From IMG/VR virus record IMGVR_UViG_2645727901_000008: 64,000 bases of DNA; one strand, given 5' to 3'. This document shows, piece by piece, positions 1-64,000 of this stretch (within the stretch, counting starts at the first letter, position 1; the number at the start of each line of letters is the position of its first letter). The notes under the pieces were generated by a model, which worked only from the letters and a program-made list of their open reading frames with translations, ran no database searches and was not told the origin of the DNA. Source of the stretch: a virus. Lineage: Duplodnaviria; Heunggongvirae; Uroviricota; Caudoviricetes. Position numbers and translations under genes: made by a program.

Positions 1-600
1 CTCGATGACACCAGCAAAGTCACCTGATACAAAGGAAGTGTTTTTGAGTACGTCATCAGCCAAAAATGCCTTCATCTCTGCATGTGGGAAGTAGGGCGCT
101 TTGTATTTGCCATACCCCACGTTGAACTCGCCATTTTGGTTGTACCGCGTTACGCCATTAAAACAGTGACGATTAAGGTACAAAAATGCGGCAGCATGAT
201 GTAGTTGGTCATACTTTCCTCTGTTAAATGCCTCACGCACTTCGAGGTAAGCGTCAGCGTTGTTGTAATTTTTGAAAAAACTATATGACAGCGTGACGAG
301 CGAATGTCCTTCTCGCTGCAATGTCTGATAGAAGTTAATCAGGTCACCGTTAATATCATTAAGCAGGTTGTGGCGAAATCCTGCATTCGTAAATACGGAA
401 CCGCCACCAACGAATGGTTCTATTAACCGCTTACCGTGTGGTAGATGCTCAAGCACTGTAGGCAATTCTGAGAATTTACCACCTACCCATTTGAATATCG
501 GACGCTCATATTCATCCGGAGTCCGAATGGTGCGCATATAGCTAATTTCAGCCATCGTATCCTGTTTTTCTATGGCTATGCTTGCTATAGATTTACTCAT
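1..600 (-). CDS. Dam-like DNA N6-adenine methyltransferase, 3' end truncated by window edge
   Basis: Minus-strand ORF from ATG at 600 runs off the window start; translation carries FKWVGGK (AdoMet motif I) and LYLNRHCFNG typical of Dam-family enzymes; start overlaps upstream stop by 8 nt. Confidence 0.7.
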   Translation of the reverse strand, partial: MSKSIASIAIEKQDTMAEISYMRTIRTPDEYERPIFKWVGGKFSELPTVLEHLPHGKRLIEPFVGGGSVFTNAGFRHNLLNDINGDLINFYQTLQREGHSLVTLSYSFFKNYNNADAYLEVREAFNRGKYDQLHHAAAFLYLNRHCFNGVTRYNQNGEFNVGYGKYKAPYFPHAEMKAFLADDVLKNTSFVSGDFAGVIE

Positions 601-1273
601 AGAGCACCCCCTTATTCGCTTCGAAAACTGCCTTTGCGAATCCATGTGGAGTAGCACTTCGAAAATTAGCCCTGTCAGGCCCTGGTGGCGCGGCATGGAT
701 TCTGTTATCTGGCTTGCCTAATGATTCGTCCATTAGGGCATCAGGCATGACAAAGCCCTGGCCGCTCCAGAGGCATGTTTTTTTTGTGTAGTTATCTTCC
801 TGACAATATGCAGTGAAGAAGTAAGGGTGAAAGATGTGATCTGGCTTACGCCAGAATGTCGATATTTTGCTGACCGGATTTTCAATCATGTACGGACAAC
901 CGATCATCTTTGCAATGTCATAACACTGCCAGACAACCTGCATTGCTTTGAACTGGAAAACCGGATCTTTATTAGCCTTGTCCGAAAACCAGCGCGCGCC
1001 GGAAACAGCCAGGTCAGTACACGGTGGGAACCCGGCCAGAAACACGATGCGCTGCAAATTCTTACGGAGAAAAGCGTATACTTCATCGCTATCGATGATC
1101 GCACTAATACGCGTCAGAACGGCACCTGATTGCATCCGCTCGTCACTGGTCGATAAGTGCTGTGGATCGACGATAGCGGCATCGACACCGTATTCCAGCC
1201 AGGGGGCAACCATTGCCCCCGTAAAATCACAAAGACTCACAACAAGCTGTCGGTTATTATCGTTCTGCTTCAC
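593..1273 (-). CDS. C5-cytosine methyltransferase-like protein (compact); start uncertain, GTG at 1273 with GGAGG upstream preferred
   Basis: Motif IV-like GFPPC and motif VI-like ENP in translation; motif I degenerate; translationally coupled to the downstream Dam-like ORF. Confidence 0.45.
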
Positions 1274-2162
1274 CGCCAATGGCCTCCACCAGCGCGTTAA
1301 ACAGTGCAGATAATTCGCCCGTAAAGAGCACGAAATCAGCATCAAATCGTTGTGCTACATCCTCCCGGTCGATATCGTCGTTCTGGTCATAGAGATCATC
1401 ACAGAATGTCAGGGCTTTGATACTCATATCATCGTTGACTCTGAACGACGCACGGTCCATCCAGTTAATTGCAACGGTCGTAGCTACTTTCCCCGCCTCA
1501 ATGTGAGACATAATCTCGTCGGACTGTAGATCAACTTTGTTGCAGCGAACGGCACCACCATTATCGAGCAGACCCTTTAATGTGGCGTCTTCACCTGCTG
1601 TAAATCCGGCAGGGAAGCCGCTTTTAAACCACTCGGTCATTGTAATTTCCAGCGGTTCGCGTGGTGTGAATGGAATGACAGGCAGGCTGCCGAGCGACTT
1701 TCGCAATAAAGCCAGCTGGTCCTCTGCCTTTTTGGCGCTGCTTGCCTCAACGAATACCAGATGGTTGCTGCGGTCGATCAGGATTTTGGCGAGTGATTTT
1801 CTCGTGAACGCGCGAGGCAAAAGTGAATGCAGGACTTCATCTTTAAGACTGTCTCTTTCCGTTTTCTTCAGCTTGCGGGCTTGCTCTTCTTCGAGTTTCA
1901 GGACTTTTTTCTGCAACTCTTCCTTGAGCACCTGCGAGGGGAGAATTTTTTCTTCTCGCTTATGCTGTATTAGCAGAAAACCCTGGTATTCATGGGTGAG
2001 GTTGTCACCAAGAACAGGTGTCCAACCGACTTTAGCTGTGTCCTGAGAACCGCAAGGAGTAAACACGAATTTGCTAAGAGCATCGGATACTTCTGCGGCA
2101 CTCCAGTTAACTTCACGTGAAAGACGATAGATGAAGATGTTTTTGAAAGCGACTGATCTCAT
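1257..2162 (-). CDS. rdgC: Recombination-associated protein RdgC homolog
   Basis: 301 aa; N-terminus ...[13 protein letters not shown]...FTPCGSQD... matches E. coli RdgC as I recall it; length matches. Confidence 0.85.
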
Positions 2163-2168
2163 GTTTCA

Positions 2169-2212
2169 CCAATTGTGTTAGAAAATTCTATTCAATTATC
2201 TAACACAATTGG
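2169..2212. promoter_or_regulatory. Palindromic site CCAATTGTGTTAGA-N16-TCTAACACAATTGG immediately upstream of rdgC start
   Basis: Perfect 14-bp inverted repeat read directly from sequence; core TGTTAGA-N16-TCTAACA recurs elsewhere in the window. Confidence 0.5.
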
Positions 2213-2221
2213 ATGTGTTTT

Positions 2222-2875
2222 CTATCCCTTCTTGAAATCAAAGTTGCTTGCGATGGCCTGGAAGGTGCCTCCAGCCTTGAAATCAATATTTTCGTCGGCT
2301 GTCACAGTAATGTTTTTGCCATTAACGCTGATGTTATCGGCTGATTTGACGTTAACACTCCCTCCCGCATTCACTACTACATCAGCCGGACCAATGATGT
2401 ATATCTGCCCTGATTCATTCATTCCAATCCTTGAGCCTGCTGCCGTATTCGCTATTTCATATCCACCGCCAGCCGTTCGCACTTCGAGCACATTGTTGCG
2501 GTGAATCACGAAATCTTTTGTCGCCGAAAATTGCGGGCGGGGAGGCGCTCCGTCTACTTCTGGTGGCGTCCAGCCGCTACCATTGCCTGACGCCTCCGGC
2601 GCGACGTTTGGTACTCCTCCAGGCGCATCCTGAGCTGCGCCAACTATCATTGGGCGTCTGGTATCAATTCGACCATTAACATCCAGATAAGGAAACTCTA
2701 CCCATACCAGGTCGCCTTTTACTGTAGGTACAAACGCGTTACCTATGGGTAACAGGTATTCTGCCCAGGGTAGATCGTCATCAGGAACGCCATTCCAGTC
2801 TGGTAAAACACGGACCTGAGCACGCATAAGCCCTGCCGGGTGCACAGTTCCAACAATTTGCGCTCTACGCTTCAT
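2222..2875 (-). CDS. Baseplate central spike / gpV-like protein (OB-fold plus beta-helix repeats)
   Basis: 217 aa; C-terminal repetitive VNAGGSVNVKSADNISVNGKNITV pattern typical of phage baseplate spike proteins. Confidence 0.5.
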   Translation of the reverse strand: MKRRAQIVGTVHPAGLMRAQVRVLPDWNGVPDDDLPWAEYLLPIGNAFVPTVKGDLVWVEFPYLDVNGRIDTRRPMIVGAAQDAPGGVPNVAPEASGNGSGWTPPEVDGAPPRPQFSATKDFVIHRNNVLEVRTAGGGYEIANTAAGSRIGMNESGQIYIIGPADVVVNAGGSVNVKSADNISVNGKNITVTADENIDFKAGGTFQAIASNFDFKKG

Positions 2876-3852
2876 TTGTTCGGCACTCCTAATATCATTC
2901 GTGTTGTGTAGCCTACGCGGTCTTCAAAGTGCGCAACATTTTTTACTATCAGCTTGCGGGGCATTGATTCATCAATGCGGTTTTCCTGGTCATAGCGGTA
3001 TACGATAATCTCTATTACCATTCCCGGTTTTATATCCGGATTGCCTGCGACTTCTATATCCATTTTGGGGACGAGAGACAGCTGCATATTGCGAAGAGTT
3101 TCCATATCAGAATCGGATATATAACGCACTGGGAGTGAGCTATCGCCATATTCGACGTAGCCATCGGTCATGGAATACCCAACAAAACGATATTGATTCT
3201 TTGCTGTTGTCGCATGTTCCTGTTGGAGTAGGCGCATTTTGGACAAAGTGTATTCTGCTTTAGGGTTATTCCCCTCGTAGGTAAATGATGGCGTTTGCTT
3301 CATCAGATCAGCCAGGGTGTAAAAGTTAAATTCCCCACGGCATACCCAACATAATGCACCTTTGTCTCGCGCTATCTGCGAGAGCATTTTTGACGGTTTG
3401 TCACCGGCATTCAGATGATATGTAACTGCGCGTTTTAGCACGCTGCTGGTAATTTTAAGCTTGCCGGAATATGCCTTGAATATAGCGTCTGGTGTTTTGT
3501 TGGTATGTAAATTTGTGCGCGGGGAGGGGATCTTAAACCTGCGCACGTCTTCACTGACAGCAATAACGGTAACAACATCACCAGCCAGCATTGCAGACGT
3601 AACAAAGAAGTCTGTTTTAAAAGTGCCTGCATTACCGTTTGGATCGCCCATTTCAGCCACCAGCGATGCACCGTATTTGGCTTTCCAGTCATCAATTACG
3701 GTGCCGGTAGCGTCATGAATTTCCAGTTTTAGCAAAGGGGCTTTGAGGCTGGTTTTTTCTACATATACTGCGGTAAAAATCCAGTCTCGTGGCACTTTGT
3801 TATCGTTAATGAGCACTGACTGTAGAAAATATTGTTGTAACTCCTGGGCCAC
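2872..3852 (-). CDS. Hypothetical phage protein (326 aa), possibly structural
   Basis: Long ORF tightly packed with neighbours on the same strand; no motif recognised. Confidence 0.45.
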   Translation of the reverse strand: MAQELQQYFLQSVLINDNKVPRDWIFTAVYVEKTSLKAPLLKLEIHDATGTVIDDWKAKYGASLVAEMGDPNGNAGTFKTDFFVTSAMLAGDVVTVIAVSEDVRRFKIPSPRTNLHTNKTPDAIFKAYSGKLKITSSVLKRAVTYHLNAGDKPSKMLSQIARDKGALCWVCRGEFNFYTLADLMKQTPSFTYEGNNPKAEYTLSKMRLLQQEHATTAKNQYRFVGYSMTDGYVEYGDSSLPVRYISDSDMETLRNMQLSLVPKMDIEVAGNPDIKPGMVIEIIVYRYDQENRIDESMPRKLIVKNVAHFEDRVGYTTRMILGVPNK

Positions 3853-3855
3853 TTA

Positions 3856-4623
3856 TCACCCCATAGATATCGAGGTTTCGGTAATAATACGTTTTGCGTC
3901 CAACTCCCATGCTGTGATCACGTCTGCAATCACACTTATCGGCGCTTGTGTGGCATAAATACGCTCTTCTCCAATTGGTGCCGAAACATCCGTAAATCCG
4001 ACTTCTTTGGCATCCTGTATCGAGCAAATCAGCGGGACCGGGACACGAACAAGGTGAGTGGTTGCTTCAAATTGTGTACCTGTCATCAGGCGAAGCCGTG
4101 CGCCCAGCGAATTACACATCAGACTCATGGTCGCTTTATCAGTTGACATTAACGTAACGTCATACGTCAGAATGGCCTGGGTGTATTCCAGTTCTGCTAA
4201 AGGCATTCCGGTATCCGGTTCGCAAAAACTGGCTACTTTTTTGCGGTCAATCTGCTGATCATCGTTGATATAATTGATATCCATAGTGCGTGAGATATTG
4301 ACCAGGGGGAGAGCATCCCGGTTAATGTTCTGGTTTTCAGGTTTTCTCCCTTGCCCGGCATTTGCGCGACGAACTGCTTTAAGAAACTCGATCGCATTGT
4401 CGAAACGGGCCACATAGACACGCTCTGCTGGTGGACGATTCAGGAATGACGCAAAGCGTTTTTCTTCCGGCGCGGGGGCCACCAGTAAGATATCAGAAAA
4501 GATATTGCTGATTAGCGTAGCAAACGCGTTATCCACGTTTTCAAAGCCCGTGGTCTGGAATTTCCCTGTGCGTGAGGTTTGCCATTCACCTGTTCGCGCC
4601 AGGAGGGTTTTATTTGAAGTCAT
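3856..4623 (-). CDS. Hypothetical phage protein (255 aa)
   Basis: Long ORF in operon context; no motif recognised. Confidence 0.45.
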   Translation of the reverse strand: MTSNKTLLARTGEWQTSRTGKFQTTGFENVDNAFATLISNIFSDILLVAPAPEEKRFASFLNRPPAERVYVARFDNAIEFLKAVRRANAGQGRKPENQNINRDALPLVNISRTMDINYINDDQQIDRKKVASFCEPDTGMPLAELEYTQAILTYDVTLMSTDKATMSLMCNSLGARLRLMTGTQFEATTHLVRVPVPLICSIQDAKEVGFTDVSAPIGEERIYATQAPISVIADVITAWELDAKRIITETSISMG

Positions 4624-5453
4624 TCGATCACTCCGTTTTGAGTCGTATCAAAATTCCTGGCAGGTATGCAGTAGTAAAGCGAACCAACATGCTGTGTGCC
4701 GTAGCTAAAAATACGGTGCACGTACCACCAGCGGCGGGCTACGCCGTTTACCATCTCTTCATTCCATTCAAGAATTGATCCGACGGGGACGTTATTTGCT
4801 GCAATACGCAGAATCAGAACATCATCGGTTAAGCCATCCTGCTCACCGTCTGCGTCAATCGCATGGAAAGAGTCACGCCCGTCCGGGTTATCCAGCACAT
4901 AAACGATTTCAGGTTCCTGGTAAGTCAGTTCGCGCTGGTTGTTATCCAGTTCAGTGAATGACTCTTCTCCTGTTTCGTCGCTGACTACCCCATATGTGCC
5001 AACATCTGGTCGATATAAGAGAGCCTGAAACGCGTCTGGGCTGGATTCAATAATCAGCATCCAGTCTGCGCGGATTTGGTCGTTAAAGGCTTTATGCCCG
5101 TTATAGCGTGCTTTTAGCTGTGGAGTTGGTTCTCTGCCAGCCAGGGAAGGTGGAAGTATGGCTATATCTGATTCGGCAGCATCCGGAGTAAGGCCAGCGT
5201 TGCTATCAGCAAAATTATCATGGCTATCAGCTTTGGCGGCGGGTTGCTCTTCCAGAATGCTGAATGAATCCGAACCGGTATTGCCATGTTCCGGCGCGCC
5301 TCCTGCATTCGCTTCAATCGGCGCTGGCGTTTCTCTCTGCGTGCTGTCATGTTCTGACTCATTACTTGCCAGGTTTGCATCGTCAGCAAACCATTCGTCA
5401 AAACGGCCCATAAGCATCCTCAAAGGTCGATTTATCAGGTATCGAGGGTGCAT
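4620..5453 (-). CDS. Hypothetical phage protein (277 aa; start may be ATG at 5411)
   Basis: Long ORF; GAGG 6 nt upstream of the internal ATG at 5411. Confidence 0.45.
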   Translation of the reverse strand: MHPRYLINRPLRMLMGRFDEWFADDANLASNESEHDSTQRETPAPIEANAGGAPEHGNTGSDSFSILEEQPAAKADSHDNFADSNAGLTPDAAESDIAILPPSLAGREPTPQLKARYNGHKAFNDQIRADWMLIIESSPDAFQALLYRPDVGTYGVVSDETGEESFTELDNNQRELTYQEPEIVYVLDNPDGRDSFHAIDADGEQDGLTDDVLILRIAANNVPVGSILEWNEEMVNGVARRWWYVHRIFSYGTQHVGSLYYCIPARNFDTTQNGVIE

Positions 5454-5488
5454 TGTCTGGAGATTGTGATTTCAATTCATATCCCAAC

Positions 5489-5536
5489 ATGGGACTAAAG
5501 TGCTTTACATTGTCCCATATTGGGACTACTATACTT
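5489..5536 (+). promoter_or_regulatory. higBA promoter/operator region with nested inverted repeats (ATGGGAC...GTCCCAT, GTCCCA-TAT-TGGGAC) and a TATACT -10-like hexamer
   Basis: Inverted repeats read from sequence directly upstream of the higB RBS. Confidence 0.4.
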
Positions 5537-5556
5537 TCAGAGAGAAGGAATCTGTG

Positions 5557-5859
5557 ATGAAAATAATTTCGGTAAAAACACTAAGGGATTTCTGGGCGAA
5601 GAATCCCGATGCAGAACAGCCATTAAAGGCATGGGTTGATGAAGCAACAAAGGCTGACTGGAAAAATCCGGCTGAGATCAAAGAACAGTACCGGACAGCC
5701 AGCATCCTTAAAAACAGGCGCGTGGTGTTCAATATTAAGGGAAATGATTACAGGTTAATTGTCGCAATTGCTTATCAGCGAGGATGGATGTTCGTTAAGT
5801 TTATTGGAACACATAAGGAATACGATGCCATTGAAGCGGATACAATAGAACTGGAGTAA
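5557..5859 (+). CDS. higB: Type II toxin HigB (RelE-superfamily mRNA interferase)
   Basis: VFNIKGNDYRLIVAIAY...FIGTHKEYD aligns with E. coli HigB VFNVGGNELRVVAMVF...VMTHKEYD; ATG at 5557 with GAGAAGGA RBS. Confidence 0.8.
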   Translation: MKIISVKTLRDFWAKNPDAEQPLKAWVDEATKADWKNPAEIKEQYRTASILKNRRVVFNIKGNDYRLIVAIAYQRGWMFVKFIGTHKEYDAIEADTIELE

Positions 5860-5862
5860 ATC

Positions 5863-6222
5863 ATGAACATTAAACCTATCCGTACAGAACAAGATTATGA
5901 GGCCGCACTGCGTGCGGTCGAACCGATGTTCGATAACGAACCGGAAATGAACACACCGGAAGGCGATTTCTTTGAAGTAATGTGCCTGCTCATTGAAGAG
6001 TACGAGAAAAAGCATTACCCAATTGAGCCACCATCACCTATTGAAGCCATTAAATTCCGTATGGAACAGCAAGGGCTGACCGTGAAGGATCTGGAACCGG
6101 CGATTGGTAAGTCAAATCGAGTTTACGAAGTGCTTAATGGGACACGAAATTTGACGTTACCTATGATTCGTCGTTTACATGCCCAGTTTGGTATTCCACT
6201 GGAAAGTCTGGTTGGTGTTTAA
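5863..6222 (+). CDS. higA: Antitoxin HigA (XRE-type HTH)
   Basis: C-terminal HTH pattern GLTVKDLEPAIGKSNRVYEVLNGTRNLTL resembles HigA; starts 4 nt after higB stop. Confidence 0.8.
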   Translation: MNIKPIRTEQDYEAALRAVEPMFDNEPEMNTPEGDFFEVMCLLIEEYEKKHYPIEPPSPIEAIKFRMEQQGLTVKDLEPAIGKSNRVYEVLNGTRNLTLPMIRRLHAQFGIPLESLVGV

Positions 6223-6284
6223 GTTTGGCGGTCTGGAGGACCGCTTTTTATCTAAAATAAAAATTAGAAGGTTTGATAGCTTGT

Positions 6285-7022
6285 ATGGGCAAAAATTCAT
6301 CAACAGAAAACACATCTACAATTGACTCAATCAAGGGCACAATGGATGAAGCCATAAAAGATAAATTATTTAATAAATTATTTGCATATGTGGTGGTTTC
6401 ATTTTTTGTCGTTAATTGGCAAGAAATACTAATTTTGTTTAAATCTAAATATGATATATACACAACACTGTCTATAGTATGGGTAGGGGATAAATATCAA
6501 ATCCCTTATTTTGGAACCTTCATTGTATCTCCGTTTTTAGCTCACTTTGTGATGCCGTTTATATATGGCACTATTGCGTCCATAGTGATGCCTTATATTA
6601 CTATGCGTATATCAAAACTCACTGGTAGAAATTATGCGCAAATAAGATACATTGACCATGAATTTGACTCAGAAGAGAAAGCAAGAGTAAAGGCGTTGCT
6701 GAGAAACCTAAAGAAAAAAGAGGAAGAGCTTTTAAAATTAGAGGAACAAATAGAAGGTCAACAAAAAATACTGAATACAATCGAAGAAAAGAAGAGAGAG
6801 ATTGAGAGTGCCAGAGTGGCTCTGTATCACGGTATAAAAGTAATTGTTGATATATATAAAGCAAAAGATAAAAGGATTTCCACCAAAGAAGATTTTGCCG
6901 ATTTATTAAAAGCAATTGAAGAAAGTGATTTTTATAAAGACACTGGGTTGTGGGGTATTAATAAATTAATAGATGACGTGGAGACAATATATGAGTCTCA
7001 ATCGACATCAAAGGACAAGTAA
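6285..7022 (+). CDS. AT-rich accessory gene: membrane N-terminus plus coiled-coil C-terminus, unknown function
   Basis: Visibly AT-rich codons; hydrophobic segments then K/E-rich heptad-like region; sits between higBA and a convergent gene. Confidence 0.5.
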   Translation: MGKNSSTENTSTIDSIKGTMDEAIKDKLFNKLFAYVVVSFFVVNWQEILILFKSKYDIYTTLSIVWVGDKYQIPYFGTFIVSPFLAHFVMPFIYGTIASIVMPYITMRISKLTGRNYAQIRYIDHEFDSEEKARVKALLRNLKKKEEELLKLEEQIEGQQKILNTIEEKKREIESARVALYHGIKVIVDIYKAKDKRISTKEDFADLLKAIEESDFYKDTGLWGINKLIDDVETIYESQSTSKDK

Positions 7023-7055
7023 TATAAAAGGCGGGATAACCGCCTTTGTTGTAAA

Positions 7056-8252
7056 TTAAGAACCTTTCTTCACATACTCCATGAACATTTTTTCAGCTTG
7101 TGCAGGTGGTGTTCCTGCCATGACCAGCGCATCAATGAACGCCTGCTTCTTCAGTGCGAACTGATCGGCCAGGCGTTGCTGAAGCTCCTTGTTTTTCTGT
7201 TTCTCACGTTGCAACGCCGCTTCTTTTGCTGCCGCCCGTTTTTTCTGTGCGTCTGACAACTTTCTGGCCTTGGTCAGTTGGTCACGTAGCTTGTCAATCT
7301 TGCCGTTGTCCTTTGCCAGTTTTGTGCTTAAAGCGGCCTGGCGCTTCTGATAGAGCCTCCATTCGCGCTTGGCAGCGTCAACGTTTGTTTTACTGTTGCG
7401 ATTGCGATTAAACTCCCTCTCGTCTTCTTTTGAGAAGTGTTTGGTTGTACGGCGGCGATCGTCACCAAATGCAATTTGCGTTGCGGCCTTTTGTAACGCA
7501 CGAGCAATACTCATTTGCCAACTAGCGGACTGTAACCGCGTCATTGAGTGGATCACGTGTTTACAGGCGACGCCTTGTAGCTTAGGGTTACGAACTTTTG
7601 GATAGGCGTATTCTTTTGGCGGGGCCAGGGCAAAGTTACCCGCAGTAGCGATGTAACGATACCAGTATTGATGACGACCACAGTCACAATCGAAAGACAC
7701 CCGCCCGGCGCACAGTGATTTAGTGATTTTCAGAGCTGATTTATCGTCTTCTGCGATGTCATCGACCATCTGATCCCATTCTTCAAAGCGTATCCGGACG
7801 ATATGGTGCTGGTGGACGGATATATCCGATGCTTCTACGCGGATATGAATCACGTTGTGGCGAAGAGATACGGGTGTAGCTCTTTTGATACCAGATCCGT
7901 CATCCACGGCGTTATTTGCACGCTTAATATCGATTGCCTGGCTGGATGCCACCAGCTGGGCGTATGTGATGCCAGCCGTCTTGCTGTCATATTTTTCGCG
8001 TGTTTTACTCCGTAGCTTTTCGAAACCTTTCAGGTCGTCTCGCGTGAAGAACGTGCCGCCTTTTTTCTTCCCTAACTTGAGAATATCTTCGGCGGATTTG
8101 TTCCTCAGTCTACCTGGCGTCAGCGTCCGGTGAGCTTGTCGGCGCTTACGGGTTTGTTCTTTCCTGATAAGGTCGAATAAACGCGTGAAGTCCTTAGAGG
8201 ACAGGCCGTCAGTGATATAGCGCCCGTCCTGGTTTTTCAGGAAATCAGGCAT
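7056..8252 (-). CDS. Hypothetical protein (398 aa) with CxC...CxH zinc-finger-like motif and basic coiled-coil N-terminus
   Basis: Long ORF; FDCDCGRHQYW...ACKHVIH motif seen in translation. Confidence 0.5.
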   Translation of the reverse strand: MPDFLKNQDGRYITDGLSSKDFTRLFDLIRKEQTRKRRQAHRTLTPGRLRNKSAEDILKLGKKKGGTFFTRDDLKGFEKLRSKTREKYDSKTAGITYAQLVASSQAIDIKRANNAVDDGSGIKRATPVSLRHNVIHIRVEASDISVHQHHIVRIRFEEWDQMVDDIAEDDKSALKITKSLCAGRVSFDCDCGRHQYWYRYIATAGNFALAPPKEYAYPKVRNPKLQGVACKHVIHSMTRLQSASWQMSIARALQKAATQIAFGDDRRRTTKHFSKEDEREFNRNRNSKTNVDAAKREWRLYQKRQAALSTKLAKDNGKIDKLRDQLTKARKLSDAQKKRAAAKEAALQREKQKNKELQQRLADQFALKKQAFIDALVMAGTPPAQAEKMFMEYVKKGS

Positions 8253-8574
8253 TTTCTATCTCCGGTTCCGCGCTCGCGTAATCACGGATCTTGTTCCTCA
8301 GCCATGCCACATCAGGAAGAGTTAACGTGGTCCCGGCGGGCATTTCTTCCATTTCTGACTCATGGCCCACCAGCACCCGGAATACCCAGCGCAAATCTGC
8401 ATTGCCATACGCCCTGTAGGCTGCAAGGTCTGAACGATATACTTCATCAATCTTTATCGTGTACTGGAAATTATCAGAGTGATACTCCGATACCCGCTTA
8501 ATCATTTCCTGGTGAAACAGCGCACGAAAAATATCGTCTTCAATGTACCTATCGTCGAGTCTGCTATAGCCCAT
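8245..8574 (-). CDS. Hypothetical protein (109 aa)
   Basis: ORF overlapping downstream gene start by 8 nt, consistent with coupling. Confidence 0.4.
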   Translation of the reverse strand: MGYSRLDDRYIEDDIFRALFHQEMIKRVSEYHSDNFQYTIKIDEVYRSDLAAYRAYGNADLRWVFRVLVGHESEMEEMPAGTTLTLPDVAWLRNKIRDYASAEPEIENA

Positions 8575-8767
8575 AACAAAGCCTCTCAGTCATAACATGG
8601 GGGAAACTGTATGCAGGGTGTGAAATGCGAGAAACAGACAGGCCACCAGTTCAGGGGGATGTGGTTCATAAATCCCCTCACTGGTGACAAGTGACTTTCA
8701 TTAATCTTTATGCGGGGGCCAGCTTCATTTGCTGGCATTAGATTAAAAATTAAACGGAGTGAATGAC

Positions 8768-8902
8768 ATGGATGTTATTCTAGAATTGTTAAAGCTTATT
8801 GATCTGTTTATGAACGCCTCATTGACCACTCAAATACTGGCGTCAATATTTTTGTTACTCTTCTACCTGGTATTGAGGGAGTTAACAAAGCTACTAATGT
8901 GA
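8768..8902 (+). CDS. Small hydrophobic peptide (44 aa), candidate membrane peptide
   Basis: ATG at 8768 preceded by GGAG; translation MDVILELLKLIDLFMNASLTTQILASIFLLLFYLVLRELTKLLM; below ORF-track size cut-off. Confidence 0.3.
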   Translation: MDVILELLKLIDLFMNASLTTQILASIFLLLFYLVLRELTKLLM

Positions 8903-9556
8903 TCAAAGTATCACGGTATCTTCATCAACTTCTTTCCCAGCCAGTGACTTTGGCTGGGAGGTGCCTGCTTTAACTTTTTCATGCCCAATAATGGAAAGGA
9001 ACGAAGCGAGTATGCCTGTTTTTTGCTCTTTCTCGACTGTACCGGTCATCTGCTCTACATAATCTGCACTGGCAACGTTGTGGTATACGGTCGCGTAGCA
9101 ACACAGGATCATCAGAATATGCTCCGGCCTGATATCCTGCCAGTTCACCCTGTAGACTTCTTCTCCGTTACCGTTGTATTCGGTATCAACGATAGAGTCG
9201 GGGATTTCGAAAGCACCTTTGTTATTTTGCGGCAGGGATAATAGTTTCTGGAGTTTTAACTCTCTGTATCTTTCCATCCCGACGATGATTGCTGCTCTTC
9301 CATCGGCATGACGGGTCTTGAGAGTCACCTGACTTGCTCCGGTGCCAGCGGAGATCGTTGGCGTAATTTCGTCTACCAGTACCTTAAATTTGCTTTTCCG
9401 CAGGGCTGCTATAGCTGGAGGAATTTTTTGCTTTTGCTCCAATGCTGACGCGGGAAGGGGTTTTACTTCGTTAATAATGAGAGCACCGTCTTTCAGTATT
9501 GCAGTGAGCATTTGAGGCTTGCTGGTGGTCAGGCTGAATATTGCGATCTTTTCCAT
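8903..9556 (-). CDS. Hypothetical protein (start at internal ATG 9556 with GGAGGAAGG RBS)
   Basis: ORF with strong RBS at the internal Met (MEKIAIFSL...). Confidence 0.5.
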   Translation of the reverse strand: MEKIAIFSLTTSKPQMLTAILKDGALIINEVKPLPASALEQKQKIPPAIAALRKSKFKVLVDEITPTISAGTGASQVTLKTRHADGRAAIIVGMERYRELKLQKLLSLPQNNKGAFEIPDSIVDTEYNGNGEEVYRVNWQDIRPEHILMILCCYATVYHNVASADYVEQMTGTVEKEQKTGILASFLSIIGHEKVKAGTSQPKSLAGKEVDEDTVIL

Positions 9557-9824
9557 TGTCCTTCCTCCACGGATGACGGATACAAAAAAAGGCCGCACAT
9601 GGCGGCCTGCTTTGGCGTTATGACTCCCTACCGCGCTTCGGCTGAAAGTTAATCGTCAAAAGAACCTTCAACGGGAGCCGTTAGCGCGATGGATTATGTG
9701 CAGTTTGTGATTTCCAAAATAGTGTCAACCACTTTTTGTGGATTTTATTTTTTGACCGAAATTTGGCCTAAATCATGTTGATGTAGTTAATTGTTTTTAT
9801 AACATAAAACTTCATTTTGTTTAC

Positions 9825-10448
9825 ATGAAGGATGGTGTAGTGAAGTTAAGGGTTTTAGGGGCCGCGCTCGCGGCTATGTTGGGATGCGTATCTGCTAATA
9901 CTGCCAATGCAACTGCGTTACCTGCACAATTCAGGGCAGGGCAGCAGGTTATGAATAATGCTGGTGGGGATCATTCACAAGCGGCCATTATGGACTTTTG
10001 CAAGAGGGAGGGCATTCCATTACGGCCTGTTGGAACTCAGTTTATTGGTAAAACTGACTTTTGCGTTTTTGCATATACAGCATATCTGACGGACAAAGCT
10101 ATAACAAAAACAGGTTATTCAACCAAAGATACTCTTTCCAGATTAAGTCAGGGATGGCAGCAATTCGAAGTGTATCGCCAGCAAGGATTAGGTGAGTTAT
10201 TGCAACCACTTTTTATGCTTGCGTTGGTGCCCGAGGGGCAGCAATTTTTGGTTAAAAAGGGAATGCTTCGCCAAAGTGATATTGCCGGGTTCGATAGCAT
10301 GATGGCTTATGAGCGCAAACTAACCGAGCAGCGAAATAAAAAACCATCTGCTTCATGTGTGCAAAGTAAAACAGCAGAATACAGTGCAGTAGCCGGGCCT
10401 TTAGCCAAACAAATGGCAGAGCAATGGTGTAAAAAATACGGGCAATAA
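9825..10448 (+). CDS. Secreted protein with N-terminal signal peptide, unknown function
   Basis: LRVLGAALAAMLGCVSANTANA signal-like N-terminus. Confidence 0.5.
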   Translation: MKDGVVKLRVLGAALAAMLGCVSANTANATALPAQFRAGQQVMNNAGGDHSQAAIMDFCKREGIPLRPVGTQFIGKTDFCVFAYTAYLTDKAITKTGYSTKDTLSRLSQGWQQFEVYRQQGLGELLQPLFMLALVPEGQQFLVKKGMLRQSDIAGFDSMMAYERKLTEQRNKKPSASCVQSKTAEYSAVAGPLAKQMAEQWCKKYGQ

Positions 10449-10468
10449 GTTACGCAGCGGAGGCAGAA

Positions 10469-10861
10469 TTGAAAAGATTGACTATTGCTTTACTGGCGTC
10501 TTTCCCTTTGATCGCGAGCGCCGGAAATTTACAAGTTAAGTGCGGTCGGTTTGATATAAAAATCTATCCAGATGCCATATTTCTGAATGGGAATAAGGTT
10601 GATAACGTACACCGAAAAACTAAATCTGACGTAATGAGCTATGTGTTCCAGGAGTATGCGGAGATGGGGGGAACTTACACGCTGTACTCGCTGGATGTTC
10701 CTTCTCGCGGTGATATGACATTATCCCATCAATGGCAGAACGCCGATGGCGAAGCTCTGCGCGAAGTTAAAACAGAAAAATGCGGCACTTTCCATTCTTT
10801 TAAAGGGAAAGTGCCAAATGTTAAATCTGTGCTTGAAAAACAGCGCGCAGGTGATTTTTAA
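10469..10861 (+). CDS. Secreted/periplasmic protein with signal peptide, unknown function
   Basis: MKRLTIALLASFPLIASAG signal-like N-terminus. Confidence 0.55.
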   Translation: MKRLTIALLASFPLIASAGNLQVKCGRFDIKIYPDAIFLNGNKVDNVHRKTKSDVMSYVFQEYAEMGGTYTLYSLDVPSRGDMTLSHQWQNADGEALREVKTEKCGTFHSFKGKVPNVKSVLEKQRAGDF

Positions 10862-10884
10862 ACTGCGTTAGCACTTTGAACATG

Positions 10885-10927
10885 GCGACAACACATCTTG
10901 GTGGCTGCGTTGTCGCTGTATGTTTTT
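10885..10927 (+). terminator. Rho-independent terminator after the two secreted-protein genes
   Basis: GCGACAAC...GTTGTCGC stem followed by TGTATGTTTTT. Confidence 0.5.
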
Positions 10928-10949
10928 ATAATATAAAGCATTAAAGTTT

Positions 10950-11567
10950 TCATTTTTGTCGGATCTTTTCCAGCATATTTAATTCATTATCACTTTCTGC
11001 TGCTGAGACGGTTGGCCTCACATTTCCGAAATATTTCCTGTGAGACTCATGACTTATGTATTCACCGACAGTTTCATTCTTGAATATACGAATTTGACAT
11101 ATGCGAGATCCAACAATAAGTTCTACAGGGCTATTCCCATGATTAAATAACTCTAAAGATATACAGCCTCTGTACCCTGGTTGTATCATGGTATTTAATG
11201 AAAGACCAAGCCTTGTATAGCTGCTTCTGGACAATACATCAGCGTAGCAATCTGGTGGCAAACAAACATATTCTAATGTTGTTGCCAGTACCACTTGATT
11301 CGGGTAAACAATGAATCTATCCCCAAGATCTCTCCTTGTTTCCTGGAAAAATGTTCTGATTGGTTGATGAGTATCATTGTTTTTTGATGGAATTAACTCT
11401 ATTGACGGCTTCCTTGTCATAATAGACACTAAAAAATCGTAACCAAGTCTAAGGTCTATGGTGAAGTTCCCAATTTGGTTTTTATTTAGAAGAGGTTCAA
11501 TGAACAACGACTCAGGTTCTTCTGATTCATAATATTGCAGCAATTCAGCTTTGCTTAGGAGATTCAT
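10950..11567 (-). CDS. dCTP deaminase-fold (Dcd/dUTPase-superfamily) protein
   Basis: IDLRLG, VYPNQVVLATTLEYVCLP, SSYTRLGLSLN and QPGYRGCISLELFNHGNSPVELIVGSRICQIRIF align motif-by-motif with E. coli Dcd as I recall it; ATG at 11567 overlaps upstream stop (ATGA). Confidence 0.65.
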   Translation of the reverse strand: MNLLSKAELLQYYESEEPESLFIEPLLNKNQIGNFTIDLRLGYDFLVSIMTRKPSIELIPSKNNDTHQPIRTFFQETRRDLGDRFIVYPNQVVLATTLEYVCLPPDCYADVLSRSSYTRLGLSLNTMIQPGYRGCISLELFNHGNSPVELIVGSRICQIRIFKNETVGEYISHESHRKYFGNVRPTVSAAESDNELNMLEKIRQK

Positions 11568-12637
11568 TGTGCACTCCATTTTTCAAGAATCATTACGTTT
11601 CGAATCGATTTTTCAACCAAATCATTTATAGTTTTTTCTATGGCTTCTTGTGACAACCCAGACCATATACCCGTAGGTTTTTCCCATTCAGAGCATAAGT
11701 ACTGCCAGCTGCTGTTAATAAAAGCATGCATTTCATTGTGGTCGCGAATAACAAAAGGACGCACATTATCAAAAGCTGATTTCACATCAAGCAAAGGTGT
11801 CGGCAATGTCAAACAAGGAGAAATAATCTGCCCACCATTATGTAAGGCTGATATCACAGCATTGAACATGCCAACAACTGGATTTTCCACTTTGTTCAAA
11901 AAGTCGCTTACAATTTTAACTCTATCTTCTGTGGATGGGTGAGTATAGCTTGCAGGATGAGAGCCAGCTAATTTGTATAAGAAATCTACCCCACTTTTTC
12001 CAATAAATTGGGCACTAAATAGATCTGCAAAATATTCTCTGCAATGATTTATCCAAATAACATCAGGTAGATTACTCCATTCTGGTCCAGGAAGTGTGCC
12101 TTTGTCCTTGGAACGATAGTTAAGACAGGCAAGCTCAGAAATACCTTTGCTAATATCAACGAAATGTCCCAATTCGTGATATAAAGGTATAGAGCATAAT
12201 GGTCGTCTTCTGTACATTTCAGGTAATGAAATCTGAATTAATTCGACATCGAATTTGACATTTAAAACTTCGTCAAATAAAGAATACAAATTCTTGTTTA
12301 CAGACTTAAAATAAAACCCATGCATATCTGGAGATAGGGCTGTGGTTATAAGTGTTTTTTCACTTATCCATTTTTTACAGGCATCATTTAAGCAATAGAC
12401 AATCTCGTAGGGAATTTTCTTTGTAGTACTGCCAGTGAAAAAATTAACTGCATCGGTGATAAAAAAAGTACAATCCGCAATTATTTTATCAGCAACATTC
12501 ACATGGTTTTCATAGAGCTTATCCACCGCTTCTTGTAGAACAGCAAGATATTCATGCATGTCTTTAGAAAAATAGGGAGATTCTGATATCTCCCTTAGCT
12601 TATTTCGAACTAATGTAAGTTGTGTAAATGCAAGCAT
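11564..12637 (-). CDS. HExxH zinc-metallopeptidase-like protein (357 aa)
   Basis: YHELGHFVD motif with downstream acidic/His residues; start ATG overlaps upstream stop by 1 nt. Confidence 0.5.
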   Translation of the reverse strand: MLAFTQLTLVRNKLREISESPYFSKDMHEYLAVLQEAVDKLYENHVNVADKIIADCTFFITDAVNFFTGSTTKKIPYEIVYCLNDACKKWISEKTLITTALSPDMHGFYFKSVNKNLYSLFDEVLNVKFDVELIQISLPEMYRRRPLCSIPLYHELGHFVDISKGISELACLNYRSKDKGTLPGPEWSNLPDVIWINHCREYFADLFSAQFIGKSGVDFLYKLAGSHPASYTHPSTEDRVKIVSDFLNKVENPVVGMFNAVISALHNGGQIISPCLTLPTPLLDVKSAFDNVRPFVIRDHNEMHAFINSSWQYLCSEWEKPTGIWSGLSQEAIEKTINDLVEKSIRNVMILEKWSAQ

Positions 12638-12942
12638 TAAATGTACTCTAATACATTCCGGGCCATTACGGGTTCTAACATATCTTCGCTAGTTACTTTG
12701 GTTAGCACCTGGGCGAGCGCCTTAGTGTGGCGTATCTCTACCGCGAGCGAGATGGACTCTCTGTGAGAAGGAATCTGTAATTGATCACCTTTATCTACAC
12801 TTAAGTTTGAGGCTTCTCTGATCACCTCATAAACCCGTAACTTTAACTGCTGTGACACTTCTTGTTGAGATGCTATAAGCTGAAGTACAGTCTTGATCAA
12901 CTTCAAAGAATCAGAAGCTTGCTGAGGAACCGCATAGAGCAT
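12637..12942 (-). CDS. Small helical protein (101 aa), first gene of the three-gene cassette
   Basis: ATG at 12942 with GGAGGGG RBS; coupled to the next gene. Confidence 0.5.
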   Translation of the reverse strand: MLYAVPQQASDSLKLIKTVLQLIASQQEVSQQLKLRVYEVIREASNLSVDKGDQLQIPSHRESISLAVEIRHTKALAQVLTKVTSEDMLEPVMARNVLEYI

Positions 12943-13077
12943 AACCCCTCCTTTCCCTTATCTATAACCGCTTTCTTTTTTCTGTGTATGTTAAAAGTAG
13001 AAGCGGTTTTTACCTTTTGTAATATATATAGTGTCTAAAACTAACTTTGGCACTATATATGGCATGATATCTATGTT

Positions 13078-13123
13078 TTAAAGACACAAAAGCTCTGTTA
13101 AAACAGAGCTTTTGTGTCTTTAA
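13078..13123. repeat. Perfect 17-bp-stem palindrome AAGACACAAAAGCTCTG-TTAAAA-CAGAGCTTTTGTGTCTT upstream of the three-gene cassette
   Basis: Read directly from sequence; no flanking U-tract on either strand. Confidence 0.6.
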
Positions 13124-13267
13124 CTTGATCATTTTCTCGCTGAAGTGTATGTCAGGCTTAGCTCATAATCAAGTTGCTTCCAAGCTAAAAATGAGCTAGC
13201 TCCCTGAAACACTAAGAGCGGGGTGTTTCATTTATTAGCGTTGGGCCTGACGGTGTGTAGGTGAATT

Positions 13268-13555
13268 TTAGCTCATTACTCGATAACGACGGGGAATGGA
13301 ATTCTCCATCAGGCCACGAATTACTCCCGCCTCACGTAGTTCCTCTGTCTCCCAGTATCTGTTTGTCACCAGATCGAGGCTGGCTATGACCTTGTGCCGG
13401 TCATTCGGCATAGCTAATTTTTCTGCTATAACCATCAGTGAAAACTCTTCATCCAGTAGAATTTGATAGCAGTTTTTTGATAGTTCCACTTCCCTTATGA
13501 GACTGAAACGTCGCTGGATTGTGGCAGTAGAGTAAGTGAAATCTATTTTCTTCAT
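13268..13555 (-). CDS. Hypothetical protein (95 aa)
   Basis: ORF in track; no motif recognised. Confidence 0.4.
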   Translation of the reverse strand: MKKIDFTYSTATIQRRFSLIREVELSKNCYQILLDEEFSLMVIAEKLAMPNDRHKVIASLDLVTNRYWETEELREAGVIRGLMENSIPRRYRVMS

Positions 13556-13574
13556 CGTGCGGAGAATCCGATTA

Positions 13575-13600
13575 TTTAGCAGTTAAAGCCCCGGACAGGC
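13575..13600 (-). terminator. GC-rich hairpin (GCCCCGG-ACAG-CCGGGGC) after antirepressor-like gene
   Basis: Hairpin read from sequence; near-identical hairpin follows the second copy at 51537-51555. Confidence 0.4.
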
Positions 13601-13614
13601 CGGGGCAACAGTAA

Positions 13615-14541
13615 TTAACTAACAATCCAGTCCATAGCAACCATATCCTCTGGCGCTAAATCAATAGCATGGATTTTCCCATCCCGGATAGTGCGCCAGT
13701 GCTTCCTTGATCCGCCTTCGGGCCATACCCATACACCTTCAGACCATGAGGCGCGACGGCATACCGTTGCATATCCACTTCTGATCTTCTCTCTGGCGGT
13801 ATGCAGTGACAGATTATCTTTTGGGATTTCCGGTAAAGGATGATGGATTGCCTGAAACAGCCCCATCTTGGGATGATACCAGCGTTTGTTGCGTGGTTCT
13901 GCCTCCGACATAACCTGCTTGAAGGCTTTCTGGAAGGGGGCCAGGGCCACAATGGAGCGTCGCGCAAGCAAACCATCTGGAGTTAAAAACTCATGCGTAT
14001 CGGTGGGAATCCGGAAAGCGTTAACCAGGTTGCGACATTTGGCTTCGGTCAGGCCACATTTCGCCGCCAGCTGGCGGTAGCCAATGTAGCCTTCCGGAAT
14101 ATTGCCTTTCTTTATTTGCTCGAGTGTTTCAGCGACCATCGATACTTGTGCTGATACCTCGGCTACCTGGGCATTTACGGCGTTGATCCGGCGTTCATGC
14201 TCAAGATGCATTTGCGCCATTTCAGCCAGGATTTCGGCTTTTGATTTTAACTGTACCCGGGCATTCTCCAGTTCGCGCCAGCGGTCCACCAGCCGGGCGG
14301 TGAATTCGGGAGAGAGCTGCGCGACGACGACAATACTATCGCGCTTGCCTTGCTCGCCTTCGAAGACGTAATAGCTCGCCGGGCGGCCTGCGGTGGGCTT
14401 TTCCTCAATTTGAGGAAAAGATATTACGCCCCGTTCCGCCAGGTGTTCAATGGTGCGTTTAACGTTATCAGGGCGCTTACCTACCAGTTCCGCGATCTCA
14501 ATGCTGGTCATTGTCGCTTTTTGAGAGATGGACAGATTCAT
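13615..14541 (-). CDS. Rha-family regulator / antirepressor-like protein with C-terminal DUF2829-like extension (fused form)
   Basis: N-terminus MTSIEIAELVGKRPDNVKRTIE is Rha-like; C-terminus homologous to the separate 66-aa ORF at 51564-51764; start overlaps upstream stop. Confidence 0.65.
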   Translation of the reverse strand: MNLSISQKATMTSIEIAELVGKRPDNVKRTIEHLAERGVISFPQIEEKPTAGRPASYYVFEGEQGKRDSIVVVAQLSPEFTARLVDRWRELENARVQLKSKAEILAEMAQMHLEHERRINAVNAQVAEVSAQVSMVAETLEQIKKGNIPEGYIGYRQLAAKCGLTEAKCRNLVNAFRIPTDTHEFLTPDGLLARRSIVALAPFQKAFKQVMSEAEPRNKRWYHPKMGLFQAIHHPLPEIPKDNLSLHTAREKIRSGYATVCRRASWSEGVWVWPEGGSRKHWRTIRDGKIHAIDLAPEDMVAMDWIVS

Positions 14542-14756
14542 CAGTGCGCCTCCACGCAGTTCATCGGCAGATTCCAGTAATTGAGGATCTCCATCGCATC
14601 AAGAGTGAAGCGAGCAGCAAAAATGCAGGGTTCTTCGGGAAGGTATGAGCGCGCCTCTGCTTCGGTAGCAGCCATGACGCAGATATACAGGTGTTTTTGG
14701 CAGGAATAGAAACGCCAGATAAATTCAGAATGAGTTGGGGTAGGGATAGTAGCCAT
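14541..14756 (-). CDS. Icd-like small protein (assigned by position upstream of the antirepressor-like gene)
   Basis: 71 aa; AAGGAGG RBS; paralog of ORF at 52468-52692; same order as P1 icd-ant. Confidence 0.4.
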   Translation of the reverse strand: MATIPTPTHSEFIWRFYSCQKHLYICVMAATEAEARSYLPEEPCIFAARFTLDAMEILNYWNLPMNCVEAH

Positions 14757-15067
14757 ATTGGCAGCCTCCTTTGACTAAGTTAAGGAGCTACCGCGTGAGG
14801 TTCCAATCTCAATGGCGGTAGCACTGACTGGGTTGGAACTACCGGCGTCAAAGGGAACCGGCCTGCCTTTCGGCAGCCCAGCCAGCACTACCATTGATCT
14901 CTGAGCTAAACGCTACGTATGGCTGTGCGATGGCATGACACAAAAAAAGACGCTTTCGGCGTCTGTGTCGCCTTTGACATTATCCGGGGTTCCAATCCCG
15001 GCACCCGTTTTTCTAAGGTGCCGTAGAAATATACCCCACGATAATGCCAGGGCGCAACAGTCAGTAT

Positions 15068-15238
15068 TTTATGCTTTGGCGGATTTCTTCCGGGCTTGCT
15101 TGCAGGCGTAGGCCATTGCTTTAGCTTTCACTTCATCCAGCTTCCCGGTGATCGCTTCTTTTCCGAGAGTGACAAACCAGTCATAGCAACCGCCAGTGAT
15201 GTTCTGGATTTGAAAGTTGAGGTAGCGAACGGTCATTT
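15068..15238 (-). CDS. Possible small protein (about 56 aa)
   Basis: Minus-strand ORF with GGGGTG RBS; below ORF-track cut-off. Confidence 0.2.
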
Positions 15239-15567
15239 TGACACCCCCAGCGCGAGTAAAGAATGCAGATTATCGCGTGAGTGGCGGACAACGAGTGATG
15301 GGAAAAGACAGTAGCTGTTCATAGTGTAGTGACTCCTTGCTTTCGGAGCCGCCATCGACTGTTCCACGGTCTGGTGGCGGCGCAATAAAGGCTGGAACAC
15401 CGTGAGTCAACGGGGGCTTTTCAGCCACCTATATTGCACCGCCATAGGTATAGCGGCGGCAATAATACGAAAAACTAAACAGTTTGTCTCAAAAAGTTGA
15501 CCGGTGTGCCAATCGGTAGTGAATGTACATCGGAGAAATTTACAATTCAACTTAAAATGTTAGAAAA

Positions 15568-16146
15568 CTAATTTATCAATTCAATCGCCATCTGATACAA
15601 CGTCATTTCATCGGCATTGTGCCGCATGAAATCTGCTTTTCCGCCTATTTTTCCGTCAGCATGAACAGGGACCAGCCAGGGATATTGTTCTCGGACCTCG
15701 GCTGGCGCTGCGTACTGGTGGTGCCATTTACACAAAGGGAGGACATATTTATGCGCGTTCTCTGCCGTTCTCCCGAAGATATGGTGCAGGGATACTACTG
15801 GGCTATGTTGTCCGTGAATATGGCAGGCAATGCAGGGGAGAGTACCGATAGCGGTCTGTATCCGGCGTTCATCAGCTGTGAGTGATCTGCCCTTCAGGCC
15901 GCGTGACGTGCGTGTTTTTTTGGGCGGAGCGGATACAGCTTTATCTTTTCTCCGCTGTTCATATTGCTTTGCTTTTTCAATTTTCTTTTGCCGATATTCA
16001 GGCGATGCGGCTTTTTCTCTCGCTCGCTGCTGCTGGCGTTGAGCTTGTTGAAGGCGCTTTGCCCTTTGTTCCTCTCGCCAGGCCGGGTCAGCCAATTTTT
16101 GCATGGCTTTTTGTCTCTGTTTCTCCCAATAGCTCTGTTTCTGCAT
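15568..16146 (-). CDS. ref: Ref-like HNH endonuclease (recombination enhancement function)
   Basis: Basic N-terminal region plus CIACHIHG...SLHHI...CKWHHQYAAPAEVREQYPWLVPVHADG as in P1 Ref. Confidence 0.8.
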   Translation of the reverse strand: MQKQSYWEKQRQKAMQKLADPAWREEQRAKRLQQAQRQQQRAREKAASPEYRQKKIEKAKQYEQRRKDKAVSAPPKKTRTSRGLKGRSLTADERRIQTAIGTLPCIACHIHGQHSPVVSLHHIFGRTAENAHKYVLPLCKWHHQYAAPAEVREQYPWLVPVHADGKIGGKADFMRHNADEMTLYQMAIELIN

Positions 16147-16194
16147 GATGGCAGTCTCTTACTTTTCAATGATTTTTCTATGATTGATCAAAAC

Positions 16195-16224
16195 TGTTAG
16201 ATATTCAAAATTGATTTTCTAACA
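16195..16224. promoter_or_regulatory. Palindromic site TGTTAGA-N16-TCTAACA in the divergent region upstream of ref
   Basis: Read from sequence; about 50 bp upstream of the ref ATG. Confidence 0.5.
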
Positions 16225-16263
16225 CAAAACATTAATATCATTCCTGATAACTGTTTGGAGGAC

Positions 16264-16419
16264 ATGATGCTTATAGCTTTAAGTGCGATCCACCAGCCAT
16301 CTGTGAATGAAATTGGCCTGTTCTATGTGTTGTTTTTCGGGGCGTTGGCGCTACTTGAGCTTGGTATTGAGCTTTTCGCAGTGCTTATGTTTTGCGTCAC
16401 GATTTTGGGGAAATTTTGA
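16264..16419 (+). CDS. Small hydrophobic protein (about 51 aa)
   Basis: ATG at 16264; translation MMLIALSAIHQPSVNEIGLFYVLFFGALALLELGIELFAVLMFCVTILGKF. Confidence 0.3.
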   Translation: MMLIALSAIHQPSVNEIGLFYVLFFGALALLELGIELFAVLMFCVTILGKF

Positions 16420-17042
16420 TGGTGAAACGAGTTTTGAAAATTTACATCGCGGGGCCGATGACTGGTTATCCAGATTACAACCGTGCTGCGTTTAATGCGA
16501 AAGCGAGCGAGCTGATGGCTGAAGGGCATATCGTTCTGAATCCAGCTGTGTTACCTGGTGGCCTTTGTCAGAGTGAATACATGGATATTTGCCTGGCAAT
16601 GGTGCGTTCTGCTGATGCGATCTACTTGCTCAATCGATGGGAGGAATCGATTGGTGCTCGTGCAGAGCACGCGCTGGCTGAAAAGCTGGGGCTGACTGTA
16701 ATTTATGAATCACCAACCAACATTGAATGCCAGGTTGCTCCGCATATTTACCGGGAACTGGTCAATGCGTTACGTGATGTTGCTATTGAATGTCACGGCA
16801 CGGATCAGCTTCGCGCTCGCTTAAGCCAAACCCTTTCCAGTTACCTGTCTTTGGCTGAAGGATACAACCTCCGACAGCGAAGAATGGTCAAATTAATCAC
16901 TCTTTTATCGCAATCCCTTGCAAATGCTGAACCAACCAATCCGCTACCTGGTGACGCAATGAATTATCTGAAGTCATGCGGTGTTGTTTCTGAAGATGCA
17001 GTTCGTTTTGTGGAGTTTATGTCTCGGAGGATGTCGGCGTGA
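16419..17042 (+). CDS. DUF4406 / nucleoside 2-deoxyribosyltransferase-like protein
   Basis: N-terminal IYIAGPMTGYPDYN motif; C-terminal HIYRELVNALRD segment repeated in ORF 25135-25758. Confidence 0.5.
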   Translation: MVKRVLKIYIAGPMTGYPDYNRAAFNAKASELMAEGHIVLNPAVLPGGLCQSEYMDICLAMVRSADAIYLLNRWEESIGARAEHALAEKLGLTVIYESPTNIECQVAPHIYRELVNALRDVAIECHGTDQLRARLSQTLSSYLSLAEGYNLRQRRMVKLITLLSQSLANAEPTNPLPGDAMNYLKSCGVVSEDAVRFVEFMSRRMSA

Positions 17043-17356
17043 GCTGGCGGGGATGGGGAAGGGCAGAAATCATGATACTCCGCCAGTGCGCCGGAACTAT
17101 GACGGTAGAGAGTATTGGGAAGCTGATCGGTCGTACCGGTGATGCCGTCAGGACTAAAGCGCGGGAGCTGGGGATCAGCATGATTCTGAAAGGAGACTTT
17201 CATCCGTCAGCCAAATACCGGCAGAGCGATATAGAACTGGCACGGCAGCTTCATCAGTGTGGTGTTCCCCGCCGTGAGATCGCGGAAAAACTCGAAATGC
17301 CCCTGGGCATGATTAATCAGTACGTTTATTTCGAAAGGAGAGTACATGAAGTCTGA
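17039..17356 (+). CDS. Hypothetical small protein, possible HTH
   Basis: ORF in a tightly packed plus-strand array. Confidence 0.4.
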   Translation: MSWRGWGRAEIMILRQCAGTMTVESIGKLIGRTGDAVRTKARELGISMILKGDFHPSAKYRQSDIELARQLHQCGVPRREIAEKLEMPLGMINQYVYFERRVHEV

Positions 17357-17771
17357 AGGTTTAACGCCAGAGCAACTGGCGGAGCGTAACGCTCAGTATG
17401 TGACGGAAATTTCCCGTCTTGAGAAAGAGCGCGCGGCGCTGGCGGCGGAGAATGCAGGGCTAAAGGCGATATGTGATGACTGTCGCAGGTTCATCATGAA
17501 TGGTGTGCAGATGGGTTATATCAAGGTGCCAACAGCGGAAACAGATCCAGACCTTGAGACAATACGTATTGCTATATCACCACAAAAGCCCATTCCAGCC
17601 ACCGATGCTTTTCTGGCTGAAGTCCGGGCACAGGGATTGGAGATGTTTGCTCAGAAATGTAACTCAAAATCAGAACAGTCGATTGCATCTGATATACGCG
17701 ATAACTGGAAACTACTCGGTGAACATGCCACTGACTTTGCCGCAGAGCTTCGCAAGGGAGGGAAACAGTGA
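17346..17771 (+). CDS. Hypothetical protein (141 aa)
   Basis: ORF in packed array. Confidence 0.45.
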   Translation: MKSEGLTPEQLAERNAQYVTEISRLEKERAALAAENAGLKAICDDCRRFIMNGVQMGYIKVPTAETDPDLETIRIAISPQKPIPATDAFLAEVRAQGLEMFAQKCNSKSEQSIASDIRDNWKLLGEHATDFAAELRKGGKQ

Positions 17772-18016
17772 GTAATTCAGCACGACTACAGCTTGGTTTT
17801 TCACCGCTATCAAAAACCATCGTGTTGGCAAAAATGCGTGACTTAGGGGATGGAACAAAACGTCGTGTTGGCAATGATCGCGGTCGTGATGTAACCAACG
17901 AGGCCGCTCAACTCGTCTGGCATCTGGTCATGGCAGAAGGCGGTGAAATTAATTGGGAGCTGGATGATGGTTCGCGCATGGTATTGAAGGCAGAAAAGCA
18001 GGAGCCACCACAGTGA
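17768..18016 (+). CDS. Hypothetical protein (82 aa)
   Basis: ORF in packed array with overlapping stop/start. Confidence 0.35.
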   Translation: MSNSARLQLGFSPLSKTIVLAKMRDLGDGTKRRVGNDRGRDVTNEAAQLVWHLVMAEGGEINWELDDGSRMVLKAEKQEPPQ

Positions 18017-18306
18017 ATATCGACACCACGATAACGATCGATACGGCCCTCAACACAGGTTTGGCCCTGCTCGGTTGGTTTTACATCATGTTCAGTGCGG
18101 GGAAGTGGGCGGCCTCTGTTTTTCTAAAGCAGTGGGGAAAGCGCCGCAAACAGGAGATACGCCAGAAAGCGTTAGAGGCGTTCTATGACGCCTTTGAACT
18201 TAGCCGCATTGAGCCTGGCACAACAGCCAGGGTAGCAACAAAAGATGACCTGATGATCGTGATGTTCCGACAGGAGAAAGCAAATGGCAGCAAAGCGAAT
18301 GACTAA
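18013..18306 (+). CDS. Hypothetical membrane protein (97 aa)
   Basis: Hydrophobic segment LALLGWFYIMF. Confidence 0.4.
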   Translation: MNIDTTITIDTALNTGLALLGWFYIMFSAGKWAASVFLKQWGKRRKQEIRQKALEAFYDAFELSRIEPGTTARVATKDDLMIVMFRQEKANGSKAND

Positions 18307-18508
18307 TCGCGAACTTGTTGATGCCGCGATTGAACTTGCTGGCGATTTTTATTCCATGATGGGGTACACGCATCGCCCAGGCTTCAAATATTGGGAGTCT
18401 CCGCACCCGCAAGAGCAACGGGTATTTCAAATGGCCTGTCGCGCTTTTGAAGTTATTCGCGGTTCTGATGTGATGGACGCGATTGCTGATTTGGAGGATG
18501 AAGAGTGA
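18284..18508 (+). CDS. Hypothetical protein (74 aa)
   Basis: ORF in packed array. Confidence 0.35.
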   Translation: MAAKRMTNRELVDAAIELAGDFYSMMGYTHRPGFKYWESPHPQEQRVFQMACRAFEVIRGSDVMDAIADLEDEE

Positions 18509-18816
18509 ACACAATTAAAGAAATGCCGGTAGAACGTGATGAATATGGCTGCTGGACACATCCGGAGTATGAGAAGTTTTGCGCAGGTCGTGAATATATT
18601 TCCACTGAGGAATTTGACGCCTGGATGAAGGAAAATAATCTTCAGTGGACTATTCGCAGTATGGATGAAGATGATTTTGATCTGGACGCAGCTGGTCCCG
18701 ATATTGCCGCCTGGGAACCGGAGCGACCAGAAGGTGAAGGCTGGTTTGTTGGCTCTATTCATGACACTGAAGATGGTCCAGTTTGTATCTGGCTGCGGGA
18801 GAAGGTTGCCGCATGA
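18505..18816 (+). CDS. Hypothetical protein (103 aa)
   Basis: ORF in packed array. Confidence 0.4.
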
Positions 18817-19505
18817 TCCAAGCTATGCATGAAGTGAATTTATATAGCCGTATTGATGGTTCTGGCTACAGAAACATATGGGTAGTTGGTGATCTGCATG
18901 GTTGCTACACCAGACTGATGTCCGAACTCCATCGTGTGGATTTTGACCCGGCGCAGGATTTACTGATATCGGTTGGCGACCTTATCGATCGCGGTACTGA
19001 AAATGTCGAATGTCTGGAACTATTACAGATGCCCTGGTTCAGGGCAGTAATGGGGAACCATGAGCGGTTGATGCTTGATGCGTTAAGTCCTGATGGCAAC
19101 GTGAATAACTGGCTAATGAATGGCGGACAATGGTTCTTCATGCTGGACACTGATCAGGAAATATTAGCCAAGGCGCTGGTGGAGCTGGTAAAGCGTCTGC
19201 CATATATCATTGAGTTGAACACCGGACATGAAACTATCGTTATAGCCCATGCCGACTATCCAGGTGGAGAGTACCAGTTCGGTAAGGATGTATCGCTTTT
19301 TGATGTTGTCTGGTCGCGCAGTCGCGTCGGTGATTCGATAGATGGCATTGGTGGAGAAATCACAGGCGCAGATCGCTTTATCTTTGGGCACACACCGGTA
19401 CGAAGACCAAAAGCATACTGGAATCAGCACTACATAGACACGGGCGCGGTTTTTTGTGGAAATCTGACGCTAATGCAGGTGAAGGGAGGGCAGCTTAAAG
19501 TCTGA
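18813..19505 (+). CDS. ppp: Ser/Thr protein phosphatase (lambda PPase / P1 Ppp-like metallophosphatase)
   Basis: GDLHG, GDLIDRG and GNHE metallophosphatase motifs; ATG at 18813 with GAGAAGG RBS. Confidence 0.8.
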
Positions 19506-19530
19506 TCAAATCATTTACGCACTCAAAATG

Positions 19531-19560
19531 CGTTAGAACATTGATTTTAGTTTTCTAACA
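19531..19560. promoter_or_regulatory. Palindromic site CGTTAGA-N16-TCTAACA followed by TATTAT, upstream of the 19603 gene
   Basis: Read from sequence. Confidence 0.5.
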
Positions 19561-19602
19561 TATTATTTTACCACTCGGAACAAAACAGAGTCGGTATGCA
19601 TT

Positions 19603-20598
19603 ATGAGTGCAATAATCACCCCATATGTCGTAAATGAAACTGGTGTGGCTGTCTTTCCGGTAGACAAGCCCACCAGCAACTACATCGGCGCAGGTCGCCG
19701 TTTCATTATCTCACCACTTCCGCGAGAACAGGCTGAAAACACTCCAGATGGCGTAGTGGATCTGAATTATTCGCTGGTTGCCAACCAGTCGCTGAAACCA
19801 TTTTTTCAAAGCGAGCGCGTATTTAACGCGTTAGGCGGTGAAGATTCGCTTGTTCATTGGGTAAGTTCCAATATCCACGATTGCCAGGCGCACGATAAGC
19901 GCGATTGCAGCCACCAGCTAACCACTCATTTCTATAACGGCTCTGCCGTTCGCCTGTGCTGGAAGCATGATGCGGAATACATGATGAAGGGGTACAGCAA
20001 GCTGGACGACCAGTTATCCCTGAATCGCGCCAACTGGGTTATGAACTGGGCTGCGAGCGAGTTAAAACTACCGCCAGAACGCGATCTGAGCATGGTTGAA
20101 CTCACTTTTTGGGCCATTCGCCGGAATCTGAAAGATGAGCTGCCAGATGAAGCCGGGCGCATTGCATTTTGTCAGCCAAAAACTGAAATCCCTACCGGTA
20201 CGCTGAAAGAATCAGATATCACCTGGGAGCACAGTACCCGCGAGCTGGTGGACATAACCGCAGAGCAGATCGTCAACCTGTCTGTAGATGAGGATTCCGG
20301 CCTGCTTTATATGCGCCGACCAAAAGCGGTCCTCGGTAAAAGCCCAGCTTATCTCCGGTTTGTGGTTTCTCGTCCGTGCATCGGATGCGGTGGCAAAGTT
20401 AACCACCCGTTCATGTACCGCGCCCGCTCGTTAAACGAACACGACCGCTGGGCTGTTCCTCTTTGTGATGACTGCGCCAGAAGCGCAGAACACGATGTCC
20501 GGGCATGGGAAAAAGCACATGGCATACGCCTTTATGTAGCCGCTAACCAGCTTTTCGACTTCGCCATCGAGCGCGGAGTGATCACGTTCAATAACTGA
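19603..20598 (+). CDS. Hypothetical protein (331 aa) with Cys-rich C-terminus
   Basis: Long ORF; CIGCGG...CDDC motifs. Confidence 0.5.
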   Translation: MSAIITPYVVNETGVAVFPVDKPTSNYIGAGRRFIISPLPREQAENTPDGVVDLNYSLVANQSLKPFFQSERVFNALGGEDSLVHWVSSNIHDCQAHDKRDCSHQLTTHFYNGSAVRLCWKHDAEYMMKGYSKLDDQLSLNRANWVMNWAASELKLPPERDLSMVELTFWAIRRNLKDELPDEAGRIAFCQPKTEIPTGTLKESDITWEHSTRELVDITAEQIVNLSVDEDSGLLYMRRPKAVLGKSPAYLRFVVSRPCIGCGGKVNHPFMYRARSLNEHDRWAVPLCDDCARSAEHDVRAWEKAHGIRLYVAANQLFDFAIERGVITFNN

Positions 20599-20611
20599 TG
20601 GGAACAACGCA

Positions 20612-20911
20612 ATGAGTCAAGGTAACGGTGGTGGAGCTGCAAAGTGCAGAATCTCCACTTGTTTGATTAATGGCAGAAAAATAGAACCGTGCGCGGCGCT
20701 GGCACAATCTCTGGAGCAGGATGCTGAATACACGACGCGAAAAGGCCTGCTGAAATACAAAGTCTATAACCATGAATTAATTCATTCACAGGACCTGATC
20801 ATGCTGCGGTCTGGTGAATTTTCTAAATCGCCTATTCGAGTTTCATTTTGCCCATTCTGTGGTGAAAGTCTGAAAACGTGGGAAGCGGAGGCAACCAGTG
20901 AGCAAAATTAA
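20612..20911 (+). CDS. Small Cys-containing protein (paralog of 22405-22667)
   Basis: Shares C-terminal FCPFCGESLKTW...EATSE with the paralog. Confidence 0.45.
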   Translation: MSQGNGGGAAKCRISTCLINGRKIEPCAALAQSLEQDAEYTTRKGLLKYKVYNHELIHSQDLIMLRSGEFSKSPIRVSFCPFCGESLKTWEAEATSEQN

Positions 20912-21356
20912 CTATCAAGAACTGCGCGAGGCGGCGGAACAGGCAACGCAAGATGAATGGGTAGCATATATTTTGCCGGGTCATAACGGCATTTATCCTG
21001 CGCGCACGTCTGAAGGTAGGCATTGCGGATACTTTATTGACTGGCCTGGCATTGATGGACAAAGGAATGCTGGTGCTAATGCCCGTTATATCGCGGCTAT
21101 CCCACCAAAAGTTGCACTGTCACTCCTAGGCGAAATTAAGCGCCTGGAGGACAAAAATATTGATGCCATGTGCCAAATTGCAGAGCTGGAGAGCAATCGC
21201 GCGGCGCTGGCGGCGGAGCATGGTATTCAGATTGCAATAAATGAACTGCTTGCTCTGGCCCCGCGTCTGGATAAACGAGCGATGGATGCACTCTCTGTGG
21301 CTGTGGAGCACCTGTGTAAACTGATTAAGAAGGAGGCAGTCAGTGAGCAAAATTAA
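20898..21356 (+). CDS. Ead/Ea22-like protein
   Basis: N-terminal MSKINYQELREAAE signature shared by three paralogs. Confidence 0.55.
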   Translation: MSKINYQELREAAEQATQDEWVAYILPGHNGIYPARTSEGRHCGYFIDWPGIDGQRNAGANARYIAAIPPKVALSLLGEIKRLEDKNIDAMCQIAELESNRAALAAEHGIQIAINELLALAPRLDKRAMDALSVAVEHLCKLIKKEAVSEQN

Positions 21357-22023
21357 TTACCAGGCACTGCGTGAGGCGGCAGAAAAAGCACTACATGGTG
21401 AATGGGGTTACGAGGCAGGGGCAATCTGGAATACCTGTGATAGCGGCTATGTTCAGCACATGGCAGCGGTCGAGACTGGCGATGATGTTAGCGATGAAGA
21501 GCATATGAGCAATATGCGTTTTATCACGCTCGCCACGCCAACTGTTGTTCTTGGATTGCTTGATGAGCTTTCTGAAGCTAAAGCTGCCGAAGAGAATGAG
21601 TCCAGTTGTGCTAACAGCGTTATCGACATCGCTATCAACTGGCAGATGCGAGCCAAAGATGCAGAAGCCAAGCTGGAAGCCGCAGAGAAGCGCATTGCGG
21701 AACTGGAAACAAAAGCGAACCAGCAAACCAGAATAAGCGATAAGAATCTGACCAGGCTGATTGCCGATGCTGACAAAATGCTGGGTATGCGTTCGCCGGT
21801 TATAGACAGCGAGTGGTGGACGCTTTTACGGCAGTTCCTGATTGAACTTCAGGATCGCCGCAGAAACAGCATTTCTGAATCTGGAATCCGTGCTGAAACC
21901 CTGAATGATTTAATCCGACATATTGACAGAAACCTGGATATTGACGCGATGAAATCGCCGTTTGAACTGTCATCTGAAATTGTGGATTACGTTAATAGGC
22001 AACTGCACAAGGAGAATTCGTAA
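21343..22023 (+). CDS. Ead/Ea22-like protein (226 aa)
   Basis: MSKINYQALREAAEKA N-terminus; coiled-coil middle. Confidence 0.55.
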   Translation: MSKINYQALREAAEKALHGEWGYEAGAIWNTCDSGYVQHMAAVETGDDVSDEEHMSNMRFITLATPTVVLGLLDELSEAKAAEENESSCANSVIDIAINWQMRAKDAEAKLEAAEKRIAELETKANQQTRISDKNLTRLIADADKMLGMRSPVIDSEWWTLLRQFLIELQDRRRNSISESGIRAETLNDLIRHIDRNLDIDAMKSPFELSSEIVDYVNRQLHKENS

Positions 22024-22242
22024 TGCAGGTGGCATTTGTTGGCCTGTTACCGCATCCGATCCGCCTTTGGGCGGATATGTCACTCATAAAAACGCATTTT
22101 TTTACTACTGATGGCGGCATTCCGGCACCAAAGCGCCGTCATACCGGTATTGCAGCGGCACGACGAGCAGCAAAGAGACGCAGGAGAGCAAAGCGATGAA
22201 AAACCGTAAAGCAAATAAAGTGGCAAAACAGGAGGCGGCGCA

Positions 22243-22404
22243 GTGAACCAGCAAACCAGAATAAGCGATAAGAGCCTGACCAGACTGATTGCCGATGCGG
22301 ACAAGGTGCTGGAGCGGAACACACCCGTTGCCGATGAGGAATGGTGGCAGGATTTCCGGGCTGCAATGCTGGAACTTCAGGAACGTCGTCGGGAGGAGTT
22401 GAAG
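22243..22404 (+). pseudogene. Remnant of an Ead/Ea22-like C-terminal segment (about 150-bp imperfect direct repeat of 21717-21870)
   Basis: DNA and translation (NQQTRISDKSLTRLIADADK...) repeat the C-terminal part of ORF 21343-22023. Confidence 0.4.
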
Positions 22405-22667
22405 TGAGTGAATTAAAGTGTCGAATTAATGGCAATCAGATAGAACCGTGTGCGGTACTGGCAAAAGCACTCGAATATGGAAATCCAGCCTTTAAGAGTA
22501 AAGGCATATTTATCCCGGAACGCGTGAATATAAATACCGGCGAGCCAGGCTTAGACATTGCTCAAATTCACTCCGGCCAATATGTCGGTCGTGGTGTTGC
22601 CATGTGTTTTTGCCCGTTCTGTGGTGAAAGTCTGAAAACATGGAAAAAGGAGGCAACCAGTGAGTGA
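22405..22667 (+). CDS. Small Cys-containing protein (paralog of 20612-20911), probable GTG start
   Basis: Paralogous C-terminus; the longer ORF-track start overlaps the remnant. Confidence 0.45.
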
Positions 22668-23214
22668 AGTTAACTATCAGGCACTGCGTGAGGTGGCAGA
22701 GGCCGCGAAGGGGGATACGACGTGGCAGAACCTACAGGCTTTTCATGCTGCGGCAACGCTGGAGGTTGTGCAGGCGTTGCTGGATGAAAACGAAAGACTG
22801 TGTCGCGATCTGATAGCTCGTAATGGTGAGATTGAAGGGCTTCGGGAGTGGGCAGAAGAACTGGAGGCACGGGAAGTGGCTTTGCCAGTAGCGTCATGCA
22901 TTGTTGAAGATGGATGCATGTGTGTTGATGGGTTCAGTGAGTATGTAGGTCACTCGCTACCTGATGGAATGCATGAGCTTTATGCTGCCCCACCAGCGTC
23001 GGTAGTGCCGGAAGGACTAGTTAAAGCAGTGCGTTTCTATGAACAGGTAAAGTGTGAGAATCCGCCAGTCGAAACCGGAGCATGGAAAGACGCTATTGAC
23101 TGGGTGCTCAAAGAGGCTTGCCAGGCTGTAAACATTGGCATCAAAGGAGAGAGATATGGCAACTTTAACAAAAAAAGAACAAGCATGGTTGAACGAATTA
23201 CAGGACGTTCTTGA
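22660..23214 (+). CDS. Ead/Ea22-like protein (184 aa)
   Basis: MSEVNYQALREVAEAA N-terminus. Confidence 0.55.
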   Translation: MSEVNYQALREVAEAAKGDTTWQNLQAFHAAATLEVVQALLDENERLCRDLIARNGEIEGLREWAEELEAREVALPVASCIVEDGCMCVDGFSEYVGHSLPDGMHELYAAPPASVVPEGLVKAVRFYEQVKCENPPVETGAWKDAIDWVLKEACQAVNIGIKGERYGNFNKKRTSMVERITGRS

Positions 23215-23419
23215 TCGCTGTCCGTCACCGAAAAAAATAGGCTTTTACACCATTGGCGATAAAAACATTTACCTGTATGACCTACGCCGCATGGATGTAA
23301 TCATGGAGGCTCTTGATAATCGTTCGTCGATGGATTGGTGTGCTGCTGTCCATGATATGAATGCCGGATTTGATGAAACGATTTTGTTCCCCTCATCAGT
23401 TGAAAGCACTGCGGGTTAA
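23135..23419 (+). CDS. Hypothetical small protein
   Basis: ORF in packed array; start uncertain. Confidence 0.35.
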   Translation: MASKERDMATLTKKEQAWLNELQDVLDRCPSPKKIGFYTIGDKNIYLYDLRRMDVIMEALDNRSSMDWCAAVHDMNAGFDETILFPSSVESTAG

Positions 23420-23429
23420 GGAGTAACAC

Positions 23430-23813
23430 ATGACCACTATTACCAAAGAACGTATTGAATTGTTCATTAAAAATCCGCTTGAAAACGGACTTACCCGTGG
23501 CGAACAAATGGAACTGGCACGAATTGCACTGGCCTCGCTTGAGGCAGAGCCAGTTGGTGCATTCCACATTGCTGAACAGCAAGTTGACGGCACAAGTGAC
23601 TACATCAAGGATGGGGAGTGGCCTATTGATAATGGGACAATTGAAGTCTACGCCGCCCCGCCAGTACCGGTAGTACCTGCTGCATTACCTGAGAACGACG
23701 ATGAGGACGGGCAGGACATTGATTATCTTGAGCCATCTGAAGTTTACGCGCTTGGGCGAACAGCTGGCTGGAACGCCTGCCGTGCTGCCATGCTTAAGGG
23801 AGATAAATCATGA
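23430..23813 (+). CDS. Hypothetical protein (127 aa)
   Basis: ORF in packed array. Confidence 0.45.
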   Translation: MTTITKERIELFIKNPLENGLTRGEQMELARIALASLEAEPVGAFHIAEQQVDGTSDYIKDGEWPIDNGTIEVYAAPPVPVVPAALPENDDEDGQDIDYLEPSEVYALGRTAGWNACRAAMLKGDKS

Positions 23814-24181
23814 TTAATCGTACCAAGCTGGAGCACATCCTCGAATATGCCAGACAGCAGAAGCGCTTTGGTCAGCATTGCAAAATTCCGCCAGGAGATA
23901 TGGTTGAAATCGTGGAGATTGCCATGCGTAAGGCTGGCAACTATCCGGTAACTCCGGATAGTTGGATAAGCTGTAGTGATCGAATGCCTGAAAAGGGCCA
24001 GAACGTGCTTATTTCGGTGAATTTCGATAGCTCTCTGGTTGAACCGCTAATATGCTCCGCACGCTATACCGGAAGCACCTTTCGGCGCGGAGATGCAACG
24101 ATTAAGCCGGGTAATGGTATTGAGCAAGCAACTCACTGGATTCCGCTACCGGAACCGCCGCAGGAGGTTAACCGTGGCTAA
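23810..24181 (+). CDS. Hypothetical protein (123 aa)
   Basis: ORF with stop/start overlap. Confidence 0.45.
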   Translation: MINRTKLEHILEYARQQKRFGQHCKIPPGDMVEIVEIAMRKAGNYPVTPDSWISCSDRMPEKGQNVLISVNFDSSLVEPLICSARYTGSTFRRGDATIKPGNGIEQATHWIPLPEPPQEVNRG

Positions 24182-24455
24182 CCTGCAACTTGCCGTCAAA
24201 GGTGAATACTTCGATGCCATGATTCGCGGGGAGAAAACAGAAGAATATCGCCTGTGTAATGACTACTGGAATAAGCGAATTATGTTCCGGGAATATGACC
24301 GCCTGATTATCACAAAGGGATATCCGAAGCGCGACGATTCCAGTCGCAGAATAGACGTCCCGTATAACGGATATGAAATCAAGACAATCACACATCCGCA
24401 CTTCGGTGATAAACCGGTAAAGGTGTTCGCGATAAAAGTGAAGATTAATAGCTAA
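24174..24455 (+). CDS. ASCH (PUA-like) domain protein, GTG start
   Basis: GTG at 24174 preceded by GGAGG; translation VANLQLAVKGEYFDAMIRGEKTEEYR has the shape of an ASCH domain. Confidence 0.45.
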   Translation: MANLQLAVKGEYFDAMIRGEKTEEYRLCNDYWNKRIMFREYDRLIITKGYPKRDDSSRRIDVPYNGYEIKTITHPHFGDKPVKVFAIKVKINS

Positions 24456-24478
24456 ATTTCAATTAACACGGAGTAATT

Positions 24479-24772
24479 ATGTGGCGCGGTAATAATCATG
24501 GCGGAAGCCAGATGATACTTACCGAATATACGTTCGACCCCAAAACCTATAAATCACGTTCAGTATATTTGCTTCGGCACAATAGCCGCGTAAGGAATAC
24601 CGTGCTGGAGCAAAATCTGACCGTTGAAATGGATAATTTTGGGAACTTCAAGCCAACAATTGCGCTTGATGATTTTCCGCGTGGTTTAAGCGAAAGAGAA
24701 GCAATGCTGAAATTAGCAGAATGGCTACAAAGATTAAGCATTGCTATTGAAGATAACTGGTCTGAACCTTAA
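24479..24772 (+). CDS. Hypothetical protein (97 aa)
   Basis: ORF in packed array. Confidence 0.4.
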   Translation: MWRGNNHGGSQMILTEYTFDPKTYKSRSVYLLRHNSRVRNTVLEQNLTVEMDNFGNFKPTIALDDFPRGLSEREAMLKLAEWLQRLSIAIEDNWSEP

Positions 24773-24778
24773 ATTTAT

Positions 24779-25153
24779 ATGATGACACTAAAACATTTTC
24801 TTGACCGCCCATTATGGGCGGCAGCCGCAGGCTATGATTTTAATTATATGGATTGCATGTCTTATACTGCCAATGCATACGACCATTCGTTCAGCCTGCT
24901 GTTTAATTCTTTAAGAATATTGCCGGAAACAGAAGTTGGAGAGCTTCATTTATGGCTATTGGGTTTTATCGCGGCTGTCGTTGGTATTGCTGTATGGCCT
25001 TTTATTTTCTGGCTGGTGGCTGTTGTAGTGTGGTTTAAGTGCAAGACATACCGGAAAAAGTATTTCTTAGGTGATGGAATGACTGATATTGCCAAAATGA
25101 ACATTGAAAAATGGACTAAGGAATGTGAAAAGAAATGGCGCAAAAAGAAATGA
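24779..25153 (+). CDS. Hypothetical membrane protein (124 aa)
   Basis: Hydrophobic stretch LWLLGFIAAVVGIAVWPFIFWLVAVVVWF. Confidence 0.45.
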   Translation: MMTLKHFLDRPLWAAAAGYDFNYMDCMSYTANAYDHSFSLLFNSLRILPETEVGELHLWLLGFIAAVVGIAVWPFIFWLVAVVVWFKCKTYRKKYFLGDGMTDIAKMNIEKWTKECEKKWRKKK

Positions 25154-25758
25154 CCAGAATCACTGAAGAGCGTATATCAGAGATTATTTCCCGTATCGAA
25201 ATGTATGGTCACGGAGCTGGATATACGGCAGATGAAGTATTGGAAATAGCCCAGCAGATGCTGGCCTTGAGACAAAAAGAGCAACATGAAAGTAATACGT
25301 GTAGATTGAATTTTGAGCAGTGGCTGGAACAGCAACGCGGGAAAATCGATGTGGACTGTGGTTGTGTGTCCACTGAAACATTCATGCACTGGCTGCGGGT
25401 AGCTTACGAGGCTGGCAACTATCCGGATATTCCGGATAGTTCGGCGCAAGCACCAGGGAAGGGGGGGTTCCCCGGAGAGCGGATCCGAATTAAGCCGCAT
25501 GTTTACCGTGAACTGGTTAACCGCCTCCACGATACAGCGATCAAGTGTGCTGGCACCCAGCAATTACGGGAAAGAATTAGCCGCGTTTTGGGCGAAGTTA
25601 TTACACCAGATCGTCATAAACAAGCCGAGAAAAGCGGCCTGGAAAGGAGTCATCTTGAGGCGGCATTAAACATTAAACCGGGGCATACGCTAGGTGTCAT
25701 TGATGCCATGTTGGTTCATGAAATGGCTAAGGCGTTATTGCCACTGGAGGCTGATTAA
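25135..25758 (+). CDS. Hypothetical protein (207 aa) sharing a segment with ORF 16419-17042
   Basis: HVYRELVNRLHDTAIKCAGTQQLRERI resembles HIYRELVNALRDVAIECHGTDQLRARL. Confidence 0.45.
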   Translation: MAQKEMTRITEERISEIISRIEMYGHGAGYTADEVLEIAQQMLALRQKEQHESNTCRLNFEQWLEQQRGKIDVDCGCVSTETFMHWLRVAYEAGNYPDIPDSSAQAPGKGGFPGERIRIKPHVYRELVNRLHDTAIKCAGTQQLRERISRVLGEVITPDRHKQAEKSGLERSHLEAALNIKPGHTLGVIDAMLVHEMAKALLPLEAD

Positions 25759-25821
25759 ATTCCGGATAAAGCTGATATCTGATCACCATGCTAAAATCCC
25801 CTCAATTCACAGAGGGGATTT

Positions 25822-26094
25822 TTGTATATGTTGCGTAGATTTTTAGGTAAAAGCGTTATTGTCGGTGCGATGTTGGCTATGTCTGGGTGTGCTATGGTGC
25901 AATACAATGACGGAGAAAAGGTTAGCATCCAGTCAGATGGTTGGTATGGCCTGGATAGCCTGCAAAAAACAGCGGATAAAGCCTGCCAGCAATACGGAAA
26001 GTCTAAAGCCGTATATCAGCATAGCGCGAACGCTAACCCTCATCTTGCGCCCGGTTCGGGTGTTCAGAATACCATCTGGAAATGTGAGCCTTAA
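25822..26094 (+). CDS. Small lipoprotein
   Basis: Signal peptide with lipobox-like LAMSGC. Confidence 0.5.
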
Positions 26095-26096
26095 AC

Positions 26097-26345
26097 ATGA
26101 GCGACTGGAATATTGCAGCCAAAAGTCAGGAAGAACGGGATAAGGTTAACGTAGATCTGGCTGCCAGCGGTGTGGCGTACAAAGAGCGATTGAACATACC
26201 AGTCATAGCGGAACAGGTGGCCAGGGAACAACCTGAGCACTTGCGTGCATATTTCATGGAAAGACTACGTTATTACCGCGAGCAGAGCGTGAAACTACCA
26301 AAAGGAAGTGATCCGGTATATCAAAAGGCAGATCCACAAAAATAA
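26097..26345 (+). CDS. hot: Hot (homolog of DNA polymerase III theta subunit)
   Basis: [36 protein letters not shown] closely matches E. coli HolE. Confidence 0.8.
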
Positions 26346-26420
26346 GCCTTTTCAATAAGCTATATCACCACCAGCTAAAAAATACATTCTGACTTGCATG
26401 AAATGCGCCCTTTAGCGATA

Positions 26421-26440
26421 TACTGTATATAAACACAGTA
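26421..26440 (+). promoter_or_regulatory. LexA (SOS) box TACTGTATATAAACACAGTA upstream of humD
   Basis: CTGT-N8-ACAG consensus read from sequence 17 bp before the humD ATG. Confidence 0.65.
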
Positions 26441-26456
26441 TTTAGGAGGGCGTATA

Positions 26457-26849
26457 ATGGGATTCCCATCACCAGCAGCCGATTTTGCTGAAAGCAGAAT
26501 TTCGCTTGACGCACAATTCATCAAACGACCAACCGCAACATATTTCATGCGGGCCGCCTGCTCACATCTCCGTGAGGGGATTTTGCAAGGTGCAATGCTG
26601 GTGGTTGATTCATCTCTTCCACCACTGGATGGTTCTCTACTCATATGTGCCGTAGAGGGAGAATTTCGCGTAAAGCGATACCGCAAGCATCCTCGCCCAC
26701 ACCTTGAGGATCTGGAAAGCGGAAGACGTGAGTCACTGCCAGATGATGATGACAGCAGCTATTCCGGGAGTCAGGCCATATTCGGGGTAATCACATACAT
26801 CATTAACGATGCCAGGAGTGGGGAATTTGATGATTGCCCGGTGATTTAA
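26457..26849 (+). CDS. humD: HumD (UmuD-like SOS mutagenesis protein)
   Basis: MGFPSPAADFAESRISLD N-terminus and LexA/UmuD-type C-terminal domain; position upstream of phd-doc as in P1. Confidence 0.85.
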   Translation: MGFPSPAADFAESRISLDAQFIKRPTATYFMRAACSHLREGILQGAMLVVDSSLPPLDGSLLICAVEGEFRVKRYRKHPRPHLEDLESGRRESLPDDDDSSYSGSQAIFGVITYIINDARSGEFDDCPVI

Positions 26850-26921
26850 GCTGCAAAGAGCTGGTGCTTTATGCTTGTGAAGTTTATACTTGTGTACACA
26901 TAACGAGTACACGAGGTGTTT

Positions 26922-27143
26922 ATGCAATCCATTAACTTCCGTACCGCGCGTGGCAACCTTTCTGAAGTGCTCAACAATGTTGAAGCCGGGGAAGAGGTTG
27001 AAATCACCCGCAGAGGCCGTGAGCCAGCAGTAATTGTCAGCAAGGCTACTTTCGAAGCCTACAAAAAAGCGGCGCTGGATGCTGAATTTGCATCCCTGTT
27101 TGACACCCTGGACTCCACCAACAAGGAACTGGTTAACCGATAA
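26922..27143 (+). CDS. phd: Phd antitoxin
   Basis: [39 protein letters not shown] matches P1 Phd as I recall it; ATG at 26922 with GAGG RBS. Confidence 0.9.
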
Positions 27144-27523
27144 TGAGGCATATATCACCGGAAGAACTTATTGCGCTTCATGATGCGAATATAAGCCGCT
27201 ACGGCGGCCTGCCGGGAATGTCAGATCCGGGTAGGGCAGAGGCCATTATCGGGAGAGTTCAGGCCAGAGTTGCCTACGACGAGATCACCGACCTTTTCGA
27301 AGTCTCCGCCACCTACCTGGTGGCTACGGCGAGAGGGCATATATTCAATGATGCCAATAAGCGTACCGCGCTAAACAGTGCGCTGCTATTTCTACGCCGT
27401 AACGGTATACAGGTATATGATTCTCCCGTGCTGGTGGAACTTGCGGTGGGGGCCGCAACTGGTGAAATCCCCGTATCTTCAGTAGCGGAAAAACTACGTG
27501 AATTATTTGGTTCCAATATTTGA
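27143..27523 (+). CDS. doc: Doc toxin (Fic-family kinase)
   Basis: [39 protein letters not shown]... matches P1 Doc as I recall it; start overlaps phd stop. Confidence 0.9.
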
Positions 27524-27526
27524 AAA

Positions 27527-27555
27527 GAAGCCCGCTCAACCAGGCGGGCTTCCTA
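27527..27555. terminator. Hairpin GAAGCCCGC-N8-GCGGGCTTC between convergent doc and minus-strand gene
   Basis: Inverted repeat read from sequence; weak U-tract. Confidence 0.35.
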
Positions 27556-27606
27556 CTATCACTCAATGATTTTTTCTGCTGTCAGCCAGCTAATTCGGTG
27601 ATGTTT

Positions 27607-28413
27607 TTAGGCGTCAGCATCAGCATCCTCCGCTACCTCTGCTTCCACATCAGCCACGGCTTCATCGGACGGTTCTTCTTTGGCCTGATCTGCAATCGCC
27701 GCACGGCATTTCGCCCTGGCTGTAGCGATTGCTTCAGCTCGCACATCATCAGGAATCGTTGACGTGATATACATATCCACTTCTTCGGCGCGGAACACTG
27801 TTTGGTCCAGATATTCGCGTAGCATCCAGGTAAATTCGAAATCACACGCGATAATCTCTGCGCTACCTTCTGCACCATTTGAGAAATGAATAAATGCCTG
27901 TTTAGCCAAACCGATAACACGACATGCGGTTGCCAAAACAGCGACAACTAGGTTTACATTTTCACACGCTACGGGCTGATTAACGCCGGAGATTACTCCA
28001 TTTAACTGTCGGTTATATGGAAGGTAGTTTGAGATGCGTTCTACGCGCCATGTGCCAGTCAGGCTGCCATTTTTAAATATAATTGGTGTAACGGATAGCC
28101 CAAGCTCGCGTATAAGTCGTTGCGCTATAGCAGGATCATTAAACAGGTCTAATGCTATACATTCGAAAGACTGCGCAAGGGCAAACAGTTCTTCCAGAGA
28201 GTAGTCTTTGCCCCTGGCGGTGATGTAACGACGAACGCCGCTGTCTGCATCACTCCATATAGCTACGCCATGCTCTTCATTCAGCACTTCATTAAAGCCG
28301 AGATACGTCATGATAGTGCGTTCAATCGTGTCAAACGGCAGTGACATGTCGGCGTTAACAGCCACCAGCAGGCCATTACGCAAGCGGTATTGAATTGTTT
28401 TGGTGCTTTCCAT
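27607..28413 (-). CDS. Hypothetical protein (268 aa) with acidic C-terminal tail
   Basis: Long ORF; C-terminus EEPSDEAVADVEAEVAEDADADA. Confidence 0.45.
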   Translation of the reverse strand: MESTKTIQYRLRNGLLVAVNADMSLPFDTIERTIMTYLGFNEVLNEEHGVAIWSDADSGVRRYITARGKDYSLEELFALAQSFECIALDLFNDPAIAQRLIRELGLSVTPIIFKNGSLTGTWRVERISNYLPYNRQLNGVISGVNQPVACENVNLVVAVLATACRVIGLAKQAFIHFSNGAEGSAEIIACDFEFTWMLREYLDQTVFRAEEVDMYITSTIPDDVRAEAIATARAKCRAAIADQAKEEPSDEAVADVEAEVAEDADADA

Positions 28414-28419
28414 GTCAAA

Positions 28420-29097
28420 TCACTCCACTACAAACCAGTCACATGCCAGTAAGTCGCCTACAGAAGGAACCCACGGAACAACTACACCTTGTGCATTTTT
28501 TAAGGCGAAATAAGCACCATACGGAACGAGGTCGCCGGGGAAATATCCCTTAATGGGTTCCATTCGTGCCGGGTACTGTCCTTCAGGAACCAGCCAGCAG
28601 AATTGGTTTTCGCCGTTCCACCCGCGTCGAGCAACTTTCTTGCCATCCTTCAGCCACATCAGCGCGTCAGAAAAGTCGGCTGCTTCAAGGTCGATTTCTT
28701 CTTGCTGGGTGGTGATGCCACCAGCAGAAATAGTTACGCTCCCGGTAAGATTAATCATCACGCCGTTGTCATCCGTAATGATGACCGTGGTTCCATTTTT
28801 GGCGGCGTCGTTAACCAGGCCATAGCGTTCCTCAAATGGTTTCTCCGGGGCATAGAACAAATAACCGTTTTCATAAACGATCAGATACCCGCCAGTTTTT
28901 GGTCGGTGTTTTTGTAAAAACATTGCGTCAACACAAACTGTTGCCCCTTTTGGCTCAACGAGTTCGATGCAGCCCCAAAGTGGGGCATCAGTTACTCCGA
29001 AAATAACAACATTTTTGATTTTCGATGCACTAACGTTTTTGTGAGCTTTGTATTTGGGAAGGAACTTAAAAAGCTCTTTCGTTGCCATGTTATTCAT
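28420..29097 (-). CDS. Protein with C-terminal DUF2829 (Tad2-like) domain
   Basis: C-terminus ALMWLKDGKKVARRGWNG...VPWVPSVGDLLACDWFVVE fits the DUF2829 pattern as I recall it. Confidence 0.5.
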   Translation of the reverse strand: MNNMATKELFKFLPKYKAHKNVSASKIKNVVIFGVTDAPLWGCIELVEPKGATVCVDAMFLQKHRPKTGGYLIVYENGYLFYAPEKPFEERYGLVNDAAKNGTTVIITDDNGVMINLTGSVTISAGGITTQQEEIDLEAADFSDALMWLKDGKKVARRGWNGENQFCWLVPEGQYPARMEPIKGYFPGDLVPYGAYFALKNAQGVVVPWVPSVGDLLACDWFVVE

Positions 29098-29111
29098 AGT
29101 CTTTTCTCTGC

Positions 29112-29606
29112 TTATAACTTTTCGTACTGAAGCGGTGAACGCTTAATTTCAAAGTGGCCTTCCGATGTGCTACCAAAGCCACCAGCACCACGTTCCGTTT
29201 CGTTGAGTTCCTCAACCTCGACTAGTGAGACTTGTTCAACACGCTCAAAAATGCCTTGCATGACAGCCATTCCTGGCTTGAGACAAACGCCTTCCCCGCC
29301 GGGATCAGTAATCAGTTTTGCCATGATTTCACCGCGATAATCGGAGTCGATAATTCCTACGCAGTTAGCCAGGCGAGTATGTTTTTTGCAGCCCAATCCG
29401 GATCGCGGATAGAGTTTCAGACACCAGCCGGGCGGGATCTCCATAGCCAGTCCGGTATACACCCACCAGCTTGAGGAAATTGCACCATTGCTATCGACGC
29501 ATGTTTTTATTTCAACAGCCTCAAAATCCATCGCCGCCGATCCGGAGGTGGCATAAGCTGGAAGTTTTGCTGCCGGATGTAGGCGTTTCACTTTTACGTA
29601 AATCAT
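29112..29606 (-). CDS. dut: dUTP diphosphatase
   Basis: GIIDSDYRGE and RGAGGFGSTS dUTPase motifs. Confidence 0.85.
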   Translation of the reverse strand: MIYVKVKRLHPAAKLPAYATSGSAAMDFEAVEIKTCVDSNGAISSSWWVYTGLAMEIPPGWCLKLYPRSGLGCKKHTRLANCVGIIDSDYRGEIMAKLITDPGGEGVCLKPGMAVMQGIFERVEQVSLVEVEELNETERGAGGFGSTSEGHFEIKRSPLQYEKL

Positions 29607-30079
29607 TGTTTTTTAGCTCTCTGCGTGAAGGTGTAAACCCGACGTTTGATATGTGGAACGGTAGGAACAGGAAGACAGGAACTTTCAATAACCCCTTGCT
29701 CCTCCAGCGATCGCACCGCCCGCAAGAACTGCGACGTGTCGCCGCCAAACTGGCGGGCATAGGTGCTGCCGTTAAGAAGTATTTGAGCTATTACCCGAGC
29801 TTTTGTCTGGCTGTCACGATATGCGAATAGCCGCACGGCCTCTTCTGGCGCAATCGCTAACTGATAGCCTTTACCGGCACGGTGTCGAATGAATCCATGC
29901 GCCAGTAGGTTTTTGAGTTCGTTACGAGTGCGAACAGATCCGTAATCCAGGAAGTGCGGATTAATAACGACTGGCTTAAACCATTCCGTAGGTGCTTTAG
30001 CTAATAGAGCTAACAGCTTTCCGGACAATTCTGGATAGGAAGACGGGTAACAATTCAGAGATGGGTAATAAGTTTTCAC
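29603..30079 (-). CDS. Hypothetical protein (158 aa)
   Basis: ORF overlapping dut start by 4 nt. Confidence 0.45.
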   Translation of the reverse strand: MKTYYPSLNCYPSSYPELSGKLLALLAKAPTEWFKPVVINPHFLDYGSVRTRNELKNLLAHGFIRHRAGKGYQLAIAPEEAVRLFAYRDSQTKARVIAQILLNGSTYARQFGGDTSQFLRAVRSLEEQGVIESSCLPVPTVPHIKRRVYTFTQRAKKQ

Positions 30080-30420
30080 CGACGCCCCCTTGCAGGATAT
30101 CGACCTGCATCAGTATCCGGTGCGATAAAGCCGGTAGTGGGGCGAGTGAAAGCGAGATTAATCTTCTCGACCATAGTGCGATAATTTTCCTGATAGTGGG
30201 CCAGGAGTTTTTCGGCGGCAATGATGGTTACTTTCCGGACGTAGCTTTCTGCTTCCTCCAGATTTCGCCAGTTTTTTTCGAGGGTAAACACAGGGACGGC
30301 CTCAAGCCCGGTCATGATGCCGAATACAACGACAGCATGACTGTTCTTAACACCAGCAGCGAAGGTTACGGTGTAACCATCCACCTTAAAGCGTCTTGAT
30401 TCCGTGATTTGACTCTGCAA
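30076..30420 (-). CDS. Hypothetical protein (114 aa), TTG start in track
   Basis: ORF; start codon at 30420 is TTG. Confidence 0.4.
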   Translation of the reverse strand: MQSQITESRRFKVDGYTVTFAAGVKNSHAVVVFGIMTGLEAVPVFTLEKNWRNLEEAESYVRKVTIIAAEKLLAHYQENYRTMVEKINLAFTRPTTGFIAPDTDAGRYPARGRR

Positions 30421-30493
30421 AGCACCCTCCGAAATAGGCGAGGGTACTTTACAGCAAAGATAACAATCTAAAAAGATGTGTTAGAAATTTAAT

Positions 30494-31522
30494 TTATGAA
30501 TCCATCAGGCGGCTATTAGCCCCCACAGACACGCCGCCACGGCGCAGATACCGCATAAGTGTTTCCGGTTTCTTCCAGGTTCCTTCCTGCATGATCTCCA
30601 CCATAGACACCTGCTTTTCAGCCATATCGATAGCGGCCCCGACACGAGCACTATGCCCGGTCCACGTCCGGTATCTCCCTTTGTTTGGCGTGGCATCTCT
30701 TTTATTCAGCAACACCCAGGCGTCGCTGAATATTTTCTCCATTGCAGGTGCAGTAAGGGGAGTTGTCGTAATCCTGGCCTTATTGCTACGGTGTATCGGC
30801 GGGAACAGCACCGCGTCAGGATGTTCACGAAGCCCGGAAACATCCAGCCAGTCATTCAGCACTGCGGTAGTGCGACGGGAAAGCACCTTATCAAGCCCGG
30901 CGGCGGTCGTTATTGTCTTCGTGTGTGAAATATGTAGCGTGACAGTGTCACCTGTTTGGTCCAGATCTCCTACACGAATACGCGAGATTTCAGACATTCG
31001 CATCAGCGTATTGTATGCAACGAAGAGGAAAGCCCGGTTACGCAGGTCCACCAGCCGTTCTGACCTGGACAACAGGACGTCGAGCAGTTTCAGATCGTCC
31101 CACCGCAGCGGTATAGCCTGGCCTGTTCGTTCGCCTTTTTCCGTTGCCGCTTCGCGCCGGATGCGCCGCATAGCCAGAGAAACACTTTTATCATCCGAAA
31201 GTGGCGGAAGGCCACAATGCGAAAGCAGCATGTTAAGCATGGCGTAGTGCTTATCAATGGTGGTCGAAGCCAGATCAGCATCATGCAGCTGAAGAAAATA
31301 CTCGCGGGCCATCTCTGGTGAGATCGGGAACCAAGCGAGCTGGCGAGCGTGGCACCATCGCGCCCAGGAGTGAAACACTAACCGGAGATCGCGCAAAGTA
31401 TTCGGCGCGTAAGCCCCCTGGTCATTCATGAACCGCATAAAGTTTTCTGCGGCCTCCTGGTACTCTTTGCCAATGTTGCGCAGAAAACCACCGGAGCTGC
31501 CAGAGATAATTAATTCACTCAT
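30494..31522 (-). CDS. dre: Cre-family tyrosine recombinase (Dre-like)
   Basis: 342 aa; aligns with P1 Cre at NMLLSHCGLPPLSDDKSVSLAMRRIRRE and WTGHSARVGAAIDMAEKQVSMVEIMQEGTW; cognate site is rox-like. Confidence 0.85.
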   Translation of the reverse strand: MSELIISGSSGGFLRNIGKEYQEAAENFMRFMNDQGAYAPNTLRDLRLVFHSWARWCHARQLAWFPISPEMAREYFLQLHDADLASTTIDKHYAMLNMLLSHCGLPPLSDDKSVSLAMRRIRREAATEKGERTGQAIPLRWDDLKLLDVLLSRSERLVDLRNRAFLFVAYNTLMRMSEISRIRVGDLDQTGDTVTLHISHTKTITTAAGLDKVLSRRTTAVLNDWLDVSGLREHPDAVLFPPIHRSNKARITTTPLTAPAMEKIFSDAWVLLNKRDATPNKGRYRTWTGHSARVGAAIDMAEKQVSMVEIMQEGTWKKPETLMRYLRRGGVSVGANSRLMDS

Positions 31523-31673
31523 GAAACTATTTAACCTCTATATACAGATGACGCTACGCAAAAATATAAAAATGACAGGGTAGCTATAAGTTAATTTTCA
31601 AAATTCAAGCCTTTGATTCGAGGCACGTATTTTTAGTGATGTCAACACTGATCATCTACCCATGATTATAGTC

Positions 31674-31705
31674 TAACTTTAAATAATGCCAATTATCTAA
31701 AGTTA
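31674..31705. other. rox-like recombination site TAACTTTAAATAAT-GCCA-ATTATCTAAAGTTA (one substitution relative to rox as recalled), about 150 bp upstream of the recombinase start
   Basis: 14-bp inverted arms around a 4-bp spacer read from sequence; also related to loxP. Confidence 0.8.
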
Positions 31706-31906
31706 GAAACTTAGGAATTTTTTTCCTTTCCCCGTAGATGGGCAATGCATTGCTGGCGTGGGCTTTAAGTTATGCCTGGCAGTTTTTAAGCAGAATTTTC
31801 TAAATTGGATGACAAAAAAATGCATCTTGATCCTTTACTCACCCTGTTATTCGGCATAGATTTGTCATAGTAATTTTATGTTAGAAAACTAAATCGAGTA
31901 GGAATA

Positions 31907-32944
31907 ATGAGTAAGAAGTCGATCGAGAAAGAGTACAAACGGTTCCTGCAAACCGCTGAACGGTGGAAAGAGCTGGTGGTCGCAAACTCTGTTTTCCATG
32001 ATACCAGTTATGCCGGCGAGGAATTCCGCCACGTTGCACTAACACATGATCAGAATGTACTAGAAGAAGCTGAAAAGTGCCTCACAGAATGGAAAGCCTT
32101 TGTTGACTTGTGCCGTAACGCTGACGGCAAAGCGTCCAACATTGTTGAGTCTGTATATTCTCCGATCCCATTCATTATTGAGGACACAAATCAAAGCACG
32201 CATATTGTTGTGCAAAGCGCGACCACCACCCGCTCATTTACGCGCGAAAATCTGCTCAAAAAATATGATGCAATTATAAAGAAAAGCCTGAAAAACAAGA
32301 TATTTTCGCAGATTGTTGGTGCACTTGAAGAAGAGCGCCGTTTTTTCGCATCAGAACCTGAAGGGGAAGTTTACCGGGCGCGCAAAGATGGATACACAGA
32401 TGTAGTGCTTACAACAAACATTGAAGGCAGCAATGCTCTGTCACGATTCAGGGTAGGCGCACACGGAGCCTTAGTGTTCGCAAAACTTCCGAACACCACA
32501 GTGCCCGTTGTTAATAATGTCGGCGAACGTCGCAGCATTACTATTTATTCTGGGGTTGAGTCGATACCTTGCGGCCTGCTTGGTGACTTTAGCCTCTATC
32601 GCGTTCGCGATCTGGAGAAACACCAACCAAGCTATGTTGCGAAGTCATATATCTTGCGAAACATCGACATCCGCAATGAGAGCTTAAAGAACAAATCAGC
32701 CAAAATGCTTGAGGAAGCCGATCCGGCTATTCGCCATATCATTGAGCGTAAAATACAGACAGCACGCGAAGCGATGGCGAGACTGAATAAAATGGATCTG
32801 GAGTTGTTAGACGTAATGATGACATCCGGAGATGACCTGACAGGCATAAAACTGACAGACGCGCGGAAAAGATACGGTAAAACCATAGAAGAACGTTACG
32901 GGTTCACTTTCTCCCAAACACAGCACGCCGCTAAACTCTGGTAA
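31907..32944 (+). CDS. Hypothetical protein (345 aa) at the position P1 uses for its c1 repressor
   Basis: Convergent with pacB and adjacent to the recombination site; TGTTAGAAAA motif 22 bp upstream; no similarity to P1 C1 that I can recognise. Confidence 0.5.
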   Translation: MSKKSIEKEYKRFLQTAERWKELVVANSVFHDTSYAGEEFRHVALTHDQNVLEEAEKCLTEWKAFVDLCRNADGKASNIVESVYSPIPFIIEDTNQSTHIVVQSATTTRSFTRENLLKKYDAIIKKSLKNKIFSQIVGALEEERRFFASEPEGEVYRARKDGYTDVVLTTNIEGSNALSRFRVGAHGALVFAKLPNTTVPVVNNVGERRSITIYSGVESIPCGLLGDFSLYRVRDLEKHQPSYVAKSYILRNIDIRNESLKNKSAKMLEEADPAIRHIIERKIQTAREAMARLNKMDLELLDVMMTSGDDLTGIKLTDARKRYGKTIEERYGFTFSQTQHAAKLW

Positions 32945-32969
32945 TCACAAGCCCCGCATTGCCGGGGCT

Positions 32970-34478
32970 TTATATATCCAGATCTGGCATTTCCACATCT
33001 GCAAGAACCTGATCGCGGAAGGTAGCCATTTCAGCGCCGATATCTTCATTAGCAGGAACATAGTCCACCAGCATTGTAAAGCAGTAGGTATCCCATCGGT
33101 CAGGTGATTTGATGTTCAGCTTTTGCCGCATGTGCTCCTTGCGCATCATCGCCATCTTCCCTTCTTCATTAAGTAAAAAGGGGATTTTTGACGCTTGCTC
33201 TGCCGTTTTAGGGTCACTGTCTATTCGCATACGACCTGACTTTATGGCATCACGAGCCATAATATTTGCGTAGGCACGTTGGTTAACAAAACGCTCCTTG
33301 TCTTTGTTCGAAAACATGGGTTTCCCCCACCGAATACGTACCGGATTAGCCCCACGGCGCACCAGCTGCGCACAGGTATCTGAACCAAAACCGTCTGCGT
33401 CAACCGCGATTGTAATATTCGGGTATTTATCCGGCGTGCATTCGTTGTATATAAAGTCAGCAAAAGCCAGCGGGTCCATAGTCCCTGGCATTTCCATTAT
33501 CTTAAAGTTAACAACGCGCCGCTTATTCCTGTGACCTGACACCTTGCAGATGTTAAGGACCGACTTGTCTCGCCCGTTCCCAACGTCAGCTGTCGCTACC
33601 CACCCCCAATTTTTCTCCAACAACACCTTGCGCCGCGCAGCGCGATCGCATTCATCACGACCAAGCAAATAGCCGTTAATCTCCCGAGGGAACTGACCAA
33701 GCACCTTAACCATATACTCAATAGAATCGCGCCCGCCATATTCCAGGAGTTTCTGCCTGATGAATTGTGGTGTGACGAACGGTGATTCTTCTGAGTTAAG
33801 AACAATTGCTGTCCAGATCCCTTTCGGGTTGTCTGGGGTTTTAGCTTGAGAATGGTGCGAATCGTAGAAATAACCACTTGGCCTTGTTGGCTGGGATAGC
33901 ATCAACATTCGGTTATCTTCTTCAGTAAGAGCACCGGTCATTACGCCGATCGCCTTATCAGATATACCAGATGCTTCATCCAGAATTAGAAGCAAATGTG
34001 CCGCGTGTTCCCCCGCCAGCGCTTCTTCGTTGCCGAGTCGATAACCTTTGCAGAGAACTTCCCAAATCCCCTTACGGGAGCGCTCATAAAACATGGTGTC
34101 AGAGAGGACAAAATAGGTCTGCAACCACCCATGACGCTTAACTGCATTCGCCCAATACTGTTTAACGTATTTGAATACGCCTGTTTTTACCTGGCCTATC
34201 TTGTTAGCAACAATGATGACACGGGCATCGGGGAACAGGATCATAAAAATCAACAGCAACATCGCGGTAAGGGACGACTTCCCCGTTCCGTGTCCGGACG
34301 TGACGGTAGTCCTACTCCCCGTTTCCTGCACTGACTGAATGATCTGCTGCTGCTGGTGGGAGGGGAACATCCCAAAAATATCGACAACAGCCTGGGTAAA
34401 GTTGTAGCGGTATTTGATTACCATATCGCGCCAGCGTGGATCGCTGGTGACGCATTTAATCTTGCGCCCGCCAGCCAT
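32970..34478 (-). CDS. pacB: Terminase large subunit (PacB-like)
   Basis: 502 aa; Walker A-like TSGHGTGKSS; downstream of and coupled to the pacA-like gene. Confidence 0.8.
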   Translation of the reverse strand: MAGGRKIKCVTSDPRWRDMVIKYRYNFTQAVVDIFGMFPSHQQQQIIQSVQETGSRTTVTSGHGTGKSSLTAMLLLIFMILFPDARVIIVANKIGQVKTGVFKYVKQYWANAVKRHGWLQTYFVLSDTMFYERSRKGIWEVLCKGYRLGNEEALAGEHAAHLLLILDEASGISDKAIGVMTGALTEEDNRMLMLSQPTRPSGYFYDSHHSQAKTPDNPKGIWTAIVLNSEESPFVTPQFIRQKLLEYGGRDSIEYMVKVLGQFPREINGYLLGRDECDRAARRKVLLEKNWGWVATADVGNGRDKSVLNICKVSGHRNKRRVVNFKIMEMPGTMDPLAFADFIYNECTPDKYPNITIAVDADGFGSDTCAQLVRRGANPVRIRWGKPMFSNKDKERFVNQRAYANIMARDAIKSGRMRIDSDPKTAEQASKIPFLLNEEGKMAMMRKEHMRQKLNIKSPDRWDTYCFTMLVDYVPANEDIGAEMATFRDQVLADVEMPDLDI

Positions 34479-35842
34479 TAATCATCCTCCGGCGGTTCTA
34501 TCGCGATATCATCATCTCCGGCGTCATACCCTGCATCAGATACATCATAATCACCGTAAATTTCAGCCGTTGCCGAAGGGTCAATATCCAGCTCTTCGTC
34601 GTTGGCCTCGAATTCTCCAGCTTTACGCTCGCCATTGCGGTCGTAATCTCCGCACCCCAATTCTTCAACAATGGTTGCCACATCCGCCCGGCGCTCTGCC
34701 AGCCATTGCGGATGGTTAGCCTGAAGCGTTGCAAACTCCCTTGCCTCTTTGTCCAGCTGTTCATCATCAACATCATTGACGTCAGAAACAGGTGGTTCGA
34801 GAAGAGTGATAGCTTTCGCCGCGCGCGCCGCGAGGATAGCCGGGACGCTGACCCCCTGGCGCTCGATGTATTCAGCAACACCGATATCATCCAGTTCCTC
34901 GCGCTCACGCATACGTATAGCGGCGGCGATAACTCTGGCTGCGCGTGCGTCAGCGCCAATGCGATATTCAATCTCTTTGCCACGCTGTTCGGCCTGTAGG
35001 CGTGCTAATTCGAGTTTTTCTCTGGCCTCAGCCTCTTTGAATGCTTGCTGGCGAGCGCTCTGACGAAGCTTTTCATCCCCCTGTCGCAGCTTTTGTTCGG
35101 ACTGATATATAGCTGCCAACCTACTGATAAAATCATTCATGTAGTAGGCCGCGTCACTGATTAGACCGAGAAGACGCTGCCCAGGGTGCATTCCTTCTGG
35201 CTCTTTATCGCCCAAGGCGTCTATTTCCGCCTGTAGGCGTTCGGCCTCCTGATCAACAATGCTTTGATACTGAAGTGCGCGCTCTTGCGCCATTTGAATT
35301 GCTAACCGCAGGTGTTCTTCTGCGCCGTTCTTCATCATATCGCGAGCCACATTCGTAGTGGGCAATGTGGCACGCTGCACAGCACCGTCAGGGATCATTG
35401 CAGAAGATCCCTCAATTTTTGGGGCGCTTTTATCTTCTTCGGGGATCATTTTCGCCATTTTTTCGCGCAATGATCTCCTGACAGATTCTTTTATCTCATT
35501 GTTATTATTTGCATTATTTTCATGATCCGAAGTTTTCTTTCTCGGCATACTTCGGAAAGAACCTGCGCCCTGCGAATTGTCAATTTCTGTAAATTTTGTT
35601 TTTTCTGCACCCTCTTCCAGCTTTTTTGTTGCTCTTCCCGCCCGTTTTTTTTCAGGTGATTTGGTGCTTTTTTTTGTTGTCTTTACCTGCGACCGCACCT
35701 CATTTTTTTTCATATTGAGATGCTTTCTGGCTGTATTGAAGCTAAGGCCATGCTCCTCACAGTATTCCTTTACAGTGATCCCTTTTTCTTCACGCAACGC
35801 TATAAAGCGGGCGCGGTGCTCCTCCCAATTAACCAGACTCAT
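34478..35842 (-). CDS. pacA: Terminase small subunit (PacA-like)
   Basis: 454 aa basic and coiled-coil-rich protein in the lpa-pacA-pacB order of P1; internal GATC cluster. Confidence 0.7.
   Translation of the reverse strand: MSLVNWEEHRARFIALREEKGITVKEYCEEHGLSFNTARKHLNMKKNEVRSQVKTTKKSTKSPEKKRAGRATKKLEEGAEKTKFTEIDNSQGAGSFRSMPRKKTSDHENNANNNNEIKESVRRSLREKMAKMIPEEDKSAPKIEGSSAMIPDGAVQRATLPTTNVARDMMKNGAEEHLRLAIQMAQERALQYQSIVDQEAERLQAEIDALGDKEPEGMHPGQRLLGLISDAAYYMNDFISRLAAIYQSEQKLRQGDEKLRQSARQQAFKEAEAREKLELARLQAEQRGKEIEYRIGADARAARVIAAAIRMREREELDDIGVAEYIERQGVSVPAILAARAAKAITLLEPPVSDVNDVDDEQLDKEAREFATLQANHPQWLAERRADVATIVEELGCGDYDRNGERKAGEFEANDEELDIDPSATAEIYGDYDVSDAGYDAGDDDIAIEPPEDD
35393..35527. other. 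Candidate pac site: five GATC elements (mostly TGATCC/TGATCT) within about 135 bp inside pacA
   Basis: GATC at 35393, 35406, 35444, 35472 and 35524 read from sequence; P1 pac is a cluster of TGATC(A/G) hexamers inside pacA. Confidence 0.35.
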
Positions 35843-36231
35843 AAAGCAACACCACGCTTTTTAACGGCGGCATTCCACAGCTTATTCGCCATGTCCACCA
35901 GCTCTCGTTGCTCTTTTCGCGCCTGTTCGACTGATTTCCTGCTACAGTTTTTAACCAGTAAGCTACCGTATTCAGGCGTGCGCCCGCGCACCTTGAACTG
36001 ATATCCGTTCAGACCATGTAGCCAATATTTTCGTGGATACACACGATCATCCAGCTCACAGATTGCCCTGCTTGAACGAACAAAATGACGAATGATGTTA
36101 GTTACACTTACTCGTGAAACATGGAGATGAGGGTATTTTTCTTTGGCGAGAGTGGTAATTTCAGTGACTGTCAGATAGCAGTCAGCCCTGATCATGATAT
36201 CCGCAATTTCTGCGCTGCTGATTTGTTCCAT
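35839..36231 (-). CDS. lpa: Late promoter activator Lpa-like (assigned by position and size)
   Basis: 130-aa ORF immediately upstream of and coupled to pacA. Confidence 0.55.
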   Translation of the reverse strand: MEQISSAEIADIMIRADCYLTVTEITTLAKEKYPHLHVSRVSVTNIIRHFVRSSRAICELDDRVYPRKYWLHGLNGYQFKVRGRTPEYGSLLVKNCSRKSVEQARKEQRELVDMANKLWNAAVKKRGVAL

Positions 36232-36309
36232 TAATCCCCCGGGCAGGAAATGACCGAGGGGATGATAATGAGAATGTTAAAACTGTATAGACTGGTAAAA
36301 AGATGATTA

Positions 36310-36339
36310 TATTAGAAAATTAATATTAAATACCTAACG
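36310..36339. promoter_or_regulatory. Degenerate palindromic site TATTAGA-N16-CCTAACG overlapping a TATAAT-like hexamer upstream of lpa
   Basis: Read from sequence; same 16-bp spacing as the other sites. Confidence 0.3.
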
Positions 36340-36732
36340 CTACCAGCGAGACAAACGAACAACATGTTTCACTTTTGCGATCCACTTTCCGCGATAACTA
36401 TTGATTACGGCCTGTGCCAGCTTCAAATTGGCTTCAAAATCAGCCTTACTACCATCAGACTCCACCAGCATTCCTCCATCTATTTCTGGTAAACATAGAT
36501 AATCCTGCTCAACCTGCAGCGGCATTGATGGCTCTCTGAATGGCGTTACTTGCTCTGCTTTCCAGCGAAATCTAACCCTCATCCCCCTGGTGGTCATTAC
36601 TAGATAGCCTGTTATAGTGCTTTTATGGCCCACATCAGTACGCGTGGCATTGCATGACACGATCTTACAGTTAGCGATAGACCACTCCATATTGGTGGCC
36701 TGTTGAGTGCTTAATTTGGTAGTCCCGTACAT
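36340..36732 (-). CDS. Hypothetical protein (130 aa)
   Basis: ORF coupled to the upstream gene. Confidence 0.45.
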   Translation of the reverse strand: MYGTTKLSTQQATNMEWSIANCKIVSCNATRTDVGHKSTITGYLVMTTRGMRVRFRWKAEQVTPFREPSMPLQVEQDYLCLPEIDGGMLVESDGSKADFEANLKLAQAVINSYRGKWIAKVKHVVRLSRW

Positions 36733-37307
36733 CAGAAAGCCTCCCAGTCAGTCGCGATAATATCCACACCAGTTGCAAACCAGTCTGTCTGCGCCTGTAA
36801 ATCACCATTCATCATTACCAGGCGAGGCATCACCATCACATCGCACCCTTCCACAATATCGAATGCCTCTTCCGGCAAGAATTCGAAGAGCTTTTCTTTG
36901 CTGCCAATGCTGCCACGGAACATCGATATATAGCTCCCTTTAGGCCATGATGTCCGCCGGGCATCAAGCCCTTTCATCATCCAGTAAAAAGCCGAGGAAA
37001 AAGGGATATTCTTTTTGCCAATGATTACATTATTCGCTTCTGTGTACTTCAGGAACTTAACTAACCTTACCATTGACTCGGATAACGCAACGTATGGCTC
37101 ATGATTGATTGCTGACACGCTTACACCGTGCAATCCAACGCTTACCACTGTCATATCGCCGCTTTGTGCGGTTTCGATATTGACGCCTTTGCGAACTAAT
37201 GAGGCGTAAAGTTCCTCTCGCTTTTGGGTCCAGCGTTCACGCTTCCCTATGAAGTCACTCAAAATGAGATCTTCTTCTGCATATGCGTTATCGTTCGCCA
37301 TTAACAT
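36732..37307 (-). CDS. Hypothetical protein (191 aa)
   Basis: ORF in track. Confidence 0.45.
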   Translation of the reverse strand: MLMANDNAYAEEDLILSDFIGKRERWTQKREELYASLVRKGVNIETAQSGDMTVVSVGLHGVSVSAINHEPYVALSESMVRLVKFLKYTEANNVIIGKKNIPFSSAFYWMMKGLDARRTSWPKGSYISMFRGSIGSKEKLFEFLPEEAFDIVEGCDVMVMPRLVMMNGDLQAQTDWFATGVDIIATDWEAF

Positions 37308-37761
37308 AACGTCTCCTTTTTTACACGCGCGACTATCCCCCGGAAGTACCGGTAGTGATGTCGTAACTTCGTATTAATTAAGGGGTACAGCCTGAGCGGC
37401 TATATGATGAATTGAAAGGAGTTGTGGCGGTGGTGCCTCCACCTGCCAGGTTAGCCACTCCCGGCGACGTCACTTATCAGAACGTAGTGAATGAAAATGG
37501 CTTCGTCACGAGCGCATAGCCGCAATTACCACAACGGAAACGGCGCTCACGCTAATTAAACGCCTTTTCCTGTTGTGCGCCGTACTCTTCCGGCTGTCAC
37601 ACCGAATCGCCAGGATGGTGAGTCCTCGGTCCGACGATATGAACGGGGCTTGCACATTCCGGCTACCTGGTTTGTTGCCTGAGCTAGGGGAAAAGGTAAC
37701 CCCTTTAACGTCACCAGACCGCTAACGACGCATGTGCCATACGCCGTGTTACAACCAAATA

Positions 37762-37837
37762 TGGTGGCCCCTACCGGACTTGAACCGGTGACCGTGCGAT
37801 TATGAGTCGCCAGCTCTAACCACTGAGCTAAAGGGCC
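37762..37837 (-). tRNA. tRNA-Ile2 (anticodon CAU, ileX-like; would be read as Met without lysidine context)
   Basis: Reverse complement GGCCCTTTAGCTCAGTGGTTAGAGC...GACTCATAATCGC...GGTTCAAGTCC...GGGGCCACCA nearly matches E. coli ileX. Confidence 0.85.
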
Positions 37838-37848
37838 AATTAGTGTTT

Positions 37849-37962
37849 TATTTTCGACGCCTGAGATTCTTCGCGACTTGTTCTACGCCGTATACGATCA
37901 CAAGTAGAAACAGCAAAAACCATCCAGGGTTCTTATCGATATACGTCCAAAAATCCATCATG
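37849..37962 (-). CDS. Possible small membrane peptide (about 37 aa)
   Basis: Translation MMDFWTYIDKNPGWFLLFLLVIVYGVEQVAKNLRRRK. Confidence 0.25.
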
Positions 37963-38120
37963 AGTTCCTGAACGCACCTTCAATAATCGGCAATAGCAAT
38001 ACCACAGCTACTGAAACTAATGCCCCATCAGCCAACACCGACATCACTTTGCTGGTGAAATCCACCAGTACGGACAAAACGAGAAAGCCAATGGCGCCCG
38101 CAATACGCGCCTTGCCAATC
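37959..38120 (-). CDS. Possible small membrane protein (about 53 aa)
   Basis: Translation MIGKARIAGAIGFLVLSVLVDFTSKVMSVLADGALVSVAVVLLLPIIEGAFRNS. Confidence 0.25.
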
Positions 38121-38121
38121 A

Positions 38122-38577
38122 TTACAGATAATCTTCCACACGAAGGCCAAGACGGCGACCAACCTCTTCCAGAACCTTATGCTCCGCAGGTTCGATTTCA
38201 CCATCTGCTTCAGCGATCGTGAGCATGTTCACGAAGACTTCTTCCGCTTCTTTGGGATCGTTTTTGATATCTTCAATTTCGCGGAGGATATTCATGCGAC
38301 CAACACGGAAACCAGCTTCCAGTTGCTCAGTAAAACGGGTGATTGTTGCGGTAATTTCGTTGCCAAAATGACTTAAGCGAGGATTAGAGCGGACAAGCTG
38401 ATCAAGTTTCGCTGTTTCTTCCTTTTCGATTTCACCATCTGCGGCAGACACCAGCAAACAGCCACCGATGATGGCCTCCATCAGATCGCGATTCTCAACC
38501 CTTTTCAGCTCTACTTTTGCTGAAGCGACTTTCTTACCGAAAAATTTACCGAACATTGGTTTTCCCTCAATAAACAT
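38122..38577 (-). CDS. TerB-like (tellurite-resistance family) protein; start may be ATG at 38556
   Basis: Repeated helical ...ADGEIE... segments typical of TerB-like proteins; GAGGGAAAA RBS before the internal ATG. Confidence 0.5.
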   Translation of the reverse strand: MFIEGKPMFGKFFGKKVASAKVELKRVENRDLMEAIIGGCLLVSAADGEIEKEETAKLDQLVRSNPRLSHFGNEITATITRFTEQLEAGFRVGRMNILREIEDIKNDPKEAEEVFVNMLTIAEADGEIEPAEHKVLEEVGRRLGLRVEDYL

Positions 38578-38823
38578 GACGTATTTATTAGGTTGCGGTG
38601 CCTGGTGCCTCCAGGTGACGTTAACCAGTTAACAATTAACGCCGGGATTTTTGTCTTCACAATTAAGGAGGATTGTTTTAACTGTTCCGCGTGCGCTTAG
38701 CCGCATTCACCGCAATGGTAAGAGCACTTGGCTGGCTGGGCGGCGATGACGCCTGTACGCATTTGGTGAACCGGTTCTGCTTCCGGCATTCGCTTAATTA
38801 GCCAAATACTCTTAACGTTGCAC

Positions 38824-38910
38824 TGGCGGAGAGTAATGGAATCGAACCATCATCGCTTGCGCAATGGGACGGTTTTCAAGACCGCTTGAGCACCATGCTC
38901 CCTACTCTCC
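38824..38910 (-). tRNA. tRNA-Ser-like (anticodon UGA, long variable arm), atypical D-arm
   Basis: 7-bp acceptor GGAGAGT/ACTCTCC, anticodon loop CTTGAAA, T-loop TTCGATT, encoded CCA; folded by eye. Confidence 0.5.
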
Positions 38911-39045
38911 CGTTATTGTGGCGACCGGTGCTGATCTCCGGCTTGCGGTTATTTCAGACTCTCACGGGCGTTTAATTGCCCCGCCGAACAGCTCTTTTCC
39001 GCAATAGCTGCAATGTCTTTCGCGCATCAGCCTGCGCATTCACCA

Positions 39046-39135
39046 CAATGTTGAGAACACTGGTTGTCACGCTGCAACGCAACATTTATTCGTAGATTGG
39101 GATATGACCCCGTTACGCCAGTGTTCTCAACGTTG
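39046..39135. repeat. 18-bp inverted repeat CAATGTTGAGAACACTGG ... CCAGTGTTCTCAACGTTG flanking about 54 bp
   Basis: Read from sequence; one mismatch between arms. Confidence 0.55.
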
Positions 39136-39283
39136 TAGTGCCGGTTACGGTTCCGGCCAGGCCTCTTCCTCAACGGGTTGTTCTCCATACGGACTACCGT
39201 TTATTGGTCGTTCCTGCGGTTTATGTTGTGAAGCCAGATGCTTATCTTCTGGTTGCTTCAAAGAGCTGCACTTCATCACAACG

Positions 39284-39356
39284 GTAAGGGTACTTCGTAG
39301 GGATTCGAACCCTCTGCCAAGCACGGCGATCTCCGACGTCGCAAAATACCCTTACC
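39284..39356 (-). other. tRNA-like element with T-arm (GGGTTCGAATCCC) and 10-bp closing stem but no canonical anticodon arm; possible tRNA pseudogene
   Basis: Folded by eye; T-loop present, cloverleaf incomplete. Confidence 0.25.
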
Positions 39357-39364
39357 TGTTGCGT

Positions 39365-39440
39365 TGGTGCCGATTAACGGGATCGAACCGCTGACCATTC
39401 GCTTACAAAGCGACTGCTCTACCAACTGAGCTAAACCGGC
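39365..39440 (-). tRNA. tRNA-Thr (anticodon UGU)
   Basis: Reverse complement GCCGGTTTAGCTCAGTTGGTAGAGC...CTTTGTAAG...GGTTCGATCC...CGGCACCA. Confidence 0.85.
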
Positions 39441-39444
39441 AATT

Positions 39445-39531
39445 TGGTGGGGAGTGATGGAGTCGAACCACCCGAGTCGCAATGACAGTAGATTTACAGT
39501 CTACCCCGCTACCCCTACGGACTAACTCCCC
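39445..39531 (-). tRNA. tRNA-Tyr-like (anticodon GUA, class II long variable arm)
   Basis: Acceptor GGGGAGT/ACTCCCC, anticodon stem-loop GTAGA-CTGTAAA-TCTAC, T-loop TTCGACT, encoded CCA. Confidence 0.6.
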
Positions 39532-39536
39532 TAAAG

Positions 39537-39612
39537 TGGCGATGGTGGGTGGATTCGAACCACCGACCGACAGCTTAGAAGGCTGCTGCTCTATCCTACT
39601 GAGCTACACCAT
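39537..39612 (-). tRNA. tRNA-Arg (anticodon UCU)
   Basis: Reverse complement GATGGTGTAGCTCAGTAGGATAGAGC...CTTCTAA...GGTTCGAATCC...CACCATCGCCA. Confidence 0.85.
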
Positions 39613-40853
39613 CACTTGCCGGGTACGTCTCCGGCGAGGGCTTCCACCTCCGTATGCTTTTCGGCGCACCGCGCCCTGGCTGCAATTCAGTAACAGGGGA
39701 TGCATAACCCTGGCTTCCAGCGTGATTAGCGCCTTCAGCATGACGGGATATACCCGTAACCAACAAACTTTCCCATATACCATCAAACAATGGCTGTTAC
39801 GCGGGAGGGACGTAACAGGTAAGGGCGCTGACCAGAAAGACCTGACCCTTCTCATTCATCTGGTTAATCACACCAGCGCCCTTGCCTGTTATGTCTCCCC
39901 GTTCCCTAATACACAGACGGGGACACTCTGCGGTCGATTTTTTGACGGGGGACGACTCATACCCCGTGGCGTCTGGCTTCTTAGGCCGCTACCATCATCA
40001 GATCATCGTTTGCATTTACTTTAATGGTCGGTTTCTAAACCGCCGCAAAGCCGCTAACCATGACGAAAACCCTAAAAAAGCCCACCCGAAGATGGGCAAA
40101 TACGCTACATCTCACACAAGAAAGAAGCCGACTGCCTGAGCTGGATTCACTTTCAAATGCCCGCAGAAAGGGAACACAAGTCGGCTTCTTTCTTGATGCG
40201 GCACTCTCTCCGCCCGTCACCGTTCTGTCTCGGTTGTCGCGTTTGCCACGCCAGCCGTAACGAGGTTTAAAGTCTTTGCACGTTTCCATCACTCGACTGC
40301 CGTCTGTGGCTGTTCGTTGCAGCGGGGGTGCCTCCCCCTGGGGATATCCCCGGCCTTACCCCATTCTTTCAAGACACAATGCAAGGCCGCATCCGCATAG
40401 GTGCATTACCGCAACATTAAGGAGACTTAGGGCAAAAGGTAATCGCCACAAAAAAAATCCCTATGCCTCCTTAATGTTGAGGATGTGCATTGATGATGAT
40501 TCGATGCGGCGAGTCCCGTTACTCTCTGCCGGACCATCATCAATGAACATCTTAAAAAGACCTTCCGTGGCTCAACATGTCTTGTCGTTTACTCCGTAAA
40601 GTGCTCTCTCTGAAACCACTTTACGCACTAAACCTGCTGAACTTTGGCTTGCTCGGTGCCAAAGCGAGTCCCTGTATGTATGTAATTTTCTAACACTTTA
40701 ATTTGTTATTTGCTGGTGGGCGAACAACAACCAATAAGTGACTATCAAGCCCAGCAAGCGAAATGTGGCAACGCTCCACCAGCAAGGAAAATTCTAAGTT
40801 AAGTTACTCTCACAATCAATACGTTCGTTTAGTGAAATTAGATTTCTAACATT
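39613..40853. other. About 1.2 kb without a convincing CDS; rich in long-loop inverted repeats
   Basis: Only short, overlapping ORFs in all frames; 13-bp inverted repeat CAACATTAAGGAG...CTCCTTAATGTTG around 40408-40478 and others. Confidence 0.4.
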
Positions 40854-42074
40854 TTATTTCCCATAAAGATCTTCTACGCCCCCATTCTTCTTGTCCCATT
40901 CGTTAGCCCACACCCGGCAGGCATCAATAATTTCTTGACGACGGTCGCCCTGCATAAAGGGGATGCTTTCATGAAAACTACTTGGGATACAGGCCACGCT
41001 GAATACGGTATCAAACGCAGTCTGTTTGATAGCTTCCAACGTCTCTGGGCGCATTTTCAATTCATCGATCGGCGCATCCTTAGAGTCCATAATCCGGCGA
41101 TGCAGGCGCGGGAAATCAGTCTCCAGGTACGCCATAATTTTATCTGCCAGGCATTCGTCTATATCGGTATTCCAGTCCGTTTCGAAGCCGGGCAGGCGAT
41201 AGTAAAGCGGCGTTCCCCATACTGATGGGATCACATCCATCGTCAGCAGGCGGTTGGTTCTAATTTGTTGATGGTAATTAGCCGTCAACAGAGCTTCACC
41301 ACGCTGACCAGTCTCCGCAACCAGACCATGCGGGTACTCATGGATATAGGCAATAGCATCCACCCCGTCATACATGAGCGGGAATGTCTCTGGCCTTTGT
41401 CCCATACCACAAGCGCGGTTCAGATCATGACCAAGCTGTGAGCACTCTCGTTTCAGCGTTTCAATAATGTTCTGCGCTGTTGCTAACTTTTTACGCAGTG
41501 TGACGCCTTCGCCTTGATACTTAATGCATTGCTGATTCAGCTCTGTTAAACGCTCTTTTAGTTCCCGACGCTCTCTTTTCAGCGCACGGTTATCCTTCTC
41601 CGCAACATCCAGTCGTTTTGACAGACTGGCTGGATAGTCTTTTTTGTAACGACTCAAATCGGCTTCTGCGGATTTGCGCAGTGTGTTTGCCTGTTCAAGA
41701 CGCGCTTCCAGATTACCGATCTCACTACGCATATTCGCGGCAAATTGATTAACAGCATTGCCAAGACTTTCAACTGTCGCTGATACGCCTGTGACTTGTG
41801 AAAAACGGATCAAGCCATCATTAACGGCTTGTTGATATCCCTCAAACTGATCCACCAGCTTGTTGTAATCAACCGTCCCTTCCTCAAGTAGCTGGTTGAT
41901 CTCCGCGACCAGGTTATCAGTAGTGGCAATGACGCTCTCATGTAACCGTCTGGACAGGTCATCCCCCGGATTCCGCTTTTGAATAAGGGCGATCTGTGTC
42001 CGCAGCGTTTCAATCGCGGCTGAGATGATTTCCAGATTAGAAGTATCAGTTTGTTGACTCATTGCAGTTCCCAT
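40854..42074 (-). CDS. Hypothetical coiled-coil protein (start likely ATG at 42074 or 42062)
   Basis: Long ORF; the ORF-track start would place a TTTCTAACA motif inside the gene. Confidence 0.5.
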   Translation of the reverse strand: MGTAMSQQTDTSNLEIISAAIETLRTQIALIQKRNPGDDLSRRLHESVIATTDNLVAEINQLLEEGTVDYNKLVDQFEGYQQAVNDGLIRFSQVTGVSATVESLGNAVNQFAANMRSEIGNLEARLEQANTLRKSAEADLSRYKKDYPASLSKRLDVAEKDNRALKRERRELKERLTELNQQCIKYQGEGVTLRKKLATAQNIIETLKRECSQLGHDLNRACGMGQRPETFPLMYDGVDAIAYIHEYPHGLVAETGQRGEALLTANYHQQIRTNRLLTMDVIPSVWGTPLYYRLPGFETDWNTDIDECLADKIMAYLETDFPRLHRRIMDSKDAPIDELKMRPETLEAIKQTAFDTVFSVACIPSSFHESIPFMQGDRRQEIIDACRVWANEWDKKNGGVEDLYGK

Positions 42075-42177
42075 TGTTTTTTGCAAGATTAGTTTTCTAA
42101 CATATTTTATTAGTATGAGAACAAGAGCGAAAGATGTGATAAACAAAAAACCCGCTAATCGGCGGGTTTTTGAGCGG

Positions 42178-42492
42178 TTATTGTGTCATTGCCTGGTAGA
42201 TAAAATACACGATGCATACCGGTACGATAGCCCATTGCAGCAATGAAAGCAGCCTCATGGCTGTCATGGGAGTAACTCCATCTACGTATTCCTTCTCTGA
42301 CATTTTCCCTAACCAACTAACCGACAAAAGGGTCGAGTTCTCCCCCATTTCCAGCTCCCTGAGGGCTTCCCGGATTAAAGGCGCTGTTACCACCTTGCGG
42401 GCAGTGTTGAGCGTAATGCTCCGCGTCCTCCCGGCGTCATCGGCAAACGCCAGGTTCACATGATATTTTTTGCTCAATGTACAAACTCCCAA
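42178..42492 (-). CDS. Hypothetical membrane protein (104 aa)
   Basis: C-terminal hydrophobic LLSLLQWAIVPVCIVYFIY. Confidence 0.4.
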   Translation of the reverse strand: MGVCTLSKKYHVNLAFADDAGRTRSITLNTARKVVTAPLIREALRELEMGENSTLLSVSWLGKMSEKEYVDGVTPMTAMRLLSLLQWAIVPVCIVYFIYQAMTQ

Positions 42493-42674
42493 TCATTGGC
42501 TTTCGCGCTTTCCGGGGTAATGCATACCTTGTCGCCGGTAACTATGTTTCGGGCTTCTAATGCCCCATCATCCATCTTTTTAAGCTCTATACAGAAAGAA
42601 TGAGGCCATGAGCAGCGACGAGCAACAACGTTAGCACCAGCAGGGATAAGTTCAGCCACGTTAAGTAAACGCAA
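42474..42674 (-). CDS. Hypothetical small protein (66 aa)
   Basis: ORF in track. Confidence 0.3.
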   Translation of the reverse strand: MRLLNVAELIPAGANVVARRCSWPHSFCIELKKMDDGALEARNIVTGDKVCITPESAKANDWEFVH

Positions 42675-42688
42675 AACGATTTCTCCGT

Positions 42689-43132
42689 TTAATCAAGACA
42701 AACATATTCCGTGATAGCTTTTATGGCTTCATCGGCACTGCGCGCCTCAAAGCAGTAATAGCCTGCTTCCGTGAGGCGAGTCATCCAGACGAGCTGTTCG
42801 GGAGTCAGACGGTTTCTCCCGTGCTTCATCTCAATGCGCATTCCGTGATACCCACCACGAGCAAGGTCAATAGAAAGGTCCGGATAGCCCTTCTTCTGAC
42901 CTTCTGCCACCATCTTAATGGCTGTCCTTTTGCCTCTCAGGCCGCCGTTCGGTGTTGAGTGTGTGTGCTCATACACGTATCGCATGTTGCGATACAGCCA
43001 ATCCAGAACGCGAACCTGTTCGTAATGTTCGTAATTCCGTTTTAATAAGTCAGGATTTCTTTCTAACTCTCTCAGTGCAGCAGCGTGCGGGGATATTTCA
43101 GAATACGCACTATGATGCCTGCGTCTTCGCAT
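42689..43132 (-). CDS. VRR-NUC domain nuclease-like protein
   Basis: GYPDLSIDLARGGYHGMRIEMKHGRNRLTPEQ resembles the VRR-NUC (PD-(D/E)xK) motif; ATG at 43132. Confidence 0.6.
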   Translation of the reverse strand: MRRRRHHSAYSEISPHAAALRELERNPDLLKRNYEHYEQVRVLDWLYRNMRYVYEHTHSTPNGGLRGKRTAIKMVAEGQKKGYPDLSIDLARGGYHGMRIEMKHGRNRLTPEQLVWMTRLTEAGYYCFEARSADEAIKAITEYVCLD

Positions 43133-43320
43133 CAAATTTCTAACACAAACTTACTGAATTCATGAACACGATAATAACAAGAGCGTTAGTTTTATCAAAC
43201 CGAGGGGAATACTACTGAAGAGATAGGCGGATGCAACAGGTCGGACTTGTTTTTAGAGTAAATGGTGATGCGGGTCAACAAGCCGGGTAAATTGTATGTC
43301 ATTTACCCAACTTGTTATTT

Positions 43321-43581
43321 TTAATGGTTTATTTTATCAGGTTCGTTAATTTCCGTAACCGCCTTGTCGATAGCAATCATCCATCCTTCATAGGATAAAT
43401 CATCAACAAGTCCCACCAGCTTATCGTCAGTGTGCGGAAAATAAATCCATCCCCATTTCGAAGGGTTTCCTATATGCCGCAGGGTAAATACCCGCTTATA
43501 ACGGTGGTATTCAAGGGCGTATCCCTTCCCTTGTGAGTACGCTTTTAAGTCGTCGATCGTAAACCTACGATTCTTCCGCAT
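43321..43581 (-). CDS. Hypothetical protein (86 aa)
   Basis: ORF in track. Confidence 0.4.
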   Translation of the reverse strand: MRKNRRFTIDDLKAYSQGKGYALEYHRYKRVFTLRHIGNPSKWGWIYFPHTDDKLVGLVDDLSYEGWMIAIDKAVTEINEPDKINH

Positions 43582-43583
43582 GG

Positions 43584-44018
43584 CTACCCCACGATTCGAT
43601 ATTTCTCTATAGACTCGTCGTAACTTGTGTATACGTATGGCTCTGTATCATCAGCATAAGGCGCGACTTCCAGAGCATGAACGGGATTGTATACCGCGTC
43701 ATTTTCCAGGCGATCGCTCGAATACAGATGCCCGGCTAAAACCGTAAGCGCCGGGCGACTCATTTTGTAGATTTCTGCCACATCACTATCTACAACTTGT
43801 CCAAATGATATGTCGCCACGCTCCAGCAATAACGTTTTAAGCGCAGGCCACCACGGCCCATAAAGATGATAAAGCTGTGGATCTCTTTTCAGCCTTTCCG
43901 CCATGCCATCCAGATATGCATCCAGAAACGCCTCTTCACTCCTGCCATTGAGCGCCTGCGGCAAAATGTCCTCAAGGTAGGATTCCGTCGGTTTTACAGT
44001 GTCAATTAATGTCGTCAT
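43584..44018 (-). CDS. Hypothetical protein (144 aa)
   Basis: ORF in track. Confidence 0.45.
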   Translation of the reverse strand: MTTLIDTVKPTESYLEDILPQALNGRSEEAFLDAYLDGMAERLKRDPQLYHLYGPWWPALKTLLLERGDISFGQVVDSDVAEIYKMSRPALTVLAGHLYSSDRLENDAVYNPVHALEVAPYADDTEPYVYTSYDESIEKYRIVG

Positions 44019-44054
44019 TCAAATTCGGCCCCGGTTGGGGCCGCTCCTTATCTG

Positions 44055-47000
44055 TTAGGCCGCATCGGCGATTATTTTACGCAATTCATCTACCGAGTAA
44101 CGCGTAGATACCATCCATGCAGGACGGTCAAAGTTCACATCAGCAACCGGGTTTGCTTCAAAATTCCAGAAACGCCCGCCAATCTTCTTAATCGCGTCTT
44201 TGGCGTTCCGTATTGTCGAGGAACCAGGTTGGTCGGCAATGAGATAAACCGCACCGACGTCCTCGCTGACACTCCACCAGCGCCCGCGAACACGCGCCTT
44301 AGCGCGAATCGGCTTATCATTAACCACAATGATATAGTCATCATTCGCCGCTTCATCAGCTCTGGCTTCAGCCACTGCCGCCTGCTCTTCTCTTTTGCTT
44401 TCAGCCTGTTCAAGCCTTTCCGCGATCTCTGATTCGGTGGCCCCGCCGTTTTTCAGCGATACATAGTCTTGCCACGTTGCTGATTTGAGCGCATCCGGCA
44501 ACTCATTCACATAGTCACCGTCTTTCAACTCACGGGCGCGGCGGGTAGCCATTTCTACCAGGCGATTAACAGAAACAGCATCAGCAAAATCGTCCTTACT
44601 AATGTGTTTTTCATCAAATGCATTGATGACAGCCCCCACCTTAATCCACTGCGCTGCTGGCGAATCCAGAGGATTATCGGCCTGAACAATGGCTAATTTC
44701 GCTCCATCGACACCATTATTAGCCAGCTGCTCCAATGCCGACCAGCCATCGGCATCGCTGAGTGATTTATATTGCTCAAACAATGCATCGCGCCAGGCCA
44801 CCAGCGCAGCTCGTGTTTTCTCAATTTTCGCCGTAATTTTCGCGGCCTTCACCTGATTAAACATCCGTTCAATGTCATCAGTGTTGCTAAAGGCTTTCAT
44901 CCTGCCCTGGAATAAACGGTATGCCACCACGGTCTTCCAGAAAGATTCCAGCCCTTCTCCGGACGGTTTACGGAACAGGCTAAGAATATCTTCAGAAGTA
45001 ACTTTATTAAGTGAGCGACCGGACAAACCACGCCCTGCCATCCAGTTTTCAAACTCCTGGGAAACATCATCCATCGTGGCCTGTGACCCCCATGCCTGCA
45101 TTCCCTGGATGTAATCATATCCATACAATGCCTGGAGGAATCCCTCGCCGTCCACGACATTCAGCGGGTTATCACTGGCTTGTATTTTTGCCACTTCACG
45201 CTTCAGCGCCTCATCGTTGCCATCAGGGTAAATCCACCGCTCAGGCGCTATATCCGATGCTCGCCCGATTTTTTGACCTATTACGCCATCATAAGCCGAT
45301 GACAGTGCAATCTGACCATCATCGGTGCGATAAGCCCAGTATTTAATAGCTGAACCACCGCCCCATACTCTACTAGGCTTCCCGGCAGTGACATTCATTA
45401 CCCCATTGCGAATAGCATCATAGAACTGATCGCGCGTAAGTGTTGTTGATAGCTGGTGGCATTGAACACCACGTGCAGCTGTTTCACGCGATTCTGCAAC
45501 TCCCTCTTCAAAGGTTACCGATTCAATTATCAGGTTAAAGGGCAAAAATAATGCCGTCCCCGGAGAACGAGAGTAACGACTAGCCACATCCAGCCAGGAT
45601 ATGCGGCACGTACACCCGCCCCTTTCCGCATCAATGGCGGTAACACGAACAATTGCTGTCGTATTGTGATTCTCATCGATGATCGCGCGATAATGGCTGC
45701 CCTTGTGCAACAAGATATTTTTCTCAGTGCGTACATACTCCTGTGGGTTCTGCAATACATCGGCATCAAGCTCCAGAACCCCGGCTTTAATCGCACGTTC
45801 CAGATCACCACGAGAACGTTTCATAACGGTGTCAGCGTCTTTAGCTCTGGTGATCGCAAAGCGTAGCTCCCGCACACGTTTTCTGTAGTCTCGCAACTGT
45901 TCCAGAACATATTTCTGCCCGTTCCTGTTCGTCCCCGCTTTAATCAGGTCGTCAAGATTGCGCTGGTAATGCTCTACCTGCTCCATCGCGCTTTTCAGTT
46001 CTGTCTCCATCATGCCGATATCTTTCCCGGCAGCATTCGCCGCTTTCAGGTAGTTATCGAGAGCATTATTGGCTTCGCGTAGGGCTTTCAGTTTCAGACG
46101 TTCTTCACGCTCTTGCGCCTGACGACTCATGATTGCACGGCGTTCTTCCGGATTTGCCGCCAGCATAATGGCGCGTTCATCTGCGTCATCCGCATCACCA
46201 TTGGCGATCTCTGACATGTCGGAGGTCATCACCATATTGATCCAGTCCTTCTTACGTTTCAGCGTATCCAGACGGAAGTCATCAAATGTGCCTTTGCCAC
46301 AATAGTAGTGAACATTGACCTTTTCTTGTGGTGAGCCTACCCGAGCGCCGCGCCCATTACGTTGGTCGATACTGGCAGGAGTCCAGGGTAGTGTCAGATG
46401 GTGGATATCGGTTGTCCCGATGTGCAAGTTAATACCTACTTCAGCCTTCTTGTTACAGATTATGATGCGCGTGCGACCTTCGTTATAGTCGGCGGCAATA
46501 CCTTCCATGCCCTCAAGGCCAGCATCATTTTTAGCTGAGAGATAATCCTCATATTGGGCAAGTTTGCTGTAGTAGGTTTCCCATGCACCTTCTTTGTATT
46601 CACCGTTTTTATTTGGCGTAGGTTCAGTCGGCTTATTCACCTTCTTCAGCTTGACGCCGCCAGCCTGGCTAACTGTCGTCGCATTGATAATGCCTATCTC
46701 CTGCTCCGGCATTTGCAGTGCACTGGCAATAATACGGCGCAGCTTCTGGTGCTGGGCTTTTTCATCAATGAAGACGATTTGTTTACCGTTCTTCAGACCT
46801 TCACGAAGGTTTTCGATCAGCGCGGCATACTTCGGCGGGATGGGGTGTGATACCTGCTGCATATCAATACCGGCAGCCGCAATGGCCTTCAGTATTTCAG
46901 CTTCCAGTTCAATGCCAGCACGTATTTCAACATGCGACGGATGTTCGCTAAAGGTGGTCTTCACTACCTTGCTGGCACGCGTACTGACCAGCCCACCAGC

Positions 47001-50000
47001 GCCATCTTCTTCGGCCTCGTCTACATCATCTGCCACTTTACCGCCAGCTACTTTTGGCAGGGCATCAGCAATAGCTTTTACCTTGTCTGCAAGCTCAACG
47101 GGGAACTGGAATGTAATCGCACTGGCATACAGATCAGGATCTATAGCAACCTTATCCATGTCGCGGATGATGGAGAAGATGAAATCATCCGGTTTTTCGT
47201 TTGTGATATGCCCGTTTTCATCGACCGTCAGCGCATCTTTACTACTTAACTCCTGTGCACGCTTACGAAGTTCTTCGTAAATGGCCTCTTGCTCTCCTGT
47301 CATCGGGATCTGCAAGGTATTCTCGACAATATCAGGGATTTTTACCGTCGCCCCGACGTCCGCAGCAGTCTTCAGAGTAGTCCAGCGATGGAAAATACCA
47401 CGCAGACCATCCAGGTTCTGGAAGCCCACCAGTCCCTGCTTCTCTTCCACCTCACCGGAAATTTTCTGAACCTGAACTGTGGCTGTTTTACCGAACACGC
47501 GAACGAAATCATCCGGCGTAACAATACCCATGCGCATCCACTCTTCCTGCGGAATGACAGTAGACAGCATGTTGAAAGCATCAATCGGGCTGTTCACCAG
47601 CGGTGTTGCCGTCAGCATAACCACACCACGCCCGTTGTTGCGTTTCATCATGTACGCAGCTTTTACAGCCATGTCGCGGGCCATTTTGGATACTGCCGGG
47701 TTAGGCAAATATGCCAGTTGCCCCGCTTCGCGCCCGGCGCTAAAGGAGTTGCGGTAGTTATGCCCTTCGTCGGCAATTACGCTATCGAAGTTCATATCCT
47801 CAAAGTACGGGATATTCTGCTTCTTCGTTGTACCGGTATTTGCGGCCTGGTCCTTAATCTTGTTCTTCTTCTGCGCGTCACGGTGTTTGCCAGATGCCAG
47901 GTCAAGACGCCCCATTTCCACAGCATTAAAGACCGCTTGCTGTGAGTTTTCCTCAATGGTTTCTTCTCGTAGCGGGATAGACGCGAATTGCTCTTTTGTC
48001 ATGATGACCGTTCGCCAATTTGACGACGGGATCATGTTCATGCGCTGAACGATAACGGCGCTGGCGGACTCTTTCACAACATTTCTGGTAAGAGCCTGCC
48101 CGTTACTGTCGAGGCGTGGTTCGCCATTTTCATCAAGCACCGGCGCGGTCAGAATATTTCCGCTGTCATCACGAACTTCATCCAAACCGATAAACATCAT
48201 ATTGGCGAAGGCATCAGAACTGTAGAAACTCTGTGCCTCGTGATACCAGTTCTGATAAACCGCCTTCGGAACAACAATACACGTGCGTTTAGTGCGACCT
48301 GTTTCGAAGTTATACGCCTCAAGCGCAAGCGCGGTCGTGGTTTTACCCAGCCCGGTGCCAAATCCCATGATGCCGCGCCCATCTTCTGATAAGCGACGAA
48401 CTTCTTCATTCTGATAAGTCAGAGGAATGCGCTTCCCACTAATCCCCTCCAGGCCAAGCGGTGCGTCAGAATGCGTAAACGGGATGAAGCCATTAAATGC
48501 GTCGTTATAGTCGCGGGCTATCTGATCAGCCTGCGGGTGAGTGCGTAACCAGTCGTTGAAGCTAATTTCCAGTTGAGCAATCTTATCCAGGTACTCGTTA
48601 GCGTTCTGCCCACGCGGTTTAATGCCGTTCAGGTAGTTTTCTAACTGGTTCAGGAAGCCGTCTTTATTGTTGGCCTTCTTGAACTCATTCCCGTTTTTGC
48701 CGTTTACGGTTCGTAGTTGATAGCCAGTAAATACCCCGTCCTTACCTTCGTAATCGTCCGGAGATACCAGAATGCCGTCCTCAACCTTAAGGTCGGGTTC
48801 TGTATACTTAAACTCGTCATAGCCCTGCTCTGCCAGGAACTCTTTTATCAAGCGGCGATCCAGCCAGCGGGCGTTCAGATTAACGGTGACTTTATTTAGT
48901 GGCGTGAAAATGCGTTTCTCTTCGATTTTCGCCAACTGACGCTCAAAGTTCGCTTTCTGCTCACCTGTTGACGCATCACGCCAGCCCACCAGCAATGCTG
49001 TTTTGGTTGCAATATCGCCGCTGGTGGCGCGGTCCATCGGCAGCAGGCAGCCATACCCATCAATAGCGATATCATCAAATTTCGCCAGGTATTCCAGAGC
49101 AGCATCGTCGTCTCCTGGCAGTTCGCCAGCAAACGCCTCACGAAAATCGTCCAGTGTGATTGGATTAAGTGCCACGTCACTGAAAAGGTGGGTTACAACT
49201 TGTTCCGGGCGTGTAAAGTCAATACCGGCAGCACCATCCGTTACATCAAGTCGTCCAGCAAGGAGGTCAGAAGCAGAGCCGTCCTGTTTCACGTTGCCAG
49301 TGAAAGTCATCCAGTTTTTAGCGCCAGCTTCAGCAATCCCATTCAGCTTAATCGCGTGCGGCGGACCATACTTCGCAATTTCGGCTTCCGCCAGGCGCGC
49401 GGCATCAGCAAGTACATCATCAACATTTTCCCCCAGATTACGCTTATCAAGCGCCTTGTTGATCAACTGCCCTATCAGTGCGCCGCGCATAACGCGTTCT
49501 CTGTCTTTTTCTCTCTGCTTGCCAGCAAAGCGAATCATTGCCGCTACTTCATCACTGATAACCGATGGATAGTCGGACGCGATCGCCGATATCTGGTCCC
49601 ATGACAACGCCAGAATGCCATTTGTTGACTGAAACGCGATCTGCAGATCACCAAACGTCGTAACACCATATCGATTTACATCAAGCGCGGAGGATTTGGT
49701 TGTCGCGTCCTTGACCCATTTCAGACCATCAAACTCATGCCAGATGCCGCCTACAAGGCGTTTATCGCCCACTTTCGCGCCCTGCCATGCCTGAGTAGTT
49801 ACGCCAAGCAAATCCCAATTAATGCGGCTTTCAAAGCGGCGCGATAGAGCGGTTTTCATCGACTCATTGGATACACGACCGTCCTTTTTCACCACCAGGG
49901 TATTGCGGAAGCTGGTACGCTCCATATCGCCGTAAACAAATCGCTTCCCTTCGGTTGTAAACCATTTTCCTTTGAGGAAGGTATCCCAAAGGACGTTTGC

Positions 50001-50894
50001 CGATTTGAGCGTTGCATCATCCGTGTCGGGGATCATCTCCAGGAAGGTTTCCGGGTGTTTACGCAATACCCATACGTCCACCACGGTATCTGTACCGGAT
50101 TCGCTGAACGTACCAGAAGGCATACGATGTGCGCCCAAAAATTCCGCTTTACGGCTGACTTTATCGCGCAATTTTTTGTATTTCGTACCATCGGTCATGC
50201 CATTCGGCACCACCAATACAATTAGTCCACCAGGTTTAACCTTGTCGATCGTGCGCAACACAAAGTAATTGCCAACGTTCTTCTCGTTTGCATATGCCGG
50301 ATCAAGCCCGGCAACGCCGGAACGCCCTTCACCAAACGGTACGTTACCAACAGCGTGGTCATACATTGCGTCTTTCGCCGCCAGCGCCTCAAACGCCCCG
50401 ATATTCACATCGTCTTCCGGGTGCAAAAGCTGGTTTATTCGACCGGAAATCGGAGACAGTTCGGCGCTGGTCATTATCATGCCCTGCCGTTTTGTCTCCT
50501 GGAAAATACCTGTGCCCGCTGATGGTTCCAGTACGTGCCCACCATCAATACCGTAGTCAGCAAACAGATCCCATATACCTTCAGCCATAAACTGTGGCGT
50601 GTAGTATTCGTATTGGCTGCCCTCACCATCTGTCAGGCCGCCTTCACCGGTATACCCGGCAAGAATCTGACGTTGTTCGTCAGTTAATTTCGCCCCATCG
50701 AAGCCGGGCGGAAGGGAATTAAGAAGATTTACTGCGGCATTGTTTGCTGCCCGGCGTGTTTTCTGAATACTGACGCCATCGGCTTTCCTGACGCCAAAGG
50801 TCGCAACAGCACGTAATTTATGCAACCGACTAACAATTTCAATCAGTTCGCCTAAGCTGGAGGCTTCACTGATTGAATGAAGTAGTTTGTCCAA
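44055..50894 (-). CDS. darB: DarB-like giant antirestriction protein (N6-adenine methyltransferase plus SF2 helicase), TTG start
   Basis: 2279 aa; MTase motifs EPSAGTGIF and GNVPFGEG; helicase motifs GFGTGLGKTTTAL, DEGHNYRN, LTATPLVNS; size matches P1 DarB. Confidence 0.8.
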   Translation of the reverse strand: MDKLLHSISEASSLGELIEIVSRLHKLRAVATFGVRKADGVSIQKTRRAANNAAVNLLNSLPPGFDGAKLTDEQRQILAGYTGEGGLTDGEGSQYEYYTPQFMAEGIWDLFADYGIDGGHVLEPSAGTGIFQETKRQGMIMTSAELSPISGRINQLLHPEDDVNIGAFEALAAKDAMYDHAVGNVPFGEGRSGVAGLDPAYANEKNVGNYFVLRTIDKVKPGGLIVLVVPNGMTDGTKYKKLRDKVSRKAEFLGAHRMPSGTFSESGTDTVVDVWVLRKHPETFLEMIPDTDDATLKSANVLWDTFLKGKWFTTEGKRFVYGDMERTSFRNTLVVKKDGRVSNESMKTALSRRFESRINWDLLGVTTQAWQGAKVGDKRLVGGIWHEFDGLKWVKDATTKSSALDVNRYGVTTFGDLQIAFQSTNGILALSWDQISAIASDYPSVISDEVAAMIRFAGKQREKDRERVMRGALIGQLINKALDKRNLGENVDDVLADAARLAEAEIAKYGPPHAIKLNGIAEAGAKNWMTFTGNVKQDGSASDLLAGRLDVTDGAAGIDFTRPEQVVTHLFSDVALNPITLDDFREAFAGELPGDDDAALEYLAKFDDIAIDGYGCLLPMDRATSGDIATKTALLVGWRDASTGEQKANFERQLAKIEEKRIFTPLNKVTVNLNARWLDRRLIKEFLAEQGYDEFKYTEPDLKVEDGILVSPDDYEGKDGVFTGYQLRTVNGKNGNEFKKANNKDGFLNQLENYLNGIKPRGQNANEYLDKIAQLEISFNDWLRTHPQADQIARDYNDAFNGFIPFTHSDAPLGLEGISGKRIPLTYQNEEVRRLSEDGRGIMGFGTGLGKTTTALALEAYNFETGRTKRTCIVVPKAVYQNWYHEAQSFYSSDAFANMMFIGLDEVRDDSGNILTAPVLDENGEPRLDSNGQALTRNVVKESASAVIVQRMNMIPSSNWRTVIMTKEQFASIPLREETIEENSQQAVFNAVEMGRLDLASGKHRDAQKKNKIKDQAANTGTTKKQNIPYFEDMNFDSVIADEGHNYRNSFSAGREAGQLAYLPNPAVSKMARDMAVKAAYMMKRNNGRGVVMLTATPLVNSPIDAFNMLSTVIPQEEWMRMGIVTPDDFVRVFGKTATVQVQKISGEVEEKQGLVGFQNLDGLRGIFHRWTTLKTAADVGATVKIPDIVENTLQIPMTGEQEAIYEELRKRAQELSSKDALTVDENGHITNEKPDDFIFSIIRDMDKVAIDPDLYASAITFQFPVELADKVKAIADALPKVAGGKVADDVDEAEEDGAGGLVSTRASKVVKTTFSEHPSHVEIRAGIELEAEILKAIAAAGIDMQQVSHPIPPKYAALIENLREGLKNGKQIVFIDEKAQHQKLRRIIASALQMPEQEIGIINATTVSQAGGVKLKKVNKPTEPTPNKNGEYKEGAWETYYSKLAQYEDYLSAKNDAGLEGMEGIAADYNEGRTRIIICNKKAEVGINLHIGTTDIHHLTLPWTPASIDQRNGRGARVGSPQEKVNVHYYCGKGTFDDFRLDTLKRKKDWINMVMTSDMSEIANGDADDADERAIMLAANPEERRAIMSRQAQEREERLKLKALREANNALDNYLKAANAAGKDIGMMETELKSAMEQVEHYQRNLDDLIKAGTNRNGQKYVLEQLRDYRKRVRELRFAITRAKDADTVMKRSRGDLERAIKAGVLELDADVLQNPQEYVRTEKNILLHKGSHYRAIIDENHNTTAIVRVTAIDAERGGCTCRISWLDVASRYSRSPGTALFLPFNLIIESVTFEEGVAESRETAARGVQCHQLSTTLTRDQFYDAIRNGVMNVTAGKPSRVWGGGSAIKYWAYRTDDGQIALSSAYDGVIGQKIGRASDIAPERWIYPDGNDEALKREVAKIQASDNPLNVVDGEGFLQALYGYDYIQGMQAWGSQATMDDVSQEFENWMAGRGLSGRSLNKVTSEDILSLFRKPSGEGLESFWKTVVAYRLFQGRMKAFSNTDDIERMFNQVKAAKITAKIEKTRAALVAWRDALFEQYKSLSDADGWSALEQLANNGVDGAKLAIVQADNPLDSPAAQWIKVGAVINAFDEKHISKDDFADAVSVNRLVEMATRRARELKDGDYVNELPDALKSATWQDYVSLKNGGATESEIAERLEQAESKREEQAAVAEARADEAANDDYIIVVNDKPIRAKARVRGRWWSVSEDVGAVYLIADQPGSSTIRNAKDAIKKIGGRFWNFEANPVADVNFDRPAWMVSTRYSVDELRKIIADAA

Positions 50895-51045
50895 AGGATT
50901 TCCCCCTCTAAACCGTAAAAAATTCCGCTATGCGGTACGGTTGAGAGGGTATGGAGAATGTTATTTTCAGGGGGACGATACTACCGTCAAAATCACATAC
51001 TCCCCATAGTTTGCCTACTTATTAACCCATGACCGGGAGAAAAAT

Positions 51046-51531
51046 ATGGCAAACATTGAACCTCGCTGGCTAATTGAAGCCCGTAAGCACATTGGCCTGA
51101 CTGAAATAAAAGGCGCTAAACACAACCCTGAAATCGTTCAGTTCTGGCGCGACATCAAGCGCGGCGGAATTAAAGACGATGAAACGCCGTGGTGCGCAGC
51201 ATTTGTCGGTGCAATGCTGGAACGTGTAGGCATCCGCTCAACAAGATTTGAGTCGGCAAAATCCTATCTGGATTGGGGCGAGAAATTAGATACACCGGCA
51301 TACGGATGTATCGTTGTATTTACCCGCGTAGGCGGTGGGCACGTAGGCTTCGTTGTCGGACGCCGTGCCAATGGCGATCTGCTTGTCCTGGGTGGGAACC
51401 AGGGGGATGCTGTTAATATTCGCGCATTCCCAACATCAAGAGTGTCTGGCTATCGCTGGCCTGCTGGCGAACCACGCAATACCGCTCTGTTACCAGTCGG
51501 AGACGCAGCAACCTCAACTAATGAGGCATGA
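51046..51531 (+). CDS. Putative peptidoglycan hydrolase-like protein (TIGR02594-like)
   Basis: PWCAAFVG...GGGHVGFVVG pattern; weak family assignment from memory. Confidence 0.4.
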   Translation: MANIEPRWLIEARKHIGLTEIKGAKHNPEIVQFWRDIKRGGIKDDETPWCAAFVGAMLERVGIRSTRFESAKSYLDWGEKLDTPAYGCIVVFTRVGGGHVGFVVGRRANGDLLVLGGNQGDAVNIRAFPTSRVSGYRWPAGEPRNTALLPVGDAATSTNEA

Positions 51532-51555
51532 AAAAAGCCCCGGCCAGGCCGGGGC
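51531..51555 (-). terminator. Rho-independent terminator (GCCCCGG-CCAG-CCGGGGC plus T6 on minus strand)
   Basis: Hairpin and A6/T6 tract read from sequence. Confidence 0.55.
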
Positions 51556-51563
51556 ATCACGCT

Positions 51564-51764
51564 TCAATTCACGATCCAATCATTACCGACTATATCAGCC
51601 GTCGATAAATCAACTTCCCGGATCTGGAGTCCATTAATACAAAACCATCCGGTAGTAGAGTAATTATCAGGCCAGGCCCATACACCAACACTCCATGCTT
51701 TACGGCGGCACACTTCAGCCTGTCCTTCCCTGATTTTTTTTACCGCCTGCATGATGTCCATCAC
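51564..51764 (-). CDS. DUF2829-like small protein (66 aa), separate-ORF counterpart of the C-terminus of ORF 13615-14541
   Basis: AVKKIREGQAEVCRRKAW...ADIVGNDWIV; GTGATG start overlaps upstream stop. Confidence 0.45.
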   Translation of the reverse strand: MMDIMQAVKKIREGQAEVCRRKAWSVGVWAWPDNYSTTGWFCINGLQIREVDLSTADIVGNDWIVN

Positions 51765-52468
51765 TCACCTCCCCAACCGATCACCTGGAATTGCCCCATT
51801 TTGGGGTGATACCAGCGTTTTCCTCGGTGTTCAGCCTCCGACATCATCCGGTTAAAAGCATTCATGAAGGGAGATAAGGCCACGATGGAACGACGCGACA
51901 ATACCCCCTCTGGAGTTAAAAACTCATGTGTATCGGTGGGGATCCGGTAAGCGTTAACCAGGTTGCGACATTTGGCTTCGGTCAGGCCGCATTTTGCCGC
52001 CAGCTGGCGGTAGCCAATGTAACCTTCCGGCATGTTGCCCTTCTTGATTTGCTCGACGGTTTCTACCACCTGGCTAACCTTTGACTCAACAACATGAAGC
52101 CGCTTTTGCTGCTGAACTGCATTTGCAGCCATTGCGGCGATCATCTCTATTTCGGTCAACGGCTGGCGTGCTTGTTCTTCCAGTTCGCGCCAGCGGTCCA
52201 CCAGCCGGGCGGTGAATTCGGGAGAGAGCTGCGCGACGACGATAATGCTATCGCGCTTGCCTTGCTCGCCTTCGAAGACGTAAGCCTCAACACTACGTCG
52301 TAGTCCTAAGTTATTGATTTTTTCGAAAACCTCAATTTGAGGACGAACAATAACGCCACCTTTGTCTAATGTCTCAATAGTGCGTTTCACATTGTCATGA
52401 CGTTTTCCCACCAGCTCCGCGATCTCAATGCTGGTCATTGATGGCTTTTCGAGAATGCAGATATCCAT
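51761..52468 (-). CDS. Rha-family regulator / antirepressor-like protein (split form)
   Basis: MTSIEIAELVGKRHDNVKRTIE N-terminus; two DNA stretches nearly identical to copy 1. Confidence 0.65.
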   Translation of the reverse strand: MDICILEKPSMTSIEIAELVGKRHDNVKRTIETLDKGGVIVRPQIEVFEKINNLGLRRSVEAYVFEGEQGKRDSIIVVAQLSPEFTARLVDRWRELEEQARQPLTEIEMIAAMAANAVQQQKRLHVVESKVSQVVETVEQIKKGNMPEGYIGYRQLAAKCGLTEAKCRNLVNAYRIPTDTHEFLTPEGVLSRRSIVALSPFMNAFNRMMSEAEHRGKRWYHPKMGQFQVIGWGGE

Positions 52469-52692
52469 CAGTGAGCCTCCGCAATGCCGGGATTGGTAAT
52501 ATTGCGATACCAGGGATTGGTGTTTGGTTGTGGGGAAGTGGAGAAACGACCAGTGAGAACGCCATACTGATCAGGGATCAGAGAACGGGCTTCTTTTTCA
52601 GTTGCGGCAATTGCGAAGTGATCGCAGTGTTTTTGCAGGGAGTGAAAACGCCAGATGAATTCTGGACGTGAGCAAGGATTGGCATTAACCAT
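52468..52692 (-). CDS. Icd-like small protein (paralog of 14541-14756)
   Basis: Shares PEFIWRF...AIAATE...AH with the paralog. Confidence 0.4.
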   Translation of the reverse strand: MVNANPCSRPEFIWRFHSLQKHCDHFAIAATEKEARSLIPDQYGVLTGRFSTSPQPNTNPWYRNITNPGIAEAH

Positions 52693-53022
52693 AGTTACGG
52701 CCTCACTAACAGGTTTAACAACCTGCTACCCGCTGCTAAACAGGTGGCAGGACGTGACGGGGTTAGCAGACTGGCGTTAGTGAAACCAGCAGGCCGAAGC
52801 CTCCCCATCACGCCCCACCATAATTTGGGCGTAACGCGGTTTTACGGACACAAAAATACCGCAATATCGGATATCTGCGGTTGTCCGCACTAACATTCAG
52901 GCTGCTAAACCCGGTCGCAGAATTTGCTACGACGACATGAATATAAGCCTGAAAACATGGAAGATCAACTAAAAATTTCAGCAATAGATGACTTCAGTCG
53001 ATGATGCAGATCATACATTCCG

Positions 53023-53052
53023 ATTTAGAAACGGCAAATTAATTTTCTAACA
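53023..53052. promoter_or_regulatory. Palindromic site ATTTAGA-N16-TCTAACA about 330 bp upstream of the second icd/ant-like module
   Basis: Read from sequence; imperfect left half. Confidence 0.45.
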
Positions 53053-53106
53053 CAAAATGTCGAGCGAGCATTTTCCGATCATTGGGATGTTTTGTAGACG
53101 CACAGG

Positions 53107-54069
53107 TCACCCCCTAAAGCCAGCCGGGATTGACCAATCCTCACGGTCAAATTCAGACCGATAGCCACGCTGTTTCATCAGGTCAAAGGCTTCACCAATG
53201 GTTGCACACCCCTGGGAGCCAGAATAATCCATTGAGAAATCCAGGGCACTGGATTGTTTAGGCTTATTCACTGCGGTAGCGGCACTACGTATCCATGCAA
53301 ATTTTTTTGCCAGCTTTTCAGCGGTACGATACAGAGCCTGCCGTTTTGTGTGCCCCTCGTCTGAACGACGCTTTGCAGCTCTCGCTTTTGCCGCCGCCAG
53401 GCAGTGGTTGGTCTGTTCTTCCCTGATTACTGTTTTTTTATCCAGCACCCCGTTATCCGTTTGAGAACTATCTGCTGGTGAAGCCTTTGGCTGAACCGCG
53501 CATGATCTTTCTCTTCTTTTGGCTATAGAGTGACTCTTATTTTCTATTGGCTGTTCATTTTGAACATGGGGGGACTTGTTCAATTTGAACAGGGGGTTCC
53601 CAGTTTCAAAAAAATAACGAACCTTTGAAATCAACTGCTTAACCAGTTTTGTGGCGTTGGCAAATTTGATGCCCTGCTTACCCCCTATCTCCATTGCTAC
53701 ATGAATGAAGTGGAGAAATTGTGTCGTAAACCGATATACGTTACACACCTGGGCATTGTTATTCGCTACCTGATGTTGCTTAACAAGCATTCCGCACTTC
53801 GTCGCTTCAGCAAATGCCCGGCGTACAGTAGAAATACTGCGTCCTGTAATCTCGGACATATCAGCATATGAGCGACGGATCATGTATTCATCGGTAGACC
53901 CTGCCAGGTTGGCGAACTCGGCAATAATGGCGCTATGTGAAGGGGAAAGAAGACCGCTATGACGAGCAAAAAAACTCAACTGATGACCTTTGATTTTTTT
54001 GTGGTATTCAGTGTTGTTTTTATACTCAGAAGTGTTGAAAGTTACTGAAACTGAATTTAAAATATTCAT
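53107..54069 (-). CDS. RepL-like HTH protein (possible lytic replication initiator)
   Basis: HTH-like SYADMSEITGRSISTVRRAFAEATKCGML; TGTTAGAAATTT motif upstream. Confidence 0.4.
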   Translation of the reverse strand: MNILNSVSVTFNTSEYKNNTEYHKKIKGHQLSFFARHSGLLSPSHSAIIAEFANLAGSTDEYMIRRSYADMSEITGRSISTVRRAFAEATKCGMLVKQHQVANNNAQVCNVYRFTTQFLHFIHVAMEIGGKQGIKFANATKLVKQLISKVRYFFETGNPLFKLNKSPHVQNEQPIENKSHSIAKRRERSCAVQPKASPADSSQTDNGVLDKKTVIREEQTNHCLAAAKARAAKRRSDEGHTKRQALYRTAEKLAKKFAWIRSAATAVNKPKQSSALDFSMDYSGSQGCATIGEAFDLMKQRGYRSEFDREDWSIPAGFRG

Positions 54070-54130
54070 CAGATAGTTCCGTGCAAAAATCTATCTACCG
54101 TATAAATCTATGCCAGTGGATTTATACACC

Positions 54131-54165
54131 AAAAAGCCGCTTCTCAGCGGCTTTTGCTTTTTTTG
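54131..54165. terminator. Bidirectional rho-independent terminator (AGCCGC-TTCTCA-GCGGCT flanked by A5 and T-rich tract)
   Basis: Read from sequence. Confidence 0.6.
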
Positions 54166-54269
54166 GCAGTCGCTACCGGAGCAGTGACCGCGATCCTACT
54201 CAATCACATCGGACAGGATCAACAGTGTATATAAATACACTATGTTAGAAATTTAATTTCATGCAGCGG

Positions 54270-55268
54270 TTATCCCCGTCGCGAAACGAAGAGTAATGGG
54301 GTAGTATTTTTGCTCTCCTTCGGCGATAACTCCGGCTCTTTCTTGCCTGATATCGGCAAGCCATAAGTCGCATTTGCCCCCAGAGATTCAAGCATCGCAG
54401 CCACTATGCGAGCATCATCTTCAGACTGCATACGGCAGAGCGCCCGACGCTGTTCTGCGCTGATAAAAACAGGCAGCTCCTGGATAGCATCACGCAAAAT
54501 CCTACGGCATTTCTTCGCATCTTCGCCCTGGCTTTCCATCATTGCGGCCTGGTTGCGTAATTCGTCGCGAAGTTGCATATTTTCCACTTCAAGGAGCATC
54601 AATTCTGACTCAAGGGCTTCACGCTGTGCTGACTCGAAAATAGCCTGCTGATTCTTCATTGCTGAAAAGTGGTGAACAAGATCCGTAGCCGCGTTATCGG
54701 TAAAACCTTGTTCGATAAGTGCCGCATGAATAGCCGCGTCGCGCTCTTCTGCTGATTCCAGCATCAGACTTTTCTTGTCGAGGCTGATATAGTTAGGCAC
54801 AGTTACGTAATCAAAGCCGTGGAAAGACTTTACCAGGGATACCGATGAATCTGGACCAGATGTAGCCCACGACCAACCACCAGCACCAGAGTTAATCATG
54901 CCCTGAACAATACGCCCGGTGTCTGTATCCAGTATTTCCTGCGTATGAGTAACAATGCCGTTGTCGTCAATCGAAATGTCGATAGTCCTGTTTGACGGCA
55001 CGTTCTCCAATACAACAGGCTTCCCATCTACCATCACAACAGAGACTTCCGGCAAGTTCAGGCTTTTCGTTTTGTTATAGTGCATCGCCCGGCGACCATG
55101 ACCGTAATAACCATACATCTCACCCAGCGCGATACGCTCTTTTGTTTCTGGCGAGTTGAATGTGTCTCGTACCGACTGAATGACGTAATTTCGGTTGTTC
55201 TGCGGTGTGTGTTTGCGGATTTTCTCTACCAGGGAGAAGCGATCCGTAACAGTATTCAGTGATTGCAT
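54270..55268 (-). CDS. Head maturation protease/scaffold-like protein (P1 Pro-like, assigned by position after portal)
   Basis: Immediately downstream of the portal-like gene; C-terminal coiled coil. Confidence 0.4.
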   Translation of the reverse strand: MQSLNTVTDRFSLVEKIRKHTPQNNRNYVIQSVRDTFNSPETKERIALGEMYGYYGHGRRAMHYNKTKSLNLPEVSVVMVDGKPVVLENVPSNRTIDISIDDNGIVTHTQEILDTDTGRIVQGMINSGAGGWSWATSGPDSSVSLVKSFHGFDYVTVPNYISLDKKSLMLESAEERDAAIHAALIEQGFTDNAATDLVHHFSAMKNQQAIFESAQREALESELMLLEVENMQLRDELRNQAAMMESQGEDAKKCRRILRDAIQELPVFISAEQRRALCRMQSEDDARIVAAMLESLGANATYGLPISGKKEPELSPKESKNTTPLLFVSRRG

Positions 55269-55281
55269 TATTTCCCTCCGG

Positions 55282-56964
55282 TTAATTGCTCATCACAAAT
55301 TTTGCAAAGTTTATTAACTGTTCTGGCGTCCAGTTTTCCGGATCGTCACCGGACGACAACGGCGCGGATTCGTACATACCATGCTCGTTGTTTTGCTCTG
55401 ATTCATTCGCCTTAAACTCTTTGATCATGGTGTTGAGAGTGTCATCGTCGATGTGCAACTGCTCAGTGAACAGATAACGCATAAACGCGTCGCTACCAGC
55501 CAGTTTCGGGTTGTTCTGGATCTGGTCCATAATTTGGGAGATGACAGCAACAAAGTTGGCGCGTGCATCCAGTTCTCGGTTTTCCTCTTCCTGGATAGCA
55601 GTGTTCATTGAGTTGAATTGCACGTCATAAGGGCGGTTTGTTTCGGTGTAAACCTTGCCGTATTTATAAGCGAGGTGAATGTCCAGAAGCCGATAAATAG
55701 TTCGCTGGGCGGCCTGTCTGATCCAGTTCGCACGCAATGCAGCCTGGATAGCAGTTTGCTGCCAGCCGCCTTCTCCAAGCCCTCCGCTCATCTGATCAGC
55801 CCAGCCAAGCATTGTTGCGTCAATGCCGAGGCTTGCAGCAAGCTGCCGGAGGTGAAACATAACGTCTTCGATACCACTGATATCTGCGGGTATGGATTGC
55901 GTATCAATGGTGATGCCGTTCTTCCCGTCTCCCATAACAGGTATCAGATGGTTAAGCACAGTCGGAATAGCGTTGGCATTAATCGACCTTTGCGCCACCA
56001 GGTCACTATGACGCTTCAATGCCTGGCTGACGCCACGCGTATAGTTCGCCGCATTAACCGGGTCCAGTGTGTTCGTCGTAAGAGCAATCAGGCGGTCAAT
56101 TTTGGCTGCATTATTTCGCGTTGATTTCAGCGCGGCGAGCGAAGCACATAAATTAAGGTAAGGTTCATAGCTGTATTCCAGGAATGAAGTTCCGTAATTC
56201 TGCGTCTCCATTAACGGCTTATCAGCCTGATCACTTAACAGTGAATACCCTTTTGTACCGTAGCTAACCGGAATAACCTTATGCTGCGGCGTCCAATACG
56301 GGTTTTTCATGGAAACAAGATTCCACGGTTCGGTTATTACCCTGCGCAAACTATGCGTATCCAGAATGTAATCACCACTAAAACCGACCAGCTGGCTACC
56401 GCGATAAAATTCCTGGACGAAGTGTGGAAGAGTGTAATAACTGGATTCAATGCCAGTTATCCCTCTGCCCTGTTCAGCATAAGGTCGGACATAAGACACC
56501 CCAAAGATCGCCATAATCATGGCCCATGAAGGAAGTCCGTCATTAATCATTGCCCCCAAATCAGCTGTTAACTCTTCACACCTACTTACCGCCTCGGCAT
56601 CGGAACCATCTTTTGGCGAAAGCATGAATGCCAGCCCGGTTTTCTTTGAAGGCGCAAGCGCATGTGCAATATGAATGTTTAAAGCCGTTGAGATAGTCGG
56701 GCTTTTAGCCATCGTTTCCAGGATGTTGTACTTTTGCAGGCGCTCGCCGGGCAGTTCAGCGGATAAAGAAATTGAATCTGCTGCACTCGTCATGCCATCG
56801 CTGTTGCTACCCAGGATGCCTGGACGTAAAGCGGACAGGCCGGAACGAGCAACGACACTATGCCCGCTCGTAAAAACGACCGGATCGGCGGGCGTAACAT
56901 CACCACCGTTGAAGGCTTTCTTCAATGCCGACAGAAAGCCTTTGTTTTTGTCTTTCGTTGCCAT
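55282..56964 (-). CDS. Portal protein-like (P1 Prt-like)
   Basis: 560-aa ORF at the head of a morphogenesis block; assignment by size and context. Confidence 0.55.
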   Translation of the reverse strand: MATKDKNKGFLSALKKAFNGGDVTPADPVVFTSGHSVVARSGLSALRPGILGSNSDGMTSAADSISLSAELPGERLQKYNILETMAKSPTISTALNIHIAHALAPSKKTGLAFMLSPKDGSDAEAVSRCEELTADLGAMINDGLPSWAMIMAIFGVSYVRPYAEQGRGITGIESSYYTLPHFVQEFYRGSQLVGFSGDYILDTHSLRRVITEPWNLVSMKNPYWTPQHKVIPVSYGTKGYSLLSDQADKPLMETQNYGTSFLEYSYEPYLNLCASLAALKSTRNNAAKIDRLIALTTNTLDPVNAANYTRGVSQALKRHSDLVAQRSINANAIPTVLNHLIPVMGDGKNGITIDTQSIPADISGIEDVMFHLRQLAASLGIDATMLGWADQMSGGLGEGGWQQTAIQAALRANWIRQAAQRTIYRLLDIHLAYKYGKVYTETNRPYDVQFNSMNTAIQEEENRELDARANFVAVISQIMDQIQNNPKLAGSDAFMRYLFTEQLHIDDDTLNTMIKEFKANESEQNNEHGMYESAPLSSGDDPENWTPEQLINFAKFVMSN

Positions 56965-57048
56965 GAATCACCGCGAATTGTTTCCAGTTTCGCGGCAGCA
57001 TAATCAGTATGTGATTTGATAGGAGAGTTTTATTGGTGCTGTTAATGA

Positions 57049-57381
57049 TTACTTACACGCTTCCCTGCCCACATAGTCAGCGATGGAACCACTTACAATC
57101 CCCCCCATTTTGGGATCAGGTTTTGAATTTTTCATCTGTTCAAGCGTCTCCCCAGAACCAAGATACTTCACTTCATTTGTCATGCAATTATATATTCTCT
57201 TCGAATATGCTGTCCCAGATGGGCCTTCCCTTTTTGTAATGATAGTTTTATATTCACCTTCACGACCAATATCCAGCACTGTATAAGTAGCTTTTGGATC
57301 AGAAGGGATTTTTATCTTATAGGGCGCAGCACAAACTGATGCAGAAGCTAATAAAGCACAAACCAGGATTATATTTCTCAT
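57049..57381 (-). CDS. Small secreted protein (AT-rich island)
   Basis: Signal peptide MRNIILVCALLASASVCAAP; AT-rich codons. Confidence 0.5.
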   Translation of the reverse strand: MRNIILVCALLASASVCAAPYKIKIPSDPKATYTVLDIGREGEYKTIITKREGPSGTAYSKRIYNCMTNEVKYLGSGETLEQMKNSKPDPKMGGIVSGSIADYVGREACK

Positions 57382-57425
57382 AACTATACTCCATGTTATA
57401 AATTATCAAAGCTAAGTAAGTAAAA

Positions 57426-57983
57426 CTAATCTGGATCAACAATAAGTTGTGAAACCTTCGCTGCAAGTCTTATATAGCGTTCAGCTTCATTTCTGGTGAT
57501 TTCAAAATCCAGAAAGTGCGCGGCTTCATTTCTTAGCGAGCGAAGCCGTTTTAACAGCAAAGCAGCGGAATCTTCAAGTTTTCCTTCTTGAATCAACCAG
57601 TCAATGAATAGTTCTGGATTCCGTTTCGGCTTTAACCCTCCCTGTATAAAACCAGAGCGCCCGGCAGCCTCCTCTACCATCAACCATGACTCCATAATAG
57701 CAGCTCTAGGTGAAAAATCAGCAATTCTCTCTAATTGTGCGATTTTATTTATATATTCAGAGTTATTATTACCATTGTTAATATTTTTATTCCCAACTGA
57801 TGCATCTGTTGCTAATACTTCTGCTGCGGTTAGTCCCGCATTAAACTCAGCTTCAGCTGCTCCAATCTTGAATCTACTCAGACGTACTATTAACTCCTTA
57901 ATATCAACCCCATACTTATTAACAAACCACACAAACACCAATGGCCATGCAAGAGCTGAAACCAAATCTGTAAATGATGACAT
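57426..57983 (-). CDS. Membrane-anchored protein with HEPN-like Rx4H motif (AT-rich island)
   Basis: N-terminal hydrophobic helix; C-terminal LRSLRNEAAHFLDF fits Rx4-6H. Confidence 0.45.
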   Translation of the reverse strand: MSSFTDLVSALAWPLVFVWFVNKYGVDIKELIVRLSRFKIGAAEAEFNAGLTAAEVLATDASVGNKNINNGNNNSEYINKIAQLERIADFSPRAAIMESWLMVEEAAGRSGFIQGGLKPKRNPELFIDWLIQEGKLEDSAALLLKRLRSLRNEAAHFLDFEITRNEAERYIRLAAKVSQLIVDPD

Positions 57984-58108
57984 CGGTTATCCTCATTCAT
58001 TATATTCTCAGCTAGTTTACATATTATTAAACAGGAACAAAAATGAATTATGCGCCCATCTTCAGATATGTTATGAACGCACAGAAAGAGCATTAAGTTA
58101 CATTGATG

Positions 58109-59485
58109 TTACCCAACAGAGGTTGACTCAAACATAGAAAAAATTAACCCTTTACCTTCGCCAAACTCAGTCTCAATTTCATCAGAAACGGCAGATAAAA
58201 TGCTACGCAGATCGACATCTCCGCCGCCGAACATATCGCCTAACGCTTGTTGTTGGTGAATAAGTTCATCGTTAATTTTTTGCGCCAGTTTCTTGAAAGC
58301 GGCCCCCATTCGCTTAGCGCTTCGGTTGTTGGCAACAATAAACAGAGCAAGCGCTTCTGCTTCCGGAGTGCTATCTCCAAACAATCCACGCTGTGCGATC
58401 ACCTCTTCTACTGCCTGACCGTTATCTTTTGCTTCACGAACAAGGTTAATTGCTTCCTGGAGTGCTGCTATCGCCTGTGTATCCAGGCCATTAACCTGCT
58501 CTATACCGTCCACTAAGCCTGTTACTGCGTCATGGTGAGCGTCGCCAGACAGCGACTGCATTTGCGCAAAATCGCTGGCTGCCGTATTTAATGCGGTCAG
58601 GATATTACGCATTTCCGGATCTGGCTCTTCCGACACTAGCCGAACAAGCCTTTCATCCTTGTACGCTTTGGCAAAAATTGCATTCTGGATGCGATCGATA
58701 AGCTGTTTCGTGGGACGCCCATCGGCAGTAAGCAAGCCTGCCGTCGCTGTATCGCCAATTTCGCGCAAAAACGCACGAATAAACGCATCATTGGACCGCG
58801 CCAGCAGATTTCCATCATCTGAAGGATTAAATAGCGCCATGACGCTCTCAGTGAGAAATTGCGCATCCGCATACGCTTTTTCACTTGCTGCCATCTCTTG
58901 CAGATCGCTAATGTTTGAATCGCGGGCAAATTGAGCGCGGTCTACATCTGTGAGTCTTTCTCGCACTAGTACGGGCATAGACATTTGCGAAATTTCGTCA
59001 GGATTCAGACCAAACTCTTTCGCATGGTCGATCAGGTACTGGCGATACTCATCCGCCTGTCCTTGCTCATAGGCACGCCAGATACCCATACTCCTTCCGT
59101 TGCCGGATTCAACAACGTTGTCCGGACCAACTATCGGCGCTCCGTGGCTGCTCATACCGGAATCCGTTAATTGTGCCGGGCGTAAATTGGAGGCAATACG
59201 GTTAACCTGGAGTTTGCTGGATAGCCGGGTACGATCTCGTGGTTGGAGTTCTTCCGGGAAGGCCGGGTTAATCATACCGTCAAGGTTGTTCGAAATGATC
59301 AGACTGCTGGCATCAACGACCTTAAAAGCCGTCTTTACCTCTGCACCTTTGCTGGTGACTACGTAGCTACTTCGCCCCAGGCGTGTTTCTTTCCTCTCTA
59401 ATGAAGAAACCAGAGCAATGACGCTGTTAATATCTGCGGCCTCGGAAAGCGCAGAAGTAACTGATTTGTTCAAAATACACTCCAA
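58109..59485 (-). CDS. Hypothetical virion-associated protein (458 aa), in the DarA-operon neighbourhood
   Basis: Long ORF downstream of the DarA-like gene. Confidence 0.45.
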   Translation of the reverse strand: MECILNKSVTSALSEAADINSVIALVSSLERKETRLGRSSYVVTSKGAEVKTAFKVVDASSLIISNNLDGMINPAFPEELQPRDRTRLSSKLQVNRIASNLRPAQLTDSGMSSHGAPIVGPDNVVESGNGRSMGIWRAYEQGQADEYRQYLIDHAKEFGLNPDEISQMSMPVLVRERLTDVDRAQFARDSNISDLQEMAASEKAYADAQFLTESVMALFNPSDDGNLLARSNDAFIRAFLREIGDTATAGLLTADGRPTKQLIDRIQNAIFAKAYKDERLVRLVSEEPDPEMRNILTALNTAASDFAQMQSLSGDAHHDAVTGLVDGIEQVNGLDTQAIAALQEAINLVREAKDNGQAVEEVIAQRGLFGDSTPEAEALALFIVANNRSAKRMGAAFKKLAQKINDELIHQQQALGDMFGGGDVDLRSILSAVSDEIETEFGEGKGLIFSMFESTSVG

Positions 59486-59567
59486 CTATAGAGAAAGCTG
59501 TGAGTGTAAAAAGAGTGTGATTTATGTGAGAACAGAGAAGTGAAAGGGGCATTTCGCCCCCTTTTGA

Positions 59568-59936
59568 TTACCCGGCATAACCGTTGGCTTTCACCCAGCT
59601 TATGGTCTGTTCTTTAGCCTGCTCCAACGTAAGGAACTCGCCAACATAGTTTGAGATCCCACGCAGCGCATCAATAAATTCCATTTGTGTGGACTTTGTG
59701 AACACACCGCCCAGGAAGTCAGTCACTATCTTAGGGACTTCATCTACAACAGGATCAGTCTGTTGTTGCGGTTCCGCTGCCGGTTGCGCGGCAGTCCCCA
59801 GGCCCAATTTCAGCATCACATCAACAATCTGCTTACCAATGGTGACGCGTTGCAATACTGGCGCAGTTTTCTGCGCCTGCATTAGATCTGATAGCTCTTT
59901 ACCTAATTTCAGGCGGTCTAAAACAGAGATGGTCAT
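59568..59936 (-). CDS. Hypothetical protein (122 aa) coupled to the DarA-like gene
   Basis: ORF start overlaps upstream stop. Confidence 0.45.
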   Translation of the reverse strand: MTISVLDRLKLGKELSDLMQAQKTAPVLQRVTIGKQIVDVMLKLGLGTAAQPAAEPQQQTDPVVDEVPKIVTDFLGGVFTKSTQMEFIDALRGISNYVGEFLTLEQAKEQTISWVKANGYAG

Positions 59937-61861
59937 TAAGCACCTCCCTGCTGAATTTCAGCCAGAATGTTGATCAGGTAGTCAACTGCTGCACCCACAG
60001 TGGCTTCGTTCTCGTCGTATCGACCTGCACTGATTAGAGCATTTGCTGCTTCCTGTACATGATCAAGTTCAGTACTGATGACCGTCAGATCGCGGGGTGT
60101 AAACTGCTCCGGAACGGATTTCAGGTACTCCAGCGCTTTATCTGCCTCCTGATCAGCTTCACTTGCTGATTCACCAGCTTCTTCTGGCTCCGGCTCCTGT
60201 TCTGTTGCTGGTTGTGGTTGTGATTCCGGATCAACCACATGCTCTGTTTTTACTTCGATTGAATGATTTTGAAGGGCGTTATACACGTCCATAATGAAAA
60301 GGTTCTCCCCATCACCAAGTGGATACGCCACGTTTGGAAACGCTTTGCGGAAAAGAATTTTCACTTGCGCCTTGAATGTTTTCAGGTCACTGCCAAACAG
60401 GTCTACATAGCCATCAATATGTTTCGACATGCTGGACACAACCAATTGGCCTGCAAAATCTTTCAGCTCATCTTCATCAGGAAGATAGAGCAACTCGTAC
60501 TGGCTGACTTCTTCATCTGTCAGTTTACGGTCATACGTAATGATACCGTGACGAGCATATTCGTAATACTGATCAGCCTGGTCAGGACGATCAATCACGG
60601 CTTTATTTCCATCCGGCACAGCACCAACACCAGCCGGGCGAGATTGAAGTGCATAGTGGTATTTACCTACATCCTGGCTCTCTTGTTGTGATACTGGGTT
60701 CGTCTCGGGGTCTGTCTGTGGTGGTTCGGAGTCTTCCTGCTGGCCTGGTAACACATCAACTTTATATTTATCTGCGTTATGCTCTCGGTAGGCTTTAAGT
60801 AATTTGGTTGCAGCATCTGCCAAACTGCCTCCTTTGACAGCACTGGCATCAATACTGAATTTACCTTCAGGTGCTACTATCGTAACGAAATTGTCACTGC
60901 CGGACGTGACATAATTAACTTCAGCGCCATTATCCAGCACTGTTTTTCCGTCAATGGCAAGATTATGTTTTACATGTCGCAGCTGGTCACTAAACGCTCG
61001 CTCTTTCGTTTTTTCACCTTTAGCAGACAACAATTTATCGCGTTTTGCTTGTAATTCCTCGTTGATGGCTTTCTGGGCATCAAGTTTTTTTTGCATCTCC
61101 GTAAGAGCAGCACGCTTTTCAGTCAGCCCACGTTGCGCAACTTCCACCTGATCAATCATTATTGACCGTTCTTCTGCCAGTTTATCTGCTTCATTGAGAT
61201 AACTCTCAATATCTGCCTTCATTTTGTCCTGGCGCTCTTTTGCTTTCTTAAATTTTTCGCTGTTACGCTCAATCAAATTAGATAGCGCCTGGCATACCTG
61301 GCTTAAAGAAACATCTCTCCCACCAATCGGGGCGACAACGTGAGTTACGTTACGTTTATTAAGTAAAAACTGAAATGCAACAAGCTCGTCGTTACTCTTT
61401 ATTTTTGCCCCGTCAGATGTTGGAGAGTGGAAAATTATGCTTGTACTCTGCCCGTCAGTAAGCGGTATCTGCGCGGTCAAAACAGGGATATTAGCTACCC
61501 GACGTACACGACCGATAATCGCACCACCAATACAATTACGTCCATTTTCATCGGCCCCGGCTTCATCAGTCCCTGCCATAATATTCGTACCATTCAGGCC
61601 ACGATTCAGCGCACGGACGAAAGCTCGCATTGTTTGAGCTAACCGAATTCTGGTTGTAGTTATGGACTCAAACATAGCTTCGTCAGACACAACCAGAATT
61701 TCATTGCCCATATAGGCAAGCTCAATATCTTCTAAGGTCGCCGCCTCAAAAATCAGGTCATCTTCGCTTAATTCTTCTGAAGACCAGCGACTTGGCATAT
61801 AGCCGGGGATCGTATCAGCAAAAGTAGACTGAATATTAATTCGTAAAGGATTGTTAATCAT
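59936..61861 (-). CDS. darA: DarA-like internal head / antirestriction protein (start at internal ATG 61861)
   Basis: About 641 aa from the internal start, matching P1 DarA size; follows the lydA-lydB-like pair; assignment partly positional. Confidence 0.5.
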   Translation of the reverse strand: MINNPLRINIQSTFADTIPGYMPSRWSSEELSEDDLIFEAATLEDIELAYMGNEILVVSDEAMFESITTTRIRLAQTMRAFVRALNRGLNGTNIMAGTDEAGADENGRNCIGGAIIGRVRRVANIPVLTAQIPLTDGQSTSIIFHSPTSDGAKIKSNDELVAFQFLLNKRNVTHVVAPIGGRDVSLSQVCQALSNLIERNSEKFKKAKERQDKMKADIESYLNEADKLAEERSIMIDQVEVAQRGLTEKRAALTEMQKKLDAQKAINEELQAKRDKLLSAKGEKTKERAFSDQLRHVKHNLAIDGKTVLDNGAEVNYVTSGSDNFVTIVAPEGKFSIDASAVKGGSLADAATKLLKAYREHNADKYKVDVLPGQQEDSEPPQTDPETNPVSQQESQDVGKYHYALQSRPAGVGAVPDGNKAVIDRPDQADQYYEYARHGIITYDRKLTDEEVSQYELLYLPDEDELKDFAGQLVVSSMSKHIDGYVDLFGSDLKTFKAQVKILFRKAFPNVAYPLGDGENLFIMDVYNALQNHSIEVKTEHVVDPESQPQPATEQEPEPEEAGESASEADQEADKALEYLKSVPEQFTPRDLTVISTELDHVQEAANALISAGRYDENEATVGAAVDYLINILAEIQQGGA

Positions 61862-62489
61862 GCTCATCCTCCAGGCGCGCGATTTCTTCTTTAAGAGCAC
61901 GTGTCTTAGCTACTTCCTGAGACAAGGCAGCTTTAACGTTACCCGTATCTTGCATTACTTTGTCTGACTTGCTCTGGAGTTTAGACAGTTTGTCGTTAGC
62001 ATTAGCGATATCTTCACGGAGTGCATCACGTGATTCTTTCGCTTCAGCTAATTTCTGAGCGTTAGATTTAACTCCCTGCCGCTTCTTATTTCCGTCATCA
62101 ATATTTTTTGCTGCACGAGCAAGTTTTCGAGCTAATGACTTCTGGAAAGAAGTTGCTCCGCGATTAAATAAAGCCGCAAGAGATTGCCCCAAAGCCGACA
62201 TTGTTTTTACTGGCTTGAACGGTACTGTTTTACCATTCAGTTTGATCCCAGATATATCACCGGTATCGTTAACCTGAACTTCCATTGTCTGTTCATCAAT
62301 ACCAATAAGGGTAAACGTGCGCGTCATGATCCCATCTTTCTTCCTGCCATTACTTGCAGGGATCACCCTCGCTATCTTGTAACCACCTTTGCTGATTTCT
62401 TTGACGAGTTTTGCCAGCCCCTTTTCGTTTAACTCATCATAATTAAGAAGAACATAATTATTCTTATTTGACATCCCAGTCTCCTTCAC
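61854..62489 (-). CDS. Hypothetical protein (211 aa), Hdf-like by position
   Basis: ORF between the lydB-like and DarA-like genes. Confidence 0.4.
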   Translation of the reverse strand: MKETGMSNKNNYVLLNYDELNEKGLAKLVKEISKGGYKIARVIPASNGRKKDGIMTRTFTLIGIDEQTMEVQVNDTGDISGIKLNGKTVPFKPVKTMSALGQSLAALFNRGATSFQKSLARKLARAAKNIDDGNKKRQGVKSNAQKLAEAKESRDALREDIANANDKLSKLQSKSDKVMQDTGNVKAALSQEVAKTRALKEEIARLEDEHD

Positions 62490-62910
62490 GCTTTTCGATC
62501 GTAAACTGGCGCTCTATGCAGTCATTGATAGGGAAAATGCGATAAAGCGGATTCAGTCGACAGTTACCGTTAGTCAATGTGACTTTCAGATCCCACTTCG
62601 TTGGCTCAAGATATTTCGTATCGATGAGCAAATACTCTTCTCTCTCACCGCGTTTTGAGGCGTCAACTGGTCGCGTTTTCCCTGAAATAACCACAGATGG
62701 ATTTTTCAGGTCTTGCAACCAATATTCGATTTGAGCATTGCTGACCCAGCTTCGCTTAACACGTAGCGAAACAGGAAATGCTATAGCGGATTCTTTCACT
62801 ACAGCGTCACCAATACTCAAAATCTCAACACTCTTGCGACGAAAAATGAAACGGTCAATGATGGCAACAAATGCCATGATAAAAATGAAATAATTTCCAA
62901 AGTTACCCAT
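62464..62910 (-). CDS. lydB: LydB-like antiholin (by size and position)
   Basis: 148 aa with N-terminal hydrophobic segment; coupled to the holin-like gene. Confidence 0.45.
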   Translation of the reverse strand: MGNFGNYFIFIMAFVAIIDRFIFRRKSVEILSIGDAVVKESAIAFPVSLRVKRSWVSNAQIEYWLQDLKNPSVVISGKTRPVDASKRGEREEYLLIDTKYLEPTKWDLKVTLTNGNCRLNPLYRIFPINDCIERQFTIEKREGDWDVK

Positions 62911-63236
62911 TATTTCTCTCCACCTTTTCCCCCATTCGCTATTACGCTTAAGAGATTCAAGACGTTACTAGCTCTGGACTTCAAGCCCTGTAAAATTTCA
63001 CTACCGTTGTTACTGGCAATCAGAACAACGCAGAAAATGATACCTTCAGGCCATTCTTGGCTAACCGCCACCCCATACCCCGCAAGCCCGGCTGTTACCG
63101 CAGTAAACAATTCACTCGCAAGATTGAGCAGGGACGCAGAAATGCGCCCGTCTCTAACTCCGAGAAGGAATACGCCGGTTCCACTTAGTAGGGATGTTAT
63201 GACTACTACAGCCAGATTTTCATAATCTGCAAACAT
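62910..63236 (-). CDS. lydA: LydA-like holin
   Basis: 108 aa with hydrophobic helices and charged C-terminus. Confidence 0.5.
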   Translation of the reverse strand: MFADYENLAVVVITSLLSGTGVFLLGVRDGRISASLLNLASELFTAVTAGLAGYGVAVSQEWPEGIIFCVVLIASNNGSEILQGLKSRASNVLNLLSVIANGGKGGEK

Positions 63237-63341
63237 ACCCCTCCAGAAATAACATCTAATGCGCCACTAACTTAGTCAGTTTGTTATTTCCTTACAGGAC
63301 ATCTTCTAGAATCTCCCCCCTTAACATACAAGGGGGGACAT

Positions 63342-63902
63342 ATGCTTATTGGATACATTCGCGTATCAACTAATGACCAAAACACCGCTTTACAACGAAA
63401 CGCCCTTGAAAGCGCAGGATGTGAGCTAATTTTTGAGGATAAGGCGAGCGGCAAAAAGGCTGAACGCCCAGGGTTAAAAAAGGTTCTGCGTATTCTTTCC
63501 AGAGGTGACACCCTGGTCGTATGGAAGTTAGATCGTCTTGGGCGCAGCATGCGTCACTTGGTTGTGCTGGTGGAAGAGCTGCGTGACAGAGGCATTAACT
63601 TCCGGAGTCTCACTGACTCCATCGACACCAGTACACCAATGGGGCGCTTTTTCTTTCACGTAATGGGGGCGCTGGCAGAAATGGAACGTGAGCTTATCAT
63701 TGAACGTACACGCGCTGGACTTGATGCAGCTCGCGCAGAAGGTCGTATAGGTGGGCGTCGGCCTAAATACCAAGAAGAAACATGGCAGCAAATGCGGCGA
63801 TTGCTGGAGAAGGGCATCCCTCGTAAGCAAGTTGCAATCATCTATGATGTGGCTGTTTCCACGCTTTATAAGAAGTTTCCGGCATCATCATTTCAATCCT
63901 AA
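63342..63902 (+). CDS. cin: Cin-like serine DNA invertase
   Basis: MLIGYIRVSTNDQNTALQRNALESAGCELIFEDK...VVWKLDRLGRSM...GINFRSLTDSIDTSTPMGRFFFHVMGALAEMERELIIERT matches Cin/Gin/Hin invertases. Confidence 0.85.
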   Translation: MLIGYIRVSTNDQNTALQRNALESAGCELIFEDKASGKKAERPGLKKVLRILSRGDTLVVWKLDRLGRSMRHLVVLVEELRDRGINFRSLTDSIDTSTPMGRFFFHVMGALAEMERELIIERTRAGLDAARAEGRIGGRRPKYQEETWQQMRRLLEKGIPRKQVAIIYDVAVSTLYKKFPASSFQS

Positions 63903-63919
63903 ACCTTGGTTTAAGAGAA
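63894..63919. other. cix/gix/hix-like crossover site CAATCCTAAACC-TT-GGTTTAAGAGAA overlapping the cin stop codon
   Basis: Core TAAACC-NN-GGTTTA resembles gix TAAACC-GA-GGTTTT; read from sequence. Confidence 0.5.
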
Positions 63920-64000
63920 CTCGGTACCAGCGGTGAAAAGATCCCCCTGTTGAGTACGGCTAACACATGGAGTGCGCGCCAGACTTTCAACGGCGGGATC

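Follow-up and report, generated by a model that had tools for sequence, protein, structure and literature searches.

Leader hairpins that are processed by RNase III are known from the E. coli rnc and pnp leaders, the lambda N leader and T7 R1.1, and natural substrates of this enzyme usually carry internal loops or bulges. Stem-loops of a second kind stabilize mRNA from its 5' terminus, as in the ompA 5' UTR, and some 14 unpaired nucleotides at the 5' end normally abolish this protection. Protease-controlled repressor modules, among them ImmR/ImmA of ICEBs1, CapH/CapP of CBASS and DdrO/IrrE acting at the RDRM, make use of operators of about 17-20 bp. Rho-independent terminators, finally, consist of a GC-rich stem of about 5-14 bp and a loop of 3-8 nt, followed immediately by a U-run.

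Palindromes also have a mutational biology of their own. In Proteobacteria, the conservation of perfect inverted repeats exceeds expectation, which has been attributed to correction by template switching (PMC5941160). Template switching is reported to produce homogenized arms, mirrored multi-base changes and inversion of the spacer, and also to maintain the stems of RNAs (PMC8604942, PMC8794818, PMC5941160).

The perfect palindrome described here lies in a 64-kb stretch of DNA (the window, meaning the whole of what was analyzed) and is a cis-regulatory element intrinsic to a three-gene cassette. Like the RNase III leader substrates, it joins a small loop to a duplex of 20 bp or more, enough for two helical turns, and has a predicted place in a 5' leader; unlike them, its helix is perfect and its sequence is conserved beyond what recognition by RNase III needs. 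With the ompA-type stabilizer it shares a strong hairpin near the predicted 5' end of an mRNA, but some 14 unpaired 5' nucleotides are predicted and the helix is much longer than such a role needs. The resemblance to ImmR/ImmA-type modules is that an operon of mobile or defence type, with a gene for an HEXXH metallopeptidase-like protein, has a palindrome placed after its promoter and ahead of its first gene; in contrast to those modules, the cassette contains no HTH partner, its HEXXH protein matches neither Peptidase_M78 nor any other Pfam family, neither that protein nor the first gene product has a PDB neighbour, and the site measures 46 bp. The features listed for quasipalindromes and other template-switch hotspots, namely arm homogenization, mirrored multi-base changes and spacer inversion, are all found in the palindrome, but template switching is a mutational mechanism, which explains perfection and not retention at a fixed place.

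A perfect palindrome ahead of a three-gene cassette

The palindrome occupies positions 13078-13123 and belongs to the predicted leader of genes on the minus strand, where it would form leader hairpin 1; it was delimited by an inverted-repeat search, by conservation with mirrored changes among orthologues and by RNAalifold. Its arms (13078-13099 and 13102-13123) are 22 nt each, 100% complementary and separated by a 2-nt centre, 46 bases in total. In the folded operon-strand RNA, 21 bp, about 70% of them A:U, make up the stem and 4 nt the loop (-31.1 kcal/mol). An earlier, sequence-only reading of the window had counted a 17-bp stem and a 6-nt loop, which falls short of the full arms, and had called the repeat too long and too perfect for chance, which is borne out: it is the longest perfect inverted repeat of the window (the runner-up has an arm of 11), and the longest perfect arms in 30 Markov-1 simulations of 64 kb each were 8-12, compared with the 22 observed. 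No second copy of the half-site was found within the 64-kb window with up to three mismatches allowed. Covariance models of Rfam 15 gave a best score of 27 bits on the region, against a gathering threshold of 63, and the matches were to generic hairpins.

The stop codon of the upstream ORF lies 145 nt before the palindrome, and the ATG of gene A (12942, minus strand) follows 135 nt downstream, which places the palindrome upstream of the cassette, as the sequence-only reading had it. On the minus strand, genes of the immI type (an icd-like gene and a Rha-type ant, the latter at 13615-14541) are followed by an ORF of 95 aa (13268-13555) and then by genes A, B and C. Gene A (12637..12942, minus strand) is preceded by a Shine-Dalgarno sequence, GGAGG (12947..12951, minus strand), and either GGAGG or GGGGG stands before the ATG in all lineages. 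Its product is an all-helical, mildly acidic protein of 101 aa (pI 6.1) with the conserved N-terminus MLYAVPQ, modelled as a helical bundle (pLDDT 87), for which no match was found in Pfam, NCBIfam or PADLOC and no significant neighbour, HTH-like or otherwise, in a Foldseek search of the PDB. Gene B (11564..12637, minus strand) encodes a putative zinc peptidase, 357 aa long, in which the HELGH (HEXXH) motif is invariant; its AF2 model is of high confidence (pLDDT 95.8), and searches of Pfam (including Peptidase_M78), of PDB structures and with PDB profiles were all negative. The product of gene C (10950..11579, minus strand) is a dCTP-deaminase-like protein of the Dcd/dUTPase fold (Pfam DCD, 1.3e-30; TIGR02274, 9.8e-33). 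Neither an HTH, an RHH nor any other DNA-binding domain was detected in A, B or C by Pfam, NCBIfam and PADLOC or by Foldseek on the confident models of A and B, PADLOC models gave no match to the three proteins, and a search of the literature and of accessions turned up no account of these genes as a cassette.

The cassette is a conserved mobile operon. Homologues of protein B occur in Proteobacteria, Bacteroidota and other phyla, and among the 58 loci recovered from 185,579 species-representative genomes, gene C follows gene B in 56 and an ORF of about 100-110 aa precedes gene B in nearly all. The cassette was found in the chromosome of Pantoea dispersa, in a Dickeya island with AlpA, in gut metagenome contigs, in a Proteus mirabilis island adjoining integrase and QueC/TatD genes, in a Tn7/CAST-like element of Shewanella next to TniQ and Csy2, beside a UvrD-type helicase in Aeromonas and, in another lineage, flanked by TnsA; across these loci there was no constant neighbouring regulator gene. 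The palindrome marks the control region of a compact, widespread and uncharacterized three-gene module that is carried by a phage-plasmid, by integrative islands and in the surroundings of Tn7-like transposons, and that keeps company with restriction, helicase, CRISPR-associated-transposon and DNA-modification genes.

Inheritance of the palindrome with the cassette

The window derives from an E. coli P1/D6-like phage-plasmid, whose flanks around the cassette are matched by 100 E. coli plasmids and by phage D6 and by no E. coli chromosome. Only 8 of the 100 flank-matching plasmids contain the cassette genes, the others having about 31 bp in place of 10864-13280, so that the palindrome must have arrived with the cassette and not with the backbone; one example of a plasmid with the cassette is pZ1323HEC0010-2 (NZ_CP148392.1). 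It was present in all cassette-bearing plasmids of E. coli and Salmonella and missing from the cassette-less P1/D6-like plasmids; among 5,426 E. coli genomes it occurred in 8, each time with the cassette on a P1/D6-like plasmid and never in a chromosome. A comparison of relatives with and without the cassette, which the sequence-only reading had proposed, thus finds the palindrome only in company with the cassette, and finds it in every close relative that has the cassette.

The extent of the mobile module itself was defined by blastn of the window against copies in other contexts (L067 and L085). Homology runs on the minus strand from 13178 to 10948, that is, from 5-6 nt upstream of a conserved -35 hexamer to just past the stop codon of gene C, and the whole module (10948..13178) comprises promoter, leader and genes A, B and C. 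From its upstream edge to the palindrome the distance is 55 nt inward, with the promoter in between. This bears on the proposal that the palindrome is an insertion boundary, a recombination site or a dispersed repeat of the REP, MITE or attC type, which we consider very improbable. Proximity speaks for it, the upstream edge of the inserted segment being only 55-160 nt away. Both the edge of the indel (13280) and that of the module (13178) lie outside the palindrome, however, with the promoter intervening; there is no second copy at the other end of the cassette or elsewhere in the window, E. coli genomes and the plasmid collection show the palindrome only with the cassette, and the stem is perfect, lacking the bulges typical of attC sites. 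Because the palindrome is situated 55 nt inside the edge of shared homology, downstream of the module's own promoter, the part of the proposal that had come from the sequence-only reading, an insertion boundary, is ruled out.

A conserved predicted promoter and a putative leader with two hairpins

The top-scoring sigma-70 match of a position-weight matrix consists of a predicted -35 hexamer, TTGATT (13167..13172, minus strand), at a fixed position relative to the palindrome in five enteric lineages, and, after a 17-nt spacer, a predicted -10 hexamer, TACACT (13144..13149, minus strand), within the conserved block AGC(C/T)TGACATACACT. From the position of the -10 hexamer, transcription would start at 13137, give or take a few nucleotides, on the minus strand. 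The -35 hexamer reads TTGAAT or TTGTCA in other lineages (TTGTCA in Shewanella) and the -10 hexamer TAAACT; between lineages, 10-12 of the 12 hexamer positions are identical, compared with 35-66% of the other leader columns. In a position-weight scan of all lineages, TTGATT-17-TACACT was both the best-scoring promoter and the only one conserved in position, and there was no conserved antisense promoter. It matches the consensus at 8 of 12 positions and is not listed by a simple consensus scan, so the support for it comes from conservation.

The predicted start precedes the palindrome by about 14 nt (20 nt separate the -10 hexamer from it), giving a leader of about 195 nt in which the palindrome spans approximately +15 to +60. 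A consensus scan offers an alternative promoter, CTGACA-16-AATGAT, whose -10 is not conserved and whose start, at about 13121, would fall on the first bases of the palindrome. Since both upstream candidates would start at or before the palindrome (at about 13137 and 13121), the palindrome is predicted to be transcribed, and, lying about 14 nt past the favoured start, it would be the first of two stem-loops in the leader of the A-B-C mRNA. These sequence data make its transcription probable.

The second inverted repeat, leader hairpin 2 (13024..13060, minus strand), emerged from an inverted-repeat search and is kept in seven lineages. It begins 24 nt downstream of the palindrome and pairs ATATATAGTG (13060-13051) with CACTATATAT (13033-13024) around a loop of 17 nt here and 17-19 nt across lineages; RNAalifold recovers both this helix and that of the palindrome. 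One pair of hairpin 2 covaries between A:U and G:C (4:3), and a G:U pair in this hairpin is acceptable only on the operon strand.

Several other signals in the region were considered and set aside. A downstream candidate, TTAAAA-18-TATAGT, is discounted as the main promoter, as its -10 is lost (TGTAGT) in Pantoea, Dickeya and Shewanella, a loss that arises because its second position is the covarying A:U to G:C position of hairpin 2. TTGACA would have to serve as a -35 with no conserved -10 at 16-19 nt downstream, and it lies within the spacer of the conserved promoter. The core CTG-N5/6-CAG is not the CTG-N10-CAG of a LexA box, its spacing varies, and neither a LexA nor a CRP box was accepted. 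A leader peptide was also rejected, the 25-codon ORF from 13065 being confined to the lineage of the window. When viral contigs were scanned with the 15-nt promoter block, 105 matches were obtained, only one of them with an inverted repeat downstream, and a weak one.

Mirrored change in the arms

In every relative whose protein B is at least about 56% identical, the ATG of gene A is preceded, at a distance of 104-147 nt, by a perfect palindrome, its presence being judged only where the contig reaches far enough upstream. The closest relatives say little, as five E. coli plasmids share 98% identity here and two Salmonella plasmids that seem divergent are assemblies with many errors, among them homopolymer indels. 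More distant copies are informative: the arms TAAAGACACAAAAGCTCTG are common to E. coli, the gut-metagenome copy L067, Pantoea and Dickeya, where 39-40 of 40 positions are identical and the other leader columns are at 35-66% (binomial P from 1e-6 to 1e-19). The arms in Proteus (TTTTTAAAGCATTAAGGCTCTATA / TATAGAGCCTTAATGCTTTAAAAA) differ at 14 of 40 positions, all mirrored, and those in Shewanella read TATTATTAAGACATAAAAGCACTGT / ACAGTGCTTTTATGTCTTAATAATA; every substitution in both lineages is mirrored in the opposite arm, and Proteus has one mirrored indel as well. In an alignment of eight lineages, 10 of 20 pairs have changed on both sides, a number reached in none of 500 shuffles, and the pairing collapses when partner columns are slid by one to three positions.

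No G:U pair and no bulge occurs in about 100 independent base pairs across lineages. The stem is 20-27 bp long in L067, L009, L071, L074, L078 and L087 and never shorter than 20 bp where it is kept. In L087 (protein B 58% identical), an unrelated sequence in the same place is again a perfect palindrome, with arms of 28/29 nt. The centre, at 2-6 nt, varies freely, and its inversion, TT versus AA, separates copies of about 99% identity (the window and L083 on one side, L084 and L086 on the other). In Aeromonas only the inner 8 bp remain paired (-11.7 kcal/mol), the descending arm still resembling that of the family and its partner having decayed. Metagenome and viral scans with a profile of protein A returned near-identical copies only, and no intermediate lineage came to light when plasmids and phages were searched by tblastn with protein B. 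Judged from this comparison of sequences, the pairing of the palindrome is under selection.

Because template switching is reported to yield perfection, mirrored changes and inversion of the centre, these three features by themselves do not discriminate between a function in DNA and one in RNA, and template-switch correction could explain the lack of G:U pairs. It is conceivable, though improbable in our estimate, that the palindrome is a structure of DNA with no role as RNA or as a protein target, either a cruciform or hairpin through which the promoter would respond to supercoiling or a functionless palindrome, created and kept perfect by template switching during replication and hitch-hiking with the cassette. 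The opposite TT and AA centres are the spacer inversion expected from template switching or a DNA hairpin (PMC8604942), and the AT-richness of the palindrome favours extrusion. A neutral palindrome, however, would not be expected to hold a fixed distance from promoter and ATG with 40/40 identity next to sequence falling to 35%, nor to be replaced in place by another long and perfect one, as in L087. The locus is also a clear case from nature of a long palindrome whose evolution proceeds through mirrored changes and inversion of its centre, and it bears on how far covariation alone proves an RNA structure.

Possible termination or operator function

Intrinsic termination is suggested by the internal layout of the stem. 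After an inner core of 8 bp, AGCUCUGU/ACAGAGCU, with four G:C pairs (-10.5 kcal/mol), the descending arm continues with its outer 12 nt, UUUUGUGUCUUU, which are U-rich, and it is this U-rich outer arm after the core that gives the palindrome its resemblance to a weak intrinsic terminator; by symmetry, the same holds on the opposite strand. As an intrinsic and possibly bidirectional terminator or insulator, the palindrome would shield the cassette from read-through out of the upstream operon of ant and the 95-aa ORF, or attenuate transcripts from the cassette promoter. Two further observations agree with such a role: Aeromonas retains exactly the core (-11.7 kcal/mol) and UUUUUGCUCUUU, and the real bidirectional terminators of two loci, L062 and L065, are also perfect palindromes, with arms of 17-18 nt. 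These are the long inverted repeats upstream of distant homologues, which proved to be ordinary terminators made up of an A-run, a GC-stem and a T-run, and with which the palindrome has in common an A-rich ascending arm, a U-rich descending arm and perfect DNA symmetry.

Against this, a terminator scan does not call the palindrome, and its core is weak when set beside the -23 to -28 kcal/mol of L062 and L065. It further differs from Rho-independent terminators in a stem of 21 bp that is mostly A:U, with a GC core of only 8 bp and no U-run after the full stem, and in its location, which is some 14 nt beyond a promoter and neither at the end of a gene nor at the 3' end of a transcription unit. 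The sequence-only reading had noted the missing U-tract, correctly for the full stem, on both strands and in every orthologue (in the window the stem is followed by AAACAUAG on the minus strand and by ACUUGAUC on the plus strand), with the qualification that the outer descending arm is itself U-rich. Proteus and L087 have kept the long stem and lost the U-rich tail, so that selection there has preserved pairing and not the U-run, and in Shewanella, where the upstream gene is divergent, there is nothing to insulate against. We therefore hold a terminator or insulator to be a poor candidate, and a palindrome acting only as a generic terminator, an outcome that would have counted against the sequence-only reading, is unlikely, as the element does not look like one.

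The main rival to a transcribed leader hairpin is a DNA operator at about +15 to +60, where a sequence-specific dimeric or tetrameric protein would bind the double-stranded palindrome and block transcription from the cassette promoter; the binder would come from the cassette itself (A, or a domain of B) or from the host. The palindrome starts about 14 nt after the predicted +1, a position compatible with a roadblock operator, and it sits downstream of the promoter and upstream of the first gene in an operon that encodes an HEXXH protein. Its Watson-Crick symmetry is perfect, with no G:U in any lineage, arms that agree at 39-40 of 40 positions, against 35-62% in the remainder of the leader, and then switch abruptly and in fully mirrored fashion in Proteus are the pattern expected of a site co-evolving with its protein, and Aeromonas has retained one half-site sequence without the partner. 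In one lineage with protein B at most 49% identical (L089-L091), moreover, the place of the palindrome immediately upstream is taken by an XRE-type HTH gene, so that this operon does come under dedicated transcriptional control. By analogy with protease-controlled repressors, the HEXXH protein B might relieve such repression by cleaving the repressor.

An operator is nevertheless somewhat unlikely in our assessment. The domain and fold searches showed no DNA-binding domain in the three proteins, of which A is mildly acidic, and no regulator gene is a constant neighbour; a site of 46 bp is two to three times the size of a typical operator, the L087 palindrome is wholly different in sequence, and both mirrored changes and perfection can also result from template switching. 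As the half-site is unique in the window, a regulator of the backbone with several operators is not a likely binder either. The earlier suggestion of a protein-binding palindrome keeps the near-invariant arms and the absence of G:U in its favour and finds no recognizable DNA-binding protein in the cassette to go with them.

A transcribed leader hairpin as the proposed explanation

The explanation that we prefer, and to which we give about an even chance, is that the palindrome is a cis-acting hairpin of the leader RNA that tunes the level of the cassette mRNA. A transcript from the cassette's own sigma-70 promoter would fold the palindrome into a helix of two turns or more, perfectly paired and rich in A:U, and this helix would set the amount of full-length, translatable cassette mRNA. 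It might do so through cleavage by a double-strand-specific (RNase III-type) enzyme or as a determinant of stability at the 5' end, or, alternatively, through partial termination at the U-rich descending arm; placement at the very 5' end, as in an ompA-type stabilizer, would be reached only from the alternative promoter CTGACA-16-AATGAT. By either route, a probably toxic effector, the dCTP-deaminase-like protein, would be held at a low basal level. An RNA processing or stability element, one of the classes named in the sequence-only reading, is accordingly the best-supported of them, with the addition of a conserved promoter upstream, mirrored pairing and a second hairpin in which G:U is acceptable on the operon strand; it is from these features that we infer action as RNA.

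The leader-hairpin reading is favoured by a module with no recognizable DNA-binding protein and by a half-site that is unique in the window. Less comfortable for it are some 100 pairs free of G:U and bulges, which would be unusual under selection on RNA only, and arms identical at 39-40 of 40 positions followed by an abrupt change in Proteus, which looks like sequence-specific recognition. Aeromonas has kept a descending arm of the family type though its partner has decayed, and the predicted 5' overhang of 14 nt is long for a classical 5'-terminal stabilizer. Should the hairpin limit a nucleotide-depleting effector, it would offer an experimental handle for turning the system on and off, and it would add to the databases of RNA families a leader motif of two hairpins that is new to them.

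A more speculative view, in our opinion an improbable one, makes the helix a component of an undescribed defence-type system in which the small helical protein A and the HEXXH protein B work with the dCTP-deaminase-like product of gene C as effector. The cassette promoter might then give rise to a short hairpin RNA that serves as antitoxin or decoy, or a cassette protein might read a sequence-specific site in RNA or DNA, with infection-triggered proteolysis or a change in RNase activity switching the effector on. If true, this would define a new family of RNA switches, acting in cis or in trans, that is absent from Rfam.

In lineages whose protein B is at most 49% identical, the palindrome is absent, which also counts against the leader-hairpin reading, and their leaders have no consistent strong fold (z-scores from -2.6 to +1.5). 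Among distant lineages, a comparable AT-rich palindrome (19/20) was seen only in Nitrosomonas (L015).

The cassette operon and its distribution

The palindrome lies in the predicted leader of a three-gene operon, A-B-C, on the minus strand (10948-12942), which is widely conserved across the loci L009-L098. Gene A encodes a 101-aa helical protein in which the N-terminus MLYAVPQ is conserved, gene B a 357-aa HELGH protein, and gene C a dCTP-deaminase-like protein. The B-C pair is present in 56 of the 58 loci that were recovered from the species-representative genome collection. Neighbouring genes across the loci include integrases, TniQ/Csy2, TnsA, a type I restriction gene, an HNH gene, a UvrD-like helicase and QueC/TatD. 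PADLOC models matched none of the three cassette genes, a literature search for the cassette found no description of it, and no fold neighbours of proteins A and B were found in the PDB, though the structural models of both were confident. The operon is a candidate for an uncharacterised defence or toxin module.

Conserved and alternative elements of the predicted leader

The central dinucleotide of the palindrome (13100-13101) is asymmetric, and on the operon strand it reads TT in the window and AA in two cassette copies (L084:1319-1364 and L086:2819-2864) that are approximately 99% identical to it elsewhere. This inversion of the centre amounts to a flip of the spacer such as template switching or DNA hairpin formation produces.

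Another inverted repeat, likewise conserved, is located 24 nt downstream of the palindrome (13024-13060); its arms are ATATATAGTG ... CACTATATAT, with a spacer of 17-19 nt. These arms covary from A:U to G:C and form G:U pairs on the operon strand. At a comparable distance, a Methylomonas locus (L040:3535-3573) carries an unrelated repeat with 11-nt arms and a 17-nt spacer.

The palindrome is absent from a cassette lineage in which protein B is 46% identical to that of the window (L089, L090 and L091). In these loci gene A is immediately preceded, on its own strand, by a gene for a 72-aa XRE-family HTH protein (L089:324-542), apparently a different way of regulating this operon. Approximately 200 nt upstream of a distant cassette homologue in Nitrosomonas supralitoralis (B 36% identical) there is an AT-rich palindrome with 19/20-nt arms and no T-run (L015:690-736; z-score -6.15), the arms of which (…GGCACAAA… / …TTTGTGCC ATCTTTGG) bear a loose resemblance to the enterobacterial one.

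Boundary of the inserted segment and upstream genes

The ORF upstream of the cassette (13268-13555) encodes 95 aa in the window versus 103 aa in cassette-less relatives (L002:4059-4370), where the longer form overlaps a convergent 130-aa gene. Cassette acquisition replaced the 3' end of this ORF together with approximately 31 bp, and no target duplication was found at the acquisition site when the window was compared with cassette-less relatives. From these sequence comparisons, the cassette seems to have been exchanged in between flanks that are conserved, and not cleanly inserted. Within a 100-nt stretch that arrived with the insertion and is not shared by cassette copies elsewhere (13179-13280), a stem-loop on the plus strand (13205-13230; TGAAACAC-N10-GTGTTTCA followed by TTTATT) was called as terminator-like; transcription toward it on that strand has no obvious source. 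Farther upstream, the window carries the Rha-type antirepressor gene (13615-14541) with its 308-aa ORF intact, and the RefSeq annotation of this gene is partial or frameshifted in several of the close plasmids compared (L001, L002, L003, L004 and L006).

Additional palindromes in the window

Two further perfect palindromes with 11-nt arms, CAACTATCCGG-N5-CCGGATAGTTG (23938-23964) and AACTATCCGGA-N3-TCCGGATAGTT (25417-25441), are separated by 1.5 kb and have the arm AACTATCCGG in common; they may represent a pair of binding sites for a backbone regulator.

Follow-up and report, generated by a model that had tools for sequence, protein, structure and literature searches.

The 64,000-nucleotide stretch of viral DNA analysed here, hereafter the window, very probably holds two complete immI-type switches that are predicted to be functional and mutually orthogonal. 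Judged by its sequence, the window is a D6-like (P1-related) plasmid prophage, with ~96% identity to E. coli phage D6. A preliminary description had proposed two ORF modules, and all of their parts were found in the ORF list where it had placed them, on the minus strand. The modules have a common layout, in which a leader with a1 and b1 is followed by a C4 RNA, a2 and b2, an icd-like gene and a Rha-type "Ant" gene. This reading is carried by the RNA family matches, by complementarity and covariation, and by both gene forms, fused and split, being conserved. Both modules are present in phage D6, and PLSDB holds 91 (module 1) and 110 (module 2) plasmid records with at least 80% query coverage; an assembly artefact, kept as an alternative in the preliminary description, is thereby rejected. 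The parts of the two modules are:

15028..15057, minus: module 1 candidate promoter (TTGCGC, 18-nt spacer, TATATT), as read from the sequence
14943..15021, minus: module 1 IsrK-type leader (Rfam isrK RF01394, 62.7 bits; gathering score 50)
14995..14989, minus: module 1 a1, in the loop of hairpin 2, complementary to C4
14978..14971, minus: module 1 b1, single-stranded, complementary to C4
14964..14948 plus U run, minus: module 1 leader intrinsic terminator, directly after a1/b1
14811..14898, minus: module 1 C4 antisense RNA (Rfam C4 RF01695, 77.1 bits; gathering score 45)
14854..14847, minus: module 1 C4 element b', CCUUUGAC, by complementarity
14839..14833, minus: module 1 C4 element a', GUUCCAA, by complementarity
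14765..14806, minus: module 1 targets region a2/b2, by sequence reading and complementarity
14806..14800, minus: module 1 a2, complementary to a'
14775..14768, minus: module 1 b2, overlapping the AAGGAGG Shine-Dalgarno of the icd-like gene
14541..14756, minus: module 1 icd-like gene, 71 aa (NCBIfam phage_ICD_like, 49.5 bits, cut-off 25; phrog_1426, 5.5e-41)
13615..14541, minus: module 1 Ant-slot protein of Rha type, 308 aa, C-terminally fused to a Tad2-fold domain (Pfam, PHROG, AF2)
52940..52968, minus: module 2 promoter-like site (TTGATC, 17-nt spacer, TATATT), aligning with the P1 promoter P1c4/P51b
52852..52946, minus: module 2 a1/b1 leader (Rfam c4-a1b1 RF03163, 51.5 bits, gathering score 46.7; match 52946..52894)
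52908..52902, minus: module 2 a1, complementary to C4
52894..52888, minus: module 2 b1, complementary to C4, then a hairpin and U run
52740..52825, minus: module 2 C4 antisense RNA (Rfam C4, 70 bits; gathering score 45)
52783..52776, minus: module 2 C4 element b', UCACUAAC, by complementarity
52769..52763, minus: module 2 C4 element a', CUGCUAA, by complementarity
52703..52739, minus: module 2 targets region a2/b2, by complementarity and alignment to P1
52739..52733, minus: module 2 a2, complementary to a'
52710..52703, minus: module 2 b2, overlapping the GUGAGG Shine-Dalgarno of icd
52468..52692, minus: module 2 icd-like gene, 74 aa (NCBIfam phage_ICD_like, 40 bits, cut-off 25; phrog_1426)
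51761..52468, minus: module 2 Ant-slot protein of Rha type, 235 aa, lacking the Tad2-fold domain (Pfam Phage_pRha)
51564..51764, minus: module 2 separate 65/66-aa Tad2-fold protein (phrog_7385, 7.3e-49; AF2; PDB fold matches)
51537..51555, minus: module 2 intrinsic terminator, 3' of the operon (8 G-C pairs, then TTTTTT)

The matches to the Rfam C4 family are full-length and above the gathering score in both modules, in line with the preliminary description, which had expected a c4-type antisense RNA of each leader. It was also right that the leaders are dissimilar in sequence, indeed essentially unalignable, but their likeness goes beyond both being hairpin-rich: the two have one common architecture, which marks them, on this sequence reading, as homologous despite the difference in sequence. 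The Rfam families isrK and c4-a1b1 cover overlapping parts of a single leader element. The leader and RNA of module 2 are by their sequence of the P1/P7 type, with ~91% identity to P1/P7 immI across the a1b1-c4-a2b2-icd start, and the leader scores 46 bits against Rfam isrK, under the gathering score of 50. Those of module 1 are, by the same measure, of the IsrK / P4-CI type: the C4 region (including a2b2) is 72% identical to the CI RNA region of phage P4, and the leader gives 22 bits against Rfam c4-a1b1 over the same stretch as its isrK match. The candidate promoter of module 1 lies just upstream of the leader RNA; a consensus scan did not flag this site, and the -35 island is kept in the second module of RCS47, amid otherwise dissimilar upstream DNA. 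As a side observation, a C4 RNA gene is overlaid in PGAP-style records by a CDS called "ash family protein"; the 39-aa ORF concerned has no NCBIfam match, and the label is rather due to similarity with the P4 'ash/cI' region.

For each C4, its own leader contains two sets of perfect 7-8-nt complements, arranged as a1, b1, C4, a2, b2, the order that is also annotated for P1 immI. Complementarity near the start of the icd-like mRNA, for which a search had been suggested, was thus found, each C4 with its own cognate targets. The recognition elements are UUGGAAC (a) and GUCAAAGG (b) in module 1, and UUAGCAG (a) and GUUAGUG (b) in module 2. None is common to the two modules, and a comparison of both revealed no complements in the C4 loops against the other module. 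Considering that the elements are unrelated, each C4 should silence its own operon only. Outside the patches of direct repeat discussed below, the modules are 40-65% identical.

Among relatives, variation is concentrated in the recognition elements, where it is co-varying (31 distinct sequences for the module 1 scaffold and 60 for that of module 2, counts that take in related sequences). On the module 1 scaffold, 99.8% of the cells are paired for a1-a'/b1-b' and 100% for a'-a2/b'-b2, against at most 57% in slid controls. Four pairs have changed on both sides (48 cells), which none of 500 shuffles reached. The leader of this module is 95% conserved, with variation only in the six co-varying recognition sites, indicating selection on function. 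The module 2 scaffold is paired to 99.9% (a1/b1) and 98.6% (a2/b2), with 10 compensatory pairs on the a1/b1 side and 8 on the a2/b2 side. The element variants seen amount to 2 x 2 for one scaffold and, for the other, to 2 x at least 6; all a x b combinations occur, and the recognition types at the two modules assort independently (17 genomes). One locus has a non-cognate a1, hinting that a1 pairing may not be essential.

On the proposed mechanism, a promoter would drive a leader in which the target copies a1 and b1 are exposed and which closes with a terminator-like hairpin. Transcription past this hairpin would yield the C4-family RNA, then a2/b2, the icd-like gene and, in the antirepressor slot, the Rha-type gene that is translationally coupled to it. 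Through its exposed a' and b', the mature C4 would pair with a2 and b2 and, because b2 overlaps the icd Shine-Dalgarno, block icd translation and hence keep the coupled gene or genes downstream from being expressed. The icd-like label of the genes in question was borne out by NCBIfam scores well above the cut-off in both modules, and the icd stop overlaps the ant start by one nucleotide (TGATG) in both. P1 immI is alike in both respects, its b2 coinciding with the icd ribosome-binding site and its icd being coupled to the gene that follows. By analogy with the work on P1/P7 and Gifsy-1, RNase P would process the C4, which would repress in trans, and the short leader RNAs may serve as C4 decoys.

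The c4 RNA of P1 acts in trans to repress synthesis of Ant (PMC8546580), and the heteroimmunity of P1 and P7 is due to small nucleotide differences in immI (PMC6906374). Module 2 of the window combines a P7-type a element with a P1-type b element. The window differs from P1/P7 in having two modules per genome, and in that repL is upstream, rather than downstream as in those phages. A P1-type C1 operator was not found: the P1 operator consensus has no match within the window at up to 3 mismatches, and the C1 homologue, encoded at 31925-32617, is only 19.5% identical to P1 C1. A candidate 17-mer beside the module 2 promoter (52985..52969) occurs once in the window. Phage D6 has the same two pairs of icd and 'putative anti-repressor' genes, the fused form being orf82 and the split form orf18 plus orf17; the retrieved GenBank stretches list CDS features only, with no RNA feature over either C4 region. 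All four recognition elements differ from those of the window, and the two phages are consequently predicted, from sequence, to be heteroimmune at both modules.

The double switch as such is of low novelty, as a second antisense-RNA/icd region has been published for the D6-like group, in pYU39_89 (PMC6799933). New are the combinatorial specificity code, the architecture that the leaders have in common (IsrK and c4-a1b1), and the Tad2-fold domain. With two orthogonal RNA switches, each of which uses interchangeable 7-8-nt recognition elements from a small repertoire, the number of possible immunity types is multiplied. Both E. coli and Salmonella frequently harbour P1-like and D6-like plasmid prophages, and such combinatorial immunity may explain superinfection or coexistence of closely related elements.

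We also considered that the module 1 RNA works like the CI RNA of phage P4, by premature transcription termination via seqA/seqC-like sites rather than on icd translation, which is possible although on balance unlikely. The arrangement is certainly reminiscent of P4 (seqA, CI RNA, seqC), where an RNA is likewise flanked by two complementary site pairs, and the identity to the P4 CI region, the terminator directly after a1/b1 and the IsrK-type leader all speak for it, IsrK being a structural homologue of P4 SeqA according to its authors (PMC4825925). In P4, however, CI acts by premature termination on replication genes, whereas the downstream site of module 1 covers the ribosome-binding site ahead of icd/ant: b2 lies on the icd Shine-Dalgarno, 8 nt 5' of the ATG, predicting a direct translational block. 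The two mechanisms are not exclusive, and according to the P1 record ant expression apparently depends on icd. The isrK-orf45-anrP region of Gifsy-1 resembles module 1 in another manner. The module 1 leader matches isrK and ends in the same kind of terminator, and in both a structured RNA and then an antirepressor-slot gene follow; unlike in Gifsy-1, an icd-like gene lies between the two in module 1. In Gifsy-1, the only case known of such an activity, IsrK activates translation of the antirepressor AnrP in trans, and a stable processed RNA downstream of it, STnc1160, is complementary to IsrK (PMC4825925).

Returning to the preferred reading, in which C4 blocks icd translation, the nature of the protein in the Ant slot has to be weighed. 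The preliminary description had called it Rha/antirepressor-like. The Rha part stands: the 235-aa protein reaches 36.8 bits with Phage_pRha (PF09669), above the cut-off of 29.9, the 308-aa protein falls just under it at 29.6 bits, the same domain is precomputed for nearly all homologues, and the source annotation also names Rha. The two proteins are 67% identical over 237 aa. For the antirepressor part, it is the gene position that points to this function, since Rha-type proteins are without the ANT/KilAC domain of P1 Ant1/2; Pfam gave no ANT/KilAC match for them, as compared to 106 bits with Pfam ANT for P1 Ant1. In relatives, any of P1 Ant1/2, a KilAC-type Ant or a Rha-type protein can occupy the slot after icd, and P1-like phages, RCS47 among them, have KilAC-type Ants driven by a leader and C4 cassette of the module 1 type. 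That the Rha-type proteins are DNA-binding transcription regulators and not antirepressors, with the Tad2-fold piece as an unrelated passenger, is nevertheless a reading to which we attach a limited, roughly one-in-four weight. It agrees with the missing ANT/KilAC match, with the Pfam Phage_pRha and winged-helix matches and with sources naming a 'Rha family transcriptional regulator'. Moreover, the AF2 model of the full-length Ant, of moderate confidence (pLDDT 65, pTM 0.31) and left out of the fold searches, shows a long helix connecting two winged-helix-like domains. On the other hand, the slot is the same as that of proven or KilAC-type antirepressors behind identical leaders, the 308-aa protein matches phrog_63, labelled 'anti-repressor Ant' (1.9e-62), and the Tad2-fold piece is linked to the Rha-type gene in both fused and coupled forms, which are conserved.

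The fused (308 aa) versus split (235 + 66 aa) architecture was correctly described at the outset, and both forms are conserved. The fused form is represented by more than 100 clusters of 301-314-aa homologues. In the split form, the gene for the 65/66-aa protein has a GGAGGTGA Shine-Dalgarno upstream and overlaps the ant stop (TGATG), and this junction is conserved in 17 loci; the split copy being an inactivating frameshift of the fused form was rejected on these grounds. At the C-terminus of the 308-aa protein, some 60 residues (247-307) match phrog_7385 (5e-16), the family of the 66-aa ORF, congruent with a Tad2-fold domain at about residues 246-307 in the AF2 layout. The fused or split piece has, as modelled, the fold of Tad2 (DUF2829, PF11195), an anti-defence sponge that counters Thoeris as a gcADPR-sequestering tetramer. 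The model of the 65-aa protein (pLDDT 91.5) shows the N-terminal helix and antiparallel sheet that define this fold, and its 15 best PDB matches are all Tad2 (TM 0.73-0.77, probability 0.99-1.00), the next match being at 0.23. The DUF2829-like label given earlier is thus upheld by fold and by intermediate homologues against PF11195 (P0008 at 37.4 and P0005 at 23.9 bits; cut-off 25), but not by a direct Pfam match, as the 66-aa ORF reaches 14.9 and the 308-aa C-terminus 9.4 bits.

The 66-aa family is narrow, with 3 homologues by word-indexed and 8 by exhaustive profile search. The protein is shorter than Tad2 (65 versus ~89 aa) and lacks the alpha2 loop that Tad2 uses for dimerisation, and, unlike in Tad2, the piece is tied to a C4-controlled Rha-type regulator, either by fusion or by translational coupling. 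Ligand contacts of SPO1 Tad2 are W25, N26, W73 and D79 (bioRxiv 10.1101/2023.05.01.538930). In the profile alignment, with equivalences drawn via a homologous chain, the equivalents of W25 and D79 are invariant in the family, N26 corresponds to S/P and W73 to V/I, so that probably two of the four main contacts are kept. It is a speculative idea, and one we hold to be unlikely, that the domain binds a nucleotide used in immune signalling, for instance a TIR/Thoeris product, as a sponge or a sensor. Neither the Ant proteins nor the 66-aa ORF gave a match in PADLOC. Were it a sponge, the C4-controlled operons would deliver an anti-defence protein when the switch is thrown; were it, more unusually, a sensor, antirepressor activity, and hence prophage induction, would be tied to host immune signalling. 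A Tad2-fold domain at the antirepressor slot is a testable lead linking lysis-lysogeny control with anti-defence.

The near-identical direct repeats reported between the modules were recovered as well, in direct orientation and ~37.9 kb apart. Positions 14267-14371 and 52179-52283 are 98% identical over 105 nt, 13846-14137 and 51779-52070 are 82% identical over 292 nt, rising to 92-96% in the core at 14132-13983, and 14447-14553 and 52374-52480 are 78% identical. The suggestion that such repeats could mediate deletion of the 38-kb interval met with a divided outcome, and it is quite improbable that this is what they mainly matter for. The 105 nt at 98% and ~150 nt at 92-96% identity, in direct orientation, would be suitable substrates, and one IMG/VR contig, L079, joins the upstream context of module 2 to the downstream context of module 1 through a mosaic ant gene with switch points in the common patches. 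However, this is a single 10.7-kb metagenome contig that could be an assembly chimera at the repeat, and the junction occurs in 0 of 594 matching PLSDB records. The patches are, furthermore, equally similar between the two D6 copies, so that they appear long-standing and have not destabilised the genome.

Finally, that module 1 is a decaying or redundant duplicate, with only the repL-linked, P1-type module 2 mattering for immunity, is highly improbable: premature stops in 6 of 23 Rha-type Ant genes behind a module 1 leader in IMG/VR contigs (truncated lengths 45, 164, 212 in three cases, and 299 aa) indicate that the module may be dispensable, its candidate promoter is weak by consensus, and some D6-like plasmids gave one matching place only for the module 2 query, but all of its parts are intact in the window, its leader is conserved with variation confined to the co-varying sites, the fused Ant gene is intact throughout the clusters counted above, and the same leader and C4 cassette drives the KilAC-type Ant of RCS47.

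The observation made in the preliminary description is confirmed and its interpretation supported: both immI-like operons, module 1 (~13615-15060, minus strand) and module 2 (~51564-53020, minus strand), lie where it placed them, and the ORF check returned the reported genes. Sequence searches revealed ~96% identity around both modules to Escherichia phage D6 (MF356679), a P1-related plasmid prophage. The D6 record holds a pair resembling module 1, "inhibition of cell division" (icd-like) with a fused 313-aa "putative anti-repressor" (orf83/orf82), as well as one resembling module 2, icd-like with a 235-aa anti-repressor and a separate 65-aa ORF (orf19/orf18/orf17). In PLSDB, 91 plasmid records cover at least 80% of the module 1 query and 110 that of module 2, with E. 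coli, Salmonella and Shigella as hosts. Since D6 has both gene pairs and this many plasmid records cover the modules, the duplication is real and stable. Near-identical direct stretches, proposed to lie about 38 kb apart, were likewise recovered by repeat finding, at a spacing of ~37.9 kb:

14267-14371 versus 52179-52283, direct repeat, 105 nt, 98% identical
13846-14137 versus 51779-52070, direct repeat, 292 nt, 82% identical
14447-14553 versus 52374-52480, direct repeat, 78% identical

By sliding comparison the leaders are unalignable and the icd genes 55-65% identical, and two patches inside the ant genes reach 92-98%; the Ant proteins share 67% identity over 237 aa. Between the two D6 copies these patches show just as much similarity; they are therefore long-standing rather than the result of a recent event in the window genome.

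Rfam was then searched at gathering thresholds, followed by relaxed thresholds for the leaders. Indeed, each leader carries its own c4-type antisense RNA, as anticipated, both above the gathering threshold:

14898..14811, minus strand, full-length C4 antisense RNA of module 1, 77.1 bits
52825..52740, minus strand, full-length C4 antisense RNA of module 2, 70 bits
15021..14943, minus strand, isrK in the module 1 leader, 62.7 bits
52946..52894, minus strand, c4-a1b1 in the module 2 leader, 51.5 bits

At relaxed thresholds, the module 2 leader scores 46 bits against isrK (gathering score 50) and that of module 1 22 bits against c4-a1b1. Both leaders match both families and therefore have one architecture in common, so that their earlier portrayal as dissimilar and hairpin-rich holds for the sequences and is complemented by a shared layout. 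This comprises hairpin 1, hairpin 2 with the a1 site in its loop, a single-stranded b1 site and a terminator-like element of hairpin and U run, that of module 1 also being picked up by an independent scan. Rfam isrK and c4-a1b1 cover overlapping portions of one element. In PGAP-annotated plasmids, a 39-aa 'ash family protein' CDS sits exactly over the module 1 C4 gene:

Window 14775-14894 (L005 3076-3195), minus strand, 'ash family protein' CDS, PGAP annotation

This region is 72% identical to that of the phage P4 CI RNA, labelled 'put. ash gene' or 'cI gene product' in old P4 records, and an NCBIfam HMM search of the 39-aa ORF gave no match; here an RNA gene has probably been mis-annotated as a CDS under a label inherited from older records.

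Each C4 exposes two elements, a' and b', with perfect complements both upstream (a1, b1) and downstream (a2, b2) of C4:

Module 1 a', GUUCCAA, minus strand, pairs with a1 14995..14989 and a2 14806..14800
Module 1 b', CCUUUGAC, minus strand, pairs with b1 14978..14971 and b2 14775..14768
Module 2 a', CUGCUAA, minus strand, pairs with a1 52908..52902 and a2 52739..52733
Module 2 b', UCACUAAC, minus strand, pairs with b1 52894..52888 and b2 52710..52703

In each case b2 and the Shine-Dalgarno sequence of icd overlap, a layout that agrees with the annotated P1 sites. No complement of at least 7 nt was found between any C4 loop of one module and the targets of the other. All four elements differ from their D6 counterparts, and module 2 is a hybrid of P7-type a and P1-type b, a combination shared with 8 other loci.

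In an alignment with P1, P7, D6 and the second module of RCS47, the differences cluster in the recognition elements, changing jointly at all three copies. Scanning IMG/VR with the invariant C4 cores recovered 71 loci with the module 1 scaffold and at least 120 with the module 2 (P1) scaffold. The former displays two a and two b variants in all four combinations (25, 21, 18 and 8 of 73); in the latter, a is of P1 or P7 type and b one of at least six variants, concordant in 93 of 93 parsed cases. Among 31 distinct module 1-type sequences 99.8% and 100% of cells are paired, with both sides changed in 4 pairs, and among 60 of module 2 type 99.9% and 98.6%, with 10 and 8 such pairs, counts that are inflated by relatedness of the sequences. 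In 500 shuffles, the number of paired cells, that of cells altered on both sides and the covariation score never came up to those observed, and slid controls remained at or below 57%. The a and b types however re-assort freely and the two modules assort independently in 17 genomes, which speaks against simple inheritance. In one module 1-type locus (L048, A5 columns 39-40), a1 is of the other specificity type and a' and a2 mutually agree; a1 pairing may tolerate mismatch.

In P1 and P7, c4 RNA acts in trans to repress Ant synthesis (PMC8546580). According to the P1 record, icd is apparently needed for ant expression. In Gifsy-1, IsrK activates AnrP translation in trans and has its complement in a stable, processed RNA downstream (PMC4825925). 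By analogy with these systems, each module should represent a self-contained switch. Stopping at the leader terminator would yield a short a1/b1 RNA with the potential to titrate C4, and read-through would produce C4 and the icd-ant message, on which C4 bound at a2/b2 would block translation of icd and of the genes coupled downstream. Given that the C4s are orthogonal, a resident prophage would silence the Ant of an incoming relative only if the matching module shares its a/b type, and two modules would thus multiply the number of immunity types. No P1-type C1 operator was found anywhere in the window at up to 3 mismatches, where the sole C1-repressor homologue (31925-32617, plus strand) is 19.5% identical to P1-type C1.

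Each icd-like gene gives a match to NCBIfam phage_ICD_like and shares a TGATG overlap with the gene behind it. The genes that follow are of Rha type (Pfam Phage_pRha, 36.8 and 29.6 bits) and match phrog_63, labelled "anti-repressor Ant"; they lack the ANT/KilAC domain of P1 Ant1, P1 KilA and RCS47-type Ant. Behind both leader scaffolds in IMG/VR, the slot after icd is occupied by P1 Ant1/2, a KilAC/ORF6N-type Ant or the Rha type, and mainly from this positional equivalence we infer that the Rha-type proteins are antirepressors. In a model of moderate confidence (pLDDT 65), the chain appears to run from a winged helix through a long helix to a second winged-helix-like domain, with the C-terminal domain behind a disordered linker. 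The N-terminal winged-helix region (14400-14500 and 52330-52425, codons ~15-60) is hypervariable even between orthologues, with 17-28 of 45 positions per block identical between the window and D6 module 1 Ant, versus 42-45 elsewhere, and may set target specificity.

The reported contrast between a fused and a split gene extends to further loci. Fusion is the usual state of the Rha-type gene behind the module 1 leader (308 or 313 aa, 17 loci in IMG/VR), and behind that of module 2 it is split (235 or 230 plus 66 aa, 17 loci), with contig L079 fused. An inactivating frameshift in the split copy is ruled out by the invariant junction GGAGGTGAGTGATGGAC in 17 loci, which provides a Shine-Dalgarno sequence and a stop/start overlap. 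Given this conserved junction and more than 100 protein clusters of fused homologues (301-314 aa), both forms are maintained genes. Six of 23 Rha-type Ant genes behind the module 1 leader are truncated (45, 164, 212 in three cases, and 299 aa; L011, L025, L049 and L075 among the loci), which could reflect true loss of function or sequencing error.

The separate 66-aa ORF and the C-terminus of the fused form both fall in phrog_7385, a narrow family with 8 matches in 1.84 billion representatives by profile search. The earlier 'DUF2829-like' label falls short in direct comparison with Pfam Tad2-like (PF11195; 14.9 and 9.4 bits, cut-off 25) and is borne out by intermediate homologues and by fold: two profile-search homologues score 37.4 and 23.9 bits, and an AF2 model (pLDDT 91.5) matched only Tad2 structures in the PDB at high probability (best 15 matches TM 0.73-0.77, next match probability 0.23). 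The assignment to the Tad2 fold is solid. SPO1 Tad2 has an alpha2 loop that is missing from the domain, and of the four main ligand contacts, W25, N26, W73 and D79 (bioRxiv 10.1101/2023.05.01.538930), profile alignment shows equivalents of W25 and D79 retained but not those of N26 and W73. No paper in the literature searched links Tad2/DUF2829 with antirepressors, and a Tad2-fold domain in antirepressor operons is one lead worth testing.

Deletion of the intervening 38 kb through the repeats was also proposed, and the predicted junction occurs in one metagenome contig (L079, IMGVR_UViG_3300013958_000038, 10.7 kb) but in none of the 594 matching PLSDB plasmid records. The contig joins the module 2 upstream context (prt, pro, repL, C4, icd) to the module 1 downstream context through a mosaic ant gene (positions 4700-6300) that switches several times within the shared patches; the contig represents a rare recombinant or else an assembly chimera.

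The double arrangement has precedents. The D6-like plasmid pYU39_89 carries an ImmI-related region with c4, icd and antirepressor and another region with homology to the antisense RNA and to icd (PMC6799933), P1-like plasmids have additional icd-ant homologues (PMC6906374), and the P1-like phage RCS47 holds a module 1-type cassette between c1 and pacB with a P1-like C1 operator (ATTTGCTCTAATAAATT) upstream:

RCS47 (L004) 1316-3010, second module, also in JL22: IsrK-like leader, C4, icd-like gene and KilAC/ORF6N Ant, unannotated

The arrangement is thus known; what the window adds is one more example with a specificity combination of its own, of low to moderate new content. Just downstream of module 1, a 357-aa ORF with an HExxH motif and a 101-aa ORF (11564-12942, minus strand) gave no match in Pfam or PADLOC; the D6 match of the 13000-16200 query starts only at ~13332, and the region may be variable cargo. 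Elsewhere, the window contains a cluster of four tRNA genes (37765-39613, minus strand) and, at 20846-22723, a direct repeat of 75-93 nt that is present three times (69-90% identity) across gene starts (GGAGG...GTGAGCAAAATTAAC), suggesting a small paralogous gene family.

What the first reader, a model, noticed from the sequence alone, without database searches (positions are those of the whole stretch)
28420..29097. Three DUF2829 (Tad2-like) domains in one window: candidate sponges for defence signalling nucleotides
The 225-aa protein ends with ALMWLKDGKKVARRGWNG...VPWVPSVGDLLACDWFVVE, which fits the DUF2829 pattern, the family to which the anti-Thoeris sponge Tad2 belongs as I recall. Weaker DUF2829-like segments occur at the C-terminus of 13615-14541 and as the 66-aa ORF at 51564-51764. 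Here the domain is fused to larger N-terminal domains, which would be unusual for a sponge protein.
Basis: partly seen in the sequence, partly recalled or inferred. Interest (0 to 1): 0.6.

Follow-up and report, generated by a model that had tools for sequence, protein, structure and literature searches.

The report
Tad2-like immune-signal sponge domains in a phage-plasmid
A D6-type phage-plasmid of E. coli carries a clear relative of the phage "sponge" Tad2, which soaks up bacterial alarm nucleotides, fused to a capsid-decoration-like domain, plus four more diverged copies of the same fold; the family is known, but the fusion partners and the number of copies have not been described.

Summary

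The two "weaker" segments fall below Pfam's threshold. Transitive hits, profile-profile alignment and a confident AlphaFold model show a real, insertion-less 65-aa "mini" Tad2 fold. Both sit in C4-RNA-controlled icd-antirepressor operons.

My own scan found two more copies:
- a second Pfam-significant domain in a 191-aa protein (36732-37307);
- a third mini copy (42474-42674).

The window is a D6-like phage-plasmid. RefSeq already labels the main gene DUF2829, and a 2025 survey reports Tad2 in 93% of D6 elements. Tad2 fusions to other sponges (Acb4, Sequestin) are published.

Three things are not described:
- the N-terminal domain, which is homologous to the phage L Dec OB fold;
- the antirepressor-linked mini-domains;
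- the hypervariable second-pocket insertion.

Most likely this is an intracellular sponge for TIR-derived ADPR signals. Ligand identity and any role of the extra domains are untested.

The parts
28420..29097 (-). Gene for the 225-aa OB(Dec-like)-linker-Tad2 fusion protein, the subject of the finding
   Evidence: ORF. PF11195 at 80.1 bits. phrog_872 over the whole length. 97% identical region in phage D6, annotated as a DUF2829 protein. Present in 213 of 5426 complete E. coli genomes, almost always on plasmids of about 75-110 kb.
28423..28689 (-). Tad2-like domain (aa 137-225), ModTad2-type, with a 33-aa beta2-beta5 insertion
28807..29070 (-). N-terminal OB-fold domain (aa ~10-97), homologous to the capsid-binding OB fold of the phage L decoration protein Dec; phrog_11049
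28690..28806 (-). Variable linker (aa 98-136), beta-rich in this variant, with weak similarity to the start of the Dec beta-helix
   Evidence: pLDDT 54-66. The phmmer alignment to Dec extends to aa 126. Homologues have a helical linker or none in its place. Mean pairwise identity 33%.
27607..28413 (-). IsaA homologue (268 aa, phrog_2326), 6 bp downstream; conserved partner of the Tad2-fusion gene
   Evidence: 46% identical to P1 IsaA. Same gene pair and order in P1-like phage SJ46. No Pfam, PDB or NCBIfam assignment.
29112..29606 (-). dUTPase gene, 14 bp upstream, same strand
   Evidence: PF00692 at E=5.7e-15. The natural variant P0056 fuses dUTPase directly to the Tad2 domain.
31665..31692 (-). 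Sigma-70-like promoter upstream of dre; candidate promoter for dre-orf114-orf158-dut-tad2 fusion-isaA
   Evidence: TTGGCA-16-TATAAT, 11 of 12 matches. Co-transcription is inferred from tight spacing and the absence of a predicted terminator in between.
27530..27545 (-). Terminator-like hairpin just after the isaA-like gene
36732..37307 (-).
   Evidence: PF11195 at E=1.1e-9, 39.1 bits, above the cut-off of 25. hhalign probability 88.6%. 100% identical to a D6 hypothetical protein and found in no other phage record.
13615..14541 (-). Rha/Roi-type putative antirepressor (308 aa, D6 orf82) with a fused C-terminal mini Tad2-like domain (aa ~243-308 = 13618-13815)
   Evidence: Phage_pRha and phrog_63 'Ant'; the C-terminus hits phrog_7385 at E=5e-16. 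D6 annotation 'putative anti-repressor'. PF11195 only 9.8 bits.
51564..51764 (-). 66-aa stand-alone mini Tad2-like ORF, with start overlapping the stop of the 235-aa antirepressor paralogue (GTGATG)
   Evidence: phrog_7385 at E=7e-49. PF11195 at 14.9 bits. AF2 pLDDT 89.8. Top six Foldseek hits are Tad2 structures, TM 0.72-0.75. The cluster of P0121 holds 165 sequences.
51761..52468 (-). Second Rha/Roi-type antirepressor paralogue (235 aa), without the fused domain
   Evidence: 67% identical to aa 1-232 of the 308-aa protein. Phage_pRha at 36.8 bits.
42474..42674 (-). Third candidate mini Tad2-like ORF (66 aa, TTG start; D6 orf11; phrog_7206)
   Evidence: Mini-domain HMM at E=2e-4 among 948 six-frame ORFs. 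hhalign to the mini family: probability 89%, P=2e-6, end to end. No direct match to Tad2 or Pfam.
14811..14898 (-). C4 antisense RNA upstream of icd-like (14541-14756) and the 308-aa antirepressor
   Evidence: Rfam RF01695 at 77.1 bits, gathering score 45.
52740..52825 (-). Second C4 antisense RNA (with its a1/b1 target at 52894-52946) upstream of icd-like (52468-52692), the 235-aa antirepressor and the 66-aa ORF
   Evidence: Rfam RF01695 at 70 bits; RF03163 at 51.5 bits.

Best explanation
The 225-aa protein is an intracellular anti-defence 'sponge' of a D6-type phage-plasmid.

Its C-terminal Tad2 domain (aa 137-225) most likely forms the Tad2 homotetramer. It would sequester a TIR-made, ADP-ribose-derived alarm nucleotide in the canonical inter-dimer pocket. 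The best guess for the ligand is His-ADPR of type II Thoeris, as for its closest solved relative ModTad2. Sequestration would stop the Thoeris effector from being switched on. The 33-aa beta2-beta5 insertion is of the ModTad2 type and may form a second pocket, which in ModTad2 binds cUMP/cCMP from Pycsar.

The N-terminal Dec-like OB domain is an exchangeable accessory module, not the core activity. The 191-aa protein (36732-37307) is a second, more diverged member of the same family.

The three 65-aa 'mini' domains share the fold but cannot be called sponges on present evidence.

Shown here: family membership, fold, partial conservation of the pocket motifs (W160, W209, S212 and D215 invariant; the NG of the GWNG loop present here but variable among homologues), and gene context. 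Inferred: tetramer formation, ligand identity, and the anti-Thoeris effect.
For: - PF11195 at 80 bits, full length.
- ModTad2 and its close homologues inhibit type II Thoeris by binding His-ADPR (bioRxiv 10.1101/2024.01.03.573942). ModTad2 also binds cUMP/cCMP at a second interface (PMC12393519).
- The residues that bind gcADPR in HgmTad2 (W21/N22/G23 loop; W87, S90, D93) correspond to W160-N161-G162, W209, S212 and D215 here. W160, W209, S212 and D215 are invariant in 32 homologues; N161 and G162 are not. The 'W-x-P-S-V-x-D' string is shared with ModTad2.
- The Tad2 core is the best-conserved part of the protein: 78% and 67% mean pairwise identity, against 42% for the N-domain, 33% for the linker and 26% for the insertion.
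- The domain survives with quite different partners: OB, a second beta-barrel, Sequestin, or dUTPase, and in reversed order.
- The gene lies in a non-structural operon (dre...dut-tad2-isaA) with a sigma-70-like promoter. In P1-like phages it lies just after ssb; in P1 itself ssb is transcribed from C1-operator-controlled promoters.
- DefenseFinder calls Tad2 in 93% of D6 elements.
Against: - There is no experiment on this protein or any close relative.
- Ligand specificity in Tad2 varies between close homologues, and about a quarter of the sponge homologues tested across Acb2, Tad1 and Tad2 inhibited none of seven systems (PMC12393519).
- The position equivalent to HgmTad2 T92 / ModTad2 S is Gly214 here.
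- The insertion is modelled with low confidence (pLDDT 45-63).
- Oligomeric state could not be predicted with these tools. A trimer-forming Dec-like N-terminal part could interfere with tetramer formation.
- Known sponges are small stand-alone proteins, whereas this one carries a 135-aa extension of unknown role.
Confidence: 0.62

Rival explanations
1. Dual sponge. The N-terminal OB domain (and the second beta-barrel module seen in homologues) is itself a new ligand-sequestering module, so the protein neutralises two different immune signals, as the published Tad2-Acb4 and Tad2-Sequestin fusions do.
For: - 'Guilt by fusion' is how Sequestin was discovered (PMC12265669).
- The same Tad2 domain in related phage-plasmids is joined to Sequestin PF21825 (P0062, P0071, P0096) and to OB or beta-barrel modules in shuffled order.
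- The OB domain exists as stand-alone 91-95-aa phage proteins, for example in an accessory region of Bas106.
- OB folds include small-ligand and nucleic-acid binders (Mop/ModG, HIN, SSB).
- The modules also hit PHROGs annotated as MazG-like nucleotide pyrophosphatases.
Against: - The only specific homologue is a capsid decoration protein.
- The domain is much less conserved than the Tad2 core.
- It is dispensable in the natural variants P0056 and P0062.
- No pocket or oligomer analysis was possible.
- It resembles no solved sponge in a PDB copy that runs to April 2026.
Confidence: 0.15
2. Virion protein. The Dec-like OB domain plus beta-helix-like linker anchors the protein as a trimer on the D6 capsid. 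The Tad2-like domain would then be displayed or carried with the particle, and would not act as a free cytoplasmic sponge.
For: - Homology to the Dec OB fold covers all of Dec aa 14-92 and runs into the start of its beta-helix.
- In Ralstonia phage GP4 the stand-alone OB protein lies between the portal and major head genes.
- A rare variant, P0006, carries a tail-fibre repeat at its N-terminus.
Against: - The gene is not in a structural or late operon. It sits with dre, dut and isaA here and after ssb in P1-like phages.
- No P1-type late-promoter motif lies nearby.
- The linker is replaced by a helix or deleted in homologues, and the domain order is reversed in P0087.
- Tad2 ligands are intracellular.
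- Other stand-alone OB homologues sit in accessory regions.
Confidence: 0.07
3. The mini Tad2-like domains (the C-terminus of the 308-aa antirepressor and the 66-aa ORFs) are not sponges. They would be oligomerisation or partner-binding modules of the C4-controlled antirepressor system that merely share the Tad2 fold.
For: - They fall below the Pfam threshold.
- They lack the whole beta2-beta5 insertion. The equivalents of N22/G23, W87 and S90 are not conserved; only W24 and D57 are invariant.
- One copy is fused to, and another translationally coupled with, Rha/Roi-type antirepressors behind C4 RNAs. This fused/split pattern suggests a functional link.
- The family is tiny: 7 hits in 1.84e9 representatives.
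Against: - They occur as stand-alone 66-96-aa ORFs in this element and in other phage-plasmid-like contigs, with no antirepressor called among the neighbouring genes.
- In HgmTad2 the canonical gcADPR pocket is built from core elements, not from the insertion, so a minimal core could still bind a ligand.
- Expression from an early, transiently derepressed operon would also suit an anti-defence protein.
Confidence: 0.5
4. The DUF2829 domain acts as an anti-CRISPR, as was first proposed for AcrIIA7.
For: AcrIIA7 (8kbi, 9kzr) is among the PDB hits.
Against: Li et al. could not reproduce Cas9 inhibition and showed that AcrIIA7/HgmTad2 is a gcADPR and cGG sponge. E. coli lacks type II CRISPR-Cas (established knowledge).
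Confidence: 0.02

Closest known systems
ModTad2 / MoTad2 (Myroides odoratus prophage Tad2; PDB 8V3E apo, 9EIB with His-ADPR)
   Different: ModTad2 is a stand-alone 89-aa protein, whereas here the domain is the C-terminal third of a 225-aa protein. Gly214 replaces Ser. Binding and oligomer state are untested.
HgmTad2/AcrIIA7 and SPO1 Tad2 (PDB 8KBI-8KBM, 8SME-8SMG)
   Same: Same fold and canonical pocket motif.
   Different: More distant (E=5e-10 and 1e-8). HgmTad2 has a longer insertion that binds cGG/cGAMP, and SPO1 Tad2 has a shorter one. Both bind 3'cADPR, not His-ADPR.
Published sponge fusions: Acb4-Tad2 (Pasteurella phage Pm86) and Tad2-Sequestin PF21825 (PMC12265669)
   Same: A Tad2 domain joined to another module in one polypeptide. 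Close homologues of this very domain carry Sequestin (P0062, P0071, P0096).
   Different: The window protein's partner is neither Acb4 nor Sequestin. It is a Dec-like OB fold with no Pfam family, which a Pfam-based fusion search would not have seen.
Phage L decoration protein Dec (PDB 6E3C)
   Same: The N-terminal domain is homologous to the Dec OB fold (profile E=2.5e-6 over Dec aa 14-92, including the shared 'KPE.GGYL...G.L.Y....FE..Y' string).
   Different: Dec continues into a trimeric beta-helix and binds capsids. Here the continuation is short, variable and followed by Tad2; the gene is in a non-structural operon; capsid binding is untested.
P1/P7 immI module (c4 antisense RNA - icd - ant)
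   Same: Both antirepressor loci of the window have a C4 RNA (RF01695), an icd-like ORF and an antirepressor in that order.
   Different: The antirepressor is of the Rha/Roi type. It carries a fused 65-aa Tad2-like domain or is followed by one as a separate ORF. The element has two such cassettes.

Membership tests
Tad2 / PF11195 (225-aa protein, aa 137-225) | Profile match above Pfam's gathering score over the full domain | tested here: met
   80.1 bits against a cut-off of 25, profile 2-73/73.
Tad2 / PF11195 (225-aa protein, aa 137-225) | Tad2 fold: N-terminal helix, antiparallel sheet, insertion between beta2 and the next core strand, short C-terminal helix | tested here: met
Tad2 / PF11195 (225-aa protein, aa 137-225) | Canonical ADPR-signal pocket residues (HgmTad2 W21-N22-G23, W87, S90, T92, D93) | tested here: met
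   W160-N161-G162, W209, S212 and D215 are present in the window protein. W160, W209, S212 and D215 are invariant in 32 homologues; N161 and G162 are not. The T92 equivalent is G214 (S in ModTad2).
Tad2 / PF11195 (225-aa protein, aa 137-225) | Homotetramer (dimer of dimers) with pockets at protomer interfaces | not testable with these tools
   Only monomer prediction was available.
Tad2 / PF11195 (225-aa protein, aa 137-225) | Binds a TIR- or cyclase-made signal and relieves Thoeris, Pycsar or CBASS | not testable with these tools
   Needs biochemistry and phage assays.
Tad2 / PF11195 (225-aa protein, aa 137-225) | Small stand-alone protein (~90-105 aa) | tested here: not met
   The protein is 225 aa with a 135-aa N-terminal extension. 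Fusions are, however, documented for the family.
Tad2 / PF11195 (191-aa protein 36732-37307) | Profile match above the gathering score | tested here: met
   39.1 bits against 25, aa 103-190. Pocket motif partly kept: SWPKG, and W-F-A-T-G-V-D.
Tad2 / PF11195 (mini-domains: 51564-51764, C-terminus of 13615-14541, 42474-42674) | Profile match above the gathering score | tested here: not met
   14.9 bits, 9.8 bits and no hit.
Tad2 / PF11195 (mini-domains) | Tad2 core fold | tested here: met
   For the 66-aa ORF: AF2 pLDDT 89.8, and the six best Foldseek hits are Tad2 at TM 0.72-0.75; hhalign probability 52-91%. The other two are linked only through homology to this ORF.
Tad2 / PF11195 (mini-domains) | Canonical pocket residues | tested here: inconclusive
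   The W (W24) and D (D57) equivalents are invariant. The equivalents of N22/G23, W87 and S90 vary.
Dec-type capsid decoration protein | Dec OB-fold domain | tested here: met
   Profile E=2.5e-6 to 6e3c aa 14-92. Foldseek E=1.9e-3.
Dec-type capsid decoration protein | C-terminal trimeric beta-helix spike | tested here: inconclusive
   A short beta-rich linker of low confidence, with weak similarity to the first turns only. Homologues replace or delete it.
Dec-type capsid decoration protein | Structural or late gene context; presence in virions | tested here: not met
   Context was tested: the gene lies in the dre-dut-isaA operon and no late-promoter motif is nearby. Virion presence is not testable here.
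P1-type immI cassette (context of the mini-domains) | C4 antisense RNA followed by icd and an antirepressor | tested here: met
   RF01695 at 77 and 70 bits. icd-like ORFs and Rha-type antirepressors. D6 annotation.

The most novel reading that the evidence does not exclude
The 65-aa insertion-less Tad2-like domain that is fused to, or translationally coupled with, the C4-controlled antirepressor is a ligand sensor, not a sponge. It would bind an immune signalling nucleotide made when the lysogen is attacked by another phage. It would then modulate the antirepressor, so that the phage-plasmid switches to lytic growth and escapes a cell whose abortive-infection alarm has gone off. Under this reading, the five Tad2-fold copies in one element are a family used for both sequestering and sensing host alarm molecules.
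Probability: 0.05. Interest if true: 0.85.

Novelty: new variant of a known kind. Interest (0 to 1): 0.45.

Why it matters
D6/P1-type phage-plasmids are common in pathogenic E. coli, Shigella and Salmonella. This gene is in about 4% of complete E. coli genomes.

If the protein is a ModTad2-type sponge, these elements disarm type II Thoeris, and possibly Pycsar, possibly even from the plasmid state. That would affect which other phages can infect the host, including therapeutic ones.

The fusion partners give concrete, cheap candidates for new signal-binding modules that Pfam-based fusion searches could not see. These are the Dec-like OB domain and a second beta-barrel module.

The hypervariable second-pocket insertion on an otherwise conserved core is a natural series for studying how ligand specificity changes.

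The minimal 65-aa Tad2 core tied to antirepressor operons is a previously undescribed context for this fold.

None of this changes the basic picture of sponges. It extends a known family.

Tried and rejected
- The word-indexed homologue searches with the 66-aa ORF and with the N-domain returned only near-identical relatives. The exhaustive representative search and tblastn were needed instead.
- My narrow enterobacterial Tad2 HMM did not detect the mini-domains. Only Pfam's broader model, transitive hits, hhalign and the structure model did.
- No P1 C1-operator consensus is present in the window at up to 3 mismatches. The P1 late-promoter motif occurs once, far away at 8689. Timing of expression therefore could not be fixed from P1 regulatory sites.
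- P1 IsaA and IsaB are not Tad2 relatives.
- IsaA-like, orf114 and orf158 have no Pfam, NCBIfam or PDB assignment.
- The second beta-barrel module of homologues has no PDB sequence relative.
- Lockin was considered for the N-domain and rejected. It is a beta-rich hexamer that its authors could not find in full-length phage genomes in INPHARED, whereas this domain is present in several such phages.
- The Nature version of the His-ADPR paper and the supplements with tested Tad2 sequences are not held. The His-ADPR contact residues of 9EIB could therefore not be checked one by one.
- The anti-CRISPR reading was rejected on published evidence.

Full report
**What the window is.** The region 27000-31600 is 97% identical to Escherichia phage D6 and to more than 100 full-length plasmid matches among 1268 plasmid records. 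The window holds phd/doc, the dre recombinase, dUTPase, c1, pacAB, lpa, darB-like and tRNA genes in D6 order. It is therefore a D6-type (P1-related) phage-plasmid of E. coli.

**The observation.**
- The 225-aa product of 28420-29097 matches Pfam PF11195, now called "Tad2-like" and formerly DUF2829. The match covers the whole profile at 80.1 bits against a cut-off of 25.
- Against the PDB its best relatives are ModTad2 (9EIB, 8V3E; E=1e-19, about 50% identity over aa 137-225), then AcrIIA7/HgmTad2, SPO1 Tad2 and SptTad2.

**The two weaker segments.**
- They are real but diverged. The 66-aa ORF scores 14.9 bits and the C-terminus of the 308-aa protein scores 9.8 bits on PF11195, both below threshold.
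- The two are 45% identical to each other and form phrog_7385.
- An exhaustive profile search of 1.84 billion representatives found only seven relatives. One of them, P0128, is a bona fide PF11195 member at 37.4 bits. Another, P0125, scores 23.9 bits.
- hhalign aligns the family end to end with a Tad2 alignment, probability 52-91%.
- The AlphaFold2 model of the 66-aa ORF is confident (pLDDT 89.8). Its six best PDB matches are all Tad2, at query TM 0.72-0.75. One caveat is that the seven-sequence alignment included P0128.
- These are insertion-less "mini" Tad2 cores of about 65 aa.

**Two more copies.**
- ORF 36732-37307 (191 aa, D6 orf6) has PF11195 at 39.1 bits at its C-terminus.
- ORF 42474-42674 (66 aa, D6 orf11) aligns end to end with the mini family, probability 89%, but not directly with Tad2.
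- The element thus has two canonical and three mini Tad2-fold domains.

**Anatomy of the main protein.**
- Residues 98-136 are a low-confidence beta-rich linker with weak similarity to the start of the Dec beta-helix.
- Among homologues the linker is replaced by a helix or is missing. A second beta-barrel module or a C-terminal Sequestin (PF21825) domain may be added. The domain order can be reversed (P0087). In P0056 the OB domain is replaced by dUTPase through a deletion.
- The Tad2 core is the most conserved segment, at 78% and 67% mean pairwise identity. The N-domain is at 42%. The beta2-beta5 insertion is at 26% and comes in at least four length classes of 18, 24, 33 and 41 aa.
- In HgmTad2 and ModTad2 that insertion region forms the second pocket, which binds cyclic dinucleotides or cUMP.

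**Pocket residues.**
- The gcADPR-binding residues of HgmTad2 are the W21-N22-G23 loop, W87, S90 and D93. They correspond to W160-N161-G162, W209, S212 and D215 here. W160, W209, S212 and D215 are invariant in 32 homologues; N161 and G162 are present here but vary among homologues.
- The W-x-P-S-V-x-D string matches ModTad2 rather than HgmTad2.
- I could not check the 9EIB His-ADPR contacts one by one, because the paper that describes them is not held.

**Context.**
- The gene is tightly packed on the minus strand between dut (14 bp upstream) and an IsaA homologue (6 bp downstream; 46% identical to P1 IsaA).
- A strong sigma-70-like promoter lies upstream of dre, and a terminator-like hairpin follows isaA. 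An operon dre-orf114-orf158-dut-tad2-isaA is therefore inferred.
- In the P1-like phage SJ46 the same tad2-isaA pair follows ssb. In RCS47 the Tad2-fusion gene likewise follows ssb but is cut by IS26. In P1, ssb is under C1 operator control. None of these contexts is structural.
- The mini-domains sit in two immI-like cassettes. Each has a C4 antisense RNA (Rfam, 77 and 70 bits), an icd-like ORF and a Rha/Roi-type antirepressor. The domain is then either fused (308 aa) or present as an overlapping separate ORF.
- Other mini-family members are stand-alone ORFs in contigs of about 90 kb. At least one (L009, and the short contig L010) carries ParM/StbA plasmid-partition genes.

**Mechanism.**
- Published work shows that Tad2 proteins are homotetrameric sponges. 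They sequester 3'cADPR (SPO1, Hgm) or His-ADPR (ModTad2) in an inter-dimer pocket. Cyclic dinucleotides or cUMP/cCMP bind in a second pocket built from the insertion.
- The main protein has high similarity to ModTad2, the invariant core of its pocket motifs and a ModTad2-length insertion. The best-supported reading is therefore an intracellular sponge for a TIR-derived ADPR signal, most likely His-ADPR, with a possible second ligand.
- Tetramer formation, ligand identity and the biological effect are all inferred.
- The role of the OB domain is open. It could be a second ligand-binding module (guilt by fusion; stand-alone small phage proteins; co-occurrence with MazG-like PHROGs). It could be an oligomerising or virion-anchoring Dec-like module, or an inert carrier.
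- For the mini-domains a sponge role is possible but unsupported. An oligomerisation or regulatory role in the antirepressor system is at least as likely.

**Comparison with what is known.**
- The family, the sponge mechanism and sponge-sponge fusions are all published.
- RefSeq already calls this gene a "DUF2829 domain-containing protein".
- A 2025 survey using DefenseFinder reports Tad2 in 93% of D6 and 56% of P1 phage-plasmids.
- I found nothing in the literature searches on the following: the Dec-like OB partner, the second D6-specific Tad2-like protein, the mini Tad2 subfamily tied to C4-controlled antirepressors, or the insertion hypervariability in this lineage.
- I therefore rate the finding a new variant of a known kind, of moderate interest.

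**Side result.** Reference phage P1 lacks this gene because of a clean deletion. P1 IsaA (320 aa) consists of the 57-aa leader that precedes the Tad2-fusion gene in SJ46 (86% identity), joined to the IsaA body (95% identity). In RCS47 the gene is cut by IS26.

Noticed in passing
window 36732-37307 (-): A second Pfam-significant Tad2-like domain (39.1 bits, aa 103-190) in a 191-aa protein. It is annotated only as 'hypothetical' in D6 (orf6), sits upstream of orf5-lpa-pacAB, and occurs in no other phage record. Its N-terminal 100 aa have no assignment.
   Followed up: partly
window 42474-42674 (-): A 66-aa TTG-start ORF (D6 orf11, phrog_7206) between a VRR-NUC protein (42689-43135) and a pmgR-like gene. 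It aligns end to end with the mini Tad2-like family (hhalign probability 89%), making it a possible fifth copy of the fold.
   Followed up: partly
window 14811-15021 (-) and 52740-52946 (-): Two complete immI-like cassettes in one element. Each has a C4 antisense RNA followed by icd-like and Rha/Roi-type antirepressor genes. The first also has an isrK-like RNA hit (RF01394, 62.7 bits) and the second has the c4 a1/b1 target element.
   Followed up: partly
L002 4570-5532 (P1 isaA) against L011 2833-4467 (SJ46): P1 IsaA is a deletion fusion. Its first ~57 aa match the leader that precedes the Tad2-fusion gene in SJ46, and the rest is IsaA. Reference P1 has therefore lost the Tad2 gene. IS1 sits just downstream in P1, and IS26 cuts the gene in RCS47 (L001).
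   Followed up: yes
window 28498-28596 (aa 168-200 of the 225-aa protein) and alignment A1: The beta2-beta5 insertion of the Tad2 domain comes in at least four unrelated length classes (18, 24, 33, 41 aa) among otherwise very similar phage-plasmid proteins. This suggests cassette-like exchange of the second ligand pocket.
   Followed up: partly
proteins P0056 and P0006 (homologues from E. coli plasmids): Two natural rearranged variants. P0056 joins dUTPase directly to the Tad2 domain through a deletion at a shared 'AGG' string that removes the OB domain. P0006 replaces the first strand of the OB domain with a phage tail-fibre repeat (PF03406).
   Followed up: partly
proteins P0059, P0068, P0071, P0076, P0095, P0096: A second small beta-barrel module ('GDWII.G..GE.YPCKP.IF..TYEP'; phrog_419/4502/1810) recurs between the N-terminal domains and Tad2. 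This module and the OB domain also hit PHROGs annotated as MazG-like nucleotide pyrophosphatases.
   Followed up: no
window 27607-28413 (-): The IsaA homologue (268 aa, acidic C-terminal tail) always accompanies the Tad2-fusion gene, in both D6-like and P1-like elements. It has no detectable family, so a functional link is possible.
   Followed up: partly
window 37762-39613 (-): A cluster of five tRNA genes (Met, Ser-UGA, Thr, Tyr, Arg-UCU). The D6 RefSeq record annotates three tRNAs (Asn, Thr, Ser) at the matching place.
   Followed up: no
window 26916-27523 (+): A phd/doc toxin-antitoxin pair, 95% identical to that of P1, lies directly beside the operon and is convergently transcribed.
   Followed up: no

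Follow-up and report, generated by a model that had tools for sequence, protein, structure and literature searches.

A common natural C allele of rox beside wild-type Dre in a D6-like, P1-type phage-plasmid

The Dre/rox recombination system of Escherichia phage D6 was reportedly described by Sauer and McDermott in 2004. In the GenBank record AY753669, the dre gene is annotated as a "tyrosine recombinase, similar to P1 Cre" and the sequence TAACTTTAAATAATGCCAATTATTTAAAGTTA as the "region of crossover (rox) site for Dre recombinase". The laboratory oligonucleotides of two later papers (Karimova 2016; Bessen 2019) carry the same rox sequence, and the canonical rox is defined here by the GenBank annotation together with these two oligonucleotide lists. 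A close known relative is the Cre/loxP system of phage P1, with which Dre/rox shares the tyrosine-recombinase fold, the catalytic residues and the location of the site beside the c1-pac region. The two systems differ in the layout of the sites, which is 14-4-14 in rox and 13-8-13 in loxP, and in the C8G9T10 block of the arms. More precisely, the C8G9T10/A25C26G27 block separates loxP from both rox and pox (Karimova 2016, PMC4957104), and no cross-recombination between Cre/loxP and Dre/rox has been reported (PMC4777119, PMC4957104).

Several variants of these sites are also on record. The rox7, rox8, rox12, rox61, rox85 and roxsym sites are all rox sequence variants paired with wild-type Dre, and the engineered variants alter the spacer and the flanking bases, thereby creating incompatibility (Chuang 2016, PMC4777119). 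The bases responsible for the incompatibility are those of the spacer together with the first one in each arm (Chuang 2016, PMC4777119), and heterospecific sites are those with an altered 4-bp spacer or with changes at positions 2/7 of the 8-bp crossover region (PMC4777119). Dre tolerates mismatches in the arms: it recombines pox and lox8, with two mismatches per half-site, and even lox11, with four mismatches (Jelicic 2023, PMC10250229), and in the case of pox it does so without induction (Karimova 2016, PMC4957104). The Panto/pox, lox8 and lox11 systems nevertheless have recombinases and spacers of their own, whereas the recombinase studied here is Dre itself.

We have examined a Dre/rox locus in a stretch of 64,000 nucleotides from a Caudoviricetes virus in IMG/VR (record IMGVR_UViG_2645727901_000008), hereafter called the window (Table 1). 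An earlier note, made from the sequence alone, had described the 342-aa protein beside the site as a Dre-like recombinase of the Cre family. The family assignment stands, while "Dre-like" turned out to be too cautious, as the protein is identical to the Dre protein of phage D6 at all 342 positions. The gene itself differs from the D6 dre gene at 33 of 1029 nucleotides, 30 of them at third codon positions, and since all 33 differences are synonymous and none is non-synonymous, strong purifying selection acts on the Dre protein. The Pfam domain Phage_integrase (PF00589) is recovered with 62.6 bits, the cut-off being 27.1, and the nearest solved structures in a PDB search are those of Cre (E 5e-69), with no deposited Dre structure among the results. 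Of the 338 positions aligned with Cre, 137 are identical (about 40%), and the PDB search confirms the homology independently. All members of the catalytic R-K-H-R-W-Y set are present as R175, K202, H290, R293, W316 and Y325, and these align with R173, K201, H289, R292, W315 and Y324 in Cre, with a concordant HMMER alignment. Likewise, the protein carries the Dre-type residues R44, P259 and K263, which have been tied to the discrimination between rox and loxP (Karimova 2016, PMC4957104). In a scan of species-representative genomes we found only relatives with 41-47% identity to Dre, in Pantoea, Rahnella and Mixta (Panto-like), and these shed no light on the rox alleles.

Table 1. Features of the dre-rox-c1 locus, with positions given in the coordinates of the window.
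Feature	Position	Strand	Remark
dre, tyrosine recombinase Dre, 342 aa	30494..31522	-	342/342 identical to AAV84949.1
Sigma-70 promoter-like site directed into dre	31665..31692	-	11/12 consensus positions
rox, natural C allele, 14-4-14 architecture	31674..31705	+	one mismatch to annotated D6 rox
Left (dre-proximal) arm, TAACTTTAAATAAT	31674..31687	+	canonical
Asymmetric 4-bp spacer, GCCA	31688..31691	+	canonical
Right (c1-proximal) arm, ATTATCTAAAGTTA	31692..31705	+	
Substituted base, T in D6 and C here	31697	+	site position 24, half-site position 8' from the dyad
Variable non-coding block abutting the right arm, about 90 bp	31706..31795	.	no blastn match to D6
c1 repressor gene, alternative allele	31907..32944	+	90% protein and 84% nucleotide identity to D6 C1

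The rox site of the window reads TAACTTTAAATAAT-GCCA-ATTATCTAAAGTTA, and the complete 32-mer, TAACTTTAAATAATGCCAATTATCTAAAGTTA, occurs only once in the window. It is identical to the canonical rox at 31 of the 32 positions, including the entire left arm and the spacer, and the bases at 31686-31693 (ATGCCAAT) match the canonical sequence exactly. The earlier note had compared the site with rox and placed a single T-to-C difference in the right arm; both its rox sequence and the difference proved to be right. In 100 shuffles of the sequence, the chance expectation for such a match was zero, even when three mismatches were accepted. No second rox site or half-site was detected in the window with up to two mismatches per half-site. 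The site is located 152 bp upstream of the dre start codon (ATG) and 201 bp to the left of the start of c1.

The genomic setting is that of a D6-like, P1-type phage-plasmid. A local blastn search against the D6 genome (MF356679) covered 83.4% of the window collinearly with 93-97% identity, which supports the assignment to the D6 lineage of P1-like phage-plasmids that the earlier note had put forward. The alignment crosses the origin of the D6 record, a point set at the centre of rox. The gene order dut-orf3-orf2-dre-rox-c1-pacB-pacA is common to the window and D6, with two small open reading frames and the dUTPase gene downstream of dre, and with the c1-type repressor gene followed by pacB (32970-34478, minus strand) beyond rox. 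The distance of about 1.3-4 kb from rox to pacB/pacA matches the arrangement in both P1 and D6. Among complete E. coli records, the best match is to a 109-kb plasmid, with 98.1% identity over 10 kb.

Outside this locus, the window contains some segments that set it apart from D6. A cassette of three genes that is not present in D6 (10950-12942, minus strand) codes for a 209-aa dCTP-deaminase-like protein (Pfam DCD, 1.3e-30) and for proteins of 357 and 101 aa with matches to PHROG families only. A PADLOC scan of this cassette gave no match, and it may represent cargo related to nucleotide metabolism or defence. Three Ead/Ea22-like open reading frames in tandem (20898-23214, plus strand) are located in a stretch without a D6 counterpart, with the segment 20930-25409 largely unmatched to D6. 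Furthermore, a tRNA cluster at 37762-39613 contains Met(cat), Ser(tga), Thr(tgt), Tyr(gta) and Arg(tct), while only Ser, Thr and Asn are annotated at the matching position in the D6 record.

The C allele is common, accounting for about a fifth to a third of the natural sites. Among the PLSDB plasmids, 28 sites carry C and 110 the canonical T, and among complete E. coli genomes the numbers are 28, all plasmid-borne, and 94, although the two collections share records. Three of the 94 canonical copies in the complete E. coli genomes are chromosomal, and may have arisen by the integration of D6-like elements or as co-integrates. The 32-base megablast queries required an exact word of 28 bases. No word of this length avoids position 24, so that a query retrieves only copies of the allele that it carries. 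Scans with a degenerate pattern gave 9 C and 21 T sites in IMG/VR contigs (9/30) and 5 C and 11 T sites in metagenome contigs (5/16), so that C is present in 14 of the 46 pooled sites. No equivalent change was seen in the left arm, which is invariant in all 46 sites from the pattern scans and differs in only three loci (L104, L110 and L111) in a broader survey. Position 24 is the only arm position that is recurrently polymorphic among the sites next to Dre relatives with at least 67% identity; in this set, one locus is changed at position 14 and three have changes in the spacer.

The allele is found with different recombinases and on different backgrounds. It adjoins a 100% identical Dre in three IMG/VR loci (L078, L082 and L084) and variants of Dre with 89-90% identity in two others (L103 and L105). 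Conversely, identical Dre proteins are found with both alleles, and co-variation of Dre with the allele was therefore rejected. The T allele is seen on the window type of right flank in two loci (L083 and L121), and the C allele on at least three flank types. Since T and C each occur on more than one right flank, the pattern suggests that the transition is old or has arisen repeatedly, at a position under little constraint. A full-text search of the literature for the variant arm strings retrieved no relevant paper, and the rox matches in the public plasmid and E. coli genome records carry no annotated feature.

What the substitution might do to recombination can be judged from its position in the half-site. 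The base aligns with A25 in loxP, which is the innermost base of the C8G9T10/A25C26G27 block. In the Rec-seq experiments with Dre, the enrichment of the canonical base was 1.93 at position 8 and 1.86 at position 8', values that pool all three non-canonical bases rather than C alone, as compared to a range of 1.49-3.06 across the site with the strongest preferences at positions 6, 7 and 12 (Bessen 2019). The substitution adjoins the strongly preferred positions 6-7 and falls among the three bases that tell rox and loxP apart, because of which a measurable drop in affinity is possible. A mild effect on the efficiency of recombination may likewise exist. Given the mid-range preference at positions 8/8', the tolerance of Dre to mismatches, the unaltered spacer and the natural persistence of the allele beside wild-type Dre, this recombinase is expected to recombine C with C sites as well as C with T sites, and the efficiency should be reduced modestly at most.

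Taken together, we consider it very probable that the module is the Dre/rox system of a D6-like, P1-type phage-plasmid, in which the C allele is old, common, probably near-neutral and recombinable by Dre. By homology to Cre/loxP, four Dre monomers would occupy both 14-bp arms in each of two rox copies, and the strands would be exchanged inside the central crossover region of the paired sites. The two partners could be provided by a plasmid dimer or by the terminal redundancy of the DNA injected from the virion, and, in view also of the published activity of Dre on rox, the outcome would be the resolution of dimers into monomers and the circularization of the incoming genome. Both roles are extrapolated from P1, and are presumed to be shared by the D6-like element. 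A rox site with the C allele would in this process be recombined by wild-type Dre both with itself and with the canonical rox, at most somewhat less efficiently.

The substituted base sits where the similarity to D6 breaks down, at the start of the variable block and the alternative c1 allele. The c1 gene is syntenic with the immC region of D6. The divergence profile against D6, counted in bins of 50 nt from the first base of rox, is uneven. There are 0-6 differences per bin on the dre side, but 31 and 18 in the two bins from +50 to +150 in the block abutting the right arm; the divergence is near zero in the leader and the 5' end of c1, about 10 in the body of the gene, and fades to near zero in pacB. 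The loci with the C allele mostly have a block and c1 allele of the window type, 96-100% identical to the window, whereas the D6-type loci are 73-86% identical in the block and 84% in c1. The dre side is 96-98% identical to the window in both classes, and one locus (L103) pairs a divergent dre, with 80% nucleotide identity, with a c1 side of the window type. The rox site is thus the left edge of a mosaic region. Recombination at rox between elements would yield such a mosaic, and a conserved site located beside a variable spacer would look similar. On the two sides of this region, dre and the distal part of pacB are 95-98% identical to D6. At least three right-flank haplotypes are present in public contigs. 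The idea that the block to the right of rox contains a structured RNA or a member of a known RNA family was rejected, with no match in the Rfam search and fold z-scores from -1.0 to +0.75, that is, no folding signal.

Other readings of the substitution have to be weighed against a near-neutral allele. One is that it tunes the expression of dre, through promoter strength or autorepression by Dre, rather than recombination. The promoter-like site directed into dre is close to consensus, with a -35 hexamer TTGGCA (31692-31687) that consists of the rox spacer and one base of each arm, followed after a gap of 16 nt by a -10 hexamer TATAAT (31670-31665) just outside the left arm. The arrangement is identical in D6, and the TATAAT beside the left arm is kept in all D6-like loci, including the diverged lineages. 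If this predicted promoter is real, Dre bound at rox would occlude it and could thereby regulate its own synthesis, and the substituted base, which would precede the -35 hexamer by about 5 nt, would be in UP-element territory. However, the promoter is a consensus match of which about 1.5 are expected by chance at the scan threshold in this AT-rich region, the base falls outside both hexamers, and the C allele is met repeatedly on different backgrounds, in the manner of a neutral change. We therefore regard an effect on dre expression as very unlikely. A related thought is that the allele of the c1-proximal arm has a function of its own, with a weakened half-site at the upstream edge of the dre promoter altering the autoregulation of Dre or the order of strand exchange, and with rox serving as the exact junction for a Dre-mediated swapping of c1 modules between D6-like elements; this we hold to be unlikely.

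The earlier note had suggested that the asymmetric arm could alter the directionality or the efficiency of recombination, and had seen in the locus a natural variant of an orthogonal recombinase-site pair, which may be taken to mean a new pair orthogonal to the canonical rox. The substitution does break an otherwise perfect symmetry of the arms, in the very block that discriminates rox from loxP. Directionality of the lox66/lox71 (LE/RE) type arises when the two partners have mutations in opposite arms and one product becomes doubly mutant. Here, each element has one site and only the right arm varies, with no left-arm variant among the 46 natural sites. As both partners share the left arm, crossovers would regenerate one T and one C site, or two C sites, with no LE/RE-type trap, and directionality from a change in one arm is not expected. 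As for orthogonality, the recombinase is wild-type Dre, the bases on which compatibility depends, in the spacer and next to it, are unaltered, both alleles are naturally found with identical Dre proteins, and the allele is present at 20-30% of the natural sites. Neither altered directionality nor orthogonality is supported, and this pair of readings is in our view extremely improbable. Finally, a single-base difference in an AT-rich stretch could be taken for a sequencing or assembly error, or for the mark of a decaying, non-functional site. Exact copies of the 32-mer were however found in 28 plasmid records that are independent of one another, in 28 complete genomes and in 14 contigs of environmental origin, and this recurrence across separate assemblies refutes the reading. 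In addition, the other 31 positions are unaltered, and dre has 33 synonymous versus 0 non-synonymous changes. The probability left for an error or a decaying site is next to nil.

With a near-neutral C allele that Dre can recombine as the preferred reading, the system is an already known one, namely Dre/rox with a common natural allele that is present in dozens of public records. The locus resembles D6 (AY753669, MF356679) in the identical Dre, the 14-4-14 layout, the GCCA spacer, the left arm, the position between dre and c1 and the neighbourhood, and it differs from D6 in the T24C change in the c1-proximal arm, the synonymous differences in dre, the 90-bp block to the right and the c1 protein. 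Unlike the engineered rox variants, the natural allele has its change in the arm, outside the 8-bp crossover region, and an intact spacer. The element is an ordinary D6-like phage-plasmid, and the biological import is small. Dre/rox is however a standard tool in genome engineering, and the coexistence of wild-type Dre with a C24 rox in roughly one fifth to one third of the elements is useful for the prediction of off-target pseudo-rox sites and for the design of arm variants. The site has been left unannotated in the public records of these plasmids.

Some of the other loci in our survey have changes in the spacer. A natural rox variant with the spacer CCCC is located beside a Dre with 99% identity (L094), another with the spacer GCTA beside a Dre with 70% identity (L108), and a third, TAACTTTAAATAAC-TCCA-ATTATCTAAAGTTA, beside a Dre with 89% identity (L104). 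Because of the published data on spacer compatibility, these three are candidates for naturally incompatible sites. More distant relatives of Dre, with 55-56% identity, are found in two IMG/VR contigs (L110 and L111), where they adjoin the site TAACTTTATATAAT-GTCA-GTTATATAAAGTTA (around 2818-2849). In this site both arms are altered at 9/24, the position that is polymorphic in the D6-like rox, and the spacer differs as well; the two loci may represent a distinct recombinase-site pair.
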